Source: a virus. Taken from it: a DNA stretch of 64,000 bases. A program made the position numbers and the translations under genes. How positions within the stretch are numbered: the stretch's first letter is position 1; every line of letters begins with the position of its first letter. This document shows, one piece after another, positions 1 through 64,000 of the stretch. The stretch lies in IMG/VR virus record IMGVR_UViG_3300036770_003016. One strand, 5' to 3'. The notes below the pieces were generated by a model. It was given only the letters and a program-made list of their open reading frames with translations, was not told where the DNA came from and ran no database searches.

Positions 1-279
1 TTCAATAGCTTTGTCAACAACATCTTTCCCATAAACCTTGGATTCGGAGTAATACAGCTTCCCCGCCATATCCAGCCTTATTTTTATTGACTTTCCGCCT
101 ACAATCCACGCCGCAGGCTCTTGCTTCTCTGCCTGCTCGATGGCTTGGCGTAGTGCGGTGATAACTCCGTTATACCAATCAGTGCCTTCTGGGTGCTTAA
201 TCTTTTCTCGTGTGGTCACAAATATGCGACTATTTTCTAAAGCCTCCAATGCTTGCTTCATTGCTTTGATACTACTCAT
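1..279 (-). CDS. Hypothetical phage protein (runs off the window edge)
   Basis: Read manually: MSSIKAMKQALEALENSR...ALRQAIEQAEKQEPAAW, open to position 1; ATG overlaps the stop of the upstream ORF. Confidence 0.65.
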   Translation of the reverse strand, partial: MSSIKAMKQALEALENSRIFVTTREKIKHPEGTDWYNGVITALRQAIEQAEKQEPAAWIVGGKSIKIRLDMAGKLYYSESKVYGKDVVDKAIE

Positions 280-481
280 TAATATTATCCAACCTTTCTT
301 TCCACATTCTTATCGCAATGTCCAACTGCCGGATCTGAGAAAGCCTAATGTCATCCATGATATTCATACTAACATACTCAGAATTCATATTTCGTTCTGT
401 CATACTCCAAAGTAAATCTCTCTCTTTTTGTAGAGTATGAAGCACCACATCATAATCGTCACTCATTGTCTTTTCTTCCAT
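272..481 (-). CDS. Hypothetical protein (likely start 466)
   Basis: ORF track; tightly packed in the minus-strand operon. Confidence 0.6.
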   Translation of the reverse strand: MEEKTMSDDYDVVLHTLQKERDLLWSMTERNMNSEYVSMNIMDDIRLSQIRQLDIAIRMWKERLDNINE

Positions 482-552
482 AGTTCTTCATATACAATAA
501 TACAGATTCCTAGAATGAGACCAACAATCAATCCCATTAGAAAGGTGGTCAT
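463..552 (-). CDS. Small membrane protein (29 aa)
   Basis: Manual translation MTTFLMGLIVGLILGICIIVYEELWKKRQ; ATGA overlaps at both ends. Confidence 0.5.
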   Translation of the reverse strand: MTTFLMGLIVGLILGICIIVYEELWKKRQ

Positions 553-764
553 TCTTTTATTCCAAAATGTCGTTTGATGGCATCACTACATTCTTTAGCA
601 AATCTGGCTGTAGGTGCCTCATCGTGGAGAAATCTACCACCTTCTACTACACCAATACACTCTTGCACAATCAACTCAGCGAATTTCTCCTCGCTGAACA
701 TTACGATGCCCATGTCATCTTCATTGTGAGCCTGTCGAACAAGTTCACGAATTCTTTCGTTCAT
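549..764 (-). CDS. Hypothetical protein, KFAELIVxEC family, paralog 1
   Basis: Shares KFAELIV.EC and A.K.xFG.xE with 877..1095. Confidence 0.7.
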   Translation of the reverse strand: MNERIRELVRQAHNEDDMGIVMFSEEKFAELIVQECIGVVEGGRFLHDEAPTARFAKECSDAIKRHFGIKE

Positions 765-880
765 TCTTTTTCTCCAAATAATTTCATGTAAGCCTCAACT
801 TCATCCCAGTAATATAGGATTGTATCATCCCATGATACCTGGTAAAAATCCATAATAAAACGAATAGCCTGTTCCATCAT
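761..880 (-). CDS. Small hypothetical protein (39 aa)
   Basis: Manual translation MMEQAIRFIMDFYQVSWDDTILYYWDEVEAYMKLFGEKE; fills the gap with ATGA coupling. Confidence 0.55.
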   Translation of the reverse strand: MMEQAIRFIMDFYQVSWDDTILYYWDEVEAYMKLFGEKE

Positions 881-1095
881 TCAACTCCAAACCTTTCTTT
901 CATAGCCCAACTCATTCTATTCTTAAATGTAGGATCAACATCTTGAGACTCAATTATACTAGCACATTCACATACAATCAACTCTGCAAACTTTTGTAAC
1001 CATTGATCCTTAGTCAAGACACCACAGTCAAAAGGTTCATTGTGAATTGCTTCTTGAACAAATTCTTGCATGCGATTGTTCATAATCACATCCAA
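877..1095 (-). CDS. Hypothetical protein, KFAELIVxEC family, paralog 2
   Basis: Motifs shared with 549..764. Confidence 0.7.
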   Translation of the reverse strand: MDVIMNNRMQEFVQEAIHNEPFDCGVLTKDQWLQKFAELIVCECASIIESQDVDPTFKNRMSWAMKERFGVE

Positions 1096-1193
1096 AAAAT
1101 ATATTTCACAAGAGCAATCATGGCAAGGATATAAGTCAATCCTTTACCAATGGACGCCATCGCCAGTAATATTTCCTCATGTGTAAGTTTCAT
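1086..1193 (-). CDS. Small membrane protein (35 aa)
   Basis: Manual translation MKLTHEEILLAMASIGKGLTYILAMIALVKYIFWM. Confidence 0.5.
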   Translation of the reverse strand: MKLTHEEILLAMASIGKGLTYILAMIALVKYIFWM

Positions 1194-1417
1194 TTGTTCT
1201 TGTCCTTTACCCATAAACAATCAAAACAGATACGCATCATCCAACGAGCAAACCAATTTGGTTCGTTACCTTTTGTTGGTCTGTAAATCATACCCGATTT
1301 ACCAGGACGATTGCCAAATAAGTAACATTGCCAGTTTGAGAGTTCTGGACTGAAAATTGTGCCAATGTTGTGTTTAGGGACAAAGATTTTTGTTCCATCT
1401 GAAAATTCATCCACCAT
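1190..1417 (-). CDS. Hypothetical protein
   Basis: ORF track, operon packing. Confidence 0.6.
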   Translation of the reverse strand: MVDEFSDGTKIFVPKHNIGTIFSPELSNWQCYLFGNRPGKSGMIYRPTKGNEPNWFARWMMRICFDCLWVKDKNK

Positions 1418-1616
1418 TCTTCTCCTTTAGTTTTGCTTCTATTATAGTCCAGCAGTCTTCTAAATCTTCTAACCCATCGACTGCTTGCTCAAACTCCGCT
1501 CTTGTCAACCCAACCCAACGCTTTGAAGAAATCTGAGCATCACGAATAGTAAATCCACGCCTACGGACTTCTTCAATCAAAGCATCGTCAGTTACATTTT
1601 TCCATTCAAAACTCAT
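1407..1616 (-). CDS. Hypothetical protein
   Basis: ORF track; WVGLT...IEAKLKEKNG C-terminus typical of small phage ORFs. Confidence 0.65.
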   Translation of the reverse strand: MSFEWKNVTDDALIEEVRRRGFTIRDAQISSKRWVGLTRAEFEQAVDGLEDLEDCWTIIEAKLKEKNGG

Positions 1617-1933
1617 TCTGCATTATCCCAGTCAGCAATATCAAAACTCACTCGTAACCACAAGAATCCATCTGGATATAGTTTTCCCTCAAAACGAAAC
1701 CCACCACATGCCTCAATGTACTCACCACCCGTATCTTTTCGTTCTAATGTACCAATAATTACATTTTGTAGATACTTTCTGCAAAATTTACGCATGTCGG
1801 ATGTCGATGGTACACCTACATCAGCCCATTTCCAATCAAGAAATTCCATCACTTTATGTACTTGCTCAAAATTAAACTCATCTAAGCAGTCCATAATTGT
1901 ATCATAATGCTTTGATTCTAGTTCCATTACCAA
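1613..1933 (-). CDS. Hypothetical protein
   Basis: ORF track, operon packing. Confidence 0.7.
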   Translation of the reverse strand: MVMELESKHYDTIMDCLDEFNFEQVHKVMEFLDWKWADVGVPSTSDMRKFCRKYLQNVIIGTLERKDTGGEYIEACGGFRFEGKLYPDGFLWLRVSFDIADWDNAE

Positions 1934-2136
1934 TCGCTTTCATCAGTTATTGTTACAGTAAATTCACCTTCTGTATCTTTATGGGTTACATAGAAGGTGG
2001 CCGTTAGCGTAGTTCCTATACTATTATCACCAGTTTGTGCAAGAGTAACAGAACCATAATCTTCAGATTCATTCATTACATCAAATAGTTTATAGAGTTT
2101 TTCCAACTCTCTACGACTTAATCTTACGGTGTTCAT
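1927..2136 (-). CDS. Hypothetical protein
   Basis: ORF track, operon packing. Confidence 0.65.
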   Translation of the reverse strand: MNTVRLSRRELEKLYKLFDVMNESEDYGSVTLAQTGDNSIGTTLTATFYVTHKDTEGEFTVTITDESDW

Positions 2137-2360
2137 TCTATCAAAGTCCTATTCTGTATATCAAAATAATTCTCAATTGCTTTCTTGGCATATTCCATAT
2201 TAATGTAATGGCCAATCAACTCATCTGTAACCATTAGCTTGGCACCCCAGATATCGGTATGAGCCATATTGTATACTTGAGCAATGACCCGTCCATCTAT
2301 AGAATCGTAATAATATGAACCAGTACCTCTTGCATAGTCAGACCATTTACCTATAATCAT
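2133..2360 (-). CDS. Hypothetical protein
   Basis: ORF track, ATGA coupling. Confidence 0.65.
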   Translation of the reverse strand: MIIGKWSDYARGTGSYYYDSIDGRVIAQVYNMAHTDIWGAKLMVTDELIGHYINMEYAKKAIENYFDIQNRTLIE

Positions 2361-2749
2361 TTCTCACTCTCCAATAGTTTAGTGTACTCGTACTGCCTTG
2401 CTTTTGCTTTCATATAATGATCAGCACAGAGAGTTTTCATCCATGATAAATCTCCTCTTGTTTTCCCCTGTTTACCACATTCTTCACAGATATGCTCACT
2501 CATTGCTTCTGTAAGATCAAATACACCATCAATGTATTCTGAGTACATTGAATGATCGGTAAAATAGATTCTGAGACCGCCAAACTTTTCTTTGACTTGA
2601 TCTAGTGTTATATGACCAGCATTAGGATTAGACATATGCTTCCGATGTAGATGATTGTCAATAATAGTGAGTGCGGTTTCAATGAGTGGAATCCAACCAG
2701 GACCACACTCAAACTCTACTAATCCAATATGTTTATAGTTTCTGTTCAT
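2357..2749 (-). CDS. Conserved phage protein with QVKEKFGGLR motif and C-terminal Zn-binding CxxC
   Basis: GW.PLI, QVKEKFGGLRIY, CEECG...KTLC..H. Confidence 0.75.
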   Translation of the reverse strand: MNRNYKHIGLVEFECGPGWIPLIETALTIIDNHLHRKHMSNPNAGHITLDQVKEKFGGLRIYFTDHSMYSEYIDGVFDLTEAMSEHICEECGKQGKTRGDLSWMKTLCADHYMKAKARQYEYTKLLESEK

Positions 2750-2906
2750 TATCTTTACTCATCAATTCTTCAATACGATTTGCAGCCTCTTCCAATAGAT
2801 CAGCAATACGGTCAGGTTGCCCTTCCTGTACTGATTTCCTTGTTGGTATCTGTCTGCGAATCTCGGCACGCTTACGAAGCCGATATACTAGGTCATCATT
2901 GCTCAT
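2733..2906 (-). CDS. Hypothetical protein (57 aa)
   Basis: Manual translation MSNDDLVYRLRKRAEIRRQIPTRKSVQEGQPDRIADLLEEAANRIEELMSKDNEQKL. Confidence 0.7.
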   Translation of the reverse strand: MSNDDLVYRLRKRAEIRRQIPTRKSVQEGQPDRIADLLEEAANRIEELMSKDNEQKL

Positions 2907-3096
2907 CTAAACTATCAATCCATTTATTATAATCAGTAGGTGACATGTAGTATTGTAAAACTGTTCGGATGGCATCCTTACATTTACTACTATATTCATC
3001 ACTAAATTCTTCATTCAAAGAATCATATGATACTTTAAGGTCGTGTGCAACCAGTTTTGTTACTTCTTCTGCATCAAGTGTAATTTGATAACTCAT
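2896..3096 (-). CDS. Hypothetical protein
   Basis: ORF track. Confidence 0.6.
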   Translation of the reverse strand: MSYQITLDAEEVTKLVAHDLKVSYDSLNEEFSDEYSSKCKDAIRTVLQYYMSPTDYNKWIDSLDEQ

Positions 3097-3350
3097 AGTT
3101 TAGTTTCCTCATAGGCTTTAGGAGATGGTAGATCACTATAATGATCCCACATTGGTTTATTAGATACAATATCAGGTGCTGACTCTGCAATACGATCTAT
3201 GTCAAACTTGGTAGGATAATGCTTGAGTGTAGCTCGTGCTCGATAACGAATCGCAGCAGGCACTTTAGGTGTTACCTTTGGGTTGCATAGATCCAATAGG
3301 AATTGTTCAGCACATTTCATTGCACGGTATCGCTCATCAGGTAAGGTCAT
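3093..3350 (-). CDS. BPSL0761-like small protein
   Basis: MTLPDERYRA...FL.DL...IR..A...LKHYP pattern; GAGGA RBS before ATG at 3350. Confidence 0.6.
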   Translation of the reverse strand: MTLPDERYRAMKCAEQFLLDLCNPKVTPKVPAAIRYRARATLKHYPTKFDIDRIAESAPDIVSNKPMWDHYSDLPSPKAYEETKL

Positions 3351-3427
3351 TTTATTCCTCGTCAAAAAATATGGCAAGTATACCGAGATAAACAAGATAC
3401 ATGCCGATAACTATATGTATTGCATCC

Positions 3428-3456
3428 ATTGTACTACATTCATTGCCATTTGTCAA
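3428..3456 (-). promoter_or_regulatory. Sigma70-type early promoter
   Basis: TTGACA-17 nt-TACAAT on the minus strand; the -35 overlaps the stop codon of 3453..3890. Confidence 0.7.
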
Positions 3457-3890
3457 GCGTCTCGTTCGGCAATTTCAAAGATTAGATTCTGCACAAACTT
3501 ATGATCCAACTCTGTAGAATTATTATCTTCAAATGGTATAACTGATACCTCATCAGAATTTACATCATACCAGCACCATAGGCAGACTTCTTCTTTAGGC
3601 CTATGTATGAGAGCCCAAGGTGTCTGTACATGTTCTGGAAATTCTTCGGTCAATGAGGTTTTATGTACGAACACAGCAAAAGATAATGTATTTAAATCAT
3701 TCTCTTCATCTGTTTCTTCATTATACCCATACCCATCAAAAATTATCTTGATGCCATTAGGCGTATCACCAGAATCATTTCCAGGACTACCATTGCCATC
3801 AAATATATCTTCATCCATTGTTGCAATGAAATCTCGTACCCATTGCTCTACAATGGCACTATAATCACGGTCATCATTCGTGTAAATCAT
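3453..3890 (-). CDS. Acidic hypothetical protein
   Basis: ORF track. Confidence 0.7.
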   Translation of the reverse strand: MIYTNDDRDYSAIVEQWVRDFIATMDEDIFDGNGSPGNDSGDTPNGIKIIFDGYGYNEETDEENDLNTLSFAVFVHKTSLTEEFPEHVQTPWALIHRPKEEVCLWCWYDVNSDEVSVIPFEDNNSTELDHKFVQNLIFEIAERDA

Positions 3891-3943
3891 ATTCTTCTTC
3901 CATCATTTGTTGTTGATTAATAGGACCTGGTAGATAATACTCA

Positions 3944-4360
3944 TCAGGCTTCCTGGGCAAGAAACTGGGCATATAGTTCTTTGCCTCTTGATTCTGCTTC
4001 AATTTCCCAGGGTTGTTGTTCATAGGGGATTGTGTCTGAATTAACATATTCTCCTCTCCAATAGGTCATTTGTTCATTCAATTCATTTCGAGCATATTGT
4101 TTTACATGCACAAGTTCATGAGCCAATGATATCAATTTAGTTTCAGCATTATCTGAACGATTGATTTCGATTATGAATGATCTTGGTGAACCTAATACAT
4201 TATAATCCTCAACAGTAACTAATCCATGATGATAATCAGCAAACTTTACAAATTTAACTGTTATCTCTATATGTTTTTGTAATTGTGGAGTAAATAGATT
4301 CGATGCATAATATTCTAATGCACGAATCTGCCTTTTATTGAGTTTTCCATTGATAACCAT
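3944..4360 (-). CDS. Zn metallopeptidase-like protein (HExxH)
   Basis: LAHELVHVKQY followed by PWEIEA. Confidence 0.75.
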   Translation of the reverse strand: MVINGKLNKRQIRALEYYASNLFTPQLQKHIEITVKFVKFADYHHGLVTVEDYNVLGSPRSFIIEINRSDNAETKLISLAHELVHVKQYARNELNEQMTYWRGEYVNSDTIPYEQQPWEIEAESRGKELYAQFLAQEA

Positions 4361-4366
4361 AATACT

Positions 4367-4395
4367 ATTATATCATGGTCGGTTTGAATTGTCAA
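4367..4395 (-). promoter_or_regulatory. Sigma70-type early promoter
   Basis: TTGACA-17 nt-TATAAT (perfect consensus); ATG at 4360 lies 6 nt downstream of the -10, so the mRNA may be leaderless. Confidence 0.8.
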
Positions 4396-4742
4396 GCGTC
4401 TTGAGGATCAATAGGAGAGAGTTTCTCCAGATGCTTTAGATTACCCTTAACAAAATATGCCGATATTTCTTCCCATATTTTGTAGTCTTTATCTAAATTT
4501 CGGTAAAATACAATCTCGCCAGTATAATTAGATAATTGTTCCCATACATGATTAAAATGATTTATATACCCACCAAGAAAGGCATTTGCATCTTCTATCC
4601 ATTCGGTATCATACTTTTCAACCCAAAGTGTTCCGTCTTCCCGAATTTCATAATTATCCATTAATTGATTCGGTGTATCTTTGGTTTGGTATTCGTGTTG
4701 GTTGTACCGTATATAATCAAACATTCCCATTTTATAACTCAT
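4392..4742 (-). CDS. Hypothetical protein
   Basis: MGMFDYI...YQTKD motif, ORF track. Confidence 0.7.
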   Translation of the reverse strand: MSYKMGMFDYIRYNQHEYQTKDTPNQLMDNYEIREDGTLWVEKYDTEWIEDANAFLGGYINHFNHVWEQLSNYTGEIVFYRNLDKDYKIWEEISAYFVKGNLKHLEKLSPIDPQDA

Positions 4743-4989
4743 AAGTGTTGGCTGGGTCTAATTCTAACAGTATATTCAGGAACAAGCAAGCATCTTCTTC
4801 ATTGGTATATTGCCGAATGAATAATTGCCCTGTAATATCTGATCGTACCAATAACATAATTTGAGTGTCACGGTACATAGAGAATTTAACGACCCAGCCG
4901 TTTCTATTAACGGCAGAAAAAGATTTAGTCTTTGTTGCTATCTCTAGAAACTTTTTGGAAGGCACCGGCTGTAATGAATTGTTTTGCAT
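4732..4989 (-). CDS. Hypothetical protein
   Basis: ORF track. Confidence 0.6.
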   Translation of the reverse strand: MQNNSLQPVPSKKFLEIATKTKSFSAVNRNGWVVKFSMYRDTQIMLLVRSDITGQLFIRQYTNEEDACLFLNILLELDPANTYEL

Positions 4990-5149
4990 TTTCAGAAATT
5001 TGATTAAATACTTCTAGACCTTTCTGATTATATGTATGCATTTCTTTATTTACAGTTTCTACTGCCTTATTGACGAAATCTTTTTGAAGATCAATGGCCA
5101 TTGTGGCGTACTTGGTCATATCTTGGATGGTTGGAATATTAGTAAACAT
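4925..5149 (-). CDS. Small amphipathic helical protein (phasin-like composition)
   Basis: AAGGAG RBS; amphipathic helical sequence. Confidence 0.55.
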   Translation of the reverse strand: MFTNIPTIQDMTKYATMAIDLQKDFVNKAVETVNKEMHTYNQKGLEVFNQISENAKQFITAGAFQKVSRDSNKD

Positions 5150-5172
5150 AGTTATCTCCTTTAGACGATAGT

Positions 5173-5280
5173 TTAATATTGTTTGGAATAAATTTTTGCA
5201 ATTCTTTCTGCTCTTCTCATTTGCATTTCAGCAAAAGCACGGTAGAATTCAACAAAAAAAGTTTTGATTTTCTGTAACAT
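5173..5280 (-). CDS. Small basic protein (35 aa)
   Basis: Manual translation MLQKIKTFFVEFYRAFAEMQMRRAERIAKIYSKQY; AAGGAGG RBS; late-promoter-like CATAAATA at 5309-5316. Confidence 0.65.
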   Translation of the reverse strand: MLQKIKTFFVEFYRAFAEMQMRRAERIAKIYSKQY

Positions 5281-5332
5281 GTAACCTCCTTGTTAAGCGT
5301 TACATGGTTATTTATGTTGCAAGAGCACAATC

Positions 5333-6037
5333 CTAGAGAATTTTATTGAAAAGTTTACATTTATCGCCGTGATATCTAGCATAGTTACCTAAATCTAAAA
5401 CACGATTACAATGAATACAGGTCTTTTTTGGTCTGTTTTTTGTTTCTTCACTCATCTTTTTTAGTCTATCTTCATCGTATTTTATACCTTTATTTGGATG
5501 AACATAATTTGGATCATCTAATGTTTTTCTCAATGAGGCAATTTGTTTCTTAACTGATTCTGGGTCTTTTTTAACACCTTTAAATTTCTCACTAACAATT
5601 CTTCTTTGATTATCTGATTGTTTTTTACCATACATACCAACTTTTTTTTCTTGATGCAATCTTTTAACCAAGTCACTCTTTTTTTCTTTTATTTTTAGTT
5701 GACCTAATTTTAGTTTTTCACAAGTTTCTTCGTACATAGGGTGTTCTTTGTATAAGACTGTTACGCCTCCTTTACCACCCAATGATATGTTATAATAGTC
5801 TTCATCACCAATTATTTTTTCATTGACCAATTCTTTTTCTTTTTTGTTCATATCTTCTTCATTATCAAAAATAAACAATATTTTCTTCTGAAAATTGTCT
5901 TTACCATATTTTTTTATGGCATTTTTTAAATATATTCCAGAGCCTAGATAACTGTCATCTATTTTTTCTGTTATATGTTTACCAATATATTTTTTATTCG
6001 TCAATAAATTGGTCGTTTCGTAAATAGTATAAAACAT
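5333..6037 (-). mobile_element. Free-standing GIY-YIG (Seg-like) homing endonuclease
   Basis: TIYETTNL..KKYIGKH, YLGSG, YYNISLGG, basic NUMOD-like tract, C-terminal CxxC..YHGDKC; GGAGG RBS precedes ATG at 6037. Confidence 0.9.
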
Positions 6038-6090
6038 AGTTTCCTCCATATTTTATACTATTTATTAAAATTTAACTTTAGAGGAGATTT

Positions 6091-6843
6091 TTAAACATCA
6101 ATATCTAAATTATTACAAGCAATGATCCAGTCCCTCACCAAAGAACTTCTACAGATATCATCTACTGTAAATTCTATGAGTGTGAAGTCTTTCATAGTTT
6201 TGGCTACATCCAAAAACTGTTTAATACCAGAAACATCACTACTCTTTTTATTCAAATCATTCTGTCTGTAGTCACCACACCAAATAATCTTTGACCTATA
6301 CCCGACCCTGGTCATCACAGTAGAAATTTCACTCCAATTCATGTTCTGACATTCATCCACTATGATTATAGCGTCATCAAAAGACATACCACGAATGAAA
6401 CTGGTACTAATGAAACTGATATGGCCTTGTTCATCTAGTCTCTGATATGCATCACGGCGACCAAATAGTGTCTCGCATATCTGCCTGTATGGTTGTTCAT
6501 AGATTTCCATTTTCTCTGATGCATCACCAGGCAGATGGCCAATCTCTCTTGATTGTACTGCCGAACGAACTATGATTATTTTATTGAATGGGTTTGATTT
6601 GTCAAGAACTTCTTCTAATGCCTTGTAAAGTGCAATAAATGTCTTGCCTGTTCCTGCAACGCCATGTAATGCTATAAAATAGTCACCTCGTTTATAGGCG
6701 TCAAAGAATTGTTTCTGATGGTCTGTAAGTGGGTCAAATGTTTTTAAATCGTCTATTCTTATTTTAAGATGGTGGTTTGTATTACCGTTCTTAGGTGTAG
6801 TGGTGTTCTCTGTTTCTGTATTTGCGGTCTGTTTACGGGCCAT
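6091..6843 (-). CDS. phoH: PhoH-like ATPase
   Basis: GVAGTGKT Walker A, RSAV, IGHLPG, FIRGMSF, DECQN, GDYRQNDL. Confidence 0.95.
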   Translation of the reverse strand: MARKQTANTETENTTTPKNGNTNHHLKIRIDDLKTFDPLTDHQKQFFDAYKRGDYFIALHGVAGTGKTFIALYKALEEVLDKSNPFNKIIIVRSAVQSREIGHLPGDASEKMEIYEQPYRQICETLFGRRDAYQRLDEQGHISFISTSFIRGMSFDDAIIIVDECQNMNWSEISTVMTRVGYRSKIIWCGDYRQNDLNKKSSDVSGIKQFLDVAKTMKDFTLIEFTVDDICRSSLVRDWIIACNNLDIDV

Positions 6844-7264
6844 GAGATTCCTTTTCTTCGGTTAACATATTTTTTAAATGCTCTTTTCTTACTCTCACCA
6901 TCAACCAATCATTATAATAATTATCACTTAGCAAAGCACCAAGCGTAATGATGTAGTGCGTTTCCCAATACGCACATTCGGATCTTGTTTTACAGAGTTT
7001 GAGGATTGTTCTACAGAAAGTGTCTGGGCCAAATGATTTGACCTCTTCTTGAATGACTTTGTTTGAACCATAATAATCTTTCCAATCACTTTTTTTGCGA
7101 GTTTTCTTTTTCTTACCATTTACTTGCTTACTACCGGCTTTGGTAAAGAATTTTTTGCCAATATATTTTCTCCCAGAAACTATGTTTTCTATCACATATA
7201 CAAACCCATAGTTATCTTCTATATCGTTTTCAGTAAATAATGTATTTTTATAGTACCAACTCAT
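6833..7264 (-). CDS. GIY-YIG domain protein
   Basis: GFVYVIEN..GRKYIGKK, DWKDYYGS, YYN. Confidence 0.85.
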   Translation of the reverse strand: MSWYYKNTLFTENDIEDNYGFVYVIENIVSGRKYIGKKFFTKAGSKQVNGKKKKTRKKSDWKDYYGSNKVIQEEVKSFGPDTFCRTILKLCKTRSECAYWETHYIITLGALLSDNYYNDWLMVRVRKEHLKNMLTEEKESHGP

Positions 7265-7413
7265 TCATCGTCTTCTTCAATTTCTTCCTCATCTTCGATT
7301 ATATATGAACTACAGAACGGGCAGTAGGTTGGCCTGTCTTCTACCTGTTCTTCGTCATATTTAATTTTAAATTCAGAATCGCAATCGCTACATGTATGAC
7401 TTAATGTTGCCAT
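7261..7413 (-). CDS. Small zinc-ribbon protein with acidic tail (50 aa)
   Basis: Manual translation: CSDC...CPFC, then EDEEEIEEDDE. Confidence 0.75.
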   Translation of the reverse strand: MATLSHTCSDCDSEFKIKYDEEQVEDRPTYCPFCSSYIIEDEEEIEEDDE

Positions 7414-7832
7414 TAATTACACCATGATGACTTCTTTTCACCGTGATAGGGTCTTGCATGGCCATTTGCAATTAATAGTTCTGATAACTTTTTCCCATCA
7501 AGGATTACATCACCTAATACCCTTCCACCATACTTATCATGGGACTCTAGAAGGATTTGTGTGACTTTGGCATTTTTTACAGCATTTTTAGTAAATTCTG
7601 ATGCAGCAATGGCAGCCTTGGCCTCTTTATCACATTGAGCTCTATGACCCTTCTCAGGAGTATCAACACCAAGAACACGAATTGAAAGTAATGGTTTTAA
7701 TGGTGCAGGCATAAATGGTGCTTCAAATTCTACTGTATCACCATCAATGACCCTTGTGATTTTATAATTGTATGGATTAGCAAGTGATGCCGAACCCATC
7801 ATCATAAAAATTAGAAAAATTATTTTTTTCAA
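7413..7832 (-). CDS. Thermonuclease (SNase-like) with signal peptide
   Basis: RVIDGDT, IRVLGVDTPE, DKYGGRVLG; TTG start at 7832 after AAGGAG. Confidence 0.9.
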   Translation of the reverse strand: MKKIIFLIFMMMGSASLANPYNYKITRVIDGDTVEFEAPFMPAPLKPLLSIRVLGVDTPEKGHRAQCDKEAKAAIAASEFTKNAVKNAKVTQILLESHDKYGGRVLGDVILDGKKLSELLIANGHARPYHGEKKSSWCN

Positions 7833-7846
7833 AGTTTTAACTCCTT

Positions 7847-7942
7847 CTAAAATATTTCCCATAGCATCCATAGTACGATGAGTCCTATAAGACCTACGAG
7901 AAAAGTGCCTATTATATCCACTAGTAACATATTGAAAAACAT
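7847..7942 (-). CDS. Small membrane protein (31 aa)
   Basis: Manual translation MFFNMLLVDIIGTFLVGLIGLIVLWMLWEIF. Confidence 0.5.
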   Translation of the reverse strand: MFFNMLLVDIIGTFLVGLIGLIVLWMLWEIF

Positions 7943-8946
7943 TATGCTGCTTTGCCCCATACATCTTCCCATGTTCCAGACAATGCACCTTTGGCGTAGT
8001 CTGTAACACGGTTCTCAAAGAAATTACCGTGAATAGGTGCATTGAGTATTTCTTCTACCCAAGGCAATGGATTCTTTTTGACTTTGAAAATGCCTTTCAT
8101 TCCCATGCTAATTAATCTACGGTCAGCAATATAACGAATGTATTGTTTAACATCTTGTGCGGTCAAGTTTGGCATGTCTCCCATATCAAATGCAAGGTCA
8201 ATAAATTTGTCTTCAAGTTCAACCATTCGTGTTGCAATGGTATATATTTTACCTTTCAGGTCATCATTCCAAATCTCTTTGTTCTCCTCTATATATGTTC
8301 TAAAGAGTTTAATCATAGACTCAGTGTGCATTGTTTCATCAACAATAGACCATGTAACGATTTGACCCATACCCTTCATAAGGCCATGGCGTGGGAAGTT
8401 TAACAACATTATAAACGACGAAAATAATTGCATGCCTTCTGTAAAAGCACTAAAGGCAGCAATATGGGCAGCAGTAGACTCAATAGTGCCGTTTTTTGAA
8501 GATAGGTCCAGAATGTACTCATGTTTCTCTCTCATTTGTGCGTATTCTAGAAATTCGTCATATGTAGAGTCTGGCATGCCAAGTGTTTCGATCAAGTGCG
8601 AATATGCTGCAATATGTAATGCTTCCCTTGCGGCGAAGCCAAGTAACATCATGCGAACTTCTGGTTGTGGAAAATAGGGTAGATAGTTATTAACATAACC
8701 TCCTGCAACATCAACATCGCCTTGTGTGAAGAAACGAAAGATGTTTGTAAGGAATTGTTTTTGTGATGCTGTAAGTTTATTCTTCCAATCTTTTACATCT
8801 TCAAGCATTGGAACTTCTGAGTGTAACCAGTGAGCCTGTTCGTGCTTTAACCATGCCTCGTAAGCCCATGGATAATTAAATGGTTTAAAACTGTTTCTCT
8901 CGTCTGTTAGTCTTGTTTTTGCTTTCTTGATCATTTCTATCTCCAA
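7942..8946 (-). CDS. nrdB: Ribonucleotide reductase class Ia beta subunit
   Basis: FFTQGD, REALHIAAY, EGMQLFSSF, DETMH, NFFE motifs. Confidence 0.95.
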   Translation of the reverse strand: MEIEMIKKAKTRLTDERNSFKPFNYPWAYEAWLKHEQAHWLHSEVPMLEDVKDWKNKLTASQKQFLTNIFRFFTQGDVDVAGGYVNNYLPYFPQPEVRMMLLGFAAREALHIAAYSHLIETLGMPDSTYDEFLEYAQMREKHEYILDLSSKNGTIESTAAHIAAFSAFTEGMQLFSSFIMLLNFPRHGLMKGMGQIVTWSIVDETMHTESMIKLFRTYIEENKEIWNDDLKGKIYTIATRMVELEDKFIDLAFDMGDMPNLTAQDVKQYIRYIADRRLISMGMKGIFKVKKNPLPWVEEILNAPIHGNFFENRVTDYAKGALSGTWEDVWGKAA

Positions 8947-9647
8947 TAATTAGAATAGTCTATACTATCCCAGTATTTTTTGTTGTTGCGGTTCCAAAAA
9001 TTCTTAATCAGATACCAGGCCATGCCAAAATATCCCATCTTTTTAAATCTTCTACTATCTTGTCCAAAGTAATGTTTGAGTAGTTTAAACTTTTTAGGGT
9101 CATACATTTTTGATAAAAAGAAATCTTCACTTGTTTGGTACTTTGCAGGGAATCTACCGAGTTCTTCAAATTTTGATCTTCTTGTCAAAAAGAAAGCACC
9201 TACAGCAAATGGTACCCAAGGTTTCATTATACGATTGATAATATTGAATAGTGAAAAACCAATTTTTGTTCTGATATCATCATCATAACATTTTATATAG
9301 AGGCCAATCAAGTCTAAATTGTTGTTTTCTATTTCATTTACCGAATCTTGTATGACAGTATTACTGAAAAATCTCACATCACTATCTATAAACAAAATAT
9401 ATGGTGTAGTGACCAATTTTGCACCATTATTCTTGGCAATTGAAACTGGCCCACCATCAATTATCTCAACATTCAAATCACCTTTATTTTTTTCTATGAC
9501 ATTTCTGGTGTTATCAGTAGATGCGTCAGCGATGATGATTCTGGTACTTCCTATGTTTTGAAGTCGCAAATCATTTAGTAGATGATGTATGTAATCCTCT
9601 TCATTTTTACAAGGAACAACAATCGTTATTTTTTCTGATAGATTCAT
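8937..9647 (-). CDS. Glycosyltransferase family 2
   Basis: IVVPCKNEE, DASTDNT, FIDSD (DxD), SEDFF, SRRF. Confidence 0.9.
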   Translation of the reverse strand: MNLSEKITIVVPCKNEEDYIHHLLNDLRLQNIGSTRIIIADASTDNTRNVIEKNKGDLNVEIIDGGPVSIAKNNGAKLVTTPYILFIDSDVRFFSNTVIQDSVNEIENNNLDLIGLYIKCYDDDIRTKIGFSLFNIINRIMKPWVPFAVGAFFLTRRSKFEELGRFPAKYQTSEDFFLSKMYDPKKFKLLKHYFGQDSRRFKKMGYFGMAWYLIKNFWNRNNKKYWDSIDYSNYWR

Positions 9648-9868
9648 TTAAGTAACTCGTTTATGTTTTTGACTTGTTCTTCGACATCGTATTTATTTCC
9701 TACAGTAACAGGCACACACATACCACCTTTGTATTGTTTTGCATACTTCTCGCATGGTTCTTTTGTCTGCCAGGCCTCTACAAATACTGGTTTGGCACCA
9801 ACATGTGCAACAATTACGATTGCCCATATGATGTTCATACAATATCTTTCCAGAAAACTAGTTCCCAC
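9644..9868 (-). CDS. Small secreted/membrane hypothetical protein
   Basis: Hydrophobic N-terminal segment, Cys pair. Confidence 0.55.
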   Translation of the reverse strand: MGTSFLERYCMNIIWAIVIVAHVGAKPVFVEAWQTKEPCEKYAKQYKGGMCVPVTVGNKYDVEEQVKNINELLK

Positions 9869-10578
9869 TTACCATCTGTATGCTCAACTAGTGCAGAACA
9901 GCTTTCGACCCAATCGCCATCATTCATATAGACCACACCATCAATATCTTTAATCTCTGCGGTGTGTATATGACCACAAATTACACCATCATAACCTTTT
10001 CTTTTGCAATATGAAGAAAGGTTAGATTCAAATTTAAAAACAAAATCAACTGCTCTTTTTACTCTTGATTTTAAATATTTACTGAGTGACCAATAACCAA
10101 AACCAAGTCTGTGGCGAACAGCATTAAATTTAGTATTCAGTGCAAGTACAAAATCATAAGCCTTATCACCTAGAAATGAGATCCACGGTGCAAGGCGTGT
10201 AATACCGTCGAATAAGTCTCCATGAGTGACCAAATAGTGCTTGCCATCAACGCCAATGTGTTCAAACTGATTGTAGATTTCAACATTTCCAAAACTGAAA
10301 CCGTATGGCAACATTGGTCTGAGAAATTCATCATGGTTTCCCGCAATGTAGATAACTCTTGTGCCCCTCTTTGCATAACCTAATATCCTTCTGACTACAT
10401 TTGTATGACTTTGTTTCCATCGCCATTTGTTTTGTTGAATTTTCCAACCATCAATTATATCACCTATAAGATATAAAGTGTCACAAGTATTGTTCTTAAG
10501 AAAATTATTTAATAAATCTGCTTTACAATCTTTAGTTCCCAAATGCACATCACTAATGAATATGCTTTTGTAGTGCAT
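9835..10578 (-). CDS. Metallophosphoesterase, PlcP-like phospholipase C (LpxH superfamily)
   Basis: SDVHLG, GDIIDGW, WKQSHTNVV, GNHD, HGDLFD, CGHIH, NDGDWVESCSALVE. Confidence 0.85.
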   Translation of the reverse strand: MHYKSIFISDVHLGTKDCKADLLNNFLKNNTCDTLYLIGDIIDGWKIQQNKWRWKQSHTNVVRRILGYAKRGTRVIYIAGNHDEFLRPMLPYGFSFGNVEIYNQFEHIGVDGKHYLVTHGDLFDGITRLAPWISFLGDKAYDFVLALNTKFNAVRHRLGFGYWSLSKYLKSRVKRAVDFVFKFESNLSSYCKRKGYDGVICGHIHTAEIKDIDGVVYMNDGDWVESCSALVEHTDGKWELVFWKDIV

Positions 10579-10587
10579 TTTTTTCCT

Positions 10588-11220
10588 TTAAGCTAAGATT
10601 ATTTTGCAAATATGTTCTAATCTTTCAATGTGTTCAAATGCTCTCCATGGCGAAGAATCAATTGAAACAACACCATGACGATCTATTCCCACAATATCAT
10701 ACTTAATTAAGCCTTTATACAACTCAAGATTCTTAACTGTTGCATTGGCTAATTCTTGTGAAATTGGTGCAACTTCTGGTACTGTTGGTGCTACACTTGT
10801 ATATCTACCTAGTTCTGGAAACTCTGATACAAGTTTTGTTAAATCAATTCCTTTATACATCGCTGCAACTGTGTATGTTGGATGCATATGTAGTACAACA
10901 CGAATTTCTGTTCTTGGTGAAAGTTCTTTTTGCAGTTCAAAATGCAAAGGTATTTCACCTGATGGTTTTAGACCAGAAGAAATTGGAGTGTACTCTATTT
11001 CTTGCCATGTGTGTTCCATTATTGGTGGTTGACCAAAGTAACCACTTTCTATATGTATTTTCTTAAACATTTCTGGCTGTAAATGTTGTTTTCTGACACC
11101 AGAAGGAGTTATAAAAAAGTGTTTTTGATCCCTGTGACGTATAGATGCATTACCATCACGAGCAGATATCCAACCTCTCTGATAACCTTCTTTGAACACT
11201 TCGCATATAGTTTCTAACAT
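10588..11220 (-). CDS. Class II aldolase/adducin family protein
   Basis: DGNASIR, ITPSG, KPSGEIPLH, HMHP, HGVV. Confidence 0.85.
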   Translation of the reverse strand: MLETICEVFKEGYQRGWISARDGNASIRHRDQKHFFITPSGVRKQHLQPEMFKKIHIESGYFGQPPIMEHTWQEIEYTPISSGLKPSGEIPLHFELQKELSPRTEIRVVLHMHPTYTVAAMYKGIDLTKLVSEFPELGRYTSVAPTVPEVAPISQELANATVKNLELYKGLIKYDIVGIDRHGVVSIDSSPWRAFEHIERLEHICKIILA

Positions 11221-11239
11221 TTTTTCTCTAATCTCTCTA

Positions 11240-13033
11240 TTATTGACATGCTAAACATTCATCCCCTTCTGCAATTGCTTTCATATCAATTTCTTCAATT
11301 ACTTTTCTCTCAATCTGTTTTGACACTTTATCTGCCTTTGCCAATTTCTCTGAACGGCAGTAGTACAATGTCTTGAGGCCTTTCTTCCATGCTAGAAAGT
11401 GTGCAGCATGTAGATACTGGACATTTACATCTGGCCGAAAAAAGAGGTTAACGGATTGCGCTTGGTCAATGTAACTCTGTCTGTCAGCTGCGTGCTCCAC
11501 GATCCATCGTTGGTCAATCTCCATGCTCGTTTTAAATACATCCTTGGTCCACTCGTCAAGGAACTCAAGGTGTTGAACGGATCCATCGTTCGCAATGATA
11601 CTTGACCAAATGTCTGAGTAATCGAGGGTTGTGTCAGCATTACATTTCTCCTGAATTATTTTGTCGAGGTATTTGTTTTTGTTAAGGAAAGCTCCCGATA
11701 GTGTGTCTTGCCTATAAGCATTAGCACGATAAGGCTCAATAGAAGGACTTGTGTTACCCATGATGATTGAACTACTAGCATTAGGAGCAATTGCCATAAC
11801 ATGGCTAAAACGCAGGCCAGTACCAACAGCATCGGGAGCTTCACCTCTTTCTGCACCAAGTTCTTTATTTGCAACATTTAATTTCTCTCTTATGTTCTTA
11901 AAGATTTGTAGATTTCTAGACTTTGCTAGTGCTGACTCAAATGCAACATTATTTTTCTGCAAATAAGCATGGAAACCAAGAGCACCAATACCAATAGAAC
12001 GCTCACGGGTAGCAGAATACTTTGCACGATACACAGAATTAGGTGCTTTATCAATAAAATACTGTAGAACATTATCGAGCATCTCTGCAACATCTTTGAG
12101 GAATAAATTATCATTTTTCCATTCATCATAGTATTCTAAATTGACAGAAGACAAGCAACAAACAGCTGTTCGTTCTTTATCTGTTGGTAGAATAATCTCA
12201 GAGCACAGATTTGATTGTTTGATACTTAGACCAAGTTTCTTTTGAAACTCAGGCATTTCACGATTACTGGTATCAATGAAGTGTAGATAAGGTTCACCAG
12301 TCTGCATACGAATCTCTAGAATTCTCTGCCATAGTTCTTTTGCAGGTACAGAATCACGAACACTACCATCGTGTGGGTCTTTTAGATACCATGTATCATC
12401 TGCATGTGGGTCTTTCATACACTTTTCAATTAACTGCATGAAGTCATCTGTAATGTTGATGCCATGGTGTAGATTCAAGCAACGCATATTCTGGTCGCCT
12501 GTTGGTTTTCTCATTTCTAAAAAGATAAGAATATCGGGATGAGATATATCAAGGTAAGCAGCATAGCTACCACGCCTGGTCCTACCTTGTCTATACGCAA
12601 GACTAGACGCATCATATGTGCGAAGATGAGGCATAACACCAACAGACTTATCATCAGCGGATCTGATACCAATTCCAATTCCAACACCTCCTCCTAACAT
12701 TGACAACCAATTTACTTCTGAAAGGGTGTCAACAAGGCCCTCAGCAGAGTCGTCCAAATATGGCAAAAAGCAAGATATAGGAAGCCCACGCTTACTCCTA
12801 CCATAAGATAGAATAGGAGTGGAATAGCTGAGCCAATGTCTACTACTATATTCATAAAGTCTCTGAGCATGTCCAGGATTTGATCCAAAAGCCTTTGAAA
12901 CATATGCGAACCTTTCTTGTGGAGAGTTTTCATCTTCTCTCATGTAACTTTCTCTTAATCTTTTTTTACCTAGTTCATCAAATAACGAATCTCTAGTGAA
13001 ATCAACGGTAATGCCGTGAACTATGTCAGCCAT
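11240..13033 (-). CDS. nrdA: Ribonucleotide reductase class Ia alpha subunit
   Basis: PISCF, GGGVG, QSNLCSEI, APNASSS, TLYY, C-terminal CLAC. Confidence 0.95.
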   Translation of the reverse strand: MADIVHGITVDFTRDSLFDELGKKRLRESYMREDENSPQERFAYVSKAFGSNPGHAQRLYEYSSRHWLSYSTPILSYGRSKRGLPISCFLPYLDDSAEGLVDTLSEVNWLSMLGGGVGIGIGIRSADDKSVGVMPHLRTYDASSLAYRQGRTRRGSYAAYLDISHPDILIFLEMRKPTGDQNMRCLNLHHGINITDDFMQLIEKCMKDPHADDTWYLKDPHDGSVRDSVPAKELWQRILEIRMQTGEPYLHFIDTSNREMPEFQKKLGLSIKQSNLCSEIILPTDKERTAVCCLSSVNLEYYDEWKNDNLFLKDVAEMLDNVLQYFIDKAPNSVYRAKYSATRERSIGIGALGFHAYLQKNNVAFESALAKSRNLQIFKNIREKLNVANKELGAERGEAPDAVGTGLRFSHVMAIAPNASSSIIMGNTSPSIEPYRANAYRQDTLSGAFLNKNKYLDKIIQEKCNADTTLDYSDIWSSIIANDGSVQHLEFLDEWTKDVFKTSMEIDQRWIVEHAADRQSYIDQAQSVNLFFRPDVNVQYLHAAHFLAWKKGLKTLYYCRSEKLAKADKVSKQIERKVIEEIDMKAIAEGDECLACQ

Positions 13034-13048
13034 AAAATACTCCAGTTA

Positions 13049-13705
13049 TTATTGTTCTACGAATTCTTTTGCCATGGGAAATACCTTGGCAATTACTTCA
13101 GCGCAGGCCTTTGCGACCTCTATGTGTTCTTTCTGTGTTCCGTTGCCAGAACGCAATTGTATGTAGTGGATCCATGATCTAAGTGTGCCATTCATGTATA
13201 ATCTTGATACTGTTAATCCTTCAGGTAATACTGCACGAGCTTGTTCTTTTGCAATTCCGTTTTTGATTGCCCAATCATATTCTCTTTTTGCGGCAAATAA
13301 AACTCTTTTCTGAGCTCTTTCCCATTCAATCTGTAACATATTGTCATCAGTTTCAATACTATTTTGACGATTCTTCTCGTCTTGTAATCTTGCCTCACGA
13401 ATTACAAAATCCAAGTCTTTTGTTGGGTCTGCGTATCGTTGACTAAACTCTTGAAACGAAAATGAACGATGCCTTAACATTTGTCTTGCAATATCTCTTG
13501 TTGTAGTAATTTCCAAACACATATTTACCATTTCTAATGGTGAAAAATGGCAATTTTTAATCAAATAACGAACCAATTTTTCACTCGTTTCTCTATTATT
13601 TTGATTACTTGGATTTGAAACTCTTGCACAAAACGCAACCAATTCTGTCATATTTTCTGCAAAATATTCTGACGGTTGACTATAACTAATCAATTCTACT
13701 TTCAT
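13049..13705 (-). CDS. thyX: Flavin-dependent thymidylate synthase
   Basis: RHRSFSFQEFSQRY ThyX motif. Confidence 0.95.
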   Translation of the reverse strand: MKVELISYSQPSEYFAENMTELVAFCARVSNPSNQNNRETSEKLVRYLIKNCHFSPLEMVNMCLEITTTRDIARQMLRHRSFSFQEFSQRYADPTKDLDFVIREARLQDEKNRQNSIETDDNMLQIEWERAQKRVLFAAKREYDWAIKNGIAKEQARAVLPEGLTVSRLYMNGTLRSWIHYIQLRSGNGTQKEHIEVAKACAEVIAKVFPMAKEFVEQ

Positions 13706-13706
13706 T

Positions 13707-14738
13707 CTATACCTTTTTCCAAAATGTAAATCTTGTTTGCGCTTCTAGACCTCTAAATGTGTTACTACTTATAATACTTTCTATTTCATCAGGTGATAAA
13801 CCATTCATTACCATCTCATTTATATCTTTTCCTTGCATGTGATTAGGCCATATTACAACAAAATGATCGGATCGTATTGCATCCTGCATCATCTTCACGA
13901 TTTCTTTATTCCTGGGTTCATTGTCAAAGATCAAAATCTTTTCATTTGCATTAACCATTTTTGCCGTTAATGAAAGATTGGCATCACCACTTGCAAGACA
14001 ATTATTTAGAAAAAGAGAATCTAGAGGGCCTTCTACTATCTTTACAGGTTTCATTAGATCAACTCTATCCATACCATATATCAGTTTATCTTCTGCATCA
14101 TTTGTGCGAAGAGTGACATATCGCAAAGTCTTATCACTAGTTTCCAATGCACGACCAGACACAGCAATCAATTCATTATACTCGTTATAGAATGGAATTA
14201 CAAGCCTTGCATCATCATATAATTGTTTACCATGATCAGGTACAAGTGTCGTAACGAACTGATTATAATGCTGTGTAAAGAGTAGTTTGTCGTAAAATTT
14301 TAGTGGAATCTGCCTTTTTGTCGCATATTCTAGGCAAAAATGTCCACTCGGTAGTTTACTAAGCCACTCTGCGTGTTCGAAGTATGATTTCTTTTTGAGT
14401 TTGTCAAATCTTGTTGGTGTGACTTGTAGTATCTTGGAAACTGTGTTGGAGTTATTGGTTTCACCAGATTTGAATCTGTCGAGTACATACTCTTTATATA
14501 GAGATGGGTCGACATGTTTGACAAGGTTACCCACATTTGTTCCTACTCCACAATTATGGCATTTATAGAACAAATCATTAATTTTTTGGTAAACATAACC
14601 ACGAGCCTTTGTTAAGTTCTTTTTCGAATCACCACAAATAGGGCAACTAAATTGGTAAGTATTTTCCTTCTTCTGCTTGAAATTACGCAGCCGAGAGGAA
14701 ACTAAGCGGATGTATTTATTATCAATGTGTAGAGACAT
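13707..14738 (-). CDS. 61: DNA primase (T4 gp61-like)
   Basis: CPICGDS..KARG, CHNC, VEGPLDSLF, DNEPRN, KDINEM. Confidence 0.95.
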   Translation of the reverse strand: MSLHIDNKYIRLVSSRLRNFKQKKENTYQFSCPICGDSKKNLTKARGYVYQKINDLFYKCHNCGVGTNVGNLVKHVDPSLYKEYVLDRFKSGETNNSNTVSKILQVTPTRFDKLKKKSYFEHAEWLSKLPSGHFCLEYATKRQIPLKFYDKLLFTQHYNQFVTTLVPDHGKQLYDDARLVIPFYNEYNELIAVSGRALETSDKTLRYVTLRTNDAEDKLIYGMDRVDLMKPVKIVEGPLDSLFLNNCLASGDANLSLTAKMVNANEKILIFDNEPRNKEIVKMMQDAIRSDHFVVIWPNHMQGKDINEMVMNGLSPDEIESIISSNTFRGLEAQTRFTFWKKV

Positions 14739-14746
14739 AGTACCAT

Positions 14747-14775
14747 AATATAACAGAAAATCAAGTTGAAGTCAA
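14747..14775 (-). promoter_or_regulatory. Sigma70-type promoter for primase
   Basis: TTGACT-17 nt-TATATT with TG extension. Confidence 0.6.
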
Positions 14776-14776
14776 G

Positions 14777-15259
14777 CTATTTTAATAGCATACCGATAAT
14801 ATCCGTATTAATGTGCCCAAGTGCAAAACCGGTTGCAATTGCCACTCCTAATATCAAATATTTGTAGTTCTCTATTCTACTCAATATTTCATTAATTTTC
14901 AACTTATTTTTGGTCTCATCATTGCCTTCATGATTTTTTAATTCATTTCTTAAGGCATCTATTTTATCACCTAAATGTTTTTCGGTAGAATCAATTTTAT
15001 CATGTAATTCTCTAGTTACTGTAGTAATTCTAGAGTGTAATTCTTTAATATCATCTTTCAATTCGTTTTCCGTTTTTGTATGGATATCATGCTTTTGATC
15101 ATGCAAAGATATCATTCTCAGTAAATTACCATTCAACTCTTGAATTTTATCAATTGAATCAGATAATTTGTTAGTAATTGTAGTTAGTAGTTCATTATCT
15201 TTTTTGAGAAGACCTATTTCCAATTTTAGGTCATGTAATTTTGTCTCTTCTGGATACAT
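14777..15259 (-). CDS. Coiled-coil protein with C-terminal TM helix (possible lysis accessory or holin)
   Basis: Heptad repeats plus LILGVAIATGFALG; directly downstream of the spanins. Confidence 0.6.
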   Translation of the reverse strand: MYPEETKLHDLKLEIGLLKKDNELLTTITNKLSDSIDKIQELNGNLLRMISLHDQKHDIHTKTENELKDDIKELHSRITTVTRELHDKIDSTEKHLGDKIDALRNELKNHEGNDETKNKLKINEILSRIENYKYLILGVAIATGFALGHINTDIIGMLLK

Positions 15260-15261
15260 TT

Positions 15262-15651
15262 CTATTTACCTTTTTCTGATGACTTTGGGGGCTCATAGTA
15301 ATTTTTATATTGTAATATAATTGTTCTCTGTTGTGCAATAAAATTACGCAATTCTGCCATTGTTATTGCCAACGATTCGTACCCGTCATCAGTCAAGGCA
15401 AACAAAACTAAATCTGTGTTTTCTTGGGTTAATTTTTGCCAAACTTGTTCGGCATTTTGTGGTGTTATTACTACCCATTTAATTTCCCTACCCTTTAATG
15501 GAGTAGGATCTGCTATATTTAAAGGTGTCCTTTCTACTTGTTTTGTTTGTATCTCTATTGGTTTAACTTCATCTCTTTTAAACCATGATAAAGCAGAGCA
15601 ACCACTAATTAGGGGAACTATAAGCAGGATTAATAAGTGATGGACATTCAC
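15262..15651 (-). CDS. Outer-membrane spanin lipoprotein (o-spanin)
   Basis: GTG start after GAGG; LLILLIVPLISG-C lipobox; overlaps the i-spanin 3' end. Confidence 0.75.
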   Translation of the reverse strand: MNVHHLLILLIVPLISGCSALSWFKRDEVKPIEIQTKQVERTPLNIADPTPLKGREIKWVVITPQNAEQVWQKLTQENTDLVLFALTDDGYESLAITMAELRNFIAQQRTIILQYKNYYEPPKSSEKGK

Positions 15652-16078
15652 GATTGGCCTCTGTTGGTGTTTTAGCGTTTTTTTCTTGTTCATTGAGTGG
15701 GGCACCTGACGCCAATTCCATACACCTAATTGCATTTTGGGTTCCACGATTCACAAGTCTCTCTACTACATTTGGTTTCTCTGATGCCAGAGCACCAAAA
15801 TCTCTTTTACTAAATTTTGTTGTAAGTGCTTCTTTATCTTTACTTAATTGTTCTTTTTGTTGATTTAATTCATCATTTATTTTTTTGATGGCTTCAATGT
15901 CAACTCTCATTTTTTCCATCAGTTCATGCTGATCTTTTATTCCTTGCTCAAGTTTAGCATTATTTGCCTGTGATACAGCAAGATCAGCTTTTAAATTTGT
16001 TACATGAAAAAACCCACCAGCTAATATTAGTATGATGATGAGGTATATAATTGGTTTTACAAATGCAAGTGGGTTCAT
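15605..16078 (-). CDS. Inner-membrane spanin (i-spanin)
   Basis: N-terminal TM helix, long coiled coil, C-terminal cysteines. Confidence 0.75.
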   Translation of the reverse strand: MNPLAFVKPIIYLIIILILAGGFFHVTNLKADLAVSQANNAKLEQGIKDQHELMEKMRVDIEAIKKINDELNQQKEQLSKDKEALTTKFSKRDFGALASEKPNVVERLVNRGTQNAIRCMELASGAPLNEQEKNAKTPTEANRECPSLINPAYSSPN

Positions 16079-17640
16079 TTTGGTTTTCTTGTGAACATGT
16101 TAAATGGAATAACTTTTTTCTTGTTCTTCTTATTGATACCTGGTTCACCTTGATCGCCAATTCCAAGACCTGCAATCTGACCACCACCAACATTGTTGAC
16201 TGATACTCCACCAACCATTCCACCAAATTCTTCAGGCATTGATGCTAGTTTTCTTGCATCTACATTAGGGAATGATCTGGCAACTTGTGCTGCATAGTAT
16301 AGTTTATCATGTCTTTTATCATTCTTTCTCTTTAAGAGGTCTGATAATGTTTTCTTGGCTTTATCATATTCATCAGAATGAATGTGTGGACTCAAAGCTT
16401 TCATAATTCCAAAATCTTCATCTAACTCAACTTCTTCATTCAAACCCTCTTTGCCAGGTGGCTGAATATTGTGTCTTGGTGAAGAGTTACCAAATGCAGA
16501 TGATGTCTTGACTTGTTCAGAGAATAAATGCACTCTTTTGTGACCTGTGACACTACCTTTTGTATCTTTTTGTGGAACATGTGCATGATAATGGATATAT
16601 TTGTCACCTGTTGGGGCTCTAGACACTTCTAATCTTGTCTCTGGGTCTCTAAGAAGATTAGATACTTTAGATTCGTGTGGAACTTCTACTTTTGATGTGA
16701 TACCTGTCTTTGCAGTACCATTTGTTGTTACTTTAGAATATGGCATTGGTGGTGTCTCAGAAGGTTCATCGTCTTTACCACCAGCATTTAAATAGTTATT
16801 CAGTAAAAAGTCTTTTACTTTTTGATGACCCTCAGGGCCAGAATTGATCATGCCCTGTAGATGATCAACTATATGATTTCTTATTCTGGCGTGACTATCA
16901 CTCTTTATCTTTTCATATTGTTGATGAAAGGCTTCATGTTCAGGTTTAGGCGATATAGGTTTACTCTTGTCACGATTGATTCGATTGCCACTTAGTTTTC
17001 TTAGTGCTTCTTTCTTCTCATTATTGGTCATTGAAGAAAAACCAGGCATAATTTTGTTTACATGTTTGTGTAGGTCATCATGTGCTTGTTGCCATAGTTT
17101 AGTTGTTGAAGAACCTAGCGCAGCATCCATGTGTTTGGGTGATGGATTTTTGAAACCAATATCACCTTTTGCTTTTTGTGTAGACTTGAGTGAGATGCCA
17201 TGGTAAATCATCTTACCAGTTTTCTTGTGCCTTAACCCAATTGTAACATCAGAAGGATTTAAAAGACCACTATCTTTGTGTTTACCTTTTGTTGCCTTTT
17301 CAATAGCACCATCTACATTTGTATGATGGACTTCTACCAGTTCATGATCTGGATATAATTCTCCCAAATGACTTTTAATTCTTTCTGCCTGTGCGAAACC
17401 ATGATTCTTACGATTCTCTAGATCGTCTTTACTCAACCTTGGAGATGCAGTATCATAGACAGATTTAGCTCTAGTTAATGTTTCTTGATTTTCTGGTCGT
17501 TTGAAATGTTTTGGGTGCAGATGTTTATGTATCAAAGCAGCTGCAGCAATAGTTTCAGTTACAGCACCAACTGATTGTTGTGTACCTTGTCCTGAAACTT
17601 TTTCTTCTTTTTCAATTAAAAATTCTGTGAAACGATTCAT
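16075..17640 (-). CDS. Probable head-internal protein with PD-(D/E)xK-like nuclease domain
   Basis: N-terminus MNRFTEFLIE; PSD...GISLK motif; internal EEVELDE. Confidence 0.6.
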   Translation of the reverse strand: MNRFTEFLIEKEEKVSGQGTQQSVGAVTETIAAAALIHKHLHPKHFKRPENQETLTRAKSVYDTASPRLSKDDLENRKNHGFAQAERIKSHLGELYPDHELVEVHHTNVDGAIEKATKGKHKDSGLLNPSDVTIGLRHKKTGKMIYHGISLKSTQKAKGDIGFKNPSPKHMDAALGSSTTKLWQQAHDDLHKHVNKIMPGFSSMTNNEKKEALRKLSGNRINRDKSKPISPKPEHEAFHQQYEKIKSDSHARIRNHIVDHLQGMINSGPEGHQKVKDFLLNNYLNAGGKDDEPSETPPMPYSKVTTNGTAKTGITSKVEVPHESKVSNLLRDPETRLEVSRAPTGDKYIHYHAHVPQKDTKGSVTGHKRVHLFSEQVKTSSAFGNSSPRHNIQPPGKEGLNEEVELDEDFGIMKALSPHIHSDEYDKAKKTLSDLLKRKNDKRHDKLYYAAQVARSFPNVDARKLASMPEEFGGMVGGVSVNNVGGGQIAGLGIGDQGEPGINKKNKKKVIPFNMFTRKPK

Positions 17641-18029
17641 TTAATTTTCCTTAGAGCGTTTGCTATGTTCATGTCAACTTCTATGCTTGAAGACATTATA
17701 TCACATCCTTTTATACCTTTTACTACATTTGGCATTATATTGAGAAACAACAAATATGTTTTTAGAGCAGAATAATCTTCTTTAGACATTTTATAGAACA
17801 ACATTCGTACAGCAGGTTCGGGACCGAAGACATTATATAAAACGACTAGATGATTTAGTACTAATTGTTCTTTAAGATCGTTGTTTTTGCGATACTTGTG
17901 AAACAATCTTTTAATATAGTTAAATCTTTTCATATCTTCTTTAAATTCACTCATGATAGTGTTAGGTTTATCATAACACTTCATTGCAAACATTAAGAAG
18001 TTTTCATTTGTTAAATCATCAAAAGCCAT
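17637..18029 (-). CDS. Conserved T4-like hypothetical protein
   Basis: ENF..FAMK.YD.P, EF.ED.KRF.YIKRL, LNHL..LYNVFG. Confidence 0.8.
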   Translation of the reverse strand: MAFDDLTNENFLMFAMKCYDKPNTIMSEFKEDMKRFNYIKRLFHKYRKNNDLKEQLVLNHLVVLYNVFGPEPAVRMLFYKMSKEDYSALKTYLLFLNIMPNVVKGIKGCDIMSSSIEVDMNIANALRKIK

Positions 18030-18466
18030 TAATTTTCTTCTTCGTCTTCCTCCTCATCCGACAGTAGTTCTTCCATACGAGCATCGTCTCCTACTTCAGC
18101 ATAAAACTCATAGTGACCTTCATCGGTGAGATAATATAAAACATATAAATTTGTCGTAAGATTTTCTTGCCCAAACTGATTTATATCAAGTACAAATTCA
18201 TCTCCTTCTGGATCAGCATCGTAAAGTGCTGGCAGATCAAAACCGTATCTGTGCAGCACTTTACGAATTGCCTGTATGCCACCTTCTGGAGAAAGAAATG
18301 GTTGATACAACTCGTTCATAAAGCGATAATTCATTTCCATTTGAACTTTTGAATTGTCAATATCGGATCTGGCCTCGCCAGTAGGCTCATGAGCCTCTTC
18401 TGCTTGACCAGCCTCGATATTTTTCAAATCAAGTTCTTGAAGATATTGTTTGAATCTCATTATCAA
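18029..18466 (-). CDS. Probable head-internal acidic protein
   Basis: N-terminus (MI)MRFKQYLQE. Confidence 0.65.
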   Translation of the reverse strand: MIMRFKQYLQELDLKNIEAGQAEEAHEPTGEARSDIDNSKVQMEMNYRFMNELYQPFLSPEGGIQAIRKVLHRYGFDLPALYDADPEGDEFVLDINQFGQENLTTNLYVLYYLTDEGHYEFYAEVGDDARMEELLSDEEEDEEEN

Positions 18467-19020
18467 TTGACAGTTAATGTTGCAGGATCAGATGTCACTG
18501 TGTCAGCACCTGTTGCAGAAACAGCAACTCTAAATTCATTTCCATTAGCATACCAAGAGTCAGTGCTCTCAACAGTTAATGTCTGAGAAGTAGCACCATT
18601 AATCTCTGTCCATGTTACACCAGAGTCATTGGTATAAGACCACTGATAAGAAACTGTTGCGCCACGGGTAGCTGTAGCTGAAGAAGTAAATACTGCTTCT
18701 GCTGGACTTGTAACTGTTGTATTTGCTGGTGGTGTTCCAATAGTAATAACTGGATCTGGATCGATAGTATCGTTATCAGTAACGATAGAACCCATTGCAA
18801 CTAGGCATTGATATGTTACACGACCTTCACGACCGCCAGTTCCCTCAGTACGAAGGTTCCAACCTGCGAGTGCGCTGTTAGTTACAGCTTCTTCTGGATC
18901 TAAAGCAAATGTTCCAACTGGTGTTTGTCCATAAGCCTCAACACCAGTCGCACCATTTGTAGTATCTACTGTGTGCTTTGGTGCAGAAGATGCTTCATCT
19001 GTATTTGACCATAAAGCCAT
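18463..19020 (-). CDS. Ig-like domain virion protein
   Basis: C-terminal Ig fold pattern: ITIGTPP, VSYQW, INGATSQTLTV, FRVAVS, TSDPATLTV. Confidence 0.8.
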   Translation of the reverse strand: MALWSNTDEASSAPKHTVDTTNGATGVEAYGQTPVGTFALDPEEAVTNSALAGWNLRTEGTGGREGRVTYQCLVAMGSIVTDNDTIDPDPVITIGTPPANTTVTSPAEAVFTSSATATRGATVSYQWSYTNDSGVTWTEINGATSQTLTVESTDSWYANGNEFRVAVSATGADTVTSDPATLTVN

Positions 19021-19044
19021 TTTTTTCTCCTTGAAATTTATGTT

Positions 19045-20058
19045 TTATTTATCTTCTTTTACTATCTCACTTGAAAGCACAGGTTTTTCCTGATATGTTT
19101 CTGAATCATTCTTTTTCTTTTTGACAATCTCTTTGATGATCTCTGATCTGCGAGATTCTTCTAAAGATTCTTTAACTGGTTTTGTATACTTCTTCATCGC
19201 CTGTCTTGCAAGGTGGCGTGCTGTAGAATAACCAGCACCTTGTTTACCAGCAATTGCTTGTTTCTTTGGTTTGTCTGGTGTAAATGGTGGTTTGAGTCTC
19301 TCTGTCTCTTGTCTTTCAATCTCTTGATTCTTATAGTATCCTTCTTCAAGATCAACTTCTTCTTTCTTCATGTCTTCAATTTCTTTTTTCTTTTGATCAC
19401 GAAGTTTTAGATAGTAGTCAGGATCAGGAAGACCTCTTCTCTTTCTTTCATCATCATGTGCTTTTTGTAGAGATTTTGATGCTGGAACTGAATCATATTC
19501 TTCTTCAGTAATTTCAACTGATTCACTATAATGTTGAGCATTTCCAGTACTTAGATGTTTCTTAAGTGCGTTGTGTATTTTACTTAGACCTGCTCTGATA
19601 TGATTCTCAGCCATTTCACCAGCAGCATAACCATGATGTCTTAGAATTTCACCATGCATATGATCTATTTTGTTTCCAATGAATTGACCAACACCACCTG
19701 CGGCAGTACCAAGAAGACTTTCATCAATCTCTTCTTCTTTAACCATACCAGTACGGCGTTTCTCACCCTCAATGAAAGAATGGAGACTTTCAAACTCACT
19801 AAAAGATTTAGCAACTTTTACTTGATACCACTCTTCTACTTCACCACCCTTTTCAATGTATTCCAAAATTTCTTTACATGCATATGAAATAAAATGTAGT
19901 TGAGATTGTGTCATCTCAACTTTTTCTGTAGTATCAGTTTCTTCCTTCATTTTCTGCATTGGTTCTTTATTTGGTTTCTGCTTATAAGTCATAGCAGCCA
20001 TAGAAGGCATATCTGGTTCTACATTAGTTTCTCGTACTAACTGTCTAAACTTTTTCAT
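19045..20058 (-). CDS. Probable head-internal modular protein
   Basis: MKKFRQLVRE; EEEIDE, VEITE, EEVDLEE spacers. Confidence 0.65.
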   Translation of the reverse strand: MKKFRQLVRETNVEPDMPSMAAMTYKQKPNKEPMQKMKEETDTTEKVEMTQSQLHFISYACKEILEYIEKGGEVEEWYQVKVAKSFSEFESLHSFIEGEKRRTGMVKEEEIDESLLGTAAGGVGQFIGNKIDHMHGEILRHHGYAAGEMAENHIRAGLSKIHNALKKHLSTGNAQHYSESVEITEEEYDSVPASKSLQKAHDDERKRRGLPDPDYYLKLRDQKKKEIEDMKKEEVDLEEGYYKNQEIERQETERLKPPFTPDKPKKQAIAGKQGAGYSTARHLARQAMKKYTKPVKESLEESRRSEIIKEIVKKKKNDSETYQEKPVLSSEIVKEDK

Positions 20059-21314
20059 GCCTTCTCCTTCGCAATTTTTGTAGCAGTGGCGTACATTACA
20101 CTTTTTGCACGATCACCATATCTTGCTTTGAACCCTTGTACATTCTTTTTCATTGACTTAACAATCTCTTCTTTCTTAGCAGTTTCTGGTTCAGAAAGTG
20201 TTTTCTCTTCTAGTTCAACTTCTTCTTGTTTTACTGCTTGCACAGAAGCCTTAGCAACTTCAGGTTGTTTCTTTTTTCCTTCCATACTTTTCTTTTGATC
20301 TTCTACTTCTTTAGTAAATTCTTCATTATCTGGTTCTTCTTTCATCATTGCAGCAATGAATTTTAAACCATGTGAATCATATGCTTCTAGAATATCTGTA
20401 AAACCAACTTGAACATCATCTTTTAATTCTCTGCCAGAAACTCTTCTAGAACGAACATAGTTCTGTCTGGCACCATATTTACCTCTTTTTGGTTTCTCAT
20501 CATCTTTTTTATAAGATGATTCACCATGCTCTTCTTCTTTACCTTGATAACCATAGTCTTGTGTCTTTCTTCTTTGACCTGGTTTAGAATCTTTTGGAAA
20601 CTTTTTCTCATATTCTGGTGTTCCTGGCCATAGTGCTTCGTCAAGTTCAACTTCTTCTTTTATTTTCTTTTCATCAGAACTCTTACCAAAAGTGCCATGT
20701 ACTAGTTTATCTAGTTTCTTATGAAATTTGTTTTCTTGAGTCTTAGAAGCTTCTTGAATATCTTCTTTTACTTGTTGACCATGCTTCATAGAGTTTGCTT
20801 TTTCTTTTTCTTTTTGAGCACGAAGAAGTTTAAAGTCATGTGCATCAACTTTTCCATTTTTGTTTGCATCAATCTTATGTTGATTGCCTTTTAATTCCTC
20901 ATCAATTTCTTCTTCCTCTTTAACAGGAACACAATTAGGTACTTTGCGACCATTTTTCATCTTCATGCCAACAGCAGTATACCCTTTCCAACATGCATCT
21001 TTGAGACTACCAGTTGGTTCTTTTACATCTTCTTTATGCATTGCCTTTTCATGTTTAGCAACTTCACCTTTTTTACCATGCATTTTCTTTTCATGTTTGT
21101 CTACGGCTTCTTCTGCCTCGTCTTCACATGATTCTTCTTTTTCTTCTTTTCTCAATACACCACGACCAATCAACACATCTTTGTGTGTGATCTTATCTTT
21201 TGGGTGACCCATTGCAGCAAGTTCTTTTTCCTTTTCTGTTTTTGGAGTAGAACCTTCTAAAATTCTTGCTGCTTCTTCAGCAACTTTTCTAGTGATATCA
21301 TTATTGAATTGCAT
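20055..21314 (-). CDS. Probable head-internal modular protein (K/E rich)
   Basis: EEEIDE, EEVELDE, EEVELEE spacers; CWKGY..VPNCVP module; EF-hand-like DANKNGKVDAHD. Confidence 0.65.
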   Translation of the reverse strand: MQFNNDITRKVAEEAARILEGSTPKTEKEKELAAMGHPKDKITHKDVLIGRGVLRKEEKEESCEDEAEEAVDKHEKKMHGKKGEVAKHEKAMHKEDVKEPTGSLKDACWKGYTAVGMKMKNGRKVPNCVPVKEEEEIDEELKGNQHKIDANKNGKVDAHDFKLLRAQKEKEKANSMKHGQQVKEDIQEASKTQENKFHKKLDKLVHGTFGKSSDEKKIKEEVELDEALWPGTPEYEKKFPKDSKPGQRRKTQDYGYQGKEEEHGESSYKKDDEKPKRGKYGARQNYVRSRRVSGRELKDDVQVGFTDILEAYDSHGLKFIAAMMKEEPDNEEFTKEVEDQKKSMEGKKKQPEVAKASVQAVKQEEVELEEKTLSEPETAKKEEIVKSMKKNVQGFKARYGDRAKSVMYATATKIAKEKA

Positions 21315-21331
21315 TTTAGTTCTCCTGAGTT

Positions 21332-22600
21332 TTAGTTATATTCTTCCCATGTCAATGACGCCACGGCATCATCGTTGTTTGTTGTTGCAATAGCTGATAC
21401 AACAAAAGTTTCCATAGTTCCATCTATTGTTGTTCTTAACTGATAACTTGAATTGTATTTTTTGAAGTCTACATTGGTTTGATTGACACCTGCACCACCC
21501 ATAAACATACCTTGTAACAAATTATCCCCACCAGACAAAGCAGTTCCAGTGATATTATATTCTACATGACTTTCTGGACCAGCACTTACCCATGTGCCGC
21601 CAGTAACAGTTGCATTTTGCAACATTCTGTAATTGAATGGTGTTGATTGTAACCCATATAAGTCTGCTGCGACTGGAACAACAACGCCGCCTGGTCTGTC
21701 TACTTTCAAACGAATTGCAATCATTGGTCTTGAAGTTACATTTGATAACTCAATACCTGTAAGTGGTGTTGATACTGCATGTGTAACTACTCTTGGACTA
21801 TGACCACCTTCTGATATGACCGTATTACAAATGTGTTCTAATGTGGTATTACTTGCAGTTGTTCCTGTATTTGTAATTTCATATCGTAAAGGTAAAGTTG
21901 CAGTTGTCATGTAAACAGAAGTAATCTTGTTTGCATGATGAAATTTGTGTGCAGTTAAAATGCGACCATCAACAACAAAACCAATGCGAATTGTACCAGC
22001 ACCTAACCATTCAAAATCAGACCAAAAGATTTGTGTCTTTGAAAAATCAAGAGTTACTTTACTGTAACCTGTTCCATCAAATTTATCTTCAGACCATTGC
22101 GATTGTGGAATTCTTTCTTCTTCAACAGAACCAGTTCTGAAACTTCTTTTTACAATGTATGCAGTTGTGCCATCATGTTCCAAATAAACACCATTTCTTG
22201 TATCAAAATAACCAATTCTTTGACGAACATTGGCCTTTGGTTGCATTGTACCAGTACTGAGTGTAAGTAAACTTTTTCCTGGTTGATAATGAAAGTATCT
22301 TTTTGTTTGACGAATAACTGAATCATTGTTCGCAGTACCAACTGTCATCAATACAGATGAAGTATTTGGTGAATGAACAACTGTTGTGTTTGCAGTATTT
22401 GATATAGACCAATTTCTTGTATCATCAGTATATCTCAATGTACTATCAAAAATTGTATGTGGTTCGGAAACACGAATACGACCAAAAGCATCACGAATTG
22501 TACCACCAGGTGATAGCTGATCGTCAAGCATGAACACCTCAAAACGAGTTGTTACTTGACCTGAATCAATAATCTTAAGATCGTTACGATATTGTGCCAC
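21332..22600 (-). CDS. Beta-rich virion structural protein (lectin-like)
   Basis: Thr/Val/Gly-rich; DAFGRIRVS, YQPGKS, EWLGAG motifs; GTG start. Confidence 0.65.
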   Translation of the reverse strand: MAQYRNDLKIIDSGQVTTRFEVFMLDDQLSPGGTIRDAFGRIRVSEPHTIFDSTLRYTDDTRNWSISNTANTTVVHSPNTSSVLMTVGTANNDSVIRQTKRYFHYQPGKSLLTLSTGTMQPKANVRQRIGYFDTRNGVYLEHDGTTAYIVKRSFRTGSVEEERIPQSQWSEDKFDGTGYSKVTLDFSKTQIFWSDFEWLGAGTIRIGFVVDGRILTAHKFHHANKITSVYMTTATLPLRYEITNTGTTASNTTLEHICNTVISEGGHSPRVVTHAVSTPLTGIELSNVTSRPMIAIRLKVDRPGGVVVPVAADLYGLQSTPFNYRMLQNATVTGGTWVSAGPESHVEYNITGTALSGGDNLLQGMFMGGAGVNQTNVDFKKYNSSYQLRTTIDGTMETFVVSAIATTNNDDAVASLTWEEYN

Positions 22601-23518
22601 TTAGCAATTCCACTTTCTTAATGCTTTGTTAATACGAGAATCTGGATCATTTGCTGTCTTAGCAGATGTCAATCGTTTTTTCATGCCACCCATTCTGGCA
22701 CAAAATGATTTGCGTCTCTTTGCAGACTTAGAATCTGGGTCTAGTTTAGATGGTTTTGTAGTCACAGCAGTCTGTAACTTTGAACCTGGATTCTCACGGC
22801 GATATGATTCAACACCTTTTTGATTCAGACCACCTTCAGGATTTTTACCTTCTTTTCTCTGCCATGCTGCAACCTCATCAAGTTCAACTTCTTCTTTTAC
22901 TTTTTTATATTGTTTCTGCAATACTTTTAATGCATCTTTTGTTACTTTATCAGTTTTTTCTGGTTTTGCTTTTTTACCTACTGGCAATCCTTCTGCACCA
23001 CGACTGGAAGATGGTTGAGATTTATCCATTTCATCAAGTTCAACTTCTTCACTATATGAACGATTACTTTTTGGATCATAACCACCTAAAGGATATGCTG
23101 AAGGTGATGGGGGACGAGGAGCAATTGGTTTCTTTGCAGCTGCTTCATGTCTCTTTTTTACTTCTTCTGCATCTTTTGCTCTTGACTCTGGTGTTGAAAC
23201 TTTTGCATTAGGAAATCTCTCTTTTGCAAATTTAGCAACATAAGAATCTTCTTCTTTGATATGGCCATATTTTTTCTTATACCAATTAGGCATACCATTT
23301 TTTTGTCTGAAATATCTAACTGTTGCAGAATCATTTGCTTGATCACGATACTTGTTTTCTGCTTGAGTATTGTGTCCTTTCATTGCTTCTGCTGCTTTAT
23401 GAGCATCTTTAGCAATATAAACAAGTTCTGCATCTGTTTTGCGATGGTATTCGTGTCCTTCAAGTGGGTGTCTTTGAGAAGGGCGACCTTCTGTTATGTA
23501 AGATTTAAATGACTTCAT
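22601..23518 (-). CDS. Probable head-internal modular protein with conserved C-terminal basic domain (DUF6321-like)
   Basis: MKSFKSYITE; two EEVELDE; WQRKEGKNPEGGLN...RRKSFCARM..DSRINKALRKWNC. Confidence 0.7.
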   Translation of the reverse strand: MKSFKSYITEGRPSQRHPLEGHEYHRKTDAELVYIAKDAHKAAEAMKGHNTQAENKYRDQANDSATVRYFRQKNGMPNWYKKKYGHIKEEDSYVAKFAKERFPNAKVSTPESRAKDAEEVKKRHEAAAKKPIAPRPPSPSAYPLGGYDPKSNRSYSEEVELDEMDKSQPSSSRGAEGLPVGKKAKPEKTDKVTKDALKVLQKQYKKVKEEVELDEVAAWQRKEGKNPEGGLNQKGVESYRRENPGSKLQTAVTTKPSKLDPDSKSAKRRKSFCARMGGMKKRLTSAKTANDPDSRINKALRKWNC

Positions 23519-25848
23519 CCTATTGGCCTCTTTGATCTAAATGTTTTTAGGTTCATACCTTTTTTCTTTAAACCATCTTCAACTTGTGCAGATATAGATG
23601 CAGTTGTTTCATCACCAGTAAGTTCTTCTAATGGTTTTTTAATTTGTTTTACTTTTAATGTACCACGACTCATGTTCTCACCTGATGCAGCCATTGAAAG
23701 ACCAGGTTCTATCCCCTTGTCGATCTCGCTGAGGGTTTCTTCTTGAAGTTTCTCTTTTTTTGCCCTGATTTCTGCGAGGGTAATTTTTGTGGTTCTGGTT
23801 TCTTGGCTGGTTTCTTTTGTGTTACTGAGTCTGTAATCTGATCGTTCACTGAGGAGGGCAGAGACTTCTTGTTGATCTTTGGTTCTACCCGAATATTCGG
23901 TGGAATCTCTGAGTACTTGTTGACTTTCTCTGTTGCTGCCCTCACTGGACCATCCAATGGATGACTCTGTGGTTTCTCTTCCGTCATTCCAAAAAATTTC
24001 TGTAATAGTTTCATTAACATCGTTATTCTCCTTTAATTGCACGACATAACCGTTTTTGTATCTCAAGACCAATCCATTGTGTGTATGTGCTTCTTTTGCT
24101 GCAGCAGCTCTTAACATAAACACACGAACACGACCAGTCTTATCTTTCATTAACTTAGGTTCTTTTTCTTCACCTATCTTAAAATCATGTTCATCAATTG
24201 CATTACCAAGCAATAATAGATTCAATGCAGATGAGTCTGATAGTTCATATGATTCTTTGAACATCTTATCAAAAGCACTAAGTCTTGGTTTTGATTTTTT
24301 ATTCTCAACCTTTGGTTTAGGTTTAGATTTTGGTGTACCAGATGAACTAGAAATAGGTATCTTTTGTTGTTTTTGTTCTTGTGGTTTTACTTCGACAAGT
24401 TTATCATGTACAGAACGATGTGTCACTCTTCCATTTTTGCCGTATCTACCAAACCCGTAATACTTAAGTCCCAATTCTTTTGCCTGTTCTGCTGCTCTAG
24501 AACCTTCATGTGGAACAATCTCTTTACTTGTGTCTACTTTATATGTGTCTTTTTTATCTAGTTCTGCTGCAACCCATTCTTTTGCAGCTTTATTCTTAGG
24601 TGGTGCCGTAACAAATTTTTGTACAGTTTTAAATAACTCTGTAATTTCTTTTTCTTTTTGTTGCACTACTTCTGGTGGTGCATTTCTTAAATCTTCTGAG
24701 TTATCAAACTCTGTATAGTTTTGTCCAAACAATTTTGCATATTCAGGTCTTGCAGCCTGTACAGCATCCCATTTCTGTTTACGAATGTCTTCTGGTACTG
24801 TGCGACCACCTCTTTGTCCTCTTTCTACATTCCTTGCAGCAGAGACTTCATCATCAGTATTGACCATGATTCCACTTGTTTCATAACCATGTTTCTCAAG
24901 ACTACTTTTAATTCTTTTAATCTTTTCTACATCATCACCTGTACCATTAATAATGAGTCCATTCTTTCCAACAAGTGCCAAGTATTGTTTTAATTCAGTA
25001 ACATTTTTTGCACGACTACGAACAGCATTTCTAACTTCTGTTTCGGATTTAGGCATTGTCTTATCAAGACCTTCTTTGTCCATAAGAAACTCAAATGCTT
25101 TATCAGAATTAATTTCAATCAGACCTTGATTATCGAGTGTTCTAGATAACACATAATCTTTTCCAGAACCTGGGCCACCAAAAAGAAATACTGCTTTGAA
25201 TATAGATTTATCGTGAACACCTTCTACCAAGAATTCTTCAAACTCTTCGTTAATGTCTTCTCTAATCATCATTCCTTTGCGAACATCATTGTACATTGCC
25301 TTGACTGTATCAAGTGGCATCGTAGATGGAGCACCTTTTTTAAATTTTGCAAATTTTCCTTGTGCAGCAAACTCACGCATTTTAGATGCAGAAATACCAG
25401 CAACTCCATCTGCATCAGGGTCTCTTTCTCCAGCAGAATGAACTTCTATCTTTTTGAATTTGAAAAGATCACCATTGTAAGTATTAAGTAATCTTTTGAA
25501 TTCTGGCACACGATCAGAACCACCTACCATGTGTAGATGTGTATAACCTGCCTTATACAGGTCTGCGGCTTGTGATAGGAAATTAGGGGAAGTTGCGTTT
25601 GAAGATTTGAATGTGACGCCAGGAAAAGACATCTTGGCGTATTTGACTTTTTGTGCTGCGGAGAGTGGATTTTTCTTTTTATCTTGTGTGTGGGAAAGAA
25701 TTATGATTGCTTTTCCACCAACTTCTTGTGCTACAGCCTTGACTTTTTTAACCAATTCTTGGTGGCCGTTGGTAATAGGATTCATGCGGCCAAATGCCAT
25801 AACCACATGTTTTTCTTCTTTTTCAGTAAGGTATTCTTTAAATCTCAT
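23515..25848 (-). CDS. Cytidyltransferase-like (HIGH-class) nucleotidyltransferase fused to a P-loop kinase (PNK/zeta-toxin-like)
   Basis: FGRMNPITNGH, GSDR, SASKMR; GGPGSGK, INSD, RNVER..RTVPE; N-terminus MRFKEYLTE. Confidence 0.8.
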   Translation of the reverse strand: MRFKEYLTEKEEKHVVMAFGRMNPITNGHQELVKKVKAVAQEVGGKAIIILSHTQDKKKNPLSAAQKVKYAKMSFPGVTFKSSNATSPNFLSQAADLYKAGYTHLHMVGGSDRVPEFKRLLNTYNGDLFKFKKIEVHSAGERDPDADGVAGISASKMREFAAQGKFAKFKKGAPSTMPLDTVKAMYNDVRKGMMIREDINEEFEEFLVEGVHDKSIFKAVFLFGGPGSGKDYVLSRTLDNQGLIEINSDKAFEFLMDKEGLDKTMPKSETEVRNAVRSRAKNVTELKQYLALVGKNGLIINGTGDDVEKIKRIKSSLEKHGYETSGIMVNTDDEVSAARNVERGQRGGRTVPEDIRKQKWDAVQAARPEYAKLFGQNYTEFDNSEDLRNAPPEVVQQKEKEITELFKTVQKFVTAPPKNKAAKEWVAAELDKKDTYKVDTSKEIVPHEGSRAAEQAKELGLKYYGFGRYGKNGRVTHRSVHDKLVEVKPQEQKQQKIPISSSSGTPKSKPKPKVENKKSKPRLSAFDKMFKESYELSDSSALNLLLLGNAIDEHDFKIGEEKEPKLMKDKTGRVRVFMLRAAAAKEAHTHNGLVLRYKNGYVVQLKENNDVNETITEIFWNDGRETTESSIGWSSEGSNRESQQVLRDSTEYSGRTKDQQEVSALLSERSDYRLSNTKETSQETRTTKITLAEIRAKKEKLQEETLSEIDKGIEPGLSMAASGENMSRGTLKVKQIKKPLEELTGDETTASISAQVEDGLKKKGMNLKTFRSKRPIG
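23709..24020 (-). CDS. Nested +1-frame basic protein inside 23515..25848
   Basis: AAGGAG 7 nt before ATG; natural-looking sequence MLMKLLQKFFG...KKPAKKP. Confidence 0.6.
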   Translation of the reverse strand: MLMKLLQKFFGMTEEKPQSHPLDGPVRAATEKVNKYSEIPPNIRVEPKINKKSLPSSVNDQITDSVTQKKPAKKPEPQKLPSQKSGQKKRNFKKKPSARSTRG

Positions 25849-25878
25849 CTCCGCCTCTACAGCAGTTGTTTAATGTAC

Positions 25879-25886
25879 TATTTATA
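25879..25886 (-). promoter_or_regulatory. T4-type late promoter
   Basis: TATAAATA about 30 nt upstream of 25848. Confidence 0.8.
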
Positions 25887-25907
25887 TAATTTACTCTTTA
25901 CGAACTT

Positions 25908-26810
25908 TCAAATTGTATTTCCATGCAGTTTCAAATATTGTTTGATATCTTTAACAGGATTCCATCCTAACATGTTCTTAGCTTTATCATTATTTGCAAG
26001 TGTTTCTCTTGATTCAGCAGGCCTTGGTGGAATAAATTTTATTAGTGAAGAAATCATTTTTGCTAATTCTAAAATAGAATAATTTTTACCAGTTCCAATG
26101 TTAAAAGTTTCACCAGAAATATTTTTATATTCACCCATAGCTAAAATATTTGCATCAACAACATCACTCACATGAGTAAAATCACGGCGTTGTAATCCAT
26201 CACCAACAATCGTAAGTGGTTCTCCTGCTTTAGCCTGTCGTATAAAGAGACCAACTACTGGTGCATAAGGACCCTTTAATGGTTCTCTTGGACCATAGAC
26301 ATTGAAGTAACGAAAAATAACAGTCTCAAGACCAAACAGTTTTGAATACATTTTACACATTTCTTCACCAGCAGTTTTAGCAACAGAATACGGATTTAGA
26401 CAATCGTTAGGCATTGTTTCTGTTAAAGGTAGAGTATTTTTAAGACCATATGCTGAAGATGTGGAAGAATAAATTACTCTTTTTACTTTTGCTTCTCTCG
26501 CACATTGAAGAACTACGCCAGTTCCATATGCGTTTGTATTAAAACAAAGTAAAGGATTTTGAATTGCAGGCTGAATTCGTGATTCTGCTGCTAGATGAAA
26601 AACATAATCTACACCTTCAAATAAATGTCGTATTCCACAATAATCTGATATATCATTCTTGTAGTATTTGGCACTTGAGTTATACCAAAAATTTTCATGT
26701 GAAGTTGCAGATTCATTATCAATCACAATTACTTCATGGCCAAGTTCACACAATTTATCTACAATGTGACTTCCAATAAATCCTGCTCCACCAGTTACTA
26801 TACTTTTCAT
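25908..26810 (-). CDS. NAD-dependent epimerase/dehydratase
   Basis: GGAGFIGS, YSVAK (YxxxK), YFNVYGP, RDFTHVSD. Confidence 0.92.
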   Translation of the reverse strand: MKSIVTGGAGFIGSHIVDKLCELGHEVIVIDNESATSHENFWYNSSAKYYKNDISDYCGIRHLFEGVDYVFHLAAESRIQPAIQNPLLCFNTNAYGTGVVLQCAREAKVKRVIYSSTSSAYGLKNTLPLTETMPNDCLNPYSVAKTAGEEMCKMYSKLFGLETVIFRYFNVYGPREPLKGPYAPVVGLFIRQAKAGEPLTIVGDGLQRRDFTHVSDVVDANILAMGEYKNISGETFNIGTGKNYSILELAKMISSLIKFIPPRPAESRETLANNDKAKNMLGWNPVKDIKQYLKLHGNTI

Positions 26811-27662
26811 TTAACCACCATATTTAACATTAATTATATTTTCCCAATCCAATATTCTATCATACTGATGAACAATAGGATAAGGCACACCTTTGCTCGT
26901 ACAAACTAAACCATCAATCATTTTGGGTGAAGGTTCAGTCAAATATGTTTTATCATATTTTGGAGCATGAATGTGTAATTGACATGCAAACCCATCTTCA
27001 CTTTTATTAAAGTTTGTAATATTTTTATATGGATTCATCGACATTAAAATATTCAAACTACTTTGATCTTGTATGTACTTTATTCTCTTATCATACATTA
27101 AAGATAAAGTAGTGAATAGATCAAGAACATAATCAAATTCTCCAGATACAATACCAACATTCATCACCAAATCATTTGCAGTTTTATCAAGGAATCTTTG
27201 ACCAAAAACACCTAACATCGTTTCTCTATTCCAAGGCTCATCTTTAACTAATATTGATTCACAACAGATATTTAATTTTTTGTCTCCAATATTATTTTCT
27301 AACCAAACAGAAGGATTTGATTGGAAAATCACATCTCTCACATCAGTAGAAATGATATATCTAAATTTTTCTTCTTTTGCTAAACTTTTCAGAAAGAATG
27401 GTATGTGTTCAAATCGATCATTATTAATATTTAATGGATTTTTATAAACTAGTTTTCTGTTTTCATCATCTCTATCAAATGCAAGAACAATATAATTTCT
27501 TTCATTTAATTTCTCAACAACATCATAATCAATGTTATAGCATACCATTATTTTTTTACCAGTAAACCCACAATTGTCTAGTGAATTTACCCAATTTTTT
27601 ATTTTGTCCCAACCATAATTAGTTATAGCACCAATCACAATATCATTCATACTATTCTCCAA
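26811..27662 (-). CDS. GT-A fold glycosyltransferase-like protein
   Basis: TDVRDVIFQSNP, DQSSLN, IVHQYDR. Confidence 0.7.
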   Translation of the reverse strand: MENSMNDIVIGAITNYGWDKIKNWVNSLDNCGFTGKKIMVCYNIDYDVVEKLNERNYIVLAFDRDDENRKLVYKNPLNINNDRFEHIPFFLKSLAKEEKFRYIISTDVRDVIFQSNPSVWLENNIGDKKLNICCESILVKDEPWNRETMLGVFGQRFLDKTANDLVMNVGIVSGEFDYVLDLFTTLSLMYDKRIKYIQDQSSLNILMSMNPYKNITNFNKSEDGFACQLHIHAPKYDKTYLTEPSPKMIDGLVCTSKGVPYPIVHQYDRILDWENIINVKYGG

Positions 27663-27665
27663 TAA

Positions 27666-27938
27666 TTAACCTCTTGTCAATTTCAAAATCTTTTGCATTT
27701 GTTGTTCTAATACAGGACCACGATTGGGCCAATGTATATATGGTTGAGATGCAGACTTGTAAAGATTAGTTAGGAATGGCATGACAATCTTTTCAACTTG
27801 TGCTAATCTTTGTTTATATTCTTCCACAGTTTCATCTTTTTGAGCAATTACAGCTTCATACTCTGCCTCATCTACAGCTGTAAAACCAAAATCTTGATCA
27901 CCATATTCAGACAGTATTTTATTTAGATCATATGCCAT
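27666..27938 (-). CDS. Conserved hypothetical protein
   Basis: DFGFTAVDE, PFL.NL, YIHWPNR. Confidence 0.75.
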   Translation of the reverse strand: MAYDLNKILSEYGDQDFGFTAVDEAEYEAVIAQKDETVEEYKQRLAQVEKIVMPFLTNLYKSASQPYIHWPNRGPVLEQQMQKILKLTRG

Positions 27939-29170
27939 TACTTACTCCAATTCTTTGCAGCATTAAAATTATTTTTACTGAATTCTAATCTATCTATAAG
28001 TTTTAAAGCACCACCACTCAATCTATCAACAGCAACAAATCCTTCTGGGCCTGTAACTTTGAAACCATCATCAGTTTTCACAAATGTATCTACAGAAGAT
28101 TTTATAGTTTCCAATTTCTTAACTATAATATTTTTTGCTTCAACGATAGAGTTCATTAGATCAAATATAAGTTTTAGTTGTGCTGCATTTGTTCTATAGA
28201 ACCTCATCAGATCATTTTTTTCTGTTAATCGTTTTTGTTTCGTATCTTCTTTTTTAGATGCTAGAATTTCTTTGTTCAATCTTTCTTCAACCCATTTTTG
28301 CAATTCAGTCACATGTCTGGCTGTATTTGTGATTGCTTTACCTTCACGAACTTTAGTATTATTGAAAGTTTTAATTTGCATAAGAATTGTTGGAGATGCA
28401 GCGATACGATTTAGAACTAATGGTGTTATTGATCTAAATGTTCTACCTGCATCAGAAAGAATAGAAGTTATTTCTTTAGTTTCATCTTTAGTAAAAGTTG
28501 CTGTACCAGAAGCATCAACAAAAGACGCATCACGAAACCAAACATCTTTTGTTGTTTTAAAATGACCAATATCTATGTTAAAAGTTGCCTTCAAAGTATC
28601 CATAGATTTACCAAAGTATGCCGTATGAAACACAATACCAATTTGTGCATCCAACATTTTACGAGCCATTATCGTATCAGAAGGAATAGCATATACGATA
28701 GTGTTTGGTTGAAATGTTATATATGAAGTTCCATCTATTTGTCTTCTATCTATATCACCTTTAGTGAACAATAGATCACCCTGATAGATTCCATTGAAAC
28801 CAAGTTTAGGTAAAAATGCAAGTGCAGTTTTAAGTTTAGAATTTAAACCTGGATTAGGATGATTGTTATCAATGTCTTCATCTGTATAGTTTAGTTTGCC
28901 TTCTTTATTGAATACTGATTTAGTACCAACGAAGAACTTTCCGTTATCTGGATTAATACCACAGATAACAGCAGGTGCACCATCCCATTTTGTTGTGACA
29001 TTTATTTTACTTTGAGAATGACCAGCCAACATGTCACGAAGAGATTGAAGAAAGTTTATCGATTCTCTAGCACCCATGATGCCACGATTAAGAACATTAT
29101 CTTCCAAATGTTCAAGATGAAGGTTGGCGCCTTCTTTAGAAGACTCTTTTAAATAATCTTTGAATTTCAT
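27938..29170 (-). CDS. Conserved T4-like protein (DUF6267-like) with KxDG ligase-like motif
   Basis: HLEHLED, TTKWDGAPA, QGDLLF, PEGFVA, LKLIDRLEFS; N-terminus MKFKDYLKE. Confidence 0.75.
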   Translation of the reverse strand: MKFKDYLKESSKEGANLHLEHLEDNVLNRGIMGARESINFLQSLRDMLAGHSQSKINVTTKWDGAPAVICGINPDNGKFFVGTKSVFNKEGKLNYTDEDIDNNHPNPGLNSKLKTALAFLPKLGFNGIYQGDLLFTKGDIDRRQIDGTSYITFQPNTIVYAIPSDTIMARKMLDAQIGIVFHTAYFGKSMDTLKATFNIDIGHFKTTKDVWFRDASFVDASGTATFTKDETKEITSILSDAGRTFRSITPLVLNRIAASPTILMQIKTFNNTKVREGKAITNTARHVTELQKWVEERLNKEILASKKEDTKQKRLTEKNDLMRFYRTNAAQLKLIFDLMNSIVEAKNIIVKKLETIKSSVDTFVKTDDGFKVTGPEGFVAVDRLSGGALKLIDRLEFSKNNFNAAKNWSK

Positions 29171-29196
29171 ATTATCCTTCTTTAATTCGAATAGTA

Positions 29197-29204
29197 TATT
29201 TATG
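29197..29204 (-). promoter_or_regulatory. Late-promoter variant
   Basis: CATAAATA about 27 nt upstream of 29170. Confidence 0.6.
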
Positions 29205-30489
29205 CGAAGAAAGAATCTAAGGCTCCTTTGTTTAGATACTTATCAATCAAATCAAACTTACCTTGTTTCTTACTAAAAGTCCAAACTGGTTCAATATAGA
29301 TTTTATCCATAAACTCATCCAACTGTTCTTTTGGAATGTTCTTTGGCCTTTGCATGATACGCATACCTAATTGACCACAGAAATTGGCTCCATTCTTTAC
29401 CATGTCATCAATCAAGTCATCAGATGCAAAATATCTTTTTGTTTTGATCTTAGGGTCCATGATGTTGACAAACTGATAACCATTCTCACTTAAACATTCA
29501 AATGTTTTACGATTAACGGGCAGATAAAAACCATCTCTCCATTGTTCATATGTAGTGTATCTTGACCATGATTGTTCATCTGCATGTTTGCCATCTGTAT
29601 TGTACTTCTCTGTCGCAAAGTATGGCGGTGAAGTAAACGCACAATCAATTGGTGGAAGAATAGAGTAGTCGAAGTCTTCAGCAGGCTTACGATGTATCTC
29701 TACTCGTTTGGCACCTTCGACAATAAAGAAATCGTCAGTCTTATGTACAGATGGATTACCTTCTAAAAACTTTTCATATTCAATACATTGCTCGAAATAC
29801 TTTTCATATGTTTGATCATTTGGATCAGTACCATAATATTGTTGTGCAGATGAGCAATAAAAACCTGCAAGACGATCACCCCAACCACATGAAGAATCAA
29901 ATACTGTCTTTGCATTTGAAATTTCATAAAGTATTTTGGCAACTTGTGGTTTAAATTGTGTTGCAATATAGGCACTCAAACGAAATGCCATGACATATGA
30001 ATCAACACTCAATTGGTTATTACCAAGACGCCACAACGCAAGAAATACATTACGAAGATTGTCTGAGTTGTTCCAACGATAGATAGGAGATTTGTAACCC
30101 CATGCATCACAATTATATCTAAGTTCTTGATGGAAAAAATTACTTACATCATTAAATGTTGATCCCATCTGAATGACACCAAGACCATAATCTTTATATG
30201 GCCTACCGTAGTCTTCAAACTTCTCTAGAACTTTTACTTTGGCAACATCATGAGGTATCAATATGTGCTTTAAATTAGCCCATGTCAAAGACCAGAATGT
30301 ATGCTTCATTGCTTCATAATTAATGGTACGAAGTGGGCATTTTGGTTTGGTAGTTTCAATAAGACGAATGAGCTCAGATATGATATCTTCTTTATCATAA
30401 CTATCATTTAGTGCTTTCCATTCATCTTTATTCAGAATTGGAACACCATCTACTCTCTTCGACAAAAGATAATTGTACAGATCAGACAT
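29200..30489 (-). CDS. SAM-dependent amino-methyltransferase (N6A/N4C-type), copy 1
   Basis: FDSSCGWGDRL, GTDPN, FTSPPYF. Confidence 0.8.
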   Translation of the reverse strand: MSDLYNYLLSKRVDGVPILNKDEWKALNDSYDKEDIISELIRLIETTKPKCPLRTINYEAMKHTFWSLTWANLKHILIPHDVAKVKVLEKFEDYGRPYKDYGLGVIQMGSTFNDVSNFFHQELRYNCDAWGYKSPIYRWNNSDNLRNVFLALWRLGNNQLSVDSYVMAFRLSAYIATQFKPQVAKILYEISNAKTVFDSSCGWGDRLAGFYCSSAQQYYGTDPNDQTYEKYFEQCIEYEKFLEGNPSVHKTDDFFIVEGAKRVEIHRKPAEDFDYSILPPIDCAFTSPPYFATEKYNTDGKHADEQSWSRYTTYEQWRDGFYLPVNRKTFECLSENGYQFVNIMDPKIKTKRYFASDDLIDDMVKNGANFCGQLGMRIMQRPKNIPKEQLDEFMDKIYIEPVWTFSKKQGKFDLIDKYLNKGALDSFFA

Positions 30490-31045
30490 AATGTAAATAA
30501 CCACCTATAATATATTTAGGACCACTAATTGGTTTCATTCCTATGTGTGGGTGTGTCCACAAAGGAGGAAACATTAACAACCTGCCACAAACAGGTTTCA
30601 CTTTTTGAAGTATAATCGAATCTCTATTGTATTGAAATGCAGTCTCGCCACCTTTATCAACATCGTTCAGATAAAAGAAGTATACAAGAAAACGCCTTGC
30701 AGTGGCGTAATCTTGTACATCGACATGAAACTGAAATTCATCTTCATCATTTGGTAAATATCTTTTGATGCGAAACATTTCGTAACCGACTTGTTCTGGC
30801 CATGCCATAGAATCAATATTGAACTGAGTCATGTACTTGCCTAAATTATACTGCATTACATCTAATAATTTATTTTGTACATCTTCCCACTCTTTATGTT
30901 TTGTAATATTGATTTCTTTGAAAGAACGATGATCTTTTAAAACTGTAGACTCTTGTTGATCTACATTCTTTTCAAATCTTTCAATAATACTTTGACAAAA
31001 TTCTTTTTCCAAAGCATTGTCATAATAAGTTACATAGTGCATCAT
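30482..31045 (-). CDS. 2OG-Fe(II) oxygenase
   Basis: HVD, YLNDV..GGET, FPPLWTHPH, KYI. Confidence 0.9.
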   Translation of the reverse strand: MMHYVTYYDNALEKEFCQSIIERFEKNVDQQESTVLKDHRSFKEINITKHKEWEDVQNKLLDVMQYNLGKYMTQFNIDSMAWPEQVGYEMFRIKRYLPNDEDEFQFHVDVQDYATARRFLVYFFYLNDVDKGGETAFQYNRDSIILQKVKPVCGRLLMFPPLWTHPHIGMKPISGPKYIIGGYLHYV

Positions 31046-32448
31046 ACTTTTAAGTTATTAAAGTTTCTAGTGAATTTACCTTCACGCATACCAAATGTAT
31101 TGATTGGGCCAGTATCTTCATCTTGACCAGAATCTACAATATCAGCTTGTGCAGATACTTCAGCATCATACAGTTTCATCTTCTCTCTGTCAACACCAAT
31201 CACAAATCGTTTAAAATGATTTGGATCACCAAAACGATTCTTCAATTGTTTGACCATCATCTGATTCAGTTGTTGCAATTCTTCATTTGTAATAAGTGCG
31301 AACATGAAGTCAGCCGTTGCAGGTAGACCAAATGACTCTGAAGTATCTTCAAGACCTGGATCAGAATTTGTATAACCACTTCTTGTAGTTTGTGTTGCAC
31401 TAAAGATTGGCAAATCAAACTCTACAGCAAGACCACGAAGTTCTTCAGCAATTGCTTTGATATAACTATACGAGTTTACATTTGCACCAGGTTTCAATCT
31501 TGATGATGTACAAATATTTAGATAGTCGATAAAAATGATTTGTGGTTTGAAATTCTTCTTCAGATTCAATTCATTAAGTAATGATCTAAAATGCAATGAA
31601 TTAGCAGATGCAGTTGGATATTCTTTAATGATTAATTTGCCATGTGTTTTAACTCTGAGTGCTTCAAACTTTCTATCATATTCATTCTTGGTCATGGAAT
31701 GTAAATCTTGCATACTTACATTTAGAAGATTGGCATCAATTCGTTCTGCAATTCTTTCTTCTGCCATTTCCAAAGTAATATACAACACATTCAATCCCTG
31801 CGAAAGACAGGCTGCAGCCATATGACACATGAACATAGATTTACCAACACCAGTACCAGCAAGACAAATACTCAATGTCTTGTTTGGTATTCCACCTTTA
31901 GTTATCTTATTAAAATAATCTAGGTCAAAAGGTATTCTTGATTCTTGTTTGTGGTAAAAATCAAATCGTTCAATATAATCATTTATATAATCGTGACCAA
32001 TATGTGAGTCAAATGATACTGCCAAAGCATTACTTAATAGTTTTGGAATCTCACCTTTAGTTTTAGTTGATGTCGTTCGATTGTCTAATATCTGAACAGA
32101 TTCCATGATCGCATTGTATATTGCCTTATCTTGGCAAAATTTTTCTGTGTTATCGATCAGCCATCGTTCATCAGTATTTACATCACGATCATTTTCTATG
32201 TCATTCAGAATTTCAACAGCATCTTTCAATTGACTTTCTGTTAAATTTCTAGATTCAGTCAGATTGATGATAATAGATTCTTTGCTTGGCAAAGAATTAT
32301 ACTTGTTGATGAATTCTTGAATTTCTAAAAATAAAGTTTTTTCTGAGTTGTTTGTAAAGTAAGTTGGTTGTAAAAATGGAAGGACTTTTCGTGTGTATTC
32401 TTCACTGAAAAGTAGGTTTTTCAAAATTATCGATTCTATTCTGTTCAT
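31042..32448 (-). CDS. 41: Replicative helicase (gp41)
   Basis: AGTGVGKS, LEMAEE, IDYLNIC, SESFGLPATAD, KQLKNR. Confidence 0.97.
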   Translation of the reverse strand: MNRIESIILKNLLFSEEYTRKVLPFLQPTYFTNNSEKTLFLEIQEFINKYNSLPSKESIIINLTESRNLTESQLKDAVEILNDIENDRDVNTDERWLIDNTEKFCQDKAIYNAIMESVQILDNRTTSTKTKGEIPKLLSNALAVSFDSHIGHDYINDYIERFDFYHKQESRIPFDLDYFNKITKGGIPNKTLSICLAGTGVGKSMFMCHMAAACLSQGLNVLYITLEMAEERIAERIDANLLNVSMQDLHSMTKNEYDRKFEALRVKTHGKLIIKEYPTASANSLHFRSLLNELNLKKNFKPQIIFIDYLNICTSSRLKPGANVNSYSYIKAIAEELRGLAVEFDLPIFSATQTTRSGYTNSDPGLEDTSESFGLPATADFMFALITNEELQQLNQMMVKQLKNRFGDPNHFKRFVIGVDREKMKLYDAEVSAQADIVDSGQDEDTGPINTFGMREGKFTRNFNNLKV

Positions 32449-32722
32449 CTTCTATTTGTTTCATTAATAATGTAGTTAAGATATCACCCATCACTTTATG
32501 GAAATCTTGATTGGTGTTGAGTTCATCTATATCCCAATTGCCAGGTTCAACTATTGTGTATTCAAAGTTCATTTTACCTTGGCCATCTTCTTCGGTAACA
32601 CGAACTTTGTGATAATGATACAATACATCTCTGTAATCGTCAAGTAATAATTTTATACCATCGATAGTTTCATCAACCTTAACGAATTCGTAATGCACAT
32701 TTTCATAATATGTATTATGCAT
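32402..32722 (-). CDS. Hypothetical protein at the gp40 position
   Basis: Between uvsX and 41; probable start MHNTYY at 32722. Confidence 0.55.
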   Translation of the reverse strand: MHNTYYENVHYEFVKVDETIDGIKLLLDDYRDVLYHYHKVRVTEEDGQGKMNFEYTIVEPGNWDIDELNTNQDFHKVMGDILTTLLMKQIEDEQNRIDNFEKPTFQ

Positions 32723-33767
32723 TTTCGGTTTCTGGTTCTTCGACTTGAAGAATACTTCCAAAAGAAATTGAATACCTTTGTTTAATAAATTCTTTAAACT
32801 TTTCACTCTTTAAAATGTCCTTCCAAAACTCTTTTGTGTTTGTATCAGCTTCACGATACTTTTCACTTGCGACTTCGCCAGTGTCTTGATCTACCTTTGC
32901 ATACCAACCAGGAGATGGTTTAGCAACAAACTTTCCTTCCATCGCAATTTCAAGAAGACCAGAATACTTGTTGATACCACCATCAAAAGATACGGTGATA
33001 GGAATCTTAGACTTCTCACGAACATATCTAGACTTCTCAATATTGATGATGAAGTTATAGCCGGATAGTTCTGTTCCAGTTTTTTCTTGTTGGCGACCAA
33101 GAATCCAAATCGTATCAGCAGAATAATAAGAACCTGTACCACCACCAACAATATCTTTTGGAAACATACCAATTTCTTTGTATGTGTGATTGACAACAAC
33201 CATTGGTATATCTTTGATTGTCAAATGTGGTGTAATCATACGAAACAGAGATTTGATTTGTTTAGCACGGGTCATGTCTGCAACTGATTTGCCTTCTAAA
33301 CTATCTTCGACTTCTTTTCGTGATGCAAGATTACCAATTGAATCAAGAATGAGAATAACTTTATCATCTTTGGCAAGGCCTTGCAATTGATTCATCACAT
33401 CGTGTTTCAATTCTTCAACATCAGTAATTGGGGTATGAAGAACACGACCCATATCAATATCAAATGTTTCAAAATATTTTTGTGGTGTTCCAAATTCAGA
33501 ATCATAGAACAACACAACAGCATCTTTATATTTTTTAAGATATGCTGATGCCATCAGAAGTGCAAATGCAGTCTTAAAATGTTTTGATGGACCAGCCAAC
33601 ATTGTAAGACCAGGTGTTAAACCACCTTCAAGATTACCAGAGAGTGCAACATTAATCATTGGCACATCTGTGGGAATCATATCTTTCTCGGTAAAGAATT
33701 TAGATTTATCAAGTATAGAAGAATCTTTGATTGTAGTATTCTTCTTCAATTTATCAAGTAATGACAT
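32715..33767 (-). CDS. uvsX: RecA-like recombinase UvsX
   Basis: GPSKHFKT, YDSEFG, DSIGNLAS, DMTRAK, GGTG. Confidence 0.97.
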   Translation of the reverse strand: MSLLDKLKKNTTIKDSSILDKSKFFTEKDMIPTDVPMINVALSGNLEGGLTPGLTMLAGPSKHFKTAFALLMASAYLKKYKDAVVLFYDSEFGTPQKYFETFDIDMGRVLHTPITDVEELKHDVMNQLQGLAKDDKVILILDSIGNLASRKEVEDSLEGKSVADMTRAKQIKSLFRMITPHLTIKDIPMVVVNHTYKEIGMFPKDIVGGGTGSYYSADTIWILGRQQEKTGTELSGYNFIINIEKSRYVREKSKIPITVSFDGGINKYSGLLEIAMEGKFVAKPSPGWYAKVDQDTGEVASEKYREADTNTKEFWKDILKSEKFKEFIKQRYSISFGSILQVEEPETENA

Positions 33768-34558
33768 TAAAAAGTACCTCCATTCATATTGGCAATTTTA
33801 GATTTAGGGACGATCTCGTTATCTTCTAATGATACACTATTTGTAGTGCGTTTGTCAAGCCTTTTAGTCTTTCTTTTATTGGTTACATTCAATCTTTTAT
33901 ATGTTTGATTTGCGGCAATCAATAACAATACTGCCAAAGGATCAAAAACAAATATGATTACCAATATTACAACTCGTACTGCTTTGTCTATAAAGTCTGG
34001 GTCTTCTTTAGTATATAGCATTTCTGCAATGTACTTGATTGGCCCAACTTCTGCCATTAGTTTATTTTCTTCTGTAAGTAATGGCAATTTTTCTTGGCTA
34101 ATTCGTTTTAGTTCTGCCTGTGTTTCTTGTATGGCACGATCTGTTGCTCTAGTTATTCTTTCTGGATCATCACCTGCTTTTTTCAGAAGATAATCTAATC
34201 TTTCTTTGGCAATCTTTTCTTGTGAATTTAATATATCTAATTGTACAGTGTTTGCGCCAACAACAATATTAGATTCAATGTGAGCTCTAGATAGAAAACC
34301 AAATATTCCCATCGAAGTAATGAGCATCAGAAGAACAATTGCTGTTATAAAATAATAACGCATTGCTCGCACAGTAACATTCCAATTGTTATATAACCAG
34401 GATACTGTTACTAACTTTGCAACCTCTAGTACAGTGCCCATGATTACAACTGGCAGAAAAGAACCAGGAAAAATCTGTGCAAGACCAATTACAGAATAAA
34501 ATGCCGCAATAGCCGACAAAGCTATTGCGGTCAGAAAAGGTAATAGTGCTTGCATCAT
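33767..34558 (-). CDS. Multi-pass membrane protein with coiled coil
   Basis: Four hydrophobic segments; ITSMGIFGFLS, GPIKY, FDPLAV. Confidence 0.8.
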   Translation of the reverse strand: MMQALLPFLTAIALSAIAAFYSVIGLAQIFPGSFLPVVIMGTVLEVAKLVTVSWLYNNWNVTVRAMRYYFITAIVLLMLITSMGIFGFLSRAHIESNIVVGANTVQLDILNSQEKIAKERLDYLLKKAGDDPERITRATDRAIQETQAELKRISQEKLPLLTEENKLMAEVGPIKYIAEMLYTKEDPDFIDKAVRVVILVIIFVFDPLAVLLLIAANQTYKRLNVTNKRKTKRLDKRTTNSVSLEDNEIVPKSKIANMNGGTF

Positions 34559-37089
34559 GAGAAGAAACTATCTAATGTATTTCGTTTCTCTACATCCCAG
34601 CCAATACAATTCAAAATGATCTTGATTGGTTCGATGAAAGATTTCTGAAACTGCATTTCATAATCAACATAAGTTTGCAATTCTAATTCCTTTGGCATCC
34701 TAAGTGGATAAGATATGACATTCTCTTTGACTGGATTAGGAGTCTTGAGATATGTGAATCTCAATTTTTCTCCCTCTTTAATCATAGGATATTTTTTATC
34801 TAGTCCAAACTTTTCTAAGTAGTGATTATATAGAATTGCACCTTTGACATGTATTGGAGTTCCTTTCTTGTACATGGTAACTGAATCTGAATACTCAGAG
34901 ATACCATTTACACTTCTAGGAAAAGAAATCTCTTCTACAGGTAATTTTCTAAACTCTTCGTGGAATTCTTCAATATAATCTTGTACTGTACTTTCATCAG
35001 AATTAATAATCAAGCGAATCACTTCTCGCATCTTCTCTTTCACAGCAGCAGGCGTAGAAGATTTGACAACTTCTAGACCCATGATCTTCATATCTGGTTC
35101 GTTGTACTGTACACCTTCGTTATTGTAAACATTCAACACATATCGTTTCTTGGCAGTCCATATTCCTTTGTCTGCAAGAGCCTCTCGTTTCATTTGCATT
35201 TTTTGTTGAAACGCATTGACATACTCAGCAAGTTCCTCGTAGCTCTTATCAATATACGGTTGAATTTTATCCTCACATACCTTATCCATGAAGGCGATGA
35301 TTTTCTTAGTATCGCTTGTTTCTGTGAACACAGAACCCACCAAAGATGAAAGATTGAGATAGATCGAGTCAGTATCCGATGCAATAACATAATCGTTATC
35401 CGTTTTGAGAATTTTGTTTAGATATTGATTTAGTTTCCCTTCGATCCAACGAATAGACAATTGACCAGCAAGTGTGATCGCAAGAGCCTGTCGCAGATCG
35501 TAGAATCTGAAATATTTAGACCCCATTGCACCATAAGCAGAGTTCAAAGAAACTTTTTTTGCAAGTTGAAGATTATTATATCTTGCAACTAGTTTTTCAA
35601 TTTCAATCTTCTTTTTAGGATCTTTCTCGTTCTCGTAATCTTGTTTTGCCTTCAGCATCAACTTCTTAAACTTCTTACGATCTTCATACATCTCTTCCAT
35701 CATCTTAGGTAAGAAACCTTGAATGTCAGTTCTGAAGAATTGGCCATTTGGTGTTAGACATGCATTTTTTAATCCACACTCTTTGATTCGTACTTCTTTG
35801 TTCAACAGTCTTTCTACACTTACACCTTGACCAAGAATATGCATCATAGGTGGTGTATAATCAGAAGTTTCGATCAAAGTCTCTGGTGAGATATTGTACT
35901 GAATCATCAGGTGAGGATACAGACTGTTCAAGTCAAACGATGCGACCCAGTTGTGTAAACCTACCTGTGGGTCTTTTACATATGCACCTTCATATGCTGC
36001 ATCTTTTTCCTTTCTTTCTTTTGGCGGAATAAGAATATTCTTTTCAAGAAGATAAGAATAGATCAGAGAGTCCCACATTCTTGTCTGAGCAAAAACATCT
36101 TCATAATTTGTTTTTGTATCATAGGCAAGAGTGAGAGCCAACTCAATCAATTTCAGTTTGTCTTCAAGTTCAAAAATAAGTTCAACGTCAACGATATTAT
36201 ACTCAATAAATTTTTGAAAGTTTCTTTTGTAGAGGGTATGCAGATTATCATATTCTGAATAGTCTACTTTCTCTTTGTTGAGTTCTGAATATGCAATGTG
36301 ATTCAGAGTATAGTTTTCTTGTGACTTGCCATTTGGAGCATACCATCTGTAAAGATGAATATAGTCTAATAGAGCAACACCAAGAATACCATAACTCTTT
36401 TTGAGTTTGCCTTTGACCATAACTTCTCTCTCAGAAACATAATTCCAAGGCGAGAGTTTTCTACATTCTTGTTCACCAAGAATACGATTGAAACGATTGA
36501 TGATGTATGGAATATCAAAGAATTCCGTATTCCAGCCAGACAAAACATCTGGGCAATATTCTTGCCACCACATCAGAAACTTTTTACATAGAGTGTATTC
36601 ATCAGGACACTCTACATATTTTTCATTTCCTTTTGTGGTGTATTTGCCACAACCAAAAACAATCGTCTCACCACTTAAGTATTTTAAGCAGATTGAAACG
36701 ATTGGTTCTGTTGCCTTGTATGGGTCAGGAAATCCATTCTCTGATCCAACTTCGATATCGATTACAGCAATAGAGATATTATTAATATCCCATTCGATAG
36801 ATCCTTTGTGATGATCAGCAATAAAAGCATACTCATACCTATCATTGCCATAAATTTTAAAGTTCTCAACTTCTTCATACCTTTTTACAAAATCTTTAGC
36901 CTCACGAATAGTTTCAAACTTTTTAGCCTCTAGTGGCTCATTGAAAAGAGTTTTAAACTCTGTTTGTTTTTTAGTTGGCAAATATAAAACTGGAGAGTAC
37001 TCTATTCTATCTTGAATTCGTTTACCATTTTTTATGCCACGATATAGAACATTGTTACCCTGAACTGCTATATTTGTATAATATTTCAT
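34555..37089 (-). CDS. 43: Family B DNA polymerase (gp43)
   Basis: DIEV exonuclease motif, SFDLNSLYP, KVSLNSAYG, SDTDS, KKRY. Confidence 0.98.
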   Translation of the reverse strand: MKYYTNIAVQGNNVLYRGIKNGKRIQDRIEYSPVLYLPTKKQTEFKTLFNEPLEAKKFETIREAKDFVKRYEEVENFKIYGNDRYEYAFIADHHKGSIEWDINNISIAVIDIEVGSENGFPDPYKATEPIVSICLKYLSGETIVFGCGKYTTKGNEKYVECPDEYTLCKKFLMWWQEYCPDVLSGWNTEFFDIPYIINRFNRILGEQECRKLSPWNYVSEREVMVKGKLKKSYGILGVALLDYIHLYRWYAPNGKSQENYTLNHIAYSELNKEKVDYSEYDNLHTLYKRNFQKFIEYNIVDVELIFELEDKLKLIELALTLAYDTKTNYEDVFAQTRMWDSLIYSYLLEKNILIPPKERKEKDAAYEGAYVKDPQVGLHNWVASFDLNSLYPHLMIQYNISPETLIETSDYTPPMMHILGQGVSVERLLNKEVRIKECGLKNACLTPNGQFFRTDIQGFLPKMMEEMYEDRKKFKKLMLKAKQDYENEKDPKKKIEIEKLVARYNNLQLAKKVSLNSAYGAMGSKYFRFYDLRQALAITLAGQLSIRWIEGKLNQYLNKILKTDNDYVIASDTDSIYLNLSSLVGSVFTETSDTKKIIAFMDKVCEDKIQPYIDKSYEELAEYVNAFQQKMQMKREALADKGIWTAKKRYVLNVYNNEGVQYNEPDMKIMGLEVVKSSTPAAVKEKMREVIRLIINSDESTVQDYIEEFHEEFRKLPVEEISFPRSVNGISEYSDSVTMYKKGTPIHVKGAILYNHYLEKFGLDKKYPMIKEGEKLRFTYLKTPNPVKENVISYPLRMPKELELQTYVDYEMQFQKSFIEPIKIILNCIGWDVEKRNTLDSFFS

Positions 37090-37388
37090 TAGATTTTGGG
37101 AATTGCTGATGCTATTGTAATACCTGAACCAAAAATTTTACTGTACTCATTTTCAAGTTCAGTAACCGGATTGTTAATAGTAAGAATGTCAATTATATTG
37201 AAAGTAATTCCTGTTTTAAACTCTTGACTAAACTCTAGAAATGGAACAAATCCCATCATTGGACCATCTTTACTAGGTTGTACAATTACTTGTACAGGCT
37301 CTTTAATAGTAATAGTTTCTTTACTCTGATCAACAACATTACCAATCAATGTTTGATTGGTTTTAAATGTAATTAATTTATTGCTCAT
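37089..37388 (-). CDS. Sm-like small beta protein
   Basis: Typical T4-like ORF upstream of gp43; Y.KIFGSGI tail. Confidence 0.65.
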   Translation of the reverse strand: MSNKLITFKTNQTLIGNVVDQSKETITIKEPVQVIVQPSKDGPMMGFVPFLEFSQEFKTGITFNIIDILTINNPVTELENEYSKIFGSGITIASAIPKI

Positions 37389-37609
37389 GTTGGAATCTCC
37401 GTTTCATAATCAAATACTTTAAGTGTTACCCAGCGTTTAGGGAACAACATTTCTTTTCCAACAAAATCTTTGATGTTGTAATTTGGATCAGGAACTAATC
37501 CAATCAACTCAATTTTGTTATCATAATCTCTGAGATAGAGATCATACTTGTCAGCAGCAATAGTTCTATTCCTAATGGCCAACTTCTTTGCAATTTCTTG
37601 TATACTCAT
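37385..37609 (-). CDS. Hypothetical protein
   Basis: ORF track; EMLFPKRWVT. Confidence 0.65.
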   Translation of the reverse strand: MSIQEIAKKLAIRNRTIAADKYDLYLRDYDNKIELIGLVPDPNYNIKDFVGKEMLFPKRWVTLKVFDYETEIPT

Positions 37610-37983
37610 ACTTTTTCTCCATTAACAAACTTACTAAAATCAGGTGGTTGCCAACCTTCAGGTTTCAAAATTTTACCATCATCTCTACGCAAAACTTGTT
37701 TGGTATCTTTATCAATTTTCCTTAGATTGCTCAATGCACCTTCATCCCAAATTTTATCACAATCCCAGCCTTTTGACAACATATATCCTACAATTACCCA
37801 AATCATATCGAAACAAGCATCGATCTCTTCTACTTCATCATTATTTAAACGAGCATCAGTAAACTCATTGAATTCTTCAACAATAAGTTTATGATAAAGT
37901 TTTGCTTGTGTGGGATTGTTTACAATTGTAGATTGACCTGCAGCTTGCATGAAGACTTGTACATCAGAAAACACTTTAGTCAT
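37606..37983 (-). CDS. MazG-like nucleotide pyrophosphohydrolase
   Basis: LIVEEFNE, EEIDACFD, SNL.K, RRDDGKILKP; GAGG RBS before ATG at 37983. Confidence 0.85.
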   Translation of the reverse strand: MTKVFSDVQVFMQAAGQSTIVNNPTQAKLYHKLIVEEFNEFTDARLNNDEVEEIDACFDMIWVIVGYMLSKGWDCDKIWDEGALSNLRKIDKDTKQVLRRDDGKILKPEGWQPPDFSKFVNGEKV

Positions 37984-38004
37984 TATAACCTCATAAAAAA
38001 AGTA

Positions 38005-38069
38005 ACCCCGAATGGTGCGCTTTGCCATTCCGCTAGTGGAATGTATCACAGTCAAGAGGCGTTCGGGGT
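38005..38069. ncRNA. Candidate structured intergenic RNA
   Basis: Outer stem ACCCCGAATG/CGTTCGGGGT enclosing the hairpin ATTCCG-CTAG-TGGAAT; flanked by TATAAATA (38081-38088, minus) and a T7 run (minus). Confidence 0.45.
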
Positions 38070-38080
38070 GTTGTTAAATC

Positions 38081-38088
38081 TATTTATA
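38081..38088 (-). promoter_or_regulatory. T4-type late promoter
   Basis: TATAAATA. Confidence 0.7.
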
Positions 38089-38518
38089 CTTCGGCTTTAT
38101 ATTTCTCTAAAGTCTTAGTGAATTTACCTGCGTGACTGCGTTCTGCTTTTGCAAGAGTTTCAAACCAATCTGCAATCTCATCAAAACCTTCATCACGGGC
38201 AGTCTTTGCCATTCCTGGATACATGTCAGTGTATTCATGTGTCTCACCTTCAATTGCTGAATGTAATGCCTCTGCGACTGAATTTACTTGTTCACCAGTA
38301 CCTGGATCACCTGCGCCACCTTTGAGTAGATACTCCATGTGACCGTGTGCGTGACCAGTTTCACCTTCTGCCGTGTTACGAAATACTGAGGCAACTTCTG
38401 GCGCACCCTCAATATCTGCCATGTTTGCAAAATATAGATATCTGCGGTTGGCCATTGATTCACCTGCAAAAGCCTCTTTTAAGCACTCAGCAGTTTTAGT
38501 TCCTTTTAATGTTGGCAT
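38084..38518 (-). CDS. Rubrerythrin (short, no rubredoxin domain)
   Basis: [35 protein letters not shown]. Confidence 0.92.
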
Positions 38519-38534
38519 AATATTTTTTCTCCTA

Positions 38535-38651
38535 TCATTTGCCTTTTAATTGACGAATTACTTCTTCGATCTCGCCTCGGATACTTTCGTTTGAGGAGGG
38601 TATCCAAGGCAAAATATGTTGCAATAATCTAATTACATCTTGTGGGTTCAT
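38535..38651 (-). CDS. Small hypothetical protein (38 aa)
   Basis: Manual translation MNPQDVIRLLQHILPWIPSSNESIRGEIEEVIRQLKGK; ATGA-coupled to pstS. Confidence 0.55.
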   Translation of the reverse strand: MNPQDVIRLLQHILPWIPSSNESIRGEIEEVIRQLKGK

Positions 38652-39664
38652 TTGTTATTAATCTGACTCCAAACTTTTTCACGAATCTGTTTTGTTAGTA
38701 TATCAGGAAGTGGAACATAGTCAAGCTCTAATGCTAACTGTTTGCCATTCTTAAATGCCCAATCAAAGAACTTTAGAACTTCTTGTGACTGTGCTTTGTC
38801 TGCTGGATCTTTGTACATAATAATAAATGATGCAGTAGAAACTGGCCATGCATCTTTACCTTTCTGATCTACAATACTCAAACCCATACCTGGTACTGAG
38901 AACCAATCAGCACCTGCAGCTGCAGCAGCAAAAGTCTTGTCATCTGGATCTACAAACACACCATCTTTGTTTTGTAGTTTCAAATGAGGAATCTTATTCT
39001 TCTTAGCATATGCATACTCAACATATCCAATAGAACCTTTGATTCGTGACACATTTGCAGCGACACCTTCGTTACCTTTACCACCTACACTACTTGCTGC
39101 TGGCCATTTTACTGCTGCACCTCTTCCAACCTTCTCTGCCCACTCTTTACTCACAACAGTAAGATAGTCAGTCCAGTTAAAAGTTGTGCCAGAACCATCA
39201 GCACGGTGAACTACTGTAATTGCAAGGTCTGGTAGTTTCTTACCAGGATTTAATGCAGCAAGTTTTGGATCATTCCAATTTGTAATAGTTCCCATAAACA
39301 ATTCTGCAAGGATTGGTCCAGTAACTCTCAACTCACCAGGAGCAAATCCATCTAAGTTAATAACTGGAACAGTACCACCAATAACTGCTGGGAATTGCAC
39401 CTGGCCATTCTTATCTAAATCTTCTCCTTTTACTGGAGCGTCAGAAGCACCAAAAGTAACTGTCTTTGCATTGATCTGTCTAATACCACCAGAGCTACCA
39501 ATACTCTGATAGTTTAATCCAACACCAGTTTCTTTCTTATATGCCTCTGCCCACTTAGCATAGATTGGATATGGGAAAGTAGCACCAGCACCTGTAATAT
39601 CTGCGGCAAAAGCAGAAACAGATACTACAGATGCAACGAAAACACTTAACAATTTATTAATCAA
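38648..39664 (-). CDS. pstS: Phosphate ABC transporter substrate-binding protein
   Basis: Signal peptide; GAGATFPYP, YQSIGSSGG, RADGSGTT, GKGNEGV. Confidence 0.97.
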   Translation of the reverse strand: MINKLLSVFVASVVSVSAFAADITGAGATFPYPIYAKWAEAYKKETGVGLNYQSIGSSGGIRQINAKTVTFGASDAPVKGEDLDKNGQVQFPAVIGGTVPVINLDGFAPGELRVTGPILAELFMGTITNWNDPKLAALNPGKKLPDLAITVVHRADGSGTTFNWTDYLTVVSKEWAEKVGRGAAVKWPAASSVGGKGNEGVAANVSRIKGSIGYVEYAYAKKNKIPHLKLQNKDGVFVDPDDKTFAAAAAGADWFSVPGMGLSIVDQKGKDAWPVSTASFIIMYKDPADKAQSQEVLKFFDWAFKNGKQLALELDYVPLPDILTKQIREKVWSQINNK

Positions 39665-39754
39665 TTTTTTCTCCTTTATTCAAATTCAGTGACAATTGTA
39701 ATAATTGTCATAATTATTTAACATGACGAACATCAAAAAACAGCGTTTTCAAAT

Positions 39755-39772
39755 ATTAAATTTTTGTTACAA
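39755..39772 (-). promoter_or_regulatory. Pho-box-like direct repeat upstream of pstS
   Basis: TTGTAAC-AAAA-ATTTAAT with half-sites 11 nt apart. Confidence 0.4.
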
Positions 39773-39774
39773 TA

Positions 39775-40251
39775 CTATGCGATGATGCCAGGCTTGTAAA
39801 CAGTTTTTCCATTCTCTTTCATCGCTGTCATTACCTGCTTTTTCAAATTAGACTTATCATAGCTAACATGAACCCAACCAGAATCAGGAACACCAGGAGT
39901 GTAAAATTCAAGAATGAGTTGAGTAAATTCCAAATTGTCTTTAATCCATTCTGCAAGATCCGCATTTGCTACTCCTGGTATTTCAATGTCTGCTGCCTGT
40001 CCTTTGCAATGGTCAGAAGTCTTTGAACCTCCAACTGCCGCATTTACTTCTGGATGTCTAAAACCAGAATTTACTTTGACGCCTTTTTTGTAATGTTCAC
40101 GAACTGGTTGTAAAACTTTTTCAGCAAGAAGTTTAAGATTGTCTACCTCTGTTTGACCTGGAATATTATCTAATCCATGTCTAAGAGCTGTCTCACTCTT
40201 TACCATCTCCGACAATGTGAAGTTTTCGCTGAGTTTTTGTTTTAGGTCCAT
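39775..40251 (-). CDS. Peptidase M15 (D-Ala-D-Ala carboxypeptidase-like; candidate endolysin)
   Basis: SGFR, SDHCKGQAADI, WVHVSY. Confidence 0.88.
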   Translation of the reverse strand: MDLKQKLSENFTLSEMVKSETALRHGLDNIPGQTEVDNLKLLAEKVLQPVREHYKKGVKVNSGFRHPEVNAAVGGSKTSDHCKGQAADIEIPGVANADLAEWIKDNLEFTQLILEFYTPGVPDSGWVHVSYDKSNLKKQVMTAMKENGKTVYKPGIIA

Positions 40252-40432
40252 TTTTATTATCCTTTGTTATATTAGTTATTTGAACACCATTATCTAACAT
40301 ATCAAAGTTTAATTCGTCACCTATATTCCAATCAAGCACATCAATCAATTCTTCTGGTATTTCAATGACTGCATCACCATTATCTAGTATTTCTAGAACT
40401 TTGGATTCATACTTTTTCAATTGCAACACCAC
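40193..40432 (-). CDS. AbrB/MazE-like small DNA-binding protein
   Basis: GDAVIEIPEEL...LDWNIGDEL pattern. Confidence 0.6.
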   Translation of the reverse strand: MVLQLKKYESKVLEILDNGDAVIEIPEELIDVLDWNIGDELNFDMLDNGVQITNITKDNKNGPKTKTQRKLHIVGDGKE

Positions 40433-40850
40433 ATTTCTCCAAAAATTTTAAGCCATCTTCTGTTCTATAAGTATTTCTGTAGAAGATTTTTCTGATACCA
40501 GATTGAAAAAGAGACTTTGCACATTCTATACATGGTGCATGTGTGATAAACATGTCTGCACCATCAGAAGAATTTGTCGATCTGGCAACTTTACTGATTG
40601 CATTTATCTCAGCATGAATGACTTCTTTTTTAGTTTTTAGTATTGGGCCATCACCTTGTAAGTATGGTAATGTTGGTGTATCAACTTCTTCACAAACATT
40701 ATCCCAACCAGAAGGCATGCCATTGTAACCAATACCAATAATAGTATCATTCTTTACAATCACACACCCAACCTTAAGTCTTGTTGCTGAAGACAAATTG
40801 GCATAAGTCTCAGCGACCTTCATGTGTGCATCAATAAATTTACTCTTCAT
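40407..40850 (-). CDS. dCMP deaminase
   Basis: HAEINAI, PCIEC, GYNG. Confidence 0.92.
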   Translation of the reverse strand: MKSKFIDAHMKVAETYANLSSATRLKVGCVIVKNDTIIGIGYNGMPSGWDNVCEEVDTPTLPYLQGDGPILKTKKEVIHAEINAISKVARSTNSSDGADMFITHAPCIECAKSLFQSGIRKIFYRNTYRTEDGLKFLEKCGVAIEKV

Positions 40851-41040
40851 CTTCTACTTTAACTTTTCGTTTACCTTTTTTCTTCTCTTTTGGTGGTTCA
40901 ATAGACCCCAAAATTATACCACGAATGATTTCTTTTTTAAACATCGTAGCATAACTTGGCTCCATAAATGCCATCATACGCTTGGTTGCTTTAGGTAAAC
41001 GAAAGTTTTTGTCTTGTTTTAGCATAATATAAATCTCCAA
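40840..41040 (-). CDS. Small basic hypothetical protein
   Basis: ORF track. Confidence 0.6.
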   Translation of the reverse strand: MEIYIMLKQDKNFRLPKATKRMMAFMEPSYATMFKKEIIRGIILGSIEPPKEKKKGKRKVKVEDEE

Positions 41041-41059
41041 AAAGGGGACCGAAGTCCCC
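41039..41059 (-). terminator. Rho-independent terminator after hsp20
   Basis: GGGGAC-TTCG-GTCCCC followed by a T run. Confidence 0.9.
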
Positions 41060-41064
41060 GTTGA

Positions 41065-41541
41065 TTAAGCAGCCTTCTGTGCCTCTTGTAGAAGCTGAGG
41101 TTTGAACTCTTTCAGTTCAGTACCAATTTCAATCTTGCGTGGCTTCTTATGTTCTGGAATGATGTTCTCAAGTCCAATACGCAGAATACCATCTTTGAAT
41201 TCAGCACCTTTGACCTCAATAGTGTCTGCAATGGTAAGTGTTTTTGTAAATGATCTAGTACCAATACCACGGTGTAGATACTGTGCATCAGGTGTTTTTT
41301 CTTCTTTTTCACCTTTGATTGTAAGCACACTATCTTTTACTGTGATATCGATTTCATCTTTACTAAACCCAGCAATAGCAAGTTCAACGACATAATGACT
41401 GTCATCTAACTTGAGAATATTGTGTGGTGGAAAAGATGTTGTGGGCTTTACATCAGACTCTAGAAGTCTCTCAACTTCATTAAAGAAACGATCAAAACCA
41501 AGAGTGTTGTTGTAAAGTGGACCAAATGAAATACGAGTCAT
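41065..41541 (-). CDS. Small heat-shock protein Hsp20/IbpA-like
   Basis: FPPHNI, ELAIAGF, YLHRGI..RSF, DGILRI, PRKIEI; AAGGAG before ATG at 41541. Confidence 0.95.
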   Translation of the reverse strand: MTRISFGPLYNNTLGFDRFFNEVERLLESDVKPTTSFPPHNILKLDDSHYVVELAIAGFSKDEIDITVKDSVLTIKGEKEEKTPDAQYLHRGIGTRSFTKTLTIADTIEVKGAEFKDGILRIGLENIIPEHKKPRKIEIGTELKEFKPQLLQEAQKAA

Positions 41542-41597
41542 GTTTTTCTCCTTTTTAAGCAAGTTATATGAAGTGTGATCCATTAGGCATCACACCT

Positions 41598-41780
41598 TTA
41601 TTTATCCAAAATATCAAATGCAGCCTTATTGGCTAAATAAGTTCTTTCTGGATTCTTTTCATTGTATACACGAATGAAGTCCATACCCCCTTGAGTATAA
41701 ACATCTTCTAAATCTTTCGTGAATACAATATCGTTCGTATATTTATTTTTCAAACGGACAAATTTTTCTTGTAGTTCCAT
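41598..41780 (-). CDS. Hypothetical protein
   Basis: ORF track. Confidence 0.65.
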   Translation of the reverse strand: MELQEKFVRLKNKYTNDIVFTKDLEDVYTQGGMDFIRVYNEKNPERTYLANKAAFDILDK

Positions 41781-41782
41781 AA

Positions 41783-42199
41783 TTAGTACTCAATTTTTTT
41801 CTTTCCAATTGTGTATTTACTCTGCAAATCCCATTCGTCTTTTTCTTTATAAGAGATAATTTTTATCTGATGTAGTGGAGCTAAATTTCCTTCAATTTTC
41901 TCTTTTTCATCTTTAAAAATTTTAAGTAATCCCCATTCTTCCAAAAGGGTTACTATGGCATTTCTTCGTTGTATGTCATTGTCAGTAATCGTAGACATCT
42001 TACCATCTAATTTAAATAGTTCTTTAAAATGTAGTATAACATAACGACCCTGCTTATGCAATATGTGACAAGACTGATATAGAACTTTCTCCTTTCTCGA
42101 TGAAACTCCAATTCTAGTTAAAGTTTCCCTGACTTTTAAAAAGGCATCTTCATTCTCTAGTTCAATCTCAACACCCACTCCTTTAAAAATATCTTCCAT
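41783..42199 (-). CDS. regA: Translational repressor RegA
   Basis: FLKVRETLTRIG, LYQSCHILHKQG, HFKELF. Confidence 0.97.
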   Translation of the reverse strand: MEDIFKGVGVEIELENEDAFLKVRETLTRIGVSSRKEKVLYQSCHILHKQGRYVILHFKELFKLDGKMSTITDNDIQRRNAIVTLLEEWGLLKIFKDEKEKIEGNLAPLHQIKIISYKEKDEWDLQSKYTIGKKKIEY

Positions 42200-42200
42200 A

Positions 42201-42587
42201 TCATTTCCTTAATCCACCCGTAAGGGTTTGTTCTTTTAGTTTTTGGATCTCTTCTTTGCTTAGTAGACTTAAAGCCTCTAGTGCTTTAGTATCTGAATAG
42301 CCATAGGCTGTTTTGATAAATGATATGTCATCGTTTTCTTCAGATTTTGCCCACTTCACATATGGTCTTTTTTTAGACCTGACTGTATTTATAAAAAAAT
42401 CATTTTGAAGTTTTTTATCTATGAAATGACGCCTGTTCATCTCATTTGCATACAATACAGTATCGAAATGATAAGATAAAGACCTGTTTACAATAAAAGG
42501 AGAATAGTTTTTCTCAGATTCTTCATCAACAATAAGATTCTTTTTGCCATAAAGTATCTCATTTACATAGTCAAATACTTTAGGCAT
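42201..42587 (-). CDS. 62: Clamp loader small subunit (gp62)
   Basis: Y.PFIVNRSLS, ANEMN, KWAK; synteny 45-44-62-regA. Confidence 0.92.
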   Translation of the reverse strand: MPKVFDYVNEILYGKKNLIVDEESEKNYSPFIVNRSLSYHFDTVLYANEMNRRHFIDKKLQNDFFINTVRSKKRPYVKWAKSEENDDISFIKTAYGYSDTKALEALSLLSKEEIQKLKEQTLTGGLRK

Positions 42588-42588
42588 A

Positions 42589-43533
42589 TTAATCTTTCAA
42601 CTCACAATTAACCATGATCTCAGTCAGACATGCAACAAGATTGATTTCACTATCAGCCACAAATGCTTGCTTATATTGATAGTCAGCAAGTATCAGAACT
42701 GCCTGTGGAATCGAAGCAGGTTTCATAACATCATACAGAGAATCATAAATCTGGCGAAAGACTGTATTTGAATCATAATCACCAGTGGCAACCCACTTGC
42801 GAATAGAACCAAAATCTTTCTCTTTAATGTACTTTACGATTTCAGTAATGTTTACATTGGCAATTTGTGCAAGTATACCTGTATCGATTTTACCAAACTG
42901 GGAGTAACGCTGCAACTCGTTTAGCACACGACGAAAATCGGGAAAGTACTTTTTGACTAATTCTGCAATTACAGGTTCATCATAGTCAATTTTTTCACTT
43001 TGCAAAATTGATTGAATTCTCTTAAAGAACGATGCAGCCATCTTAGCCTTCTCACCATTCTTTAAATTGAATTCTACAACTGCACAACGAGAATGTAATG
43101 GTTCTATGATACGATTCTTGTAATTACAGGTAAAGATAAAAGAACAGTTACCTGAGAACTCTTCGATTGCATTACGCAAAGCAGGTTGAGTAGAATTTGG
43201 ATTAAGATAATCTGCCTCGTCAATGATGATGACCTTGCGGCCACCAGAAAGACTCATTGACGATGCATAGTTTTTAATCTTCGTTCTAAATGTATCAATG
43301 CCACTCTCATCAGAACCATTGATTACTAGAAAGTCGCAACCGATTTCGTTGCACATTGCTTTCGCAACTGTCGTTTTTCCAATTCCTGGTCCGCCAGCCA
43401 GAAGAAGATTTGGTATGCTCTTCTGATTGACGTACTCTTGAAATGGTTTCTTCAACCTTTCTGGTAGAATACAGTCCTGAATTGTTTTTGGACGATACTT
43501 CTCTGTGAACAACAAGTGTTCTAGATTTGTCAT
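42589..43533 (-). CDS. 44: Clamp loader large subunit (gp44)
   Basis: EKYRP, GPGIGKTT, IIDEAD, PLHSRC. Confidence 0.97.
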   Translation of the reverse strand: MTNLEHLLFTEKYRPKTIQDCILPERLKKPFQEYVNQKSIPNLLLAGGPGIGKTTVAKAMCNEIGCDFLVINGSDESGIDTFRTKIKNYASSMSLSGGRKVIIIDEADYLNPNSTQPALRNAIEEFSGNCSFIFTCNYKNRIIEPLHSRCAVVEFNLKNGEKAKMAASFFKRIQSILQSEKIDYDEPVIAELVKKYFPDFRRVLNELQRYSQFGKIDTGILAQIANVNITEIVKYIKEKDFGSIRKWVATGDYDSNTVFRQIYDSLYDVMKPASIPQAVLILADYQYKQAFVADSEINLVACLTEIMVNCELKD

Positions 43534-43566
43534 TATATAAATCCTTCATCAAATAAATCATTGAAA

Positions 43567-43743
43567 TTAAAACTCACTCAACCTCGTAACAGCCATCATG
43601 TAGTTCTCTGTCACTACAACATAAGAATTATTAGTGAAAAGAATTCTTGTTCCTAGTGGAGAATCTTCTACAAGATATACTTCATCTGGATTGATGGCTA
43701 TACTAACATTTTTTTCTTTATCAATAAAGTATTTGAATCTCAT
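43567..43743 (-). CDS. Small beta protein (58 aa, FlbD-like pattern)
   Basis: Manual translation MRFKYFIDKEKNVSIAINPDEVYLVEDSPLGTRILFTNNSYVVVTENYMMAVTRLSEF. Confidence 0.6.
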   Translation of the reverse strand: MRFKYFIDKEKNVSIAINPDEVYLVEDSPLGTRILFTNNSYVVVTENYMMAVTRLSEF

Positions 43744-44429
43744 TTCTTAGCCTCAAATGTAGAACCAACTTCAGTAGTAATGTAATACTCAATCGAAAAC
43801 TTTGTGTTTTTGAAATGAGCAATGCCTTTAGATGAAATAGAAAGATCATATGCACCGGTCAAAAGTTTCTGAATGTTTTCCGTTTTGAAAATCATACGAT
43901 ACTTATTACCATTGCCTTCAGATTCTAATTCAAGTGACTGTGTGTGTGCAGAATCGTTTGCGAGATCGATGGTAAGTACTTTGACTGTACTACCATCAGA
44001 TTCTACAGCGATCTGAGGTGACCCCAAAACATTTGCAGAGTCCAAAATCCAACGAAAATCTTCAGCCGAAAGTTTGACTTGAATTTCAGGACTTGGCATC
44101 TGCAAATCTTTTTCTGGAGGGGTCACGATCATTGTAGGTTCACAAAACCGATACTTAATTTTACTACGGCCTTTTTGCCCAGATATAATTACATTCTTCT
44201 CATCAAACTCCAACTCAAGGTCGTTTTTGTGTAGAGAAAGAACAGACAAAAATTCATTGATATCATAGATACCAAAGTCTTTTGGTAGTTCGTCTGTAAT
44301 TGTAGCCTTAGCAAAAATGTTTTTAAGATTGGAAACAGTTTTCAAGGTCTTCCCTTTCTTCAAGAAAAGACCTTGATTGATGGTTCCAAAGTTTTTCAAA
44401 ACAGCCAATGTAGTATCAGATAATTTCAT
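43740..44429 (-). CDS. 45: Sliding clamp (gp45)
   Basis: MKLS..TL.VLKNF..IN, FGIYD..EFL. Confidence 0.95.
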   Translation of the reverse strand: MKLSDTTLAVLKNFGTINQGLFLKKGKTLKTVSNLKNIFAKATITDELPKDFGIYDINEFLSVLSLHKNDLELEFDEKNVIISGQKGRSKIKYRFCEPTMIVTPPEKDLQMPSPEIQVKLSAEDFRWILDSANVLGSPQIAVESDGSTVKVLTIDLANDSAHTQSLELESEGNGNKYRMIFKTENIQKLLTGAYDLSISSKGIAHFKNTKFSIEYYITTEVGSTFEAKK

Positions 44430-44449
44430 AATATAATTTTTCCTTTAAA

Positions 44450-45616
44450 TTAAACTTCTTCCGAATCTTCTTCGTCTTCTTCAATAAACTTTGAATATAA
44501 ACTTTTGTTTGTTAAGTATTGTGTTGTGATGTTCTGATCGTTCTTACCAAACACAATTAATTTTCCATCATCAGGACAAAGCCCTTCCAAATTAGCAGGA
44601 ACTACACCATATAATTTGATTTTGAAATCAGAAGTGCTTTTTCCATCAAAGAAACCGGAACTGATGTAGCTCAATTTCTCATACCACATTTCTTTGAATC
44701 GTAGTACTCTGGTGATGAAAGTTGATTCCAATGAAGCGCCAGACAACAGACCAGTGTGAATAACAACACGAACTTCTTTTGTGGGGTTCATAAGTGATAC
44801 TTTTGCAGCATCAAAGATTGATTTCGAAACAGTACTGTAAGATACAGGAAAATAAATTACTGTGTTTGTATCGATGTATTTGTTCTGTTTCAACCAAGAA
44901 TCTACATTCCCAAATTTCCACTCTTTTGGTTCAAGACCAGTTCTTGCAGAATAAGCAGAGTGATCAAAAATGAGACTAGTCATTCGTTCGATTTTTGAAG
45001 GTGTGAAATCTGCACCAACAACTTTTACCCAACTCTCAACAACATCACGGTTGAATGAAAGAGAACCTTCAGCAACAAGCTTCTTTCCAACACTAATGAT
45101 ATCATCGAGTTTTACAGTACCAGAAGGACCGTTCTCTTTATTTGCGTTGAGTCCAAATGTTAATGTAGCAAATGAACGAACACTTGTATCTTTTGTTGTG
45201 TATTTGTACAAAGCGACGATGCGGTTTCGTACTTTCAGAGTTGGCAACTCAAGAATAGAATCTTTTGTGCGTCCATCTAAAAGTGTATATGAACCTTTGT
45301 CTTCTTCAACAACACAGATTGGTCGACCATGTAGTCTCCATCCATTTGTTGTGAGGTCATGCAAGTGATCTGCATAACGATCATTACCACCCCCATGTCG
45401 AACAAACTGACTGTTTGACTGAGCAGAAGAGCGGGAGATTGAATCAGTTTCCATCAAGATGAAATCTACGAATTCCAATCCTTCAGGAAGTAATTCCCCA
45501 AAGAGTTCTGGATAAGCTGGATAAGATTCTTTTTTGATTGACTGTTTTACGAATTCTAAGTGATCGTCAGTAAATCTGAAGTTTTTTGATAATGCTACAA
45601 TAGGTTTTACAGCCAT
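44450..45616 (-). CDS. Hypothetical protein with ParB/Srx-like motif
   Basis: RPICVVE...YTLLDGRTK. Confidence 0.55.
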   Translation of the reverse strand: MAVKPIVALSKNFRFTDDHLEFVKQSIKKESYPAYPELFGELLPEGLEFVDFILMETDSISRSSAQSNSQFVRHGGGNDRYADHLHDLTTNGWRLHGRPICVVEEDKGSYTLLDGRTKDSILELPTLKVRNRIVALYKYTTKDTSVRSFATLTFGLNANKENGPSGTVKLDDIISVGKKLVAEGSLSFNRDVVESWVKVVGADFTPSKIERMTSLIFDHSAYSARTGLEPKEWKFGNVDSWLKQNKYIDTNTVIYFPVSYSTVSKSIFDAAKVSLMNPTKEVRVVIHTGLLSGASLESTFITRVLRFKEMWYEKLSYISSGFFDGKSTSDFKIKLYGVVPANLEGLCPDDGKLIVFGKNDQNITTQYLTNKSLYSKFIEEDEEDSEEV

Positions 45617-45704
45617 GGTAATTCTCCTTTTTAAGGGTTAAAGTTTTAAATACCTGTTTTTCGACAGGGTCACAACAAAGTGTGATTTTACTCACACTAA
45701 CAGT

Positions 45705-45977
45705 CTAATTTCTTTTTAGACTGTCATGATTATATAGTAAAATTAATCCGTAATGCAACACTTTTAGCAAATCTTTTCGGTTATAACCACCTTTTTTGCC
45801 GTATCTTTGTGCATACTTCATAATATTTCCTATACAAAATCCGTCACCATGGCCAGCATCAAGAATAAATTCAGTTGCCTGAAACTTATTCATTGAGTAA
45901 TGCTCGCCATAAGTGCTATCTATATAGTCTTTGAATTCTTTCAAAAGACGATCTTCATCATATTTGTAATCAATCAT
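45705..45977 (-). CDS. DUF3310-like protein
   Basis: HY, GFCIGNIMKYAQRYGKK, DLLK..HY. Confidence 0.8.
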   Translation of the reverse strand: MIDYKYDEDRLLKEFKDYIDSTYGEHYSMNKFQATEFILDAGHGDGFCIGNIMKYAQRYGKKGGYNRKDLLKVLHYGLILLYNHDSLKRN

Positions 45978-46789
45978 AGTTTACCTGTATAATTGGCAAC
46001 AGCAGGCATATTACCATTGAAAGCGTAAGTGCCAATATGTTGAGTTTTCATCCAAGGACACAAGAAAATCTGTCCACCAATTTTACGCCACATCTGACAG
46101 AACATATAGTCTTCACTTAGGTAACGATCTGAACCACCACCAGTAATAGATTCTTTGTAGTCAATTACAGTATCAAAGAAAGCATGAATATACCTTGAAC
46201 CGTCAAAGTTTTTCTGGCCAACATGATCTGGTTTATAATGAATCATTGGATAAGCTTCTTTCATCTTATCAAAAACTTCTCGTTTAATCATCATATAACC
46301 AGTACCAATTTCCATCACTTCAAGAGGTTCTGTTACAGAAAATGATTTAGTACCTTTCACTACATTGAATACATAGTCACCAACAAGTTTCTGAACTTCA
46401 TCAACTTCGATATCAGGATTCTTTTTGATGGCTTCAATAATGTTACGCCAATTAATTGCCTTCTTTGGATATGGGGCACCAATAACTTCTTTATCTAATG
46501 CTAGAAGAGCAAGAACATCTTGAGCTGAATAACCAATATCAGAATCAAGAAACAACATATGTGTACAATTTGATCTGAGAAATTCATCAACGAGATAATT
46601 TCTAGCCCTAGTGATCAAAGATTCATTAAATAGAAATGAAAATTTACATTCAATTCCATATTTGTTCATTACATTTTGCAAATCTAACGAAGACTTCATA
46701 TAAAGACCATGTGCCATTCCACCGTACATTGGTGTAGCAACAAATAGTTTATTCTGTCTTAGTTTTTCAATATCAACTTTAATTTCCAT
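45974..46789 (-). CDS. GT-A fold glycosyltransferase-like protein
   Basis: ATPMYGG, ESLITRARN, FLDSDI, GTGYM, LSEDY.FC. Confidence 0.75.
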   Translation of the reverse strand: MEIKVDIEKLRQNKLFVATPMYGGMAHGLYMKSSLDLQNVMNKYGIECKFSFLFNESLITRARNYLVDEFLRSNCTHMLFLDSDIGYSAQDVLALLALDKEVIGAPYPKKAINWRNIIEAIKKNPDIEVDEVQKLVGDYVFNVVKGTKSFSVTEPLEVMEIGTGYMMIKREVFDKMKEAYPMIHYKPDHVGQKNFDGSRYIHAFFDTVIDYKESITGGGSDRYLSEDYMFCQMWRKIGGQIFLCPWMKTQHIGTYAFNGNMPAVANYTGKL

Positions 46790-46805
46790 AATTCACCCAT
46801 AAACG

Positions 46806-46846
46806 AAAAAAGAGGAAGCATACACTTGTATATATGCTTCCTCTTT
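46806..46846 (-). terminator. Rho-independent terminator
   Basis: AAAGAGGAAGCATA/TATGCTTCCTCTTT inverted repeat plus T run. Confidence 0.8.
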
Positions 46847-46862
46847 GTTTTTTTACTACTTC

Positions 46863-47132
46863 TTAAGCAAAAGTACGAACTCCTGCCGAGCGCAGAGCAG
46901 AGATGCCTGCAGCAATCATTCGTTTAGTAGGTGTACCCAAACGATAGAAAGAAACTTTCTCGCCGTTCACAATGCGGCTGTTCAGGTAGATTGCATGACC
47001 TTCATTGCGAAGATCATTAATGGTTGCGGAGGGATTTGCAACACCGAACATGCTCTGCATCTTTGCAGGGGTCAGGGTGTTGTAACCAGTGGACTTGGAC
47101 AGATAGTTAAGAACTTTAGATTTAACAGACAT
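46863..47132 (-). CDS. Winged helix-turn-helix protein
   Basis: FGVANPSATINDLRNEG..I, YRLG. Confidence 0.75.
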   Translation of the reverse strand: MSVKSKVLNYLSKSTGYNTLTPAKMQSMFGVANPSATINDLRNEGHAIYLNSRIVNGEKVSFYRLGTPTKRMIAAGISALRSAGVRTFA

Positions 47133-47156
47133 TCAAAATACTCCATAAAGTAAAAT

Positions 47157-47206
47157 AGTCGCAGGTTAGAAACATGTCTGAAAGGCGACTGTTCTCTCAG
47201 ACATGT
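47157..47206 (-). promoter_or_regulatory. Predicted H-type pseudoknot in the 5' leader of the HTH gene
   Basis: 13-bp stem ACAUGUCUGAGAG/CUUUCAGACAUGU; loop AGUCGC complementary to downstream GCGACU. Confidence 0.6.
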
Positions 47207-47210
47207 GTAC

Positions 47211-47239
47211 ATCATACTACAGGGTCATACATTTGTCAA
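47211..47239 (-). promoter_or_regulatory. Sigma70-type promoter
   Basis: TTGACA-17 nt-TATGAT. Confidence 0.75.
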
Positions 47240-47255
47240 TACTTTTTAAGGCAAA

Positions 47256-48440
47256 TTAGAAAGGAATATCTTCTTTGCCAATCTCTTCAGGCACAGGTTG
47301 TGTTTGTGTCATCAGAGTTTCAGTGTTGGCACCGGCATCTACTTTAGTGTAGAGATCAAGGAAAGAAATCTTTGTATCATCATCGAAACGATTCAAACAA
47401 AGCGTAATTGCCTTAATGCGATCTCCGAACACAGAGTAGGTCTTGGCAATATGCACAAGACGGCGAGTGGAAATCACTTCGTCAACACCGCCTTCAACAA
47501 AGGTTTTGCGAATGACTTCTGCCCAAGTAACAAGTTTCTGAGCAAATTCATCATCAGCACGACCAAGAGATTCAAGTTCTTTCTTAAGAATCTTTTGTTC
47601 AGTTTTGTTGGAAGGCCATTCTTGTTCGTAAGTATTGAGAAAACGCTCAAGAAATGCTTCGTTCAGAACATTGGTGAACATGTAACGACCATCTTCTGAA
47701 CCTTTACCTTTTGTGTTCGCAGTGGCAACAACTGTAAAACCAGGTGCAGGTTGAATCAGTTCATTCTTCTTTTTAAGCAAGAATGGTTTGCCTTCAAGAA
47801 CACGCTGCAAACTGGAAAGGTTTTGTGAACCGTAGTCAATCTCATCAATACAGAGTACTGCACCTTGACGAGCAGCAACAGTCACAGGACCATCACGCCA
47901 TTCCATTTGACCATTGATCAAAACGAAATTACCGAACAGATCACTTTCATCAGTTTCAGGTGTCATAGAGACGCAAACGAATTTGCGTTTTAGTTTGGCA
48001 CAAGCCTGTTCAACAGACATTGTTTTACCATTACCTGATTGACCAGTAATGAAGATCGGATAGAATCGATTCGAACCGATGATCGAAACGAGATCGTCAA
48101 AATGACCGAACGGTACATAATTTTTGTATACATTCGGTACAAGGTTTTCGACCTCAAGATCAGTCACAACCGAACTGATACGATTTTTAGAAGTTTGCAT
48201 AGGAATAACCTGAGCTTGCATTTCAATAGTTACGGGAGCAGCTGTTGCAGGTTTTGCAACAGCAGTGGGTACTTTATATAGTCCACGCTTCAGACGATTT
48301 TGTTCGTCACTGGTAAACCATTGAATACTTCCAATTCCTACTTTTTTGGCAACATCTTTGACTTCAGTACGAGTCAAAGAAGTTTTACCGGTTGCAACAA
48401 GGGCGTCAATGAAAAGTTGGCGATTAATAGTGCGAGGCAT
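47256..48440 (-). CDS. cobS: MoxR/CobS-like AAA+ ATPase
   Basis: GQSGNGKT, IDEID, TANTKGKG, NEAFLERF, ISTRRL. Confidence 0.88.
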   Translation of the reverse strand: MPRTINRQLFIDALVATGKTSLTRTEVKDVAKKVGIGSIQWFTSDEQNRLKRGLYKVPTAVAKPATAAPVTIEMQAQVIPMQTSKNRISSVVTDLEVENLVPNVYKNYVPFGHFDDLVSIIGSNRFYPIFITGQSGNGKTMSVEQACAKLKRKFVCVSMTPETDESDLFGNFVLINGQMEWRDGPVTVAARQGAVLCIDEIDYGSQNLSSLQRVLEGKPFLLKKKNELIQPAPGFTVVATANTKGKGSEDGRYMFTNVLNEAFLERFLNTYEQEWPSNKTEQKILKKELESLGRADDEFAQKLVTWAEVIRKTFVEGGVDEVISTRRLVHIAKTYSVFGDRIKAITLCLNRFDDDTKISFLDLYTKVDAGANTETLMTQTQPVPEEIGKEDIPF

Positions 48441-48471
48441 AATATAGAACTCCTATCAAAGTATATAAAAC

Positions 48472-48525
48472 ATTATAACGAAAAAAGGGGGAATTGTCAA
48501 CCCCCTCTGTTGTATAAAAACAACA
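48472..48525 (-). promoter_or_regulatory. Early promoter with upstream palindrome, copy 1
   Basis: TGTTGTTTTTATACAACA-7 nt-TTGACA-17 nt-TATAAT. Confidence 0.85.
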
Positions 48526-48527
48526 CT

Positions 48528-50765
48528 CTAGACCGCAATCCCATCAATGAATTTAGAGACTAGGACACGGCTTACTTGGCGTTTTTGATTGTGTTTCAGA
48601 AACGCATTGGCAAGTTTTGATGCAGTAACTTTGCCTTCTACAGTAAAATCTTCATCTTCAATCTTAAGGTCTTTGCCACCAGAAATCAGAAAGAACTTAT
48701 TGTAACCAGGTTTGTACGAGATCAAAAGTTTTTCTTTCTTGAATTCTTTCACAAGAAGATTCACTTTCTCTTTAGATGATTCCCAATCTTTGTAAATGGA
48801 ACGATTGTTCAGATCAATACCTTTTTCATCAACATAGTGATCACGAATCATAGCTGGAATAGTAGAACGACTACCAGAAGAAACAAAGAAACCGAAAATC
48901 TTTGAACCAGTTTTATCTGAATACCAGTTCATGATCTGTGGTTGAATATCTTCTGATTGTTTAATCTGATATTCTTTCTTAGTAGTCTTGTCAACAATAA
49001 AGACATTGGTGTATGAGTAACTAATACCGTTTACTTGCCAAGACTTTTCGATGGTAGGGTTGTAGTAGTAACTGCAAAAATCAGAATCACCATCGTGAAT
49101 CAAAACGGTGTTTACAATGTCAAGATTGTTCACTTTGCGAAACTCGTTAGTGAGGTCAGAAAGAGCAATCATAGCCTGATTCATTGGTGTATTACTCAAT
49201 GATTCAGACATTGCAGCAGTAAACAAACGATCAGGGCCATACGAATTCATCAATTGAACCATGTTACGAAGTACTTTAGTGTACTCTGAATTGGACATTT
49301 TAGAATTCATATACTCACGCAAAAATACGGTACCCATTTGAAGTTCTTTCGGGTTCATACTAAAGCAAGTAATACGCTCTTTAGCATTAGGCGAAAACTC
49401 ATTCGGAAAGTCACAAGTATTACGAACGAGAACTTGATCACCGAAACCGTAAACGACAAAGGGAATATTCACTTTGCGGCAAAATGATGTAAGCACAAGA
49501 ATCTGTTCAATAGAACCAGCCATGTTCTCAGTCATAGAACCAGAACGATCAAGAAGAAGCACAAGACCGTGCGATTTACCTTTGGGTACACGCATTACTT
49601 TACGGAAGATATTGTCATCTACCTGATATTTGTAAATGCGAGATACATCAATATCACCAGTGTTCGCAACTTTTGCCTTTGCAAAACGAGATGCAGCCTT
49701 CTTCATCTCAAATTCTTTGACAAGAAGCGAAACATATTTCTCATTGCGTTTCTTGAACTCTTGAATCAAAGACTCAAGTTTGCACTTTTGTGCATCAGAG
49801 AATCGTGCATTACGATCTTGTTCGATCTGCTCATGAACTCGTTTTGCAGGTGTGACAATCTGTTTCATAACAGGTTTTGGTAATGTCAGATACAGATAGT
49901 CTTTTGATTTGGCATCAAGAAGATCACCCTCACGATTACGAAAGTTATCGTCAGTTTCACAAGTAGGTTCATCAAAAGAATCACAAGGCGATGAATCTTT
50001 GAAACGATTGATTTGATTGCCTTCTTCATCAATATCATCATCACCATCGTCATCAGTATCGCCTTCAGCTTTACCTTGACCTTCAACATCTTCTGATTCG
50101 TCATAATCATCACCGAAAGATTCGCCGTCATCTGATTCTTCACCTTCAGAGAATTCAGCATCATCCATAGGTGAATCATAATTGAAATTGAATTGTTCTT
50201 CTTGTTCTTTCTTGGAATAATCCCAGACTTCACCAGTGATTTTGATTACATCATCCCAGGTTTCACAAGCACGAACACGGTCAACCAAATCTTTTTCTTC
50301 TGCACCAAAAGTAACAGGCAGAGTATAGTCAGATTTAGTATAGAGATTCAAACGGTTAATGAAAGACAGATCATTGATATCTTTGTTTCCAATACCAAAG
50401 AAGTCTTGATCTATTAGAGTTTTGTATGCACGGACAAAAGAAGGACGCAAACCAGGATACTTGCGTTTGATTTTCTTCTCAATACGGGCATCTTCAATAA
50501 CATTCAAAAATGCTTTGAAATTCTTACCATTGTCACAAACGGCATCATGCCAACCTTGTGCAGGTGTATAAAGAGCGTGACCGACTTCATGACCCATCAA
50601 AAGGTCATAAAGATCGCCACTCATATCTTTCCAAATGGGACAGTATAGAACACGGTTCTTAGGATCAAATGCAGCCGTATTCATTTTACGGTGTTCAATA
50701 CGAATATTCTCGGTCGCAAGCAATTTAGCTAGCTGAGATTTAGTTTGGGAAGTAAAAGTAGTCAT
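48528..50765 (-). CDS. CobT-like protein: N-terminal HExxH peptidase-like domain, acidic linker, VWA domain
   Basis: HEVGHAL, NVIEDARIE, LLDRSGSM (MIDAS), TP, HDGD. Confidence 0.85.
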   Translation of the reverse strand: MTTFTSQTKSQLAKLLATENIRIEHRKMNTAAFDPKNRVLYCPIWKDMSGDLYDLLMGHEVGHALYTPAQGWHDAVCDNGKNFKAFLNVIEDARIEKKIKRKYPGLRPSFVRAYKTLIDQDFFGIGNKDINDLSFINRLNLYTKSDYTLPVTFGAEEKDLVDRVRACETWDDVIKITGEVWDYSKKEQEEQFNFNYDSPMDDAEFSEGEESDDGESFGDDYDESEDVEGQGKAEGDTDDDGDDDIDEEGNQINRFKDSSPCDSFDEPTCETDDNFRNREGDLLDAKSKDYLYLTLPKPVMKQIVTPAKRVHEQIEQDRNARFSDAQKCKLESLIQEFKKRNEKYVSLLVKEFEMKKAASRFAKAKVANTGDIDVSRIYKYQVDDNIFRKVMRVPKGKSHGLVLLLDRSGSMTENMAGSIEQILVLTSFCRKVNIPFVVYGFGDQVLVRNTCDFPNEFSPNAKERITCFSMNPKELQMGTVFLREYMNSKMSNSEYTKVLRNMVQLMNSYGPDRLFTAAMSESLSNTPMNQAMIALSDLTNEFRKVNNLDIVNTVLIHDGDSDFCSYYYNPTIEKSWQVNGISYSYTNVFIVDKTTKKEYQIKQSEDIQPQIMNWYSDKTGSKIFGFFVSSGSRSTIPAMIRDHYVDEKGIDLNNRSIYKDWESSKEKVNLLVKEFKKEKLLISYKPGYNKFFLISGGKDLKIEDEDFTVEGKVTASKLANAFLKHNQKRQVSRVLVSKFIDGIAV

Positions 50766-50790
50766 AACAGTTCCTATCGAATATACGACT

Positions 50791-50843
50791 ATTATATCAG
50801 AAATGGGGGAATTGTCAATACGAGATGTTGTATAAAAACAACA
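50791..50843 (-). promoter_or_regulatory. Early promoter with upstream palindrome, copy 2
   Basis: TGTTGTTTTTATACAACA-7 nt-TTGACA-16 nt-TATAAT with TGn extension. Confidence 0.85.
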
Positions 50844-50879
50844 GTACTGCTACTATATATTGTAGTAAGTTAGTACTCA

Positions 50880-52457
50880 CTAACCCTTGTAAAATACGAA
50901 AATCGGTTCATATTTGAGCCAGAGACCGTTTACTTTACAGAAGTTTTTAGATTTTGGCAACCCCGTTTCGGCATCAACTCTGTTACCACCAGGCATTTGT
51001 GCCAAACTCATTTTAAGTTTGCCTTTGTATTGCATACCTAAAGATTGCAAAATATCGATAGAGTCTTGTTCAAGAGGCAACATTTCTCCACCAAATTCTG
51101 CATCGGCAATATTCCAAAGAAGATACCGATCTGATGCAAGCCATTCGACACAAGTTTCTAATGTCTTGCGAAGAAAACCTTCTCTCCACAATTCATACTG
51201 ATTGAATTTCTTGTATGACTGTTCGGCATCTTGTGAGTATGCTTCTTTTGCAAAATATGGTGGAGAAGTAAATATCAAATCAAGTTTACCTTTATACTTC
51301 TGAAAGTTTTTGTTCTTGTGTATTTCTTCTGAACCTAATTGGTAAATTTCATATGTGTGTGTCTTAGGAAACAAACCTACTGCACGATATGTTTTTGTAT
51401 TGAAGAAATCAGCAAACTCATGGTACTTAGTTCTACCATTCTCTGTATTGTGATCTGTATTTGGATCAGTACCAATGTAGTGAATGTTTCTTGCATCATC
51501 TACAGATAGAGCTCCAAGTAAACGACCACCCCAACCAGAAGATGGATCATAGATGTTTATTTGTTCTTGTGCCTTAATATGTTCAGTATATCTTTCATAC
51601 AGATATTTTGCAGTCAGTGGGGGAAAGTTTACTGCATATTGACAAAAAGAAACACGAAAGGCTTTAAATCCTACAGGAAATATTTTACTTCCCTTTTTGA
51701 ACAAACGAATACGAAATGTTTGAGCCTCTTTATGATCAACATTTGTTTTGCATTGATCAGGTACATTTAGTTTGAGAAGATCGTTCTTTGAAATCAAAAC
51801 ATACTTTTGATTCTTTAGTTCTTCACAATAACCAGTGTACTCATTATCACCAGATGTTCCTTCAAACCAGTAATCATGTGTATCGTACTTACGAGCTGTT
51901 GTTTCGAACCACTCAACAAAACTTTCAACAGATGTTACTTTGAATGGTACAGAACCTATGTTCGAAATTACTTGACCTTCTTTTACTGGTGTTGAATGAC
52001 TGTAGAAAGAATCTCTTTTGAAATGTCGTGATGCATATGTAACAAATGTTTCAAGCAATTCATCTTTGGCAAAGTAATCATAGATTGATTTGCCTTTCTC
52101 AACATCTTTCGTATAGTTGATCTTTGTTTTCATCATGGTTGGAAACCATTGATTAACAGCATTACCAGTAATACTAGTGTTACGAATTACATCTAACTCA
52201 TTTGTCAATTCATCTTTCATAAGAAACTTATGGACAGGATATGTTGACATCTCATTGAACTGATCAATGATCTCATTCTCATTACAGCCTACTCTTGGTG
52301 GTTGTCCTTGTTCATCCCAAAGACGAACTACTTCCTTTCGCATATCAATTACCCATTGACGAAAATCATCCATAGACATCCATAGAATCTCTTCAAATGA
52401 TTTGTTAAGGCTTGAATTTAGAAAGTCGGTATTTCGTTCGTAAAAATATTTTGTCAT
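50880..52457 (-). CDS. SAM-dependent amino-methyltransferase (N6A/N4C-type), copy 2
   Basis: YDPSSGWGGRL, GTDPN, FTSPPYF. Confidence 0.8.
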   Translation of the reverse strand: MTKYFYERNTDFLNSSLNKSFEEILWMSMDDFRQWVIDMRKEVVRLWDEQGQPPRVGCNENEIIDQFNEMSTYPVHKFLMKDELTNELDVIRNTSITGNAVNQWFPTMMKTKINYTKDVEKGKSIYDYFAKDELLETFVTYASRHFKRDSFYSHSTPVKEGQVISNIGSVPFKVTSVESFVEWFETTARKYDTHDYWFEGTSGDNEYTGYCEELKNQKYVLISKNDLLKLNVPDQCKTNVDHKEAQTFRIRLFKKGSKIFPVGFKAFRVSFCQYAVNFPPLTAKYLYERYTEHIKAQEQINIYDPSSGWGGRLLGALSVDDARNIHYIGTDPNTDHNTENGRTKYHEFADFFNTKTYRAVGLFPKTHTYEIYQLGSEEIHKNKNFQKYKGKLDLIFTSPPYFAKEAYSQDAEQSYKKFNQYELWREGFLRKTLETCVEWLASDRYLLWNIADAEFGGEMLPLEQDSIDILQSLGMQYKGKLKMSLAQMPGGNRVDAETGLPKSKNFCKVNGLWLKYEPIFVFYKG

Positions 52458-52579
52458 ATCTATATCACTTCTGGTTGTGTCATTTTTTTATACATAATTA
52501 TTTAGGAGGAACAAATGAACTCACTCATTATAACACTATTGTTGAACACAACGCAAGCACCACCACCGGTAGTAATTAA

Positions 52580-53044
52580 TCAACCAGTAGTTACCGAAGA
52601 AAAATCAGCATGTGCTGGAGATGAATAGAGGTAGACAACACCTGGTATCTTACCGTCAGACCAACTAATCATGCCGACTTCTTTCATACCGTTTTTACCA
52701 TAGAACAATCTTGCTCTAAGATTTTCGGCACGAACTGTAAGCCAAACATTCGTTTTCATTTCGGCAAAAAATTTTTGTAATACTTTAGACGCAACACCAT
52801 TGCCTTGTTCTAAGGTAACAATTTGACCAATGTGTGCATCACCTTTTTGAGCTTCAGTGTTGCCTATCTTTTGTTTTCTTTTATACACACCAAAGATGAT
52901 CACTACTCCATCTTCATAAACCACATTACCACTTTGAATCTTTCTTGCAATGTAATCAGAACGAATGTGTGGAAAATATGTTTTTTGATATGGTGCAAAA
53001 GTAAGTTTTACAGAATCTAAATTTTCAAGTGTTGCAATTTTCAT
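52580..53044 (-). CDS. GNAT acetyltransferase
   Basis: QGNGVAS acetyl-CoA loop, LTVRAEN.RA..FY.KNGM. Confidence 0.85.
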   Translation of the reverse strand: MKIATLENLDSVKLTFAPYQKTYFPHIRSDYIARKIQSGNVVYEDGVVIIFGVYKRKQKIGNTEAQKGDAHIGQIVTLEQGNGVASKVLQKFFAEMKTNVWLTVRAENLRARLFYGKNGMKEVGMISWSDGKIPGVVYLYSSPAHADFSSVTTG

Positions 53045-53649
53045 TCTAGAATTAATTTCCTAATTGTTGGGTTTGAATAGCAGTCGACTACTAAATGTAG
53101 TCGATCTTGATCCCATGTGTTATGTACTTCATGAGCTTTGGTCACATCTGCATAGTAGTAATGGCCTTTCTCAAAAAAGAAGTCGATCTTTTCTTTTCCT
53201 TCATACAAAGAGAAGATAACTTTGGGATCAGTTTTGATTGGAATGTGTATACGAACAATTTGTCCATCATCAAATCCAATACTCTTATCTATCTTATCGG
53301 TATGTTTTTCTATCTTAGTACCTGCCTTCAAACGCATCACACGAACTCGTTCAAAGGTTGCAGGTATTTTATATAGTATTTCATTTAAGGCTTGCATCTC
53401 TGGTAATCTTCTCAGAGAAGTATCTTGTAGTTCTGATTCATCAATACCTGACTTTAATACACCAGGTTTTAAAATATTTTCTGGATCAGAACTATAACCT
53501 CTCAACGAGATAGCTTCCCAATTACCATCATTGTATTTTGTCTTAACTAAAGACAGAGACATGTTTTCAATATACTTTACAGCAATATCAAGTTTATCAT
53601 CACCTTCATACTTTGGTATATTTAATTTTTTAGCAACTGGCCTTTTCAT
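53041..53649 (-). CDS. Aspartyl/asparaginyl beta-hydroxylase-like 2OG oxygenase
   Basis: HTD, RIHIPIKT, HEVHN, RLHLVVD. Confidence 0.85.
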   Translation of the reverse strand: MKRPVAKKLNIPKYEGDDKLDIAVKYIENMSLSLVKTKYNDGNWEAISLRGYSSDPENILKPGVLKSGIDESELQDTSLRRLPEMQALNEILYKIPATFERVRVMRLKAGTKIEKHTDKIDKSIGFDDGQIVRIHIPIKTDPKVIFSLYEGKEKIDFFFEKGHYYYADVTKAHEVHNTWDQDRLHLVVDCYSNPTIRKLILE

Positions 53650-54215
53650 TTGCGTCTCTGTGCCCTTTTAATTATCTTGGTTTGTTTCCTACGACCTTGA
53701 GAAAGAGAAACTTTACCTACTTTAGAAGTAAACTTAACACCGTTCATATGATCTAGTTCATGAAGGTAACATCTTGCAGTCAAACCGTCAAGCCATTTCC
53801 TTTGTACTTGTCCTTGTTCATCAATATATTCTGCATGTACAGACACAGGCCTCTCTACTTTCAAAAACAAACCTGGAAAAGAAAGACAACCTTCATTGTC
53901 CTTGGCAACTCCACCAGAAACTTCTAGTACTTTTGGATTGATACACGCCATCTGAAACTGATCTGTACCAATTACAAACACTCTTTCATATACACCACAT
54001 TGATTTGCAGAAAGACCAACACCACCATACAGTTTCATCGTCATCTTCAATCGTGCAATCAATTTATTCATTACAGGATTAGGTAACTGATCTGTATACT
54101 CAGGTATCTCATCATCTAACATTACATAGTTTTCACCATATAAAGGTAATGGTTCTATTGTCTCTTGTTTCTTAACTACTTCTTCAGAAGTATCAATTGT
54201 TAAAATTTCACTCAT
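53646..54215 (-). CDS. def: Peptide deformylase
   Basis: GVGLSANQ, EGCLS, HELDH. Confidence 0.95.
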   Translation of the reverse strand: MSEILTIDTSEEVVKKQETIEPLPLYGENYVMLDDEIPEYTDQLPNPVMNKLIARLKMTMKLYGGVGLSANQCGVYERVFVIGTDQFQMACINPKVLEVSGGVAKDNEGCLSFPGLFLKVERPVSVHAEYIDEQGQVQRKWLDGLTARCYLHELDHMNGVKFTSKVGKVSLSQGRRKQTKIIKRAQRRK

Positions 54216-55924
54216 TTTATTATCTTTGAAAAATTCTTTACCTTCTCAAAACGAATTACATTACTAAACTTATCTTGTAGTATATCACCTTTATGCGATA
54301 TCACAAAGATATTTACACCTTCTAACATATGTAACAACTTCATCAACTCTTCTGTGCCGTTTGCATCAAGTGAAGAATCAAATGTCTCATCTAGTATCAG
54401 TAGATTTGTATTTGCAGAATTCTTCAGTTTAGCTACAGCACGCCAAGTCAACATCAATGCCATATCAATTCTTTGTTTCTCACCCTCAGAAAAGTTATGG
54501 TACGAAAAATCGTCACGATGTCTGGACTTAATTGATTCTTTAAACGATTCATCAAGGTTAAAGTTTACAAAGAAATCTAGTGACGATAAATACTTGTTTA
54601 CTAACTTATTGATTACTGGCAAGTACTGTTTTATGATTTTGGTTTTGATACCAGTATCTTTTAACAAATTAGAGGATACCTCATAATATGTATTTTCTTG
54701 CAATAATTCTTTTAAGTGCGATTGCTGTTTTATCAAACTCTCCCGTAGTTCTTGCAGCAGTTGTTCTTCTTGCGTGGACGATACTGACGTTGCTTTAAGA
54801 TCAGCAATCATTTTTCTCAAACGATCAATCAATTTATTTGTCTCAGTGATTGTTGTATTTGTCTTTGCAATCTCTACTTGTTTCTCAGTTATCTCTTTCT
54901 GAATATCAGCAATCTCGTTTAACTTAGTCTGTTCTTCATTCAGTTTCTTTTCGAGTTCTGAGAGACCATGTTTGCAACTAGTGACTTTAGCGGAGAGATC
55001 ATTAAGTTCTTCCTCTTTAAATTCACTGGCAATGGTTTGCCTACATGTTGGGCAATTATCATGTGTCTGAAAGAAACTGATATCTTTCTGAAATTTGGAT
55101 AAGTTGCTTTCAATCTGCGATTCAAGTTTTGTAATTTTCTTGACTTTAGCCTCTGTGTCAATTTTACTTGCAGTAACCAATTGCAATCCTCTTGTCTGTT
55201 GGGTAAGTGTTGCAACAGTTTCGAGTAAGGAGGATACGGTATTGCTATGACATTCAATCTCACTTTCATATTCTTTCACCTTGTCTTCATTGTTTTGTTT
55301 CAATTGATCTAGATGTTTCTTCTGTAGATCATACTTCTGTTTGTTCAATTCAAGTTCATGCTTTAAATCAACAATCAAAGTTTTATTGGCAGACAGTCTT
55401 TCTTTCACCAAAGAATTCATTGTAGAAAAGATTTGAATGTCTAACAAGTCTTCAATGATTGCACGGCGATCTGATGCAGACAATTGCATGAAAGGTGTGA
55501 ATGAAGCTGAACCAAGAATTACGATCTGTGTAAATGATTTGTAGTTTAGTTTCAGTACAAATCGTTCAAGGTATTCTTGATAGTCTCTAGATGCCGCATC
55601 TTGATTCAGTAGTTCATTGTTGCAGTAGATTTCAAAAACATTTGGTTTAATACCACGAACAATTTTATATGACTTGTTATTGGTATTAAACTCTAACTCT
55701 ACAACACAATCTTTACCATTGATTGAATTAATCAGATTAGGTTTGTTGATATTGCGAAAGGCTTTACCGAACAATGCAAAACACAATGCATCAAGTAAGG
55801 TTGACTTACCTGATCCATTTGAACCCACTATCAATGTATTGGCGTTAGTGTTAAGATTAACTTCTGTAAAGTGATTGCCTGTTGATAGTAAGTTTTTCCA
55901 TTTAATTGTTCGGAATATAATCAT
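54212..55924 (-). CDS. 46: Recombination endonuclease ATPase subunit (gp46, Rad50/SbcC-like)
   Basis: GSNGSGKS, CPTC hook, FSEGE, LDETFD. Confidence 0.97.
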   Translation of the reverse strand: MIIFRTIKWKNLLSTGNHFTEVNLNTNANTLIVGSNGSGKSTLLDALCFALFGKAFRNINKPNLINSINGKDCVVELEFNTNNKSYKIVRGIKPNVFEIYCNNELLNQDAASRDYQEYLERFVLKLNYKSFTQIVILGSASFTPFMQLSASDRRAIIEDLLDIQIFSTMNSLVKERLSANKTLIVDLKHELELNKQKYDLQKKHLDQLKQNNEDKVKEYESEIECHSNTVSSLLETVATLTQQTRGLQLVTASKIDTEAKVKKITKLESQIESNLSKFQKDISFFQTHDNCPTCRQTIASEFKEEELNDLSAKVTSCKHGLSELEKKLNEEQTKLNEIADIQKEITEKQVEIAKTNTTITETNKLIDRLRKMIADLKATSVSSTQEEQLLQELRESLIKQQSHLKELLQENTYYEVSSNLLKDTGIKTKIIKQYLPVINKLVNKYLSSLDFFVNFNLDESFKESIKSRHRDDFSYHNFSEGEKQRIDMALMLTWRAVAKLKNSANTNLLILDETFDSSLDANGTEELMKLLHMLEGVNIFVISHKGDILQDKFSNVIRFEKVKNFSKIIK

Positions 55925-56565
55925 ATTTTATTTTTACAATTATCAAAATGATATCTTTTCATCGAGTTAGAACCACCAGTTTTTTTACAATGTGGACATT
56001 CAATAGTTTCATATTTTAATCCTTTATTATAGGGTATTTGACCTTTGTGGGCATTACTCATATTTGTTCTTGATTTATCAGAATGAATTCGTCCTCTATT
56101 GTATGTGTGTCCTAAATGTGCCAATCTATTTTTTTCTTTAGATTCTTCAGAATGTTTTTTGCCAGCAATCCAAGGTTTTTGACCTTTTTTTCCTTTTGAA
56201 ATATTTTCTTTCCATTCATCAGTAAAATTTCTTTTTTGTCCTATTAATTTATTTCTTCTCTTTTCTATTGTTTCTGGTTTTTGTTTTTTGCCAGTTAGTT
56301 TTTTAACAATTTTTTCTATTGCTTCAGGTTTTTTCTTTTTTCCCAAATGCGTTTTTCTTTGAATTTCTCTGATTATATCTTCTTTTCCTATTCTTCCACT
56401 CAAAGCTTTCCAAGCAATTTCATCTTGCCAACATCCATGATTTTCCCAAAGCAATTTATGTGCTTCAGCGTGTTCTTCTATTGTCAATTCAACAATATTT
56501 GATGGGTCATCGGTTCCACCCATATGTTTAGGTATAATATGATGTTTATGAGTTTTGATCGACAT
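55921..56565 (-). mobile_element. Free-standing HNH homing endonuclease with NUMOD3-like repeats
   Basis: HKHHIIPKHMGG.D...N...LT.EEHAEAH; KKHSEESK repeats; inserted between 47 and 46. Confidence 0.9.
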
Positions 56566-57616
56566 TTAAAGCCTCTAAGTATATTTCTTTTATAATAGAC
56601 TTCATTTTTTTTGGATCAATATCTTCCGTCAAATTGTCTATTACCTTATTTATAATAGTTAGAGTATCTTCTGCCTGATCTATTAGTTCTTGATCGTCTT
56701 CTAGAATCAGATCATTAAAGTCTTCAACAATAGACAAATCAGCCACACCAGTTTTGTAAATCAAATCTACTACATGATCAAAGAGAAATGGGTTTTGTTT
56801 ATTCACTACAACAACTTTCACATAGGTATCTTTGAGTGACGAGAAATCATAATTCTTCCAAGATTCAAAGTCTGTTTTAGTGTCATCATATACTACTTTA
56901 TTAAACATAGTATTAGTATTCTTCACAAACTGCATCTCTCTAGTAGCAGTATCAAATATATGAAACCCTTTTGGATCATTGTGATCTGCCCATGTCATTT
57001 CGTATGGCGTACCAACATAGGTAATATTACCGTCTGTAGATTTGTGATGAAAATGCCCAGACAGAACTATATCATACTTGGAAAGAACCTTTTTGTCAAG
57101 CCCATGATCACAAACATTGCCTTTATCCATTTCAAAGCCTGCAATCTCAAAGTGACCAAAACATATCTCAGACTTTGTTTTTTTCATTTTCTGAAAGATT
57201 TGTTTCTCATTCTCGTCACACATCCAAGGTACGATATCAATCGGCACACCATCAAATTCTACGGTATCAAAAACGTCATAGTATTTGATACACTGGTATT
57301 CATTTAACAATAGACCAGTTGAGTTTACCTCAAGTGTATTTTTAAATGCAACATCGTGATTGCCAAGTAGTGTATGTAGTTTGATGCCAAGATTTTCACA
57401 ACGATCAAAAAAGTATCTACGGCAGAGATGTAGTGTATTGAAGTTGATGAATTTTCTGCGATCAAACAAATCACCCATCTGAAATATAACTTCAATATCA
57501 TTTGCCTTTAGATAAGGAAAGAATATCTCATCATAAAATTTTTTGAAGTAATTGTGAAAGTCTAACGAATCACCTCTAGCCCCAAAGTGTGTGTCACCGA
57601 GTATACAAAGTTTCAT
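56546..57616 (-). CDS. 47: Recombination endonuclease subunit (gp47, Mre11/SbcD-like)
   Basis: GDTHFG, GDLFD, GNHD, SGHFH. Confidence 0.96.
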   Translation of the reverse strand: MKLCILGDTHFGARGDSLDFHNYFKKFYDEIFFPYLKANDIEVIFQMGDLFDRRKFINFNTLHLCRRYFFDRCENLGIKLHTLLGNHDVAFKNTLEVNSTGLLLNEYQCIKYYDVFDTVEFDGVPIDIVPWMCDENEKQIFQKMKKTKSEICFGHFEIAGFEMDKGNVCDHGLDKKVLSKYDIVLSGHFHHKSTDGNITYVGTPYEMTWADHNDPKGFHIFDTATREMQFVKNTNTMFNKVVYDDTKTDFESWKNYDFSSLKDTYVKVVVVNKQNPFLFDHVVDLIYKTGVADLSIVEDFNDLILEDDQELIDQAEDTLTIINKVIDNLTEDIDPKKMKSIIKEIYLEALNVDQNS

Positions 57617-57794
57617 GTTGTAATTGTGTCTTCAAATGTTCAATTTCTGTTTTTAATTGCAACTTCTTTTTCTTCATTGAGGTAACAAGTGCATCATTAC
57701 CATAATGTTTTTCTTCTTTAATTATTTCGGCATCTAGTTCACGATGTACTTTCTCTAAGTGTACCAGATGATGTTCAAGTTTTTCTTTATCCAT
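57594..57794 (-). CDS. DUF465/YdcH-like coiled-coil protein
   Basis: H.ELD.EI, KKKKLQLK.EI. Confidence 0.7.
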   Translation of the reverse strand: MDKEKLEHHLVHLEKVHRELDAEIIKEEKHYGNDALVTSMKKKKLQLKTEIEHLKTQLQHETLYTR

Positions 57795-57807
57795 AATATT
57801 TTCCTAT

Positions 57808-58314
57808 TCATGCTTTTTGTTTCTTTTTGTTTTCTTTTGCTTCTTCAAAGTTATGAATGAATTCAGAGATGTTGTCATAAAGTTGAAACTGTTGCATATG
57901 GCCATCTGCGTCTTCAAACATTTCCATTTCATCAAATATGCCAAATTGTTCTGTTGCCTTATACTTGACATATAGTTGCTTTTTTTCTCTAACTATTCTT
58001 CTTAGAAAAGCATAATATATGATTTGAGTAAAATATGCAAATGGATTGTTACTCTTTGCCGGGTTAAAGTTACGAAAGTACATAAGGCAATTTTCTATAC
58101 CATCTGAAATCATTTCATCTCTAAAAGAATAGGATACAAAATTTGGTTTACGAGAAAGGTGATCAGCTATCTTTAGAAAACATTCACCAATATAATTTGG
58201 TATAGGTGGGTCTGGTCTATTCTCTTTTTCAGCTACAGTACATGCCTCTTTGTAATCTATAAGGGCTTTTAGGAAGTCTGGGTTGTTAATGTAATGATTT
58301 GTTTTTCTACTCAT
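57808..58314 (-). CDS. 55: Late transcription sigma factor (gp55)
   Basis: HYINN, YIGECF.KIA, PNF..Y, NPFAYFTQI. Confidence 0.96.
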   Translation of the reverse strand: MSRKTNHYINNPDFLKALIDYKEACTVAEKENRPDPPIPNYIGECFLKIADHLSRKPNFVSYSFRDEMISDGIENCLMYFRNFNPAKSNNPFAYFTQIIYYAFLRRIVREKKQLYVKYKATEQFGIFDEMEMFEDADGHMQQFQLYDNISEFIHNFEEAKENKKKQKA

Positions 58315-58341
58315 GATATAGGCAATCTTGGTTAAATGTTG

Positions 58342-58370
58342 TTGACATGGAGCTTGACAGGTGTTATAGT
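58342..58370 (+). promoter_or_regulatory. Plus-strand (antisense) sigma70-like promoter
   Basis: TTGACA-17 nt-TATAGT with TG extension. Confidence 0.55.
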
Positions 58371-58390
58371 CTGGGTGTCCCGTTTGAAAA

Positions 58391-58822
58391 TTAATGTAGC
58401 TTATTATTCTTTTGCTCTTTCATTATCTCTTGCATCTCTTCTAAAGTTAGTTGTTGTTCTTCCTCATCGTAGTACTCATCTTCATCTTCTTCATCAGACA
58501 TCATTAAAGATTCACCAATCTGTTCATCCCCAAGTAGTTCTTCTGTTTGAAAAGCTGCATTGATATAATAAGAAACAAGTTCATCTCTTGGTTCTACAAT
58601 AGTAAGAATGTCAGATGCATCAATAATTGCTGAATTCTCTTTAATGAGTTCAACAGGTAACCAAGGCATCATCATCATAACAGTTTTACCAGTAGGTAAT
58701 CTTTTAAAGACAACATGCATTGGCTTATCTAGTAGAACCATATCATTATCTTTATCATCAGAATAATTTGCAATGATATCTTCACCAGATTGTAGTCGAA
58801 CTATTTTTATGTTATTTTCCAT
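58391..58822 (-). CDS. Conserved Sm-like T4-type hypothetical protein
   Basis: IVRLQSGEDIIA, MPWLP; acidic tail; between uvsW and 55. Confidence 0.75.
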   Translation of the reverse strand: MENNIKIVRLQSGEDIIANYSDDKDNDMVLLDKPMHVVFKRLPTGKTVMMMMPWLPVELIKENSAIIDASDILTIVEPRDELVSYYINAAFQTEELLGDEQIGESLMMSDEEDEDEYYDEEEQQLTLEEMQEIMKEQKNNKLH

Positions 58823-60281
58823 CTTTTAACTCTATGTTGTAAAATTTATAATTGAACTTCTCTTCATCATAGATTATACACCTAGCAATGAAATGTTTCA
58901 AGGTGTAATTGGCATATTTGCCTATACGAAAATCATCTGTGATATCAAATAAAGTTGCTTCTTCTTTGTTATCACCTTTACGAAGCCCACGACCTATGGA
59001 CTGAAGATTACGGATACGAGACTTGGAAGGAGAAGCAAAAACAATGTTGTGAAGATTACGAATGTTAATACCTGTGCTGAATGTTCCATAAGATGCCACA
59101 ATGATTGCATTGTTTTCTTTTTCTGTGATTTCTCTGACTGATTCTCTGACTTCGACATCTGTGCCTCCAAACACAAAAAATACATGTCTTTTACTTGCGG
59201 CTTCTTTAATCAATGAGTGTAATTGTCTGCCATGTTTATCTACAAGATTAAACAACACAAGTGTATTGCCTTCTAAAGAAAGAGTTAAATTCTTAATGAA
59301 TTCATTTCTTTTAGTGTTACTTACTATGTAGTTAATCTCTGTTTGATAGTCCCATTTCGTTGCTTGTTTGCAAATTTCTTCTGGGTACTTAAGTATTAAA
59401 CACTTGATCTTAAAATCTGCCAAATGTTTTTGTTCAATCAATTCTGAAGTTGTTGTTGATTGATATACAGGCCCAAACAATCCTTCTAGTACGAGTCTAT
59501 GTGTTTGTGTTCCATCAAGTGTACCTGTTGTGCCAATTCTATATTTGGCATTAGTGCAACCTGTTAGAATAGTGGTAAGTGATTTTGCTTTGAACTGGTG
59601 TGCTTCGTCACCAAGAACAAAATCAAACTGTTCAAAATATTCAGGATCATTTTTGTAGATAGATTGCCATGTAGATATAGTAAGAAACTTATCTATCGTG
59701 CGATCTTTACCTGAATACAATCTATGGCAATATTCATCTGAATCAAAACCGTATGATGAAAAATCTTTAAACATCTGTTCAACAAGAGAAGTTGTTGGTA
59801 CAATCAACAGGCCTTTCTTGTAGTCAGCCTCTAATAGGTATCTTACAATTAGATATATGATAAGTGATTTACCTGATGCCGTAGGAGATACGAGCAACAT
59901 TCTTTTGTTTCTTACAGAATGTACAAAAGATTTTAATTGATAGTCACGAACTTCATGTGGTATATTTAATGTATCGATAAATGCTTTTGCTTCAACTAAC
60001 GAATAATTCTCAGTAGTTGACACATCAGAATCTATTTCTAATGTGTATTCTCTTTCTTTACAAAATTTTTCAACATACGGTACTAATCCAAAATACAAAG
60101 TCTGTTCTCGTAATGAAAACAGACGAATGTATCCATCCCACATTTTATTTTTGTATGCAGGTACAAATTGAAATCCTGGTACTCTAAAAGAAAAGTATTG
60201 ATGTAACTCTTGAGCAAAATGTTTCTCACATTCTATGCGTATGTAAGACTCATTTATTTTATGTAGAACTAAATCTGCCAA
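58812..60281 (-). CDS. uvsW: SF2 helicase UvsW
   Basis: SPTASGKS, DEAH, TGT, QSIGRGLR. Confidence 0.96.
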   Translation of the reverse strand: MADLVLHKINESYIRIECEKHFAQELHQYFSFRVPGFQFVPAYKNKMWDGYIRLFSLREQTLYFGLVPYVEKFCKEREYTLEIDSDVSTTENYSLVEAKAFIDTLNIPHEVRDYQLKSFVHSVRNKRMLLVSPTASGKSLIIYLIVRYLLEADYKKGLLIVPTTSLVEQMFKDFSSYGFDSDEYCHRLYSGKDRTIDKFLTISTWQSIYKNDPEYFEQFDFVLGDEAHQFKAKSLTTILTGCTNAKYRIGTTGTLDGTQTHRLVLEGLFGPVYQSTTTSELIEQKHLADFKIKCLILKYPEEICKQATKWDYQTEINYIVSNTKRNEFIKNLTLSLEGNTLVLFNLVDKHGRQLHSLIKEAASKRHVFFVFGGTDVEVRESVREITEKENNAIIVASYGTFSTGINIRNLHNIVFASPSKSRIRNLQSIGRGLRKGDNKEEATLFDITDDFRIGKYANYTLKHFIARCIIYDEEKFNYKFYNIELKDGK

Positions 60282-60716
60282 TTAAACACCTTGTATAAAT
60301 TTTTCATACTCTATGAATCCTCTCAATTGATATGTTCTACTATTTAGCTCTTTTATAATGCTGATGCAAACCTCAACGATTTCTTCATACATAATTTTTT
60401 GAGCCTTGTACTTGTTCATATCTTCATCACTATCTAAGTATGTAGTGATATCGGATTTAAGTACAAAAGGAAATGGTTCCCAACCATACTGTTTCAGTTG
60501 AGCATCATCTAATTTGCCAGTATAGTATTCCCACTTTAACTTCTTCATCTTGTTATACTTAAACTCAGAGTCACGAATTGCTAGACGATAATGAGAAAGT
60601 ATGTTAAGATATTTACTGTGAAGTTTTGGAATGTCTAGAAGTGCTTTACCTGGTTCAGTACGATCAATCTCACTATCTTTACCCCACATCTCTAAAAGTT
60701 CATTTAATTTAACCAT
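60282..60716 (-). CDS. uvsY: Recombination mediator UvsY
   Basis: IPKLHSKYL, EYYTGK; synteny. Confidence 0.9.
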   Translation of the reverse strand: MVKLNELLEMWGKDSEIDRTEPGKALLDIPKLHSKYLNILSHYRLAIRDSEFKYNKMKKLKWEYYTGKLDDAQLKQYGWEPFPFVLKSDITTYLDSDEDMNKYKAQKIMYEEIVEVCISIIKELNSRTYQLRGFIEYEKFIQGV

Positions 60717-60734
60717 AGTTATCCTCCTATCTAT

Positions 60735-60763
60735 AGGATAACATAAACAATATTAGTTGTCAA
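60735..60763 (-). promoter_or_regulatory. Sigma70-type promoter for uvsY
   Basis: TTGACA-17 nt-TATCCT; the -35 overlaps the gp3 stop. Confidence 0.6.
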
Positions 60764-61314
60764 GCAGTATTTGCAGTTTCTACTTTTTCTACATCAAACA
60801 ATGTAAAACGGAATGTTGCATCTGCCGTTATGATAGAATCTGGACTTTCGGTAGTTGAAACAACAAATGATGATACCGAAATGGGGAATACATCATAGAA
60901 TTTGAAACGAATACTTGGCTGATTAGAAGAAGTCAATAAGGTAAGTGTTGCGTCAGAATATTGAGGCAATCTTGTGTTGATTGATCTGGCATATGAATTT
61001 AATTGAGGCAATGCTTTATATTCATCATAGTTAAATGGGAATGTCATTGCACGAATCCAATCGTGTATTTCTTTCCAAGCTGTTAGTTCTTCGTCAACAT
61101 AGAATGTAATATTCAATACATCGTATACTGGTTTTTCTCCAGGTAAATATATTTCAACAAATGGATTTGTTTGAGGCACTTCAGATGTTGCTATACCTGG
61201 TACATTTATTGTTTGGCAAAAGAATTGTAAATTTGGCGCTCTTGCGAACGACAAAAGAAATTTGTTTGATTGATATAGATTTGGATTTTTTGGATTTCTA
61301 ACTATTGCTGTCAT
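60760..61314 (-). CDS. 3: Tail completion/sheath stabiliser (gp3-like)
   Basis: FFCQ..NVPG, F.VDE.L..W.EI..W, SDATL, FP. Confidence 0.85.
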   Translation of the reverse strand: MTAIVRNPKNPNLYQSNKFLLSFARAPNLQFFCQTINVPGIATSEVPQTNPFVEIYLPGEKPVYDVLNITFYVDEELTAWKEIHDWIRAMTFPFNYDEYKALPQLNSYARSINTRLPQYSDATLTLLTSSNQPSIRFKFYDVFPISVSSFVVSTTESPDSIITADATFRFTLFDVEKVETANTA

Positions 61315-61517
61315 GTAGTTTTCTTTATATGAAGTGCTATGTCTATGATTTGTTCTTGCTCTATCATAGTTATAATCTTACTTGTTAAGCTTATTTCTTG
61401 TTGAATGAACAACATTTTCAACTGAAGTTCTTTCAATTGTTGATTATAGAATTCTAGCTCTTGTTGTTTTCTTGCCCGCATGTCGAGCAAATCTGTTATC
61501 ATTAGTATCTCGCTCAT
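61311..61517 (-). CDS. Coiled-coil hypothetical protein
   Basis: ORF track; follows a late promoter. Confidence 0.65.
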   Translation of the reverse strand: MSEILMITDLLDMRARKQQELEFYNQQLKELQLKMLFIQQEISLTSKIITMIEQEQIIDIALHIKKTT

Positions 61518-61522
61518 ACCAT

Positions 61523-61530
61523 TATTTATA
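61523..61530 (-). promoter_or_regulatory. T4-type late promoter
   Basis: TATAAATA. Confidence 0.75.
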
Positions 61531-61532
61531 AT

Positions 61533-61563
61533 AAAAAAAGGGAACTATTTCTAGTTCCCTTTT
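61533..61563 (-). terminator. Rho-independent terminator after gp23
   Basis: AAAGGGAACTA/TAGTTCCCTTT inverted repeat plus T run. Confidence 0.85.
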
Positions 61564-61601
61564 AAAGTCTCTTATTGTTATAAGAATAATTTGAGACTGA
61601 A

Positions 61602-62957
61602 TTACATTAAGTTTGCAATCTTGAAGCCACGGTAGTATACGTTGCTCATAGCACCAAGAGCGCCAAGACCTTGTGTAGTACCTTCTGCAAATGGGTTGGC
61701 AACTAGACCGTAACGAGTCTTGAAACCAATCTTTGGTTGGAAAGTACCTGTATCAACTGCACGAACCATTTGCAATGGTACGTATGGGCAGTAGAACATA
61801 CCAGCGTCATAGGCATTAGAACCTTTGTAACCAACAACTGCGAACTCAGATGTTGCACCAACTGGGAAATATGGGTCGATATAAACTTTGATACGACCAA
61901 ACAATGTACCAGCGTATGTGTTACCTGTATCGTCAACTGTTAGATTAACTTGACCTTGTAGAGCAGACTGATAATCAAGAATACCAGCCATTGCAAATGC
62001 GGAAGCAACATCAGAAGAACAAATCATGATGTTACCTTTCCCTCTACGAGTAAGTTTTGCAATTGTGTTTGCTTCTCTTTCGATTTGGAAAGCAAGACCT
62101 TTAACTTTTTCAACCATCCAGCGACCATTTGAATCTGTGTCAAGGTTGAAAGTACCGGCAGTTGTTGTACCTACTTGAGCACCAACTTTGGCAATCTTGT
62201 AGATTGTACGAATAACTTCACGGTTGATCTCTGCAAGAATTTCAGAAGAAAGAATATTTGCGAGTTCTGTTTCAGCGTCAAGACCATGAACTGCCTTAAG
62301 GTCTTGTGCGAGTTCCATAGAGTACTCAGCCTTAAGAGCACGGGTCTTAGCAGTAACAGTGACTTTCTCAATTGAGAAGGCCATTTCATTAAAGTCTGCG
62401 GAACCACCAGCAACATCTCCAAGAGATTCAGCTGTAGCAGTTGCCATACCAGCACCAGCAGCAACAGATGCAGATGTAAATGTGTTACCAGAACCTAATG
62501 CAGTATTAGCAGCAAGTGCGAGATCAGTCTGTGATGTACCTGCACCAGAGAATACTGTATTTGCTTCATTGTAGAAGGCTTCAGTATTAGTATTTGCCTG
62601 ACCGTCGTAACGAGTTCTCATTGCAAAAATAAGTCCTGTTGGACCTGTCATTGGCTGAACGCCGCAAACATCATAAGCAATAAGATTTGGTAAAGAACGG
62701 CGAACTAAAGAAATAAGAATTGGGTCGAAACCTGCAACTGGGCCGTATGCATCAGCAGAACCACCAAAACCGCCTGTGCCTACTTGTGATGTTGGACCTG
62801 CTTCTGTAAGAATATTAGAAGCTTTCTTCATTTCTACAGCTTGGTTCTCAAGAATAACAGCTGTAACTGCCTTACGATAAGGATCAGAAATTTTTGGAAG
62901 GTCTGGGTGCTCTAATACACCTTCCCATTTCTTTTGAAGTTGTTCTGAAAGATACAT
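61602..62957 (-). CDS. 23: Major capsid protein (gp23)
   Basis: LENQ, GVQPMTGPTGLIFAMR, LAQDLKAVHGLDAE, FYCPYVPL, GFKTRYG. Confidence 0.99.
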   Translation of the reverse strand: MYLSEQLQKKWEGVLEHPDLPKISDPYRKAVTAVILENQAVEMKKASNILTEAGPTSQVGTGGFGGSADAYGPVAGFDPILISLVRRSLPNLIAYDVCGVQPMTGPTGLIFAMRTRYDGQANTNTEAFYNEANTVFSGAGTSQTDLALAANTALGSGNTFTSASVAAGAGMATATAESLGDVAGGSADFNEMAFSIEKVTVTAKTRALKAEYSMELAQDLKAVHGLDAETELANILSSEILAEINREVIRTIYKIAKVGAQVGTTTAGTFNLDTDSNGRWMVEKVKGLAFQIEREANTIAKLTRRGKGNIMICSSDVASAFAMAGILDYQSALQGQVNLTVDDTGNTYAGTLFGRIKVYIDPYFPVGATSEFAVVGYKGSNAYDAGMFYCPYVPLQMVRAVDTGTFQPKIGFKTRYGLVANPFAEGTTQGLGALGAMSNVYYRGFKIANLM

Positions 62958-62971
62958 AAAATACTCCTTAA

Positions 62972-63991
62972 TTAAATTTTAGTTTTAGAAATTGCTTTTG
63001 ATACTGCGGCAACAAAAGGATCATTGATATTTTTGTTTGCATCTTCAGTATCTTCTACTTGTTCATGAAGTTGTTCTGCATCTGCCTTTTTAACGCCAGA
63101 TGGGAAATAGTTTTCACGGATTGTTTCAAGTTTTTCTTTGTACTCTTCCTCTGTGGAAAACTCTACACTCTCTGCGAGTGATTTGATTTTTTCAACTTGA
63201 GTTGCCGTTAAACCATCACATACTTCATAAGTAATTTGGGATTTGACAGACTCGACAAGAGCCTTTTTATACTCAACTGCACGCTCAATCTCTTCATTAA
63301 GTTTACCTTCAAGTTCTTCAACTTTACCAGCAAGTTCATCAACGAGATCGACTTTTTCAGCAGGAACATCAATATAATGTTCTGCAAATAGATTACGAAG
63401 ACCAGCAATAAATTCCTCAGAGAGTTCTGCACGAAGACCTGATTCAATTGCCAATTCGTTTTCTTTTAACCACTGCTCAACAACATAGTTGAGATAGTCA
63501 TCAACCTTTTCGGTTAATTCTGTTTTGATTGTTTCTACTGCTTCTTCAAGCATAGAAGCATAATCAGCTTCTAATTGTTCTTGAATCTGAAGAACTCTGT
63601 CATTAACACGAGCTTCAAAAATTGTAGAAACTTTTGATCTGAAATCTTCAGAGATTGTAGAATCATCACCAAAGATTGCATCTACATCTTCTTTAATAGA
63701 GTTTTGAAACTCTTCTTCAGAATCAATTAATTCTTGATCTTCATCAGTCTCTTCTTCTTCTTTTCTCAAGTTAGTAGAAGGCATTGCTGAAGATGCATCA
63801 GAAGGTTTTGTTGTTGGTGCAGTTGCACTCTTAGCTGCCTTTGTTGTATGAATCTTGTTAGAATCATCATCAGGTTTGCTATTTTGTGGAGTTGGACCGC
63901 CAAGGTCTACAACACCACCTTCTAATTTTTGTGGAGGCATTGCTGTAGCTTTACTCTTGCTTCCTGCAAGAATTTCTGCTGCTGCTTCCAT
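62972..63991 (-). CDS. 22: Prohead core scaffold protein (gp22); true start may lie beyond the window
   Basis: TIFEA, KVDDYLNYVVEQW, LFAEHYIDVP, RENYF; upstream of 23. Confidence 0.93.
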   Translation of the reverse strand: MEAAAEILAGSKSKATAMPPQKLEGGVVDLGGPTPQNSKPDDDSNKIHTTKAAKSATAPTTKPSDASSAMPSTNLRKEEEETDEDQELIDSEEEFQNSIKEDVDAIFGDDSTISEDFRSKVSTIFEARVNDRVLQIQEQLEADYASMLEEAVETIKTELTEKVDDYLNYVVEQWLKENELAIESGLRAELSEEFIAGLRNLFAEHYIDVPAEKVDLVDELAGKVEELEGKLNEEIERAVEYKKALVESVKSQITYEVCDGLTATQVEKIKSLAESVEFSTEEEYKEKLETIRENYFPSGVKKADAEQLHEQVEDTEDANKNINDPFVAAVSKAISKTKI

Positions 63992-64000
63992 TAGTTGATT

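Follow-up and report, generated by a model that had tools for sequence, protein, structure and literature searches.

Few viruses in the sea are as abundant as the T4-like phages. Several described systems resemble the locus analysed here. The T4 internal proteins IPI, IPII, IPIII and Alt begin with a leader of ∼10 residues in which positions 4 and 7 are aromatic, position 8 is L or I and position 10 is Glu; the gp21 prohead protease cleaves after L/I-x-E, and the cargo behind the conserved leader is variable, unrelated and basic. It was reported previously that targeting is determined by leader residues 4 and 7 and processing by residues 8 and 10, and that T4 leaders of the M-[KR]-x-F-x-x-[YF]-[LI]-x-E form undergo cutting (PMC9026906). 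The variable IP loci of T-even phages provide a precedent for cargo diversity (PMC9026906, PMC3012670). T4 gp22, gp67 and gp68 also contain many L/I-x-E cut sites and acidic and basic stretches, and give rise to small fragments. Among the ejection and inner-body proteins of the giant phages phiKZ and SPN3US, a gp21 homologue cuts many head-internal proteins after Glu at S/A-x-E, and some of them carry several sites (PMC5694885). [quoted passage not shown] In T-even adhesins (the glycine-rich motifs of gp38, and gp37), short conserved motifs lie between hypervariable segments, and exchanges take place within or near these motifs (Tetart et al., 1996, 1998, cited in PMC3157838).

The window is a stretch of 64,000 nucleotides (64 kb) from an uncultured marine T4-like myovirus. 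Its late-gene block contains ORFs in which modules are chained by repeated acidic linkers of 7–8 residues (slashes mark cut sites or module starts):

16075–17640, minus strand: g521; leader MNRFTEFLIE, then a 398-aa body
16417–16437, minus strand: g521 linker EEVELDE, preceding a basic C-terminal module of 113 aa that carries the GGGQIAGLG..GEPG tail
18029–18466, minus strand: g145; very acidic (net −27), leader MRFKQYLQE from the second Met
19045–20058, minus strand: g337; 337-aa chain, leader MKKFRQLVRE
19342–19362, minus strand: g337 linker EEVDLEE
19720–19737, minus strand: g337 linker EEEIDE
20055–21314, minus strand: g419; 419-aa chain
20205–20225, minus strand: g419 linker EEVELEE
20637–20657, minus strand: g419 linker EEVELDE
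20835–20870: EF-hand-like segment DANKNGKVDAHD
20898–20918, minus strand: g419 linker EEEEIDE
21255–21314, minus strand: conserved 20-aa N-terminal leader of g419, ending ILE
21332–22600, minus strand: virion structural protein, 422 aa, phrog_1645, embedded between chains
22601–23518, minus strand: g305; 305-aa chain
22604–22873, minus strand: C-terminal DUF6321 module of g305
22874–22894, minus strand: g305 linker EEVELDE
23030–23050, minus strand: g305 linker EEVELDE
23489–23518, minus strand: g305 leader MKSFKSYITE
23515–25848, minus strand: g777; leader MRFKEYLTE, then a cytidylyltransferase-like domain
25222–25248, minus strand: g777 internal junction EEFEEFLVE, then a P-loop kinase (Zeta_toxin/AAA_33) with a long tail behind it
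25879–25886, minus strand: T4 late-promoter-like motif TATAAATA, 31 nt upstream of g777 (consensus match only)
27938–29170, minus strand: g410; 410 aa, leader MKFKDYLKE, phrog_455
29197–29203: late-promoter-like ATAAATA, 27 nt upstream of g410
61602–62957, minus strand: gp23, major head protein; propeptide ends NILTE/A
62972–64000, minus strand: gp22, scaffold; runs off the window end

The layout is operon-like, with genes abutting or overlapping from g777 down to g521. The phrog_1645 gene served as the anchor for retrieving syntenic loci. All modules named in a preliminary description of the linker repeats (CWKGY..NCVP, an EF-hand-like segment, RHPLEGHEYH, WQRKEGK..WNC and the GGGQIAGLG..GEPG tail) were present, and the WQRKEGK..WNC module corresponds to Pfam DUF6321.

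The linker matches the head-protease motif and marks module gain and loss, so the block looks like a reshufflable capsid-cargo kit. We consider it probable, though well short of assured, that the chains are polyproteins carried as cargo in the head of this marine T4-like myovirus and cut by a gp21-type protease, with the linker doubling as a DNA exchange joint.

Six ORFs of the block carry an M-[KR]-x-F-x-x-[YF]-[LI]-x-E-type leader resembling the T4 capsid-targeting sequence (MKTYQEFIAE in the T4 records of ipII and ipIII, MKTFKEF in ipI). Hydrophobic or aromatic residues occupy targeting positions 4 and 7, as in g305, and the leader ends ITE, LTE, LIE, LQE and LKE have L or I at −3 and Glu at −1. 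The g337 leader ends in VRE; its V at P3 is a weaker processing determinant. The g419 N-terminus does not match the classical pattern and has its own conserved 20-aa leader instead. These T4-type leaders on six ORFs were absent from the preliminary description.

T4-type head maturation is probably present, as judged from gp22 and gp23 in the window and the conserved LTE/A. The gp23 site NILTE/A aligns with the T4 maturation site SFLTE/A, after T4 residue 65, and [LI]xE is enriched in gp22 (14 observed vs. 7.2 expected, P = 0.005). From the order of genes in T4, gp21 would be expected immediately past the window end (base 64000); more distant relatives with related genes (G002, G005 and G006) encode Peptidase_S77 (PF03420). 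The chains lie outside the gene 20–23 cluster, ∼40 kb from gp22 and gp23.

For the block proteins we infer packaging, cutting and what the released pieces become and do, as follows. The chain proteins would be synthesised late and would enter the prohead core through the N-terminal T4-type leader (g305, g337, g521 and g777) or, for g419, through its other conserved leader. During head maturation a gp21-type protease would cut behind the Glu that closes every leader and every acidic linker (EEV-E-[L/I]-[D/E]-E/). The predicted output is about 16 separate polypeptides of 49–570 aa from seven genes; for g305 the predicted products are residues 11–163, 164–215 and 216–305. Many of the released products would be basic mini-modules, probably remaining with the DNA.

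The 21-nt consensus ttcatcaagttcaacttcttc claimed for the linkers was recovered at all six positions (16417, 19342, 20205, 20637, 22874 and 23030, with 3, 2, 3, 1, 1 and 0 mismatches, respectively), while shuffled sequence gave 0.00 matches (chance expectation 0). Read on the minus strand, the first three copies encode EEVELDE, EEVDLEE and EEVELEE, and the last three EEVELDE. The protein motif EEV[ED]L[DE]E is limited to four ORFs in the 64-kb window (g521, g337, g419 and g305), all on the minus strand. The reported EEEIDE variants are also there, at 19720–19737 and 20898–20918, and each of the window's eight strong linkers terminates in [LI]-x-E.

There is somewhat less than an even chance that the DNA repeat plays no part in recombination and only reflects conservation of the peptide in a genome rich in A and T; breakpoints would then arise anywhere, and cassette boundaries at linkers would follow from selection on the products. 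The window copies differ at synonymous sites (GAG, GAC, TTA, CTA) and show no homology in the DNA flanking the 21 nt, so their DNA identity comes mostly from the peptide and codon bias. GAA already makes up 88–93% in any Glu-Glu context, and linker codon uniformity is only modestly above this control, but some excess of GAA and of GTT is left over. Homologous recombination over 21 nt would also be very short.

Comparison with relatives gave evidence on the other side. The nearest relative, L029, differs from the window in g419 by a 64-aa cassette plus one linker. The junction of this indel lies within a 12-nt repeat, GAAGAAGTTGAA, and the g419 linker at 20205–20225 is its exact hybrid junction; two of the three indels vs. 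L029 lie away from canonical linkers. Among close copies, 9 of 18 indels had junction microhomology of at least 8 nt in linker-coding DNA (null P = 0.008 per event), one of the nine microhomologies (8–21 nt) being the full 21 nt, and both edges fell within linkers in about 11 of 15. Other indels were at KEE repeats or had no repeat at the junction, as the footprint explanation would allow. The exchange of T-even adhesins at conserved motifs speaks against it (PMC3157838). Linker-bounded indels would, however, be expected under any mechanism, from selection for in-frame functional products.

Near-identical linker DNA flanks every cassette in frame, so that breaks and joins between two linkers could shift whole modules, adding, removing or moving them and recreating a cleavable joint each time. 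A further reading, less likely than not, is a dual-purpose linker: the peptide would be a head-protease cut site and its DNA a preferred in-frame crossover serving a population-wide pool of mini-protein cassettes in marine T4-like phages. Capsid-cargo genes could take up cassettes from this pool, pass them to one another or lose them, the product always being packageable and cleavable, in an intragenic cassette-exchange system for virion-delivered proteins. The preliminary description had suggested the DNA repeat as a recombination joint. The junction microhomology in linker DNA agrees with this part, whereas the repeat itself reflects mostly peptide conservation and codon bias. It had also proposed checking at orthologous loci whether module boundaries coincide with linkers: of the large insertions among relatives, 57% began or ended at a linker (or both) vs. 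19% expected, but 43% had no edge at a strict linker.

Whether the linkers are cut was approached through 118 short DUF6321 proteins, 106 of which start with a strict leader. Immediately before the DUF6321 module, P3 was L or I in 117/118 and P1 was E in 117/118, while P2, P4 and P5 varied; the conserved P3 and P1 are the gp21 specificity determinants. Modules start right after the Glu of either a linker or a cleavable N-terminal leader. The module begins at the same residue in P0122 (ILDE/MDKSQPS) and g305 (ELDE/MDKSQPS), and in L004 and P0141 the leader stands immediately before DUF6321. The g419 cassette KFH..LDKLVH is likewise found behind leaders in other proteins, and in L021 a kinase gene that stands alone has an N-terminal leader which aligns with the internal junction of g777. 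In g305 and g419, all five strong linkers fell in segments with pLDDT <50 amid higher-confidence islands, in AlphaFold models of low confidence (pTM 0.17–0.27). It is unlikely that the linkers stay uncut as acidic spacers or docking motifs in proteins that remain full length, with EEVELDE acting as a flexible or helical hinge or as a repeated scaffold-binding patch between modules; near-invariance at P3 and P1 with variable acidic positions and the shared module starts tell against such a spacer, and T4 leaders of the same form are cut (PMC9026906). In its favour, seven residues are conserved though the protease is known to require two, stray [LI]xE within modules is not avoided (observed/expected 1.02), and N4 vRNAP shows that a large protein can be packaged without processing (PMC5512222). 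Joints without L or I at P3 are often found in cyanophage orthologues (P-SSM4_160, S-E7 and G002). The earlier view of each ORF as a string-of-beads polyprotein is supported in part, by indirect lines of evidence that converge, as regards the modular ORFs and their putative L/I-x-E cut sites; not all module boundaries lie at a linker.

If the chains are cut, their fragments might be disposable core or scaffold filler that exits the head, with modules for assembly or size control. T4 core proteins are cut to short fragments that leave the capsid (PMC5694885; PMC9026906), the T4 record shows gp67 and gp68 to be acidic and basic proteins with multiple sites, and several predicted fragments of the chains are acidic. 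We regard this explanation as quite improbable. Modules such as DUF6321 keep 50–90% identity in hundreds of genomes of myo- and podophages, where stand-alone versions occur too, and the cargo includes enzymes (NTase and kinase) that filler would not need. In published proteomics of purified S-SM1 virions, T4-GC190 (cytidylyltransferase) was detected with 25 peptides and T4-GC119 (the DUF6321 bead-string family) with 13, together with gp21 (PMC3037559 Table S8); the presence of T4-GC119 in mature virions is opposed to its loss as filler. The P-SSM4 T4-GC190 protein begins MKKFSAFLKE. By orthologous groups, two families orthologous to block genes are therefore virion proteins in a cultured cyanophage. 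As a separate matter, we rejected the chains as gp67, gp68 or gp22 homologues: they match no PHROG scaffold or core family, which also tells against filler, and lie far from gp22 and gp23.

It is very improbable that the chains are cytoplasmic polyproteins unrelated to the head and cut by another protease, such as the 745-aa phrog_459 peptidase at 48528–50765 or a host enzyme: that large peptidase gene in the window and the lack of a classical leader on g419 would fit, but T4-type leaders, genes for virion structure and late-promoter-like motifs surround the chains in their block, their orthologous groups are virion proteins, and the near-invariant linker positions match gp21 specificity.

Gp21-cut head cargo, our preferred reading, would differ from each of the described systems. 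T4 internal proteins have a single module and one leader, whereas here modules are chained by internal linkers and cassettes move between genes; they have no sequence homology to the chains, and the anti-restriction activity of IPI is without known counterpart among the modules. T4 gp22, gp67 and gp68 are conserved scaffold and core genes adjoining gene 21 that do not shuffle cassettes, and most of their fragments exit the head; the chains form a separate, hypervariable block with widely conserved modules and enzymes. We know of no repeated linker joining exchangeable modules described in giant phages, and the literature searched held no paper describing linker-joined cargo chains. In phiKZ and SPN3US the extra sites lie in long discarded propeptides (PMC5694885). 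The T-even adhesin motifs belong to the structural core of one folded domain, are not protease sites, and swap receptor specificity.

The chain gene family has thousands of members in public metagenomes. If the reading is true, the T4 internal-protein paradigm of leader loading and gp21 trimming reaches ocean phages, and would account for the enzymes and the variable-length "hypothetical structural proteins" in purified cyanophage particles. A large, fast-shuffling pool of small proteins would enter the host with the DNA as the first phage products met by the cell. A leader plus [LI]xE linkers would offer simple sequence rules for predicting virion cargo, and the linker would show, in a natural setting, how DNA that encodes a peptide motif can also act as a joint for exchange.

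The preliminary description had also suggested an effector or anti-defence arsenal, for which PADLOC and Pfam gave no lead: Pfam detected only DUF6321 on the four chains, and PADLOC returned no defence-related match among the chains. On the same results we rejected the chains as polyvalent proteins, which combine 2–15 conflict-related enzymatic or binding domains in a single polypeptide; the signature domains of that class were absent from the Pfam and PADLOC results. Polyvalent proteins differ in their large enzymatic conflict domains, in processing, if any, by their own metallopeptidase domain, and in lacking both a capsid-targeting leader and a repeated linker for a prohead protease (PMC5512222); the word cyanophage has 0 occurrences in that paper. 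Within the block, g777, with its NTase and Zeta-toxin-like kinase, comes nearest to a polyvalent protein.

The preliminary description had proposed a near-identical 21-nt repeat encoding EEV[ED]L[DE]E, and both levels of the claim hold. The consensus was found in all six proposed copies with 0-3 mismatches (shuffled controls gave no match); the copies encode EEVELDE, EEVDLEE or EEVELEE and all lie within minus-strand ORFs. At the protein level the linker motif is confined to four ORFs of the 64-kb window, referred to here as chains:

16075-17640, minus strand: g521, linker-motif ORF
19045-20058, minus strand: g337, linker-motif ORF
20055-21314, minus strand: g419, linker-motif ORF
22601-23518, minus strand: g305, linker-motif ORF

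Two EEEIDE variants are present as well (19720-19737 and 20898-20918), as are the modules named between the linkers, among which WQRKEGK..WNC corresponds to Pfam DUF6321. No flanking DNA homology common to the six 21-nt copies was found. Some synonymous sites differ among them; Val is encoded by GTT in 6/6 (0.45 expected) and Leu by CTT in 4/6 (0.28 expected). Every strong linker of the window ends in [LI]-x-E.

A search for short relatives carrying the DUF6321 module gave at least about 8000 proteins, and 118 were examined. A strict leader, the N-terminal capsid-targeting sequence of T4 type, starts 106 of them. Typically a single mini-cassette (in 99 cases a CW..C hairpin) follows the leader, and then come the linker and DUF6321. 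Directly N-terminal to the DUF6321 module, P3 is Leu or Ile in 117/118 and P1 is Glu in 117/118; P5 (E/D/V), P4 (E/Q) and P2 (D/E/N) vary. What is conserved is thus a protease determinant in acidic surroundings rather than the heptapeptide itself; gp21, the T4 prohead protease, cuts after L/I-x-E (PMC9026906). Stray [LI]xE sites showed no signal of avoidance within modules (observed/expected 1.02, vs. 1.07 in other proteins), a result that neither supports nor refutes cleavage. The genome-wide census of the relative G002 (98% complete) was uninformative because linkers in its lineage are degenerate and canonical leaders nearly absent. The three codons GAA-GAA-GTT are used in 99%, 98%, and 72% of 97 phylogenetically non-independent linkers against a background of 81%, 81%, and 49%. 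A Glu-Glu context control (93%, 88%, and 56%) left a modest excess, and since the excess shrank under this control we take codon uniformity as suggestive only.

The window has a GC content of 35% and encodes a gp61-type primase, helicases, an SbcCD-like nuclease, the gp23 major head protein and the gp22 scaffold. Its gp23 is just 64% identical to the best cultured match, which places the phage in an uncultured lineage. The start M-[KR]-x-F-x-x-[YF]-[LI]-x-E occurs in six ORFs, all between 16 and 29 kb; the T4 record gives MKTYQEFIAE for ipII and ipIII and MKTFKEF..ITE for ipI. In T4 the first ten residues are enough for loading, with residues 4 and 7 serving targeting and 8 and 10 processing (PMC9026906). 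Head genes, promoter-like motifs and an internal junction of the leader-bearing ORF g777 are located as follows:

61602-62957: gp23 major head protein
62972 to window end: gp22 scaffold
31 nt upstream of g777: TATAAATA, T4 late-promoter-like motif, consensus match only
27 nt upstream of g410, another leader-bearing ORF: ATAAATA, consensus match only
25222-25248: EEFEEFLVE junction of g777, residues 201-209

The gp23 propeptide end NILTE|A aligns with T4 SFLTE|A, after residue 65, and gp22 is enriched in [LI]xE sites (14 vs. 7.2 expected, P = 0.005). By T4 gene order, gene 21 should lie just beyond the window end. More distant relatives with related genes encode a Peptidase_S77; the nearest relative locus, L029, is a 32-kb fragment (the same fragment as G001) without head genes. 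A 745-aa protein at 48528-50765 has a full-length match to phrog_459 'peptidase' (E = 5e-177); it was considered as an alternative processing enzyme and set aside. From g777 to g521, neighbouring genes adjoin or overlap one another. Across the window TATAAATA is not above chance (5 vs. 5.7 expected), so that only its place upstream of g777 counts. ATAAATA occurs 14 times window-wide (24.9 expected), 13 of them on the coding (minus) strand, and this pattern suggests purging of spurious late-promoter-like sites.

Virion data from cyanophages support head loading of two of these families; they bear on loading, not on cutting. In purified S-SM1 particles Sullivan et al. (2010) identified 41 proteins, including the cytidylyltransferase T4-GC190 by 25 peptides, the "structural protein" T4-GC119 by 13 peptides, and likewise gp21; T4-GC119 genes range from 276 to 2985 nt over 16 phages (PMC3037559). 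We found that the T4-GC119 members of P-SSM4 and S-E7 are bead-strings with DUF6321 and CW..C modules, and that the T4-GC190 protein of P-SSM4 starts with MKKFSAFLKE.

The same modules recur behind linkers and behind leaders. The MDKSQPS.. fragment follows EEVELDE in g305 and the leader MKTFKQHILDE in P0122, a relative's protein, and this g305 cassette is also present in g419-family loci. The KFH..LDKLVH cassette of g419 also stands behind leaders in DUF6321 genes, and in two other relatives (L004 and P0141) a leader directly precedes DUF6321. A tblastn search of 50,697 phage records with g305 gave 514 matches; in every listed myophage match, and in most listed overall, the aligned part starts 2-4 residues past the second linker (residue 217-219). 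DUF6321 was also present in podophages among these matches (Pelagibacter phages Skadi-5 and Ran, Prochlorococcus P-SCSP1 phages). A gp21-type protease is not expected in podophages, so the role of the module is not tied to a T4-type head. In the count of cassette types, inter-linker segments merged into one cluster through K/E-rich over-linking.

Members of the g419 family (at least 3984) have N- and C-terminal modules in common and differ in their middles, which EEVELDE or EEVEQ[LI]DE delimits. DNA identity between L029 and the window is 93-98% for most of the region they share and falls to about 80-87% across g305-g419; three cassette indels separate the two. In g419 the window lacks 64 aa (one cassette and one linker); the junction falls within a 12-nt repeat, GAAGAAGTTGAA, which makes the window linker at 20205-20225 the hybrid. 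The g337 indel (41 aa) lies between copies of a 9-nt repeat, AAAGAAGAA, and the g305 indel (67 aa with a CW..C module) is linker-like at its left edge only. Of 343 unique large insertions in the g419 family, 57% have a strict linker at one edge or more (19% expected) and 9% at both (1% expected). This test was used in place of one on local-alignment (HSP) ends, judged crude, which gave weak enrichment (16.8% vs. 11.9%).

Junction microhomology was scored in 80 IMG/VR loci, where copies whose flanks are at least 85% identical differ by 18 unique in-frame indels. It spans 2-21 nt, reaches at least 8 nt in 9/18 (null P = 0.008 per event) and in one case covers the full 21 nt, AGAAGAAGTTGAACTTGATGA. 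For indels lying in one open frame, both edges fell within linkers in ∼11/15. A metagenome contig scan gave one short locus only. The junction data lend real support to the proposal that linker DNA acts as a recombination joint, but the repeat is short, and linker-bounded indels would equally arise if selection kept only products that are in frame and cleavable.

L029 differs from the window elsewhere too. About 1.64 kb at window 8939-10578 (ORFs 8937-9647 and 9835-10578) is absent in L029, so this two-ORF segment seems variably present among near-identical phages. L029 also has an extra 262-aa ORF (L029 4390-5148, between window 25935 and 25937) that starts MQIGIIGNGFVGN.., looks NAD-binding and is inserted between an epimerase-like gene and g777.

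The window chains are best read as T4 internal-protein biology in polyprotein form. The leader would direct the chains into the head, the head protease would cut at leaders and at linkers, and cassettes would turn over at linkers. Direct observation covers the motif and leaders, the re-use of modules and the indel junctions that fall within linkers; packaging of the chain proteins, cleavage and fragment retention we infer, and injection of the fragments and any anti-defence role, both suggested in the preliminary description, are speculative. The predicted fragments of the four chains measure 49-153 aa; several are strongly basic (DUF6321 net +15) and some acidic. AlphaFold models of g305 (pLDDT 63, pTM 0.27) and g419 (pLDDT 54, pTM 0.17) were weak overall; confidence rises to a moderate level in islands formed by parts of DUF6321, the CW..C hairpin and the C-terminal helical module. 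Each of the five strong linkers in these two models lies in a segment of pLDDT <50, and the predictions fit beads on a flexible string. PADLOC returned no matches, ESM Atlas pointed to no function for DUF6321, and none of Pfam, PHROGs, PADLOC and ESM Atlas assigns a function.

In the literature searched, cyanophages and the capsid-targeting sequence came together only in one T4 review, which cites cyanophages in passing; the linker motifs and DUF6321 were absent from the relevant papers. Conceptually closest are the internal and core proteins of T4, polyvalent proteins (PMC5512222), and the shuffling of T-even adhesins mediated by motifs (PMC3157838).

Residues 202-429 of g777 align by BLASTP with a stand-alone kinase of another relative, L021, from kinase residue 3, so that the internal EEFEEFLVE|G corresponds to the leader MIKFKRFFEE|G. 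In L021, EEVELEE comes after the nucleotidyltransferase domain of g777 type. From these alignments g777 (777 aa) looks like a leader-bearing cytidylyltransferase fused to a leader-bearing P-loop kinase, and its junction like a capsid-targeting sequence at which genes were fused or split. A leader-bearing 143-aa protein at 18029-18466 (net charge -27, EEEDEEEN tail) could act as an Ocr/ArdA-like mimic of DNA; homology offered no evidence for this idea. The lone EF-hand-like loop of g419, DANKNGKVDAHD (20835-20870, residues 149-160), was not called by Pfam; it is kept in relatives as IDKNKNNKVDAEDF, and acidic loops resembling it occur in P-SSM4_156 and L021. At the g521 C-terminus (16075-16230), the tail ..NNVGGGQIAGLGIGDQGEPGINKKNKKKVIPFNMFTRKPK matches phrog_3286 (64-aa profile, E = 8e-4) and may represent a distinct C-terminal signal that recurs on phage proteins.
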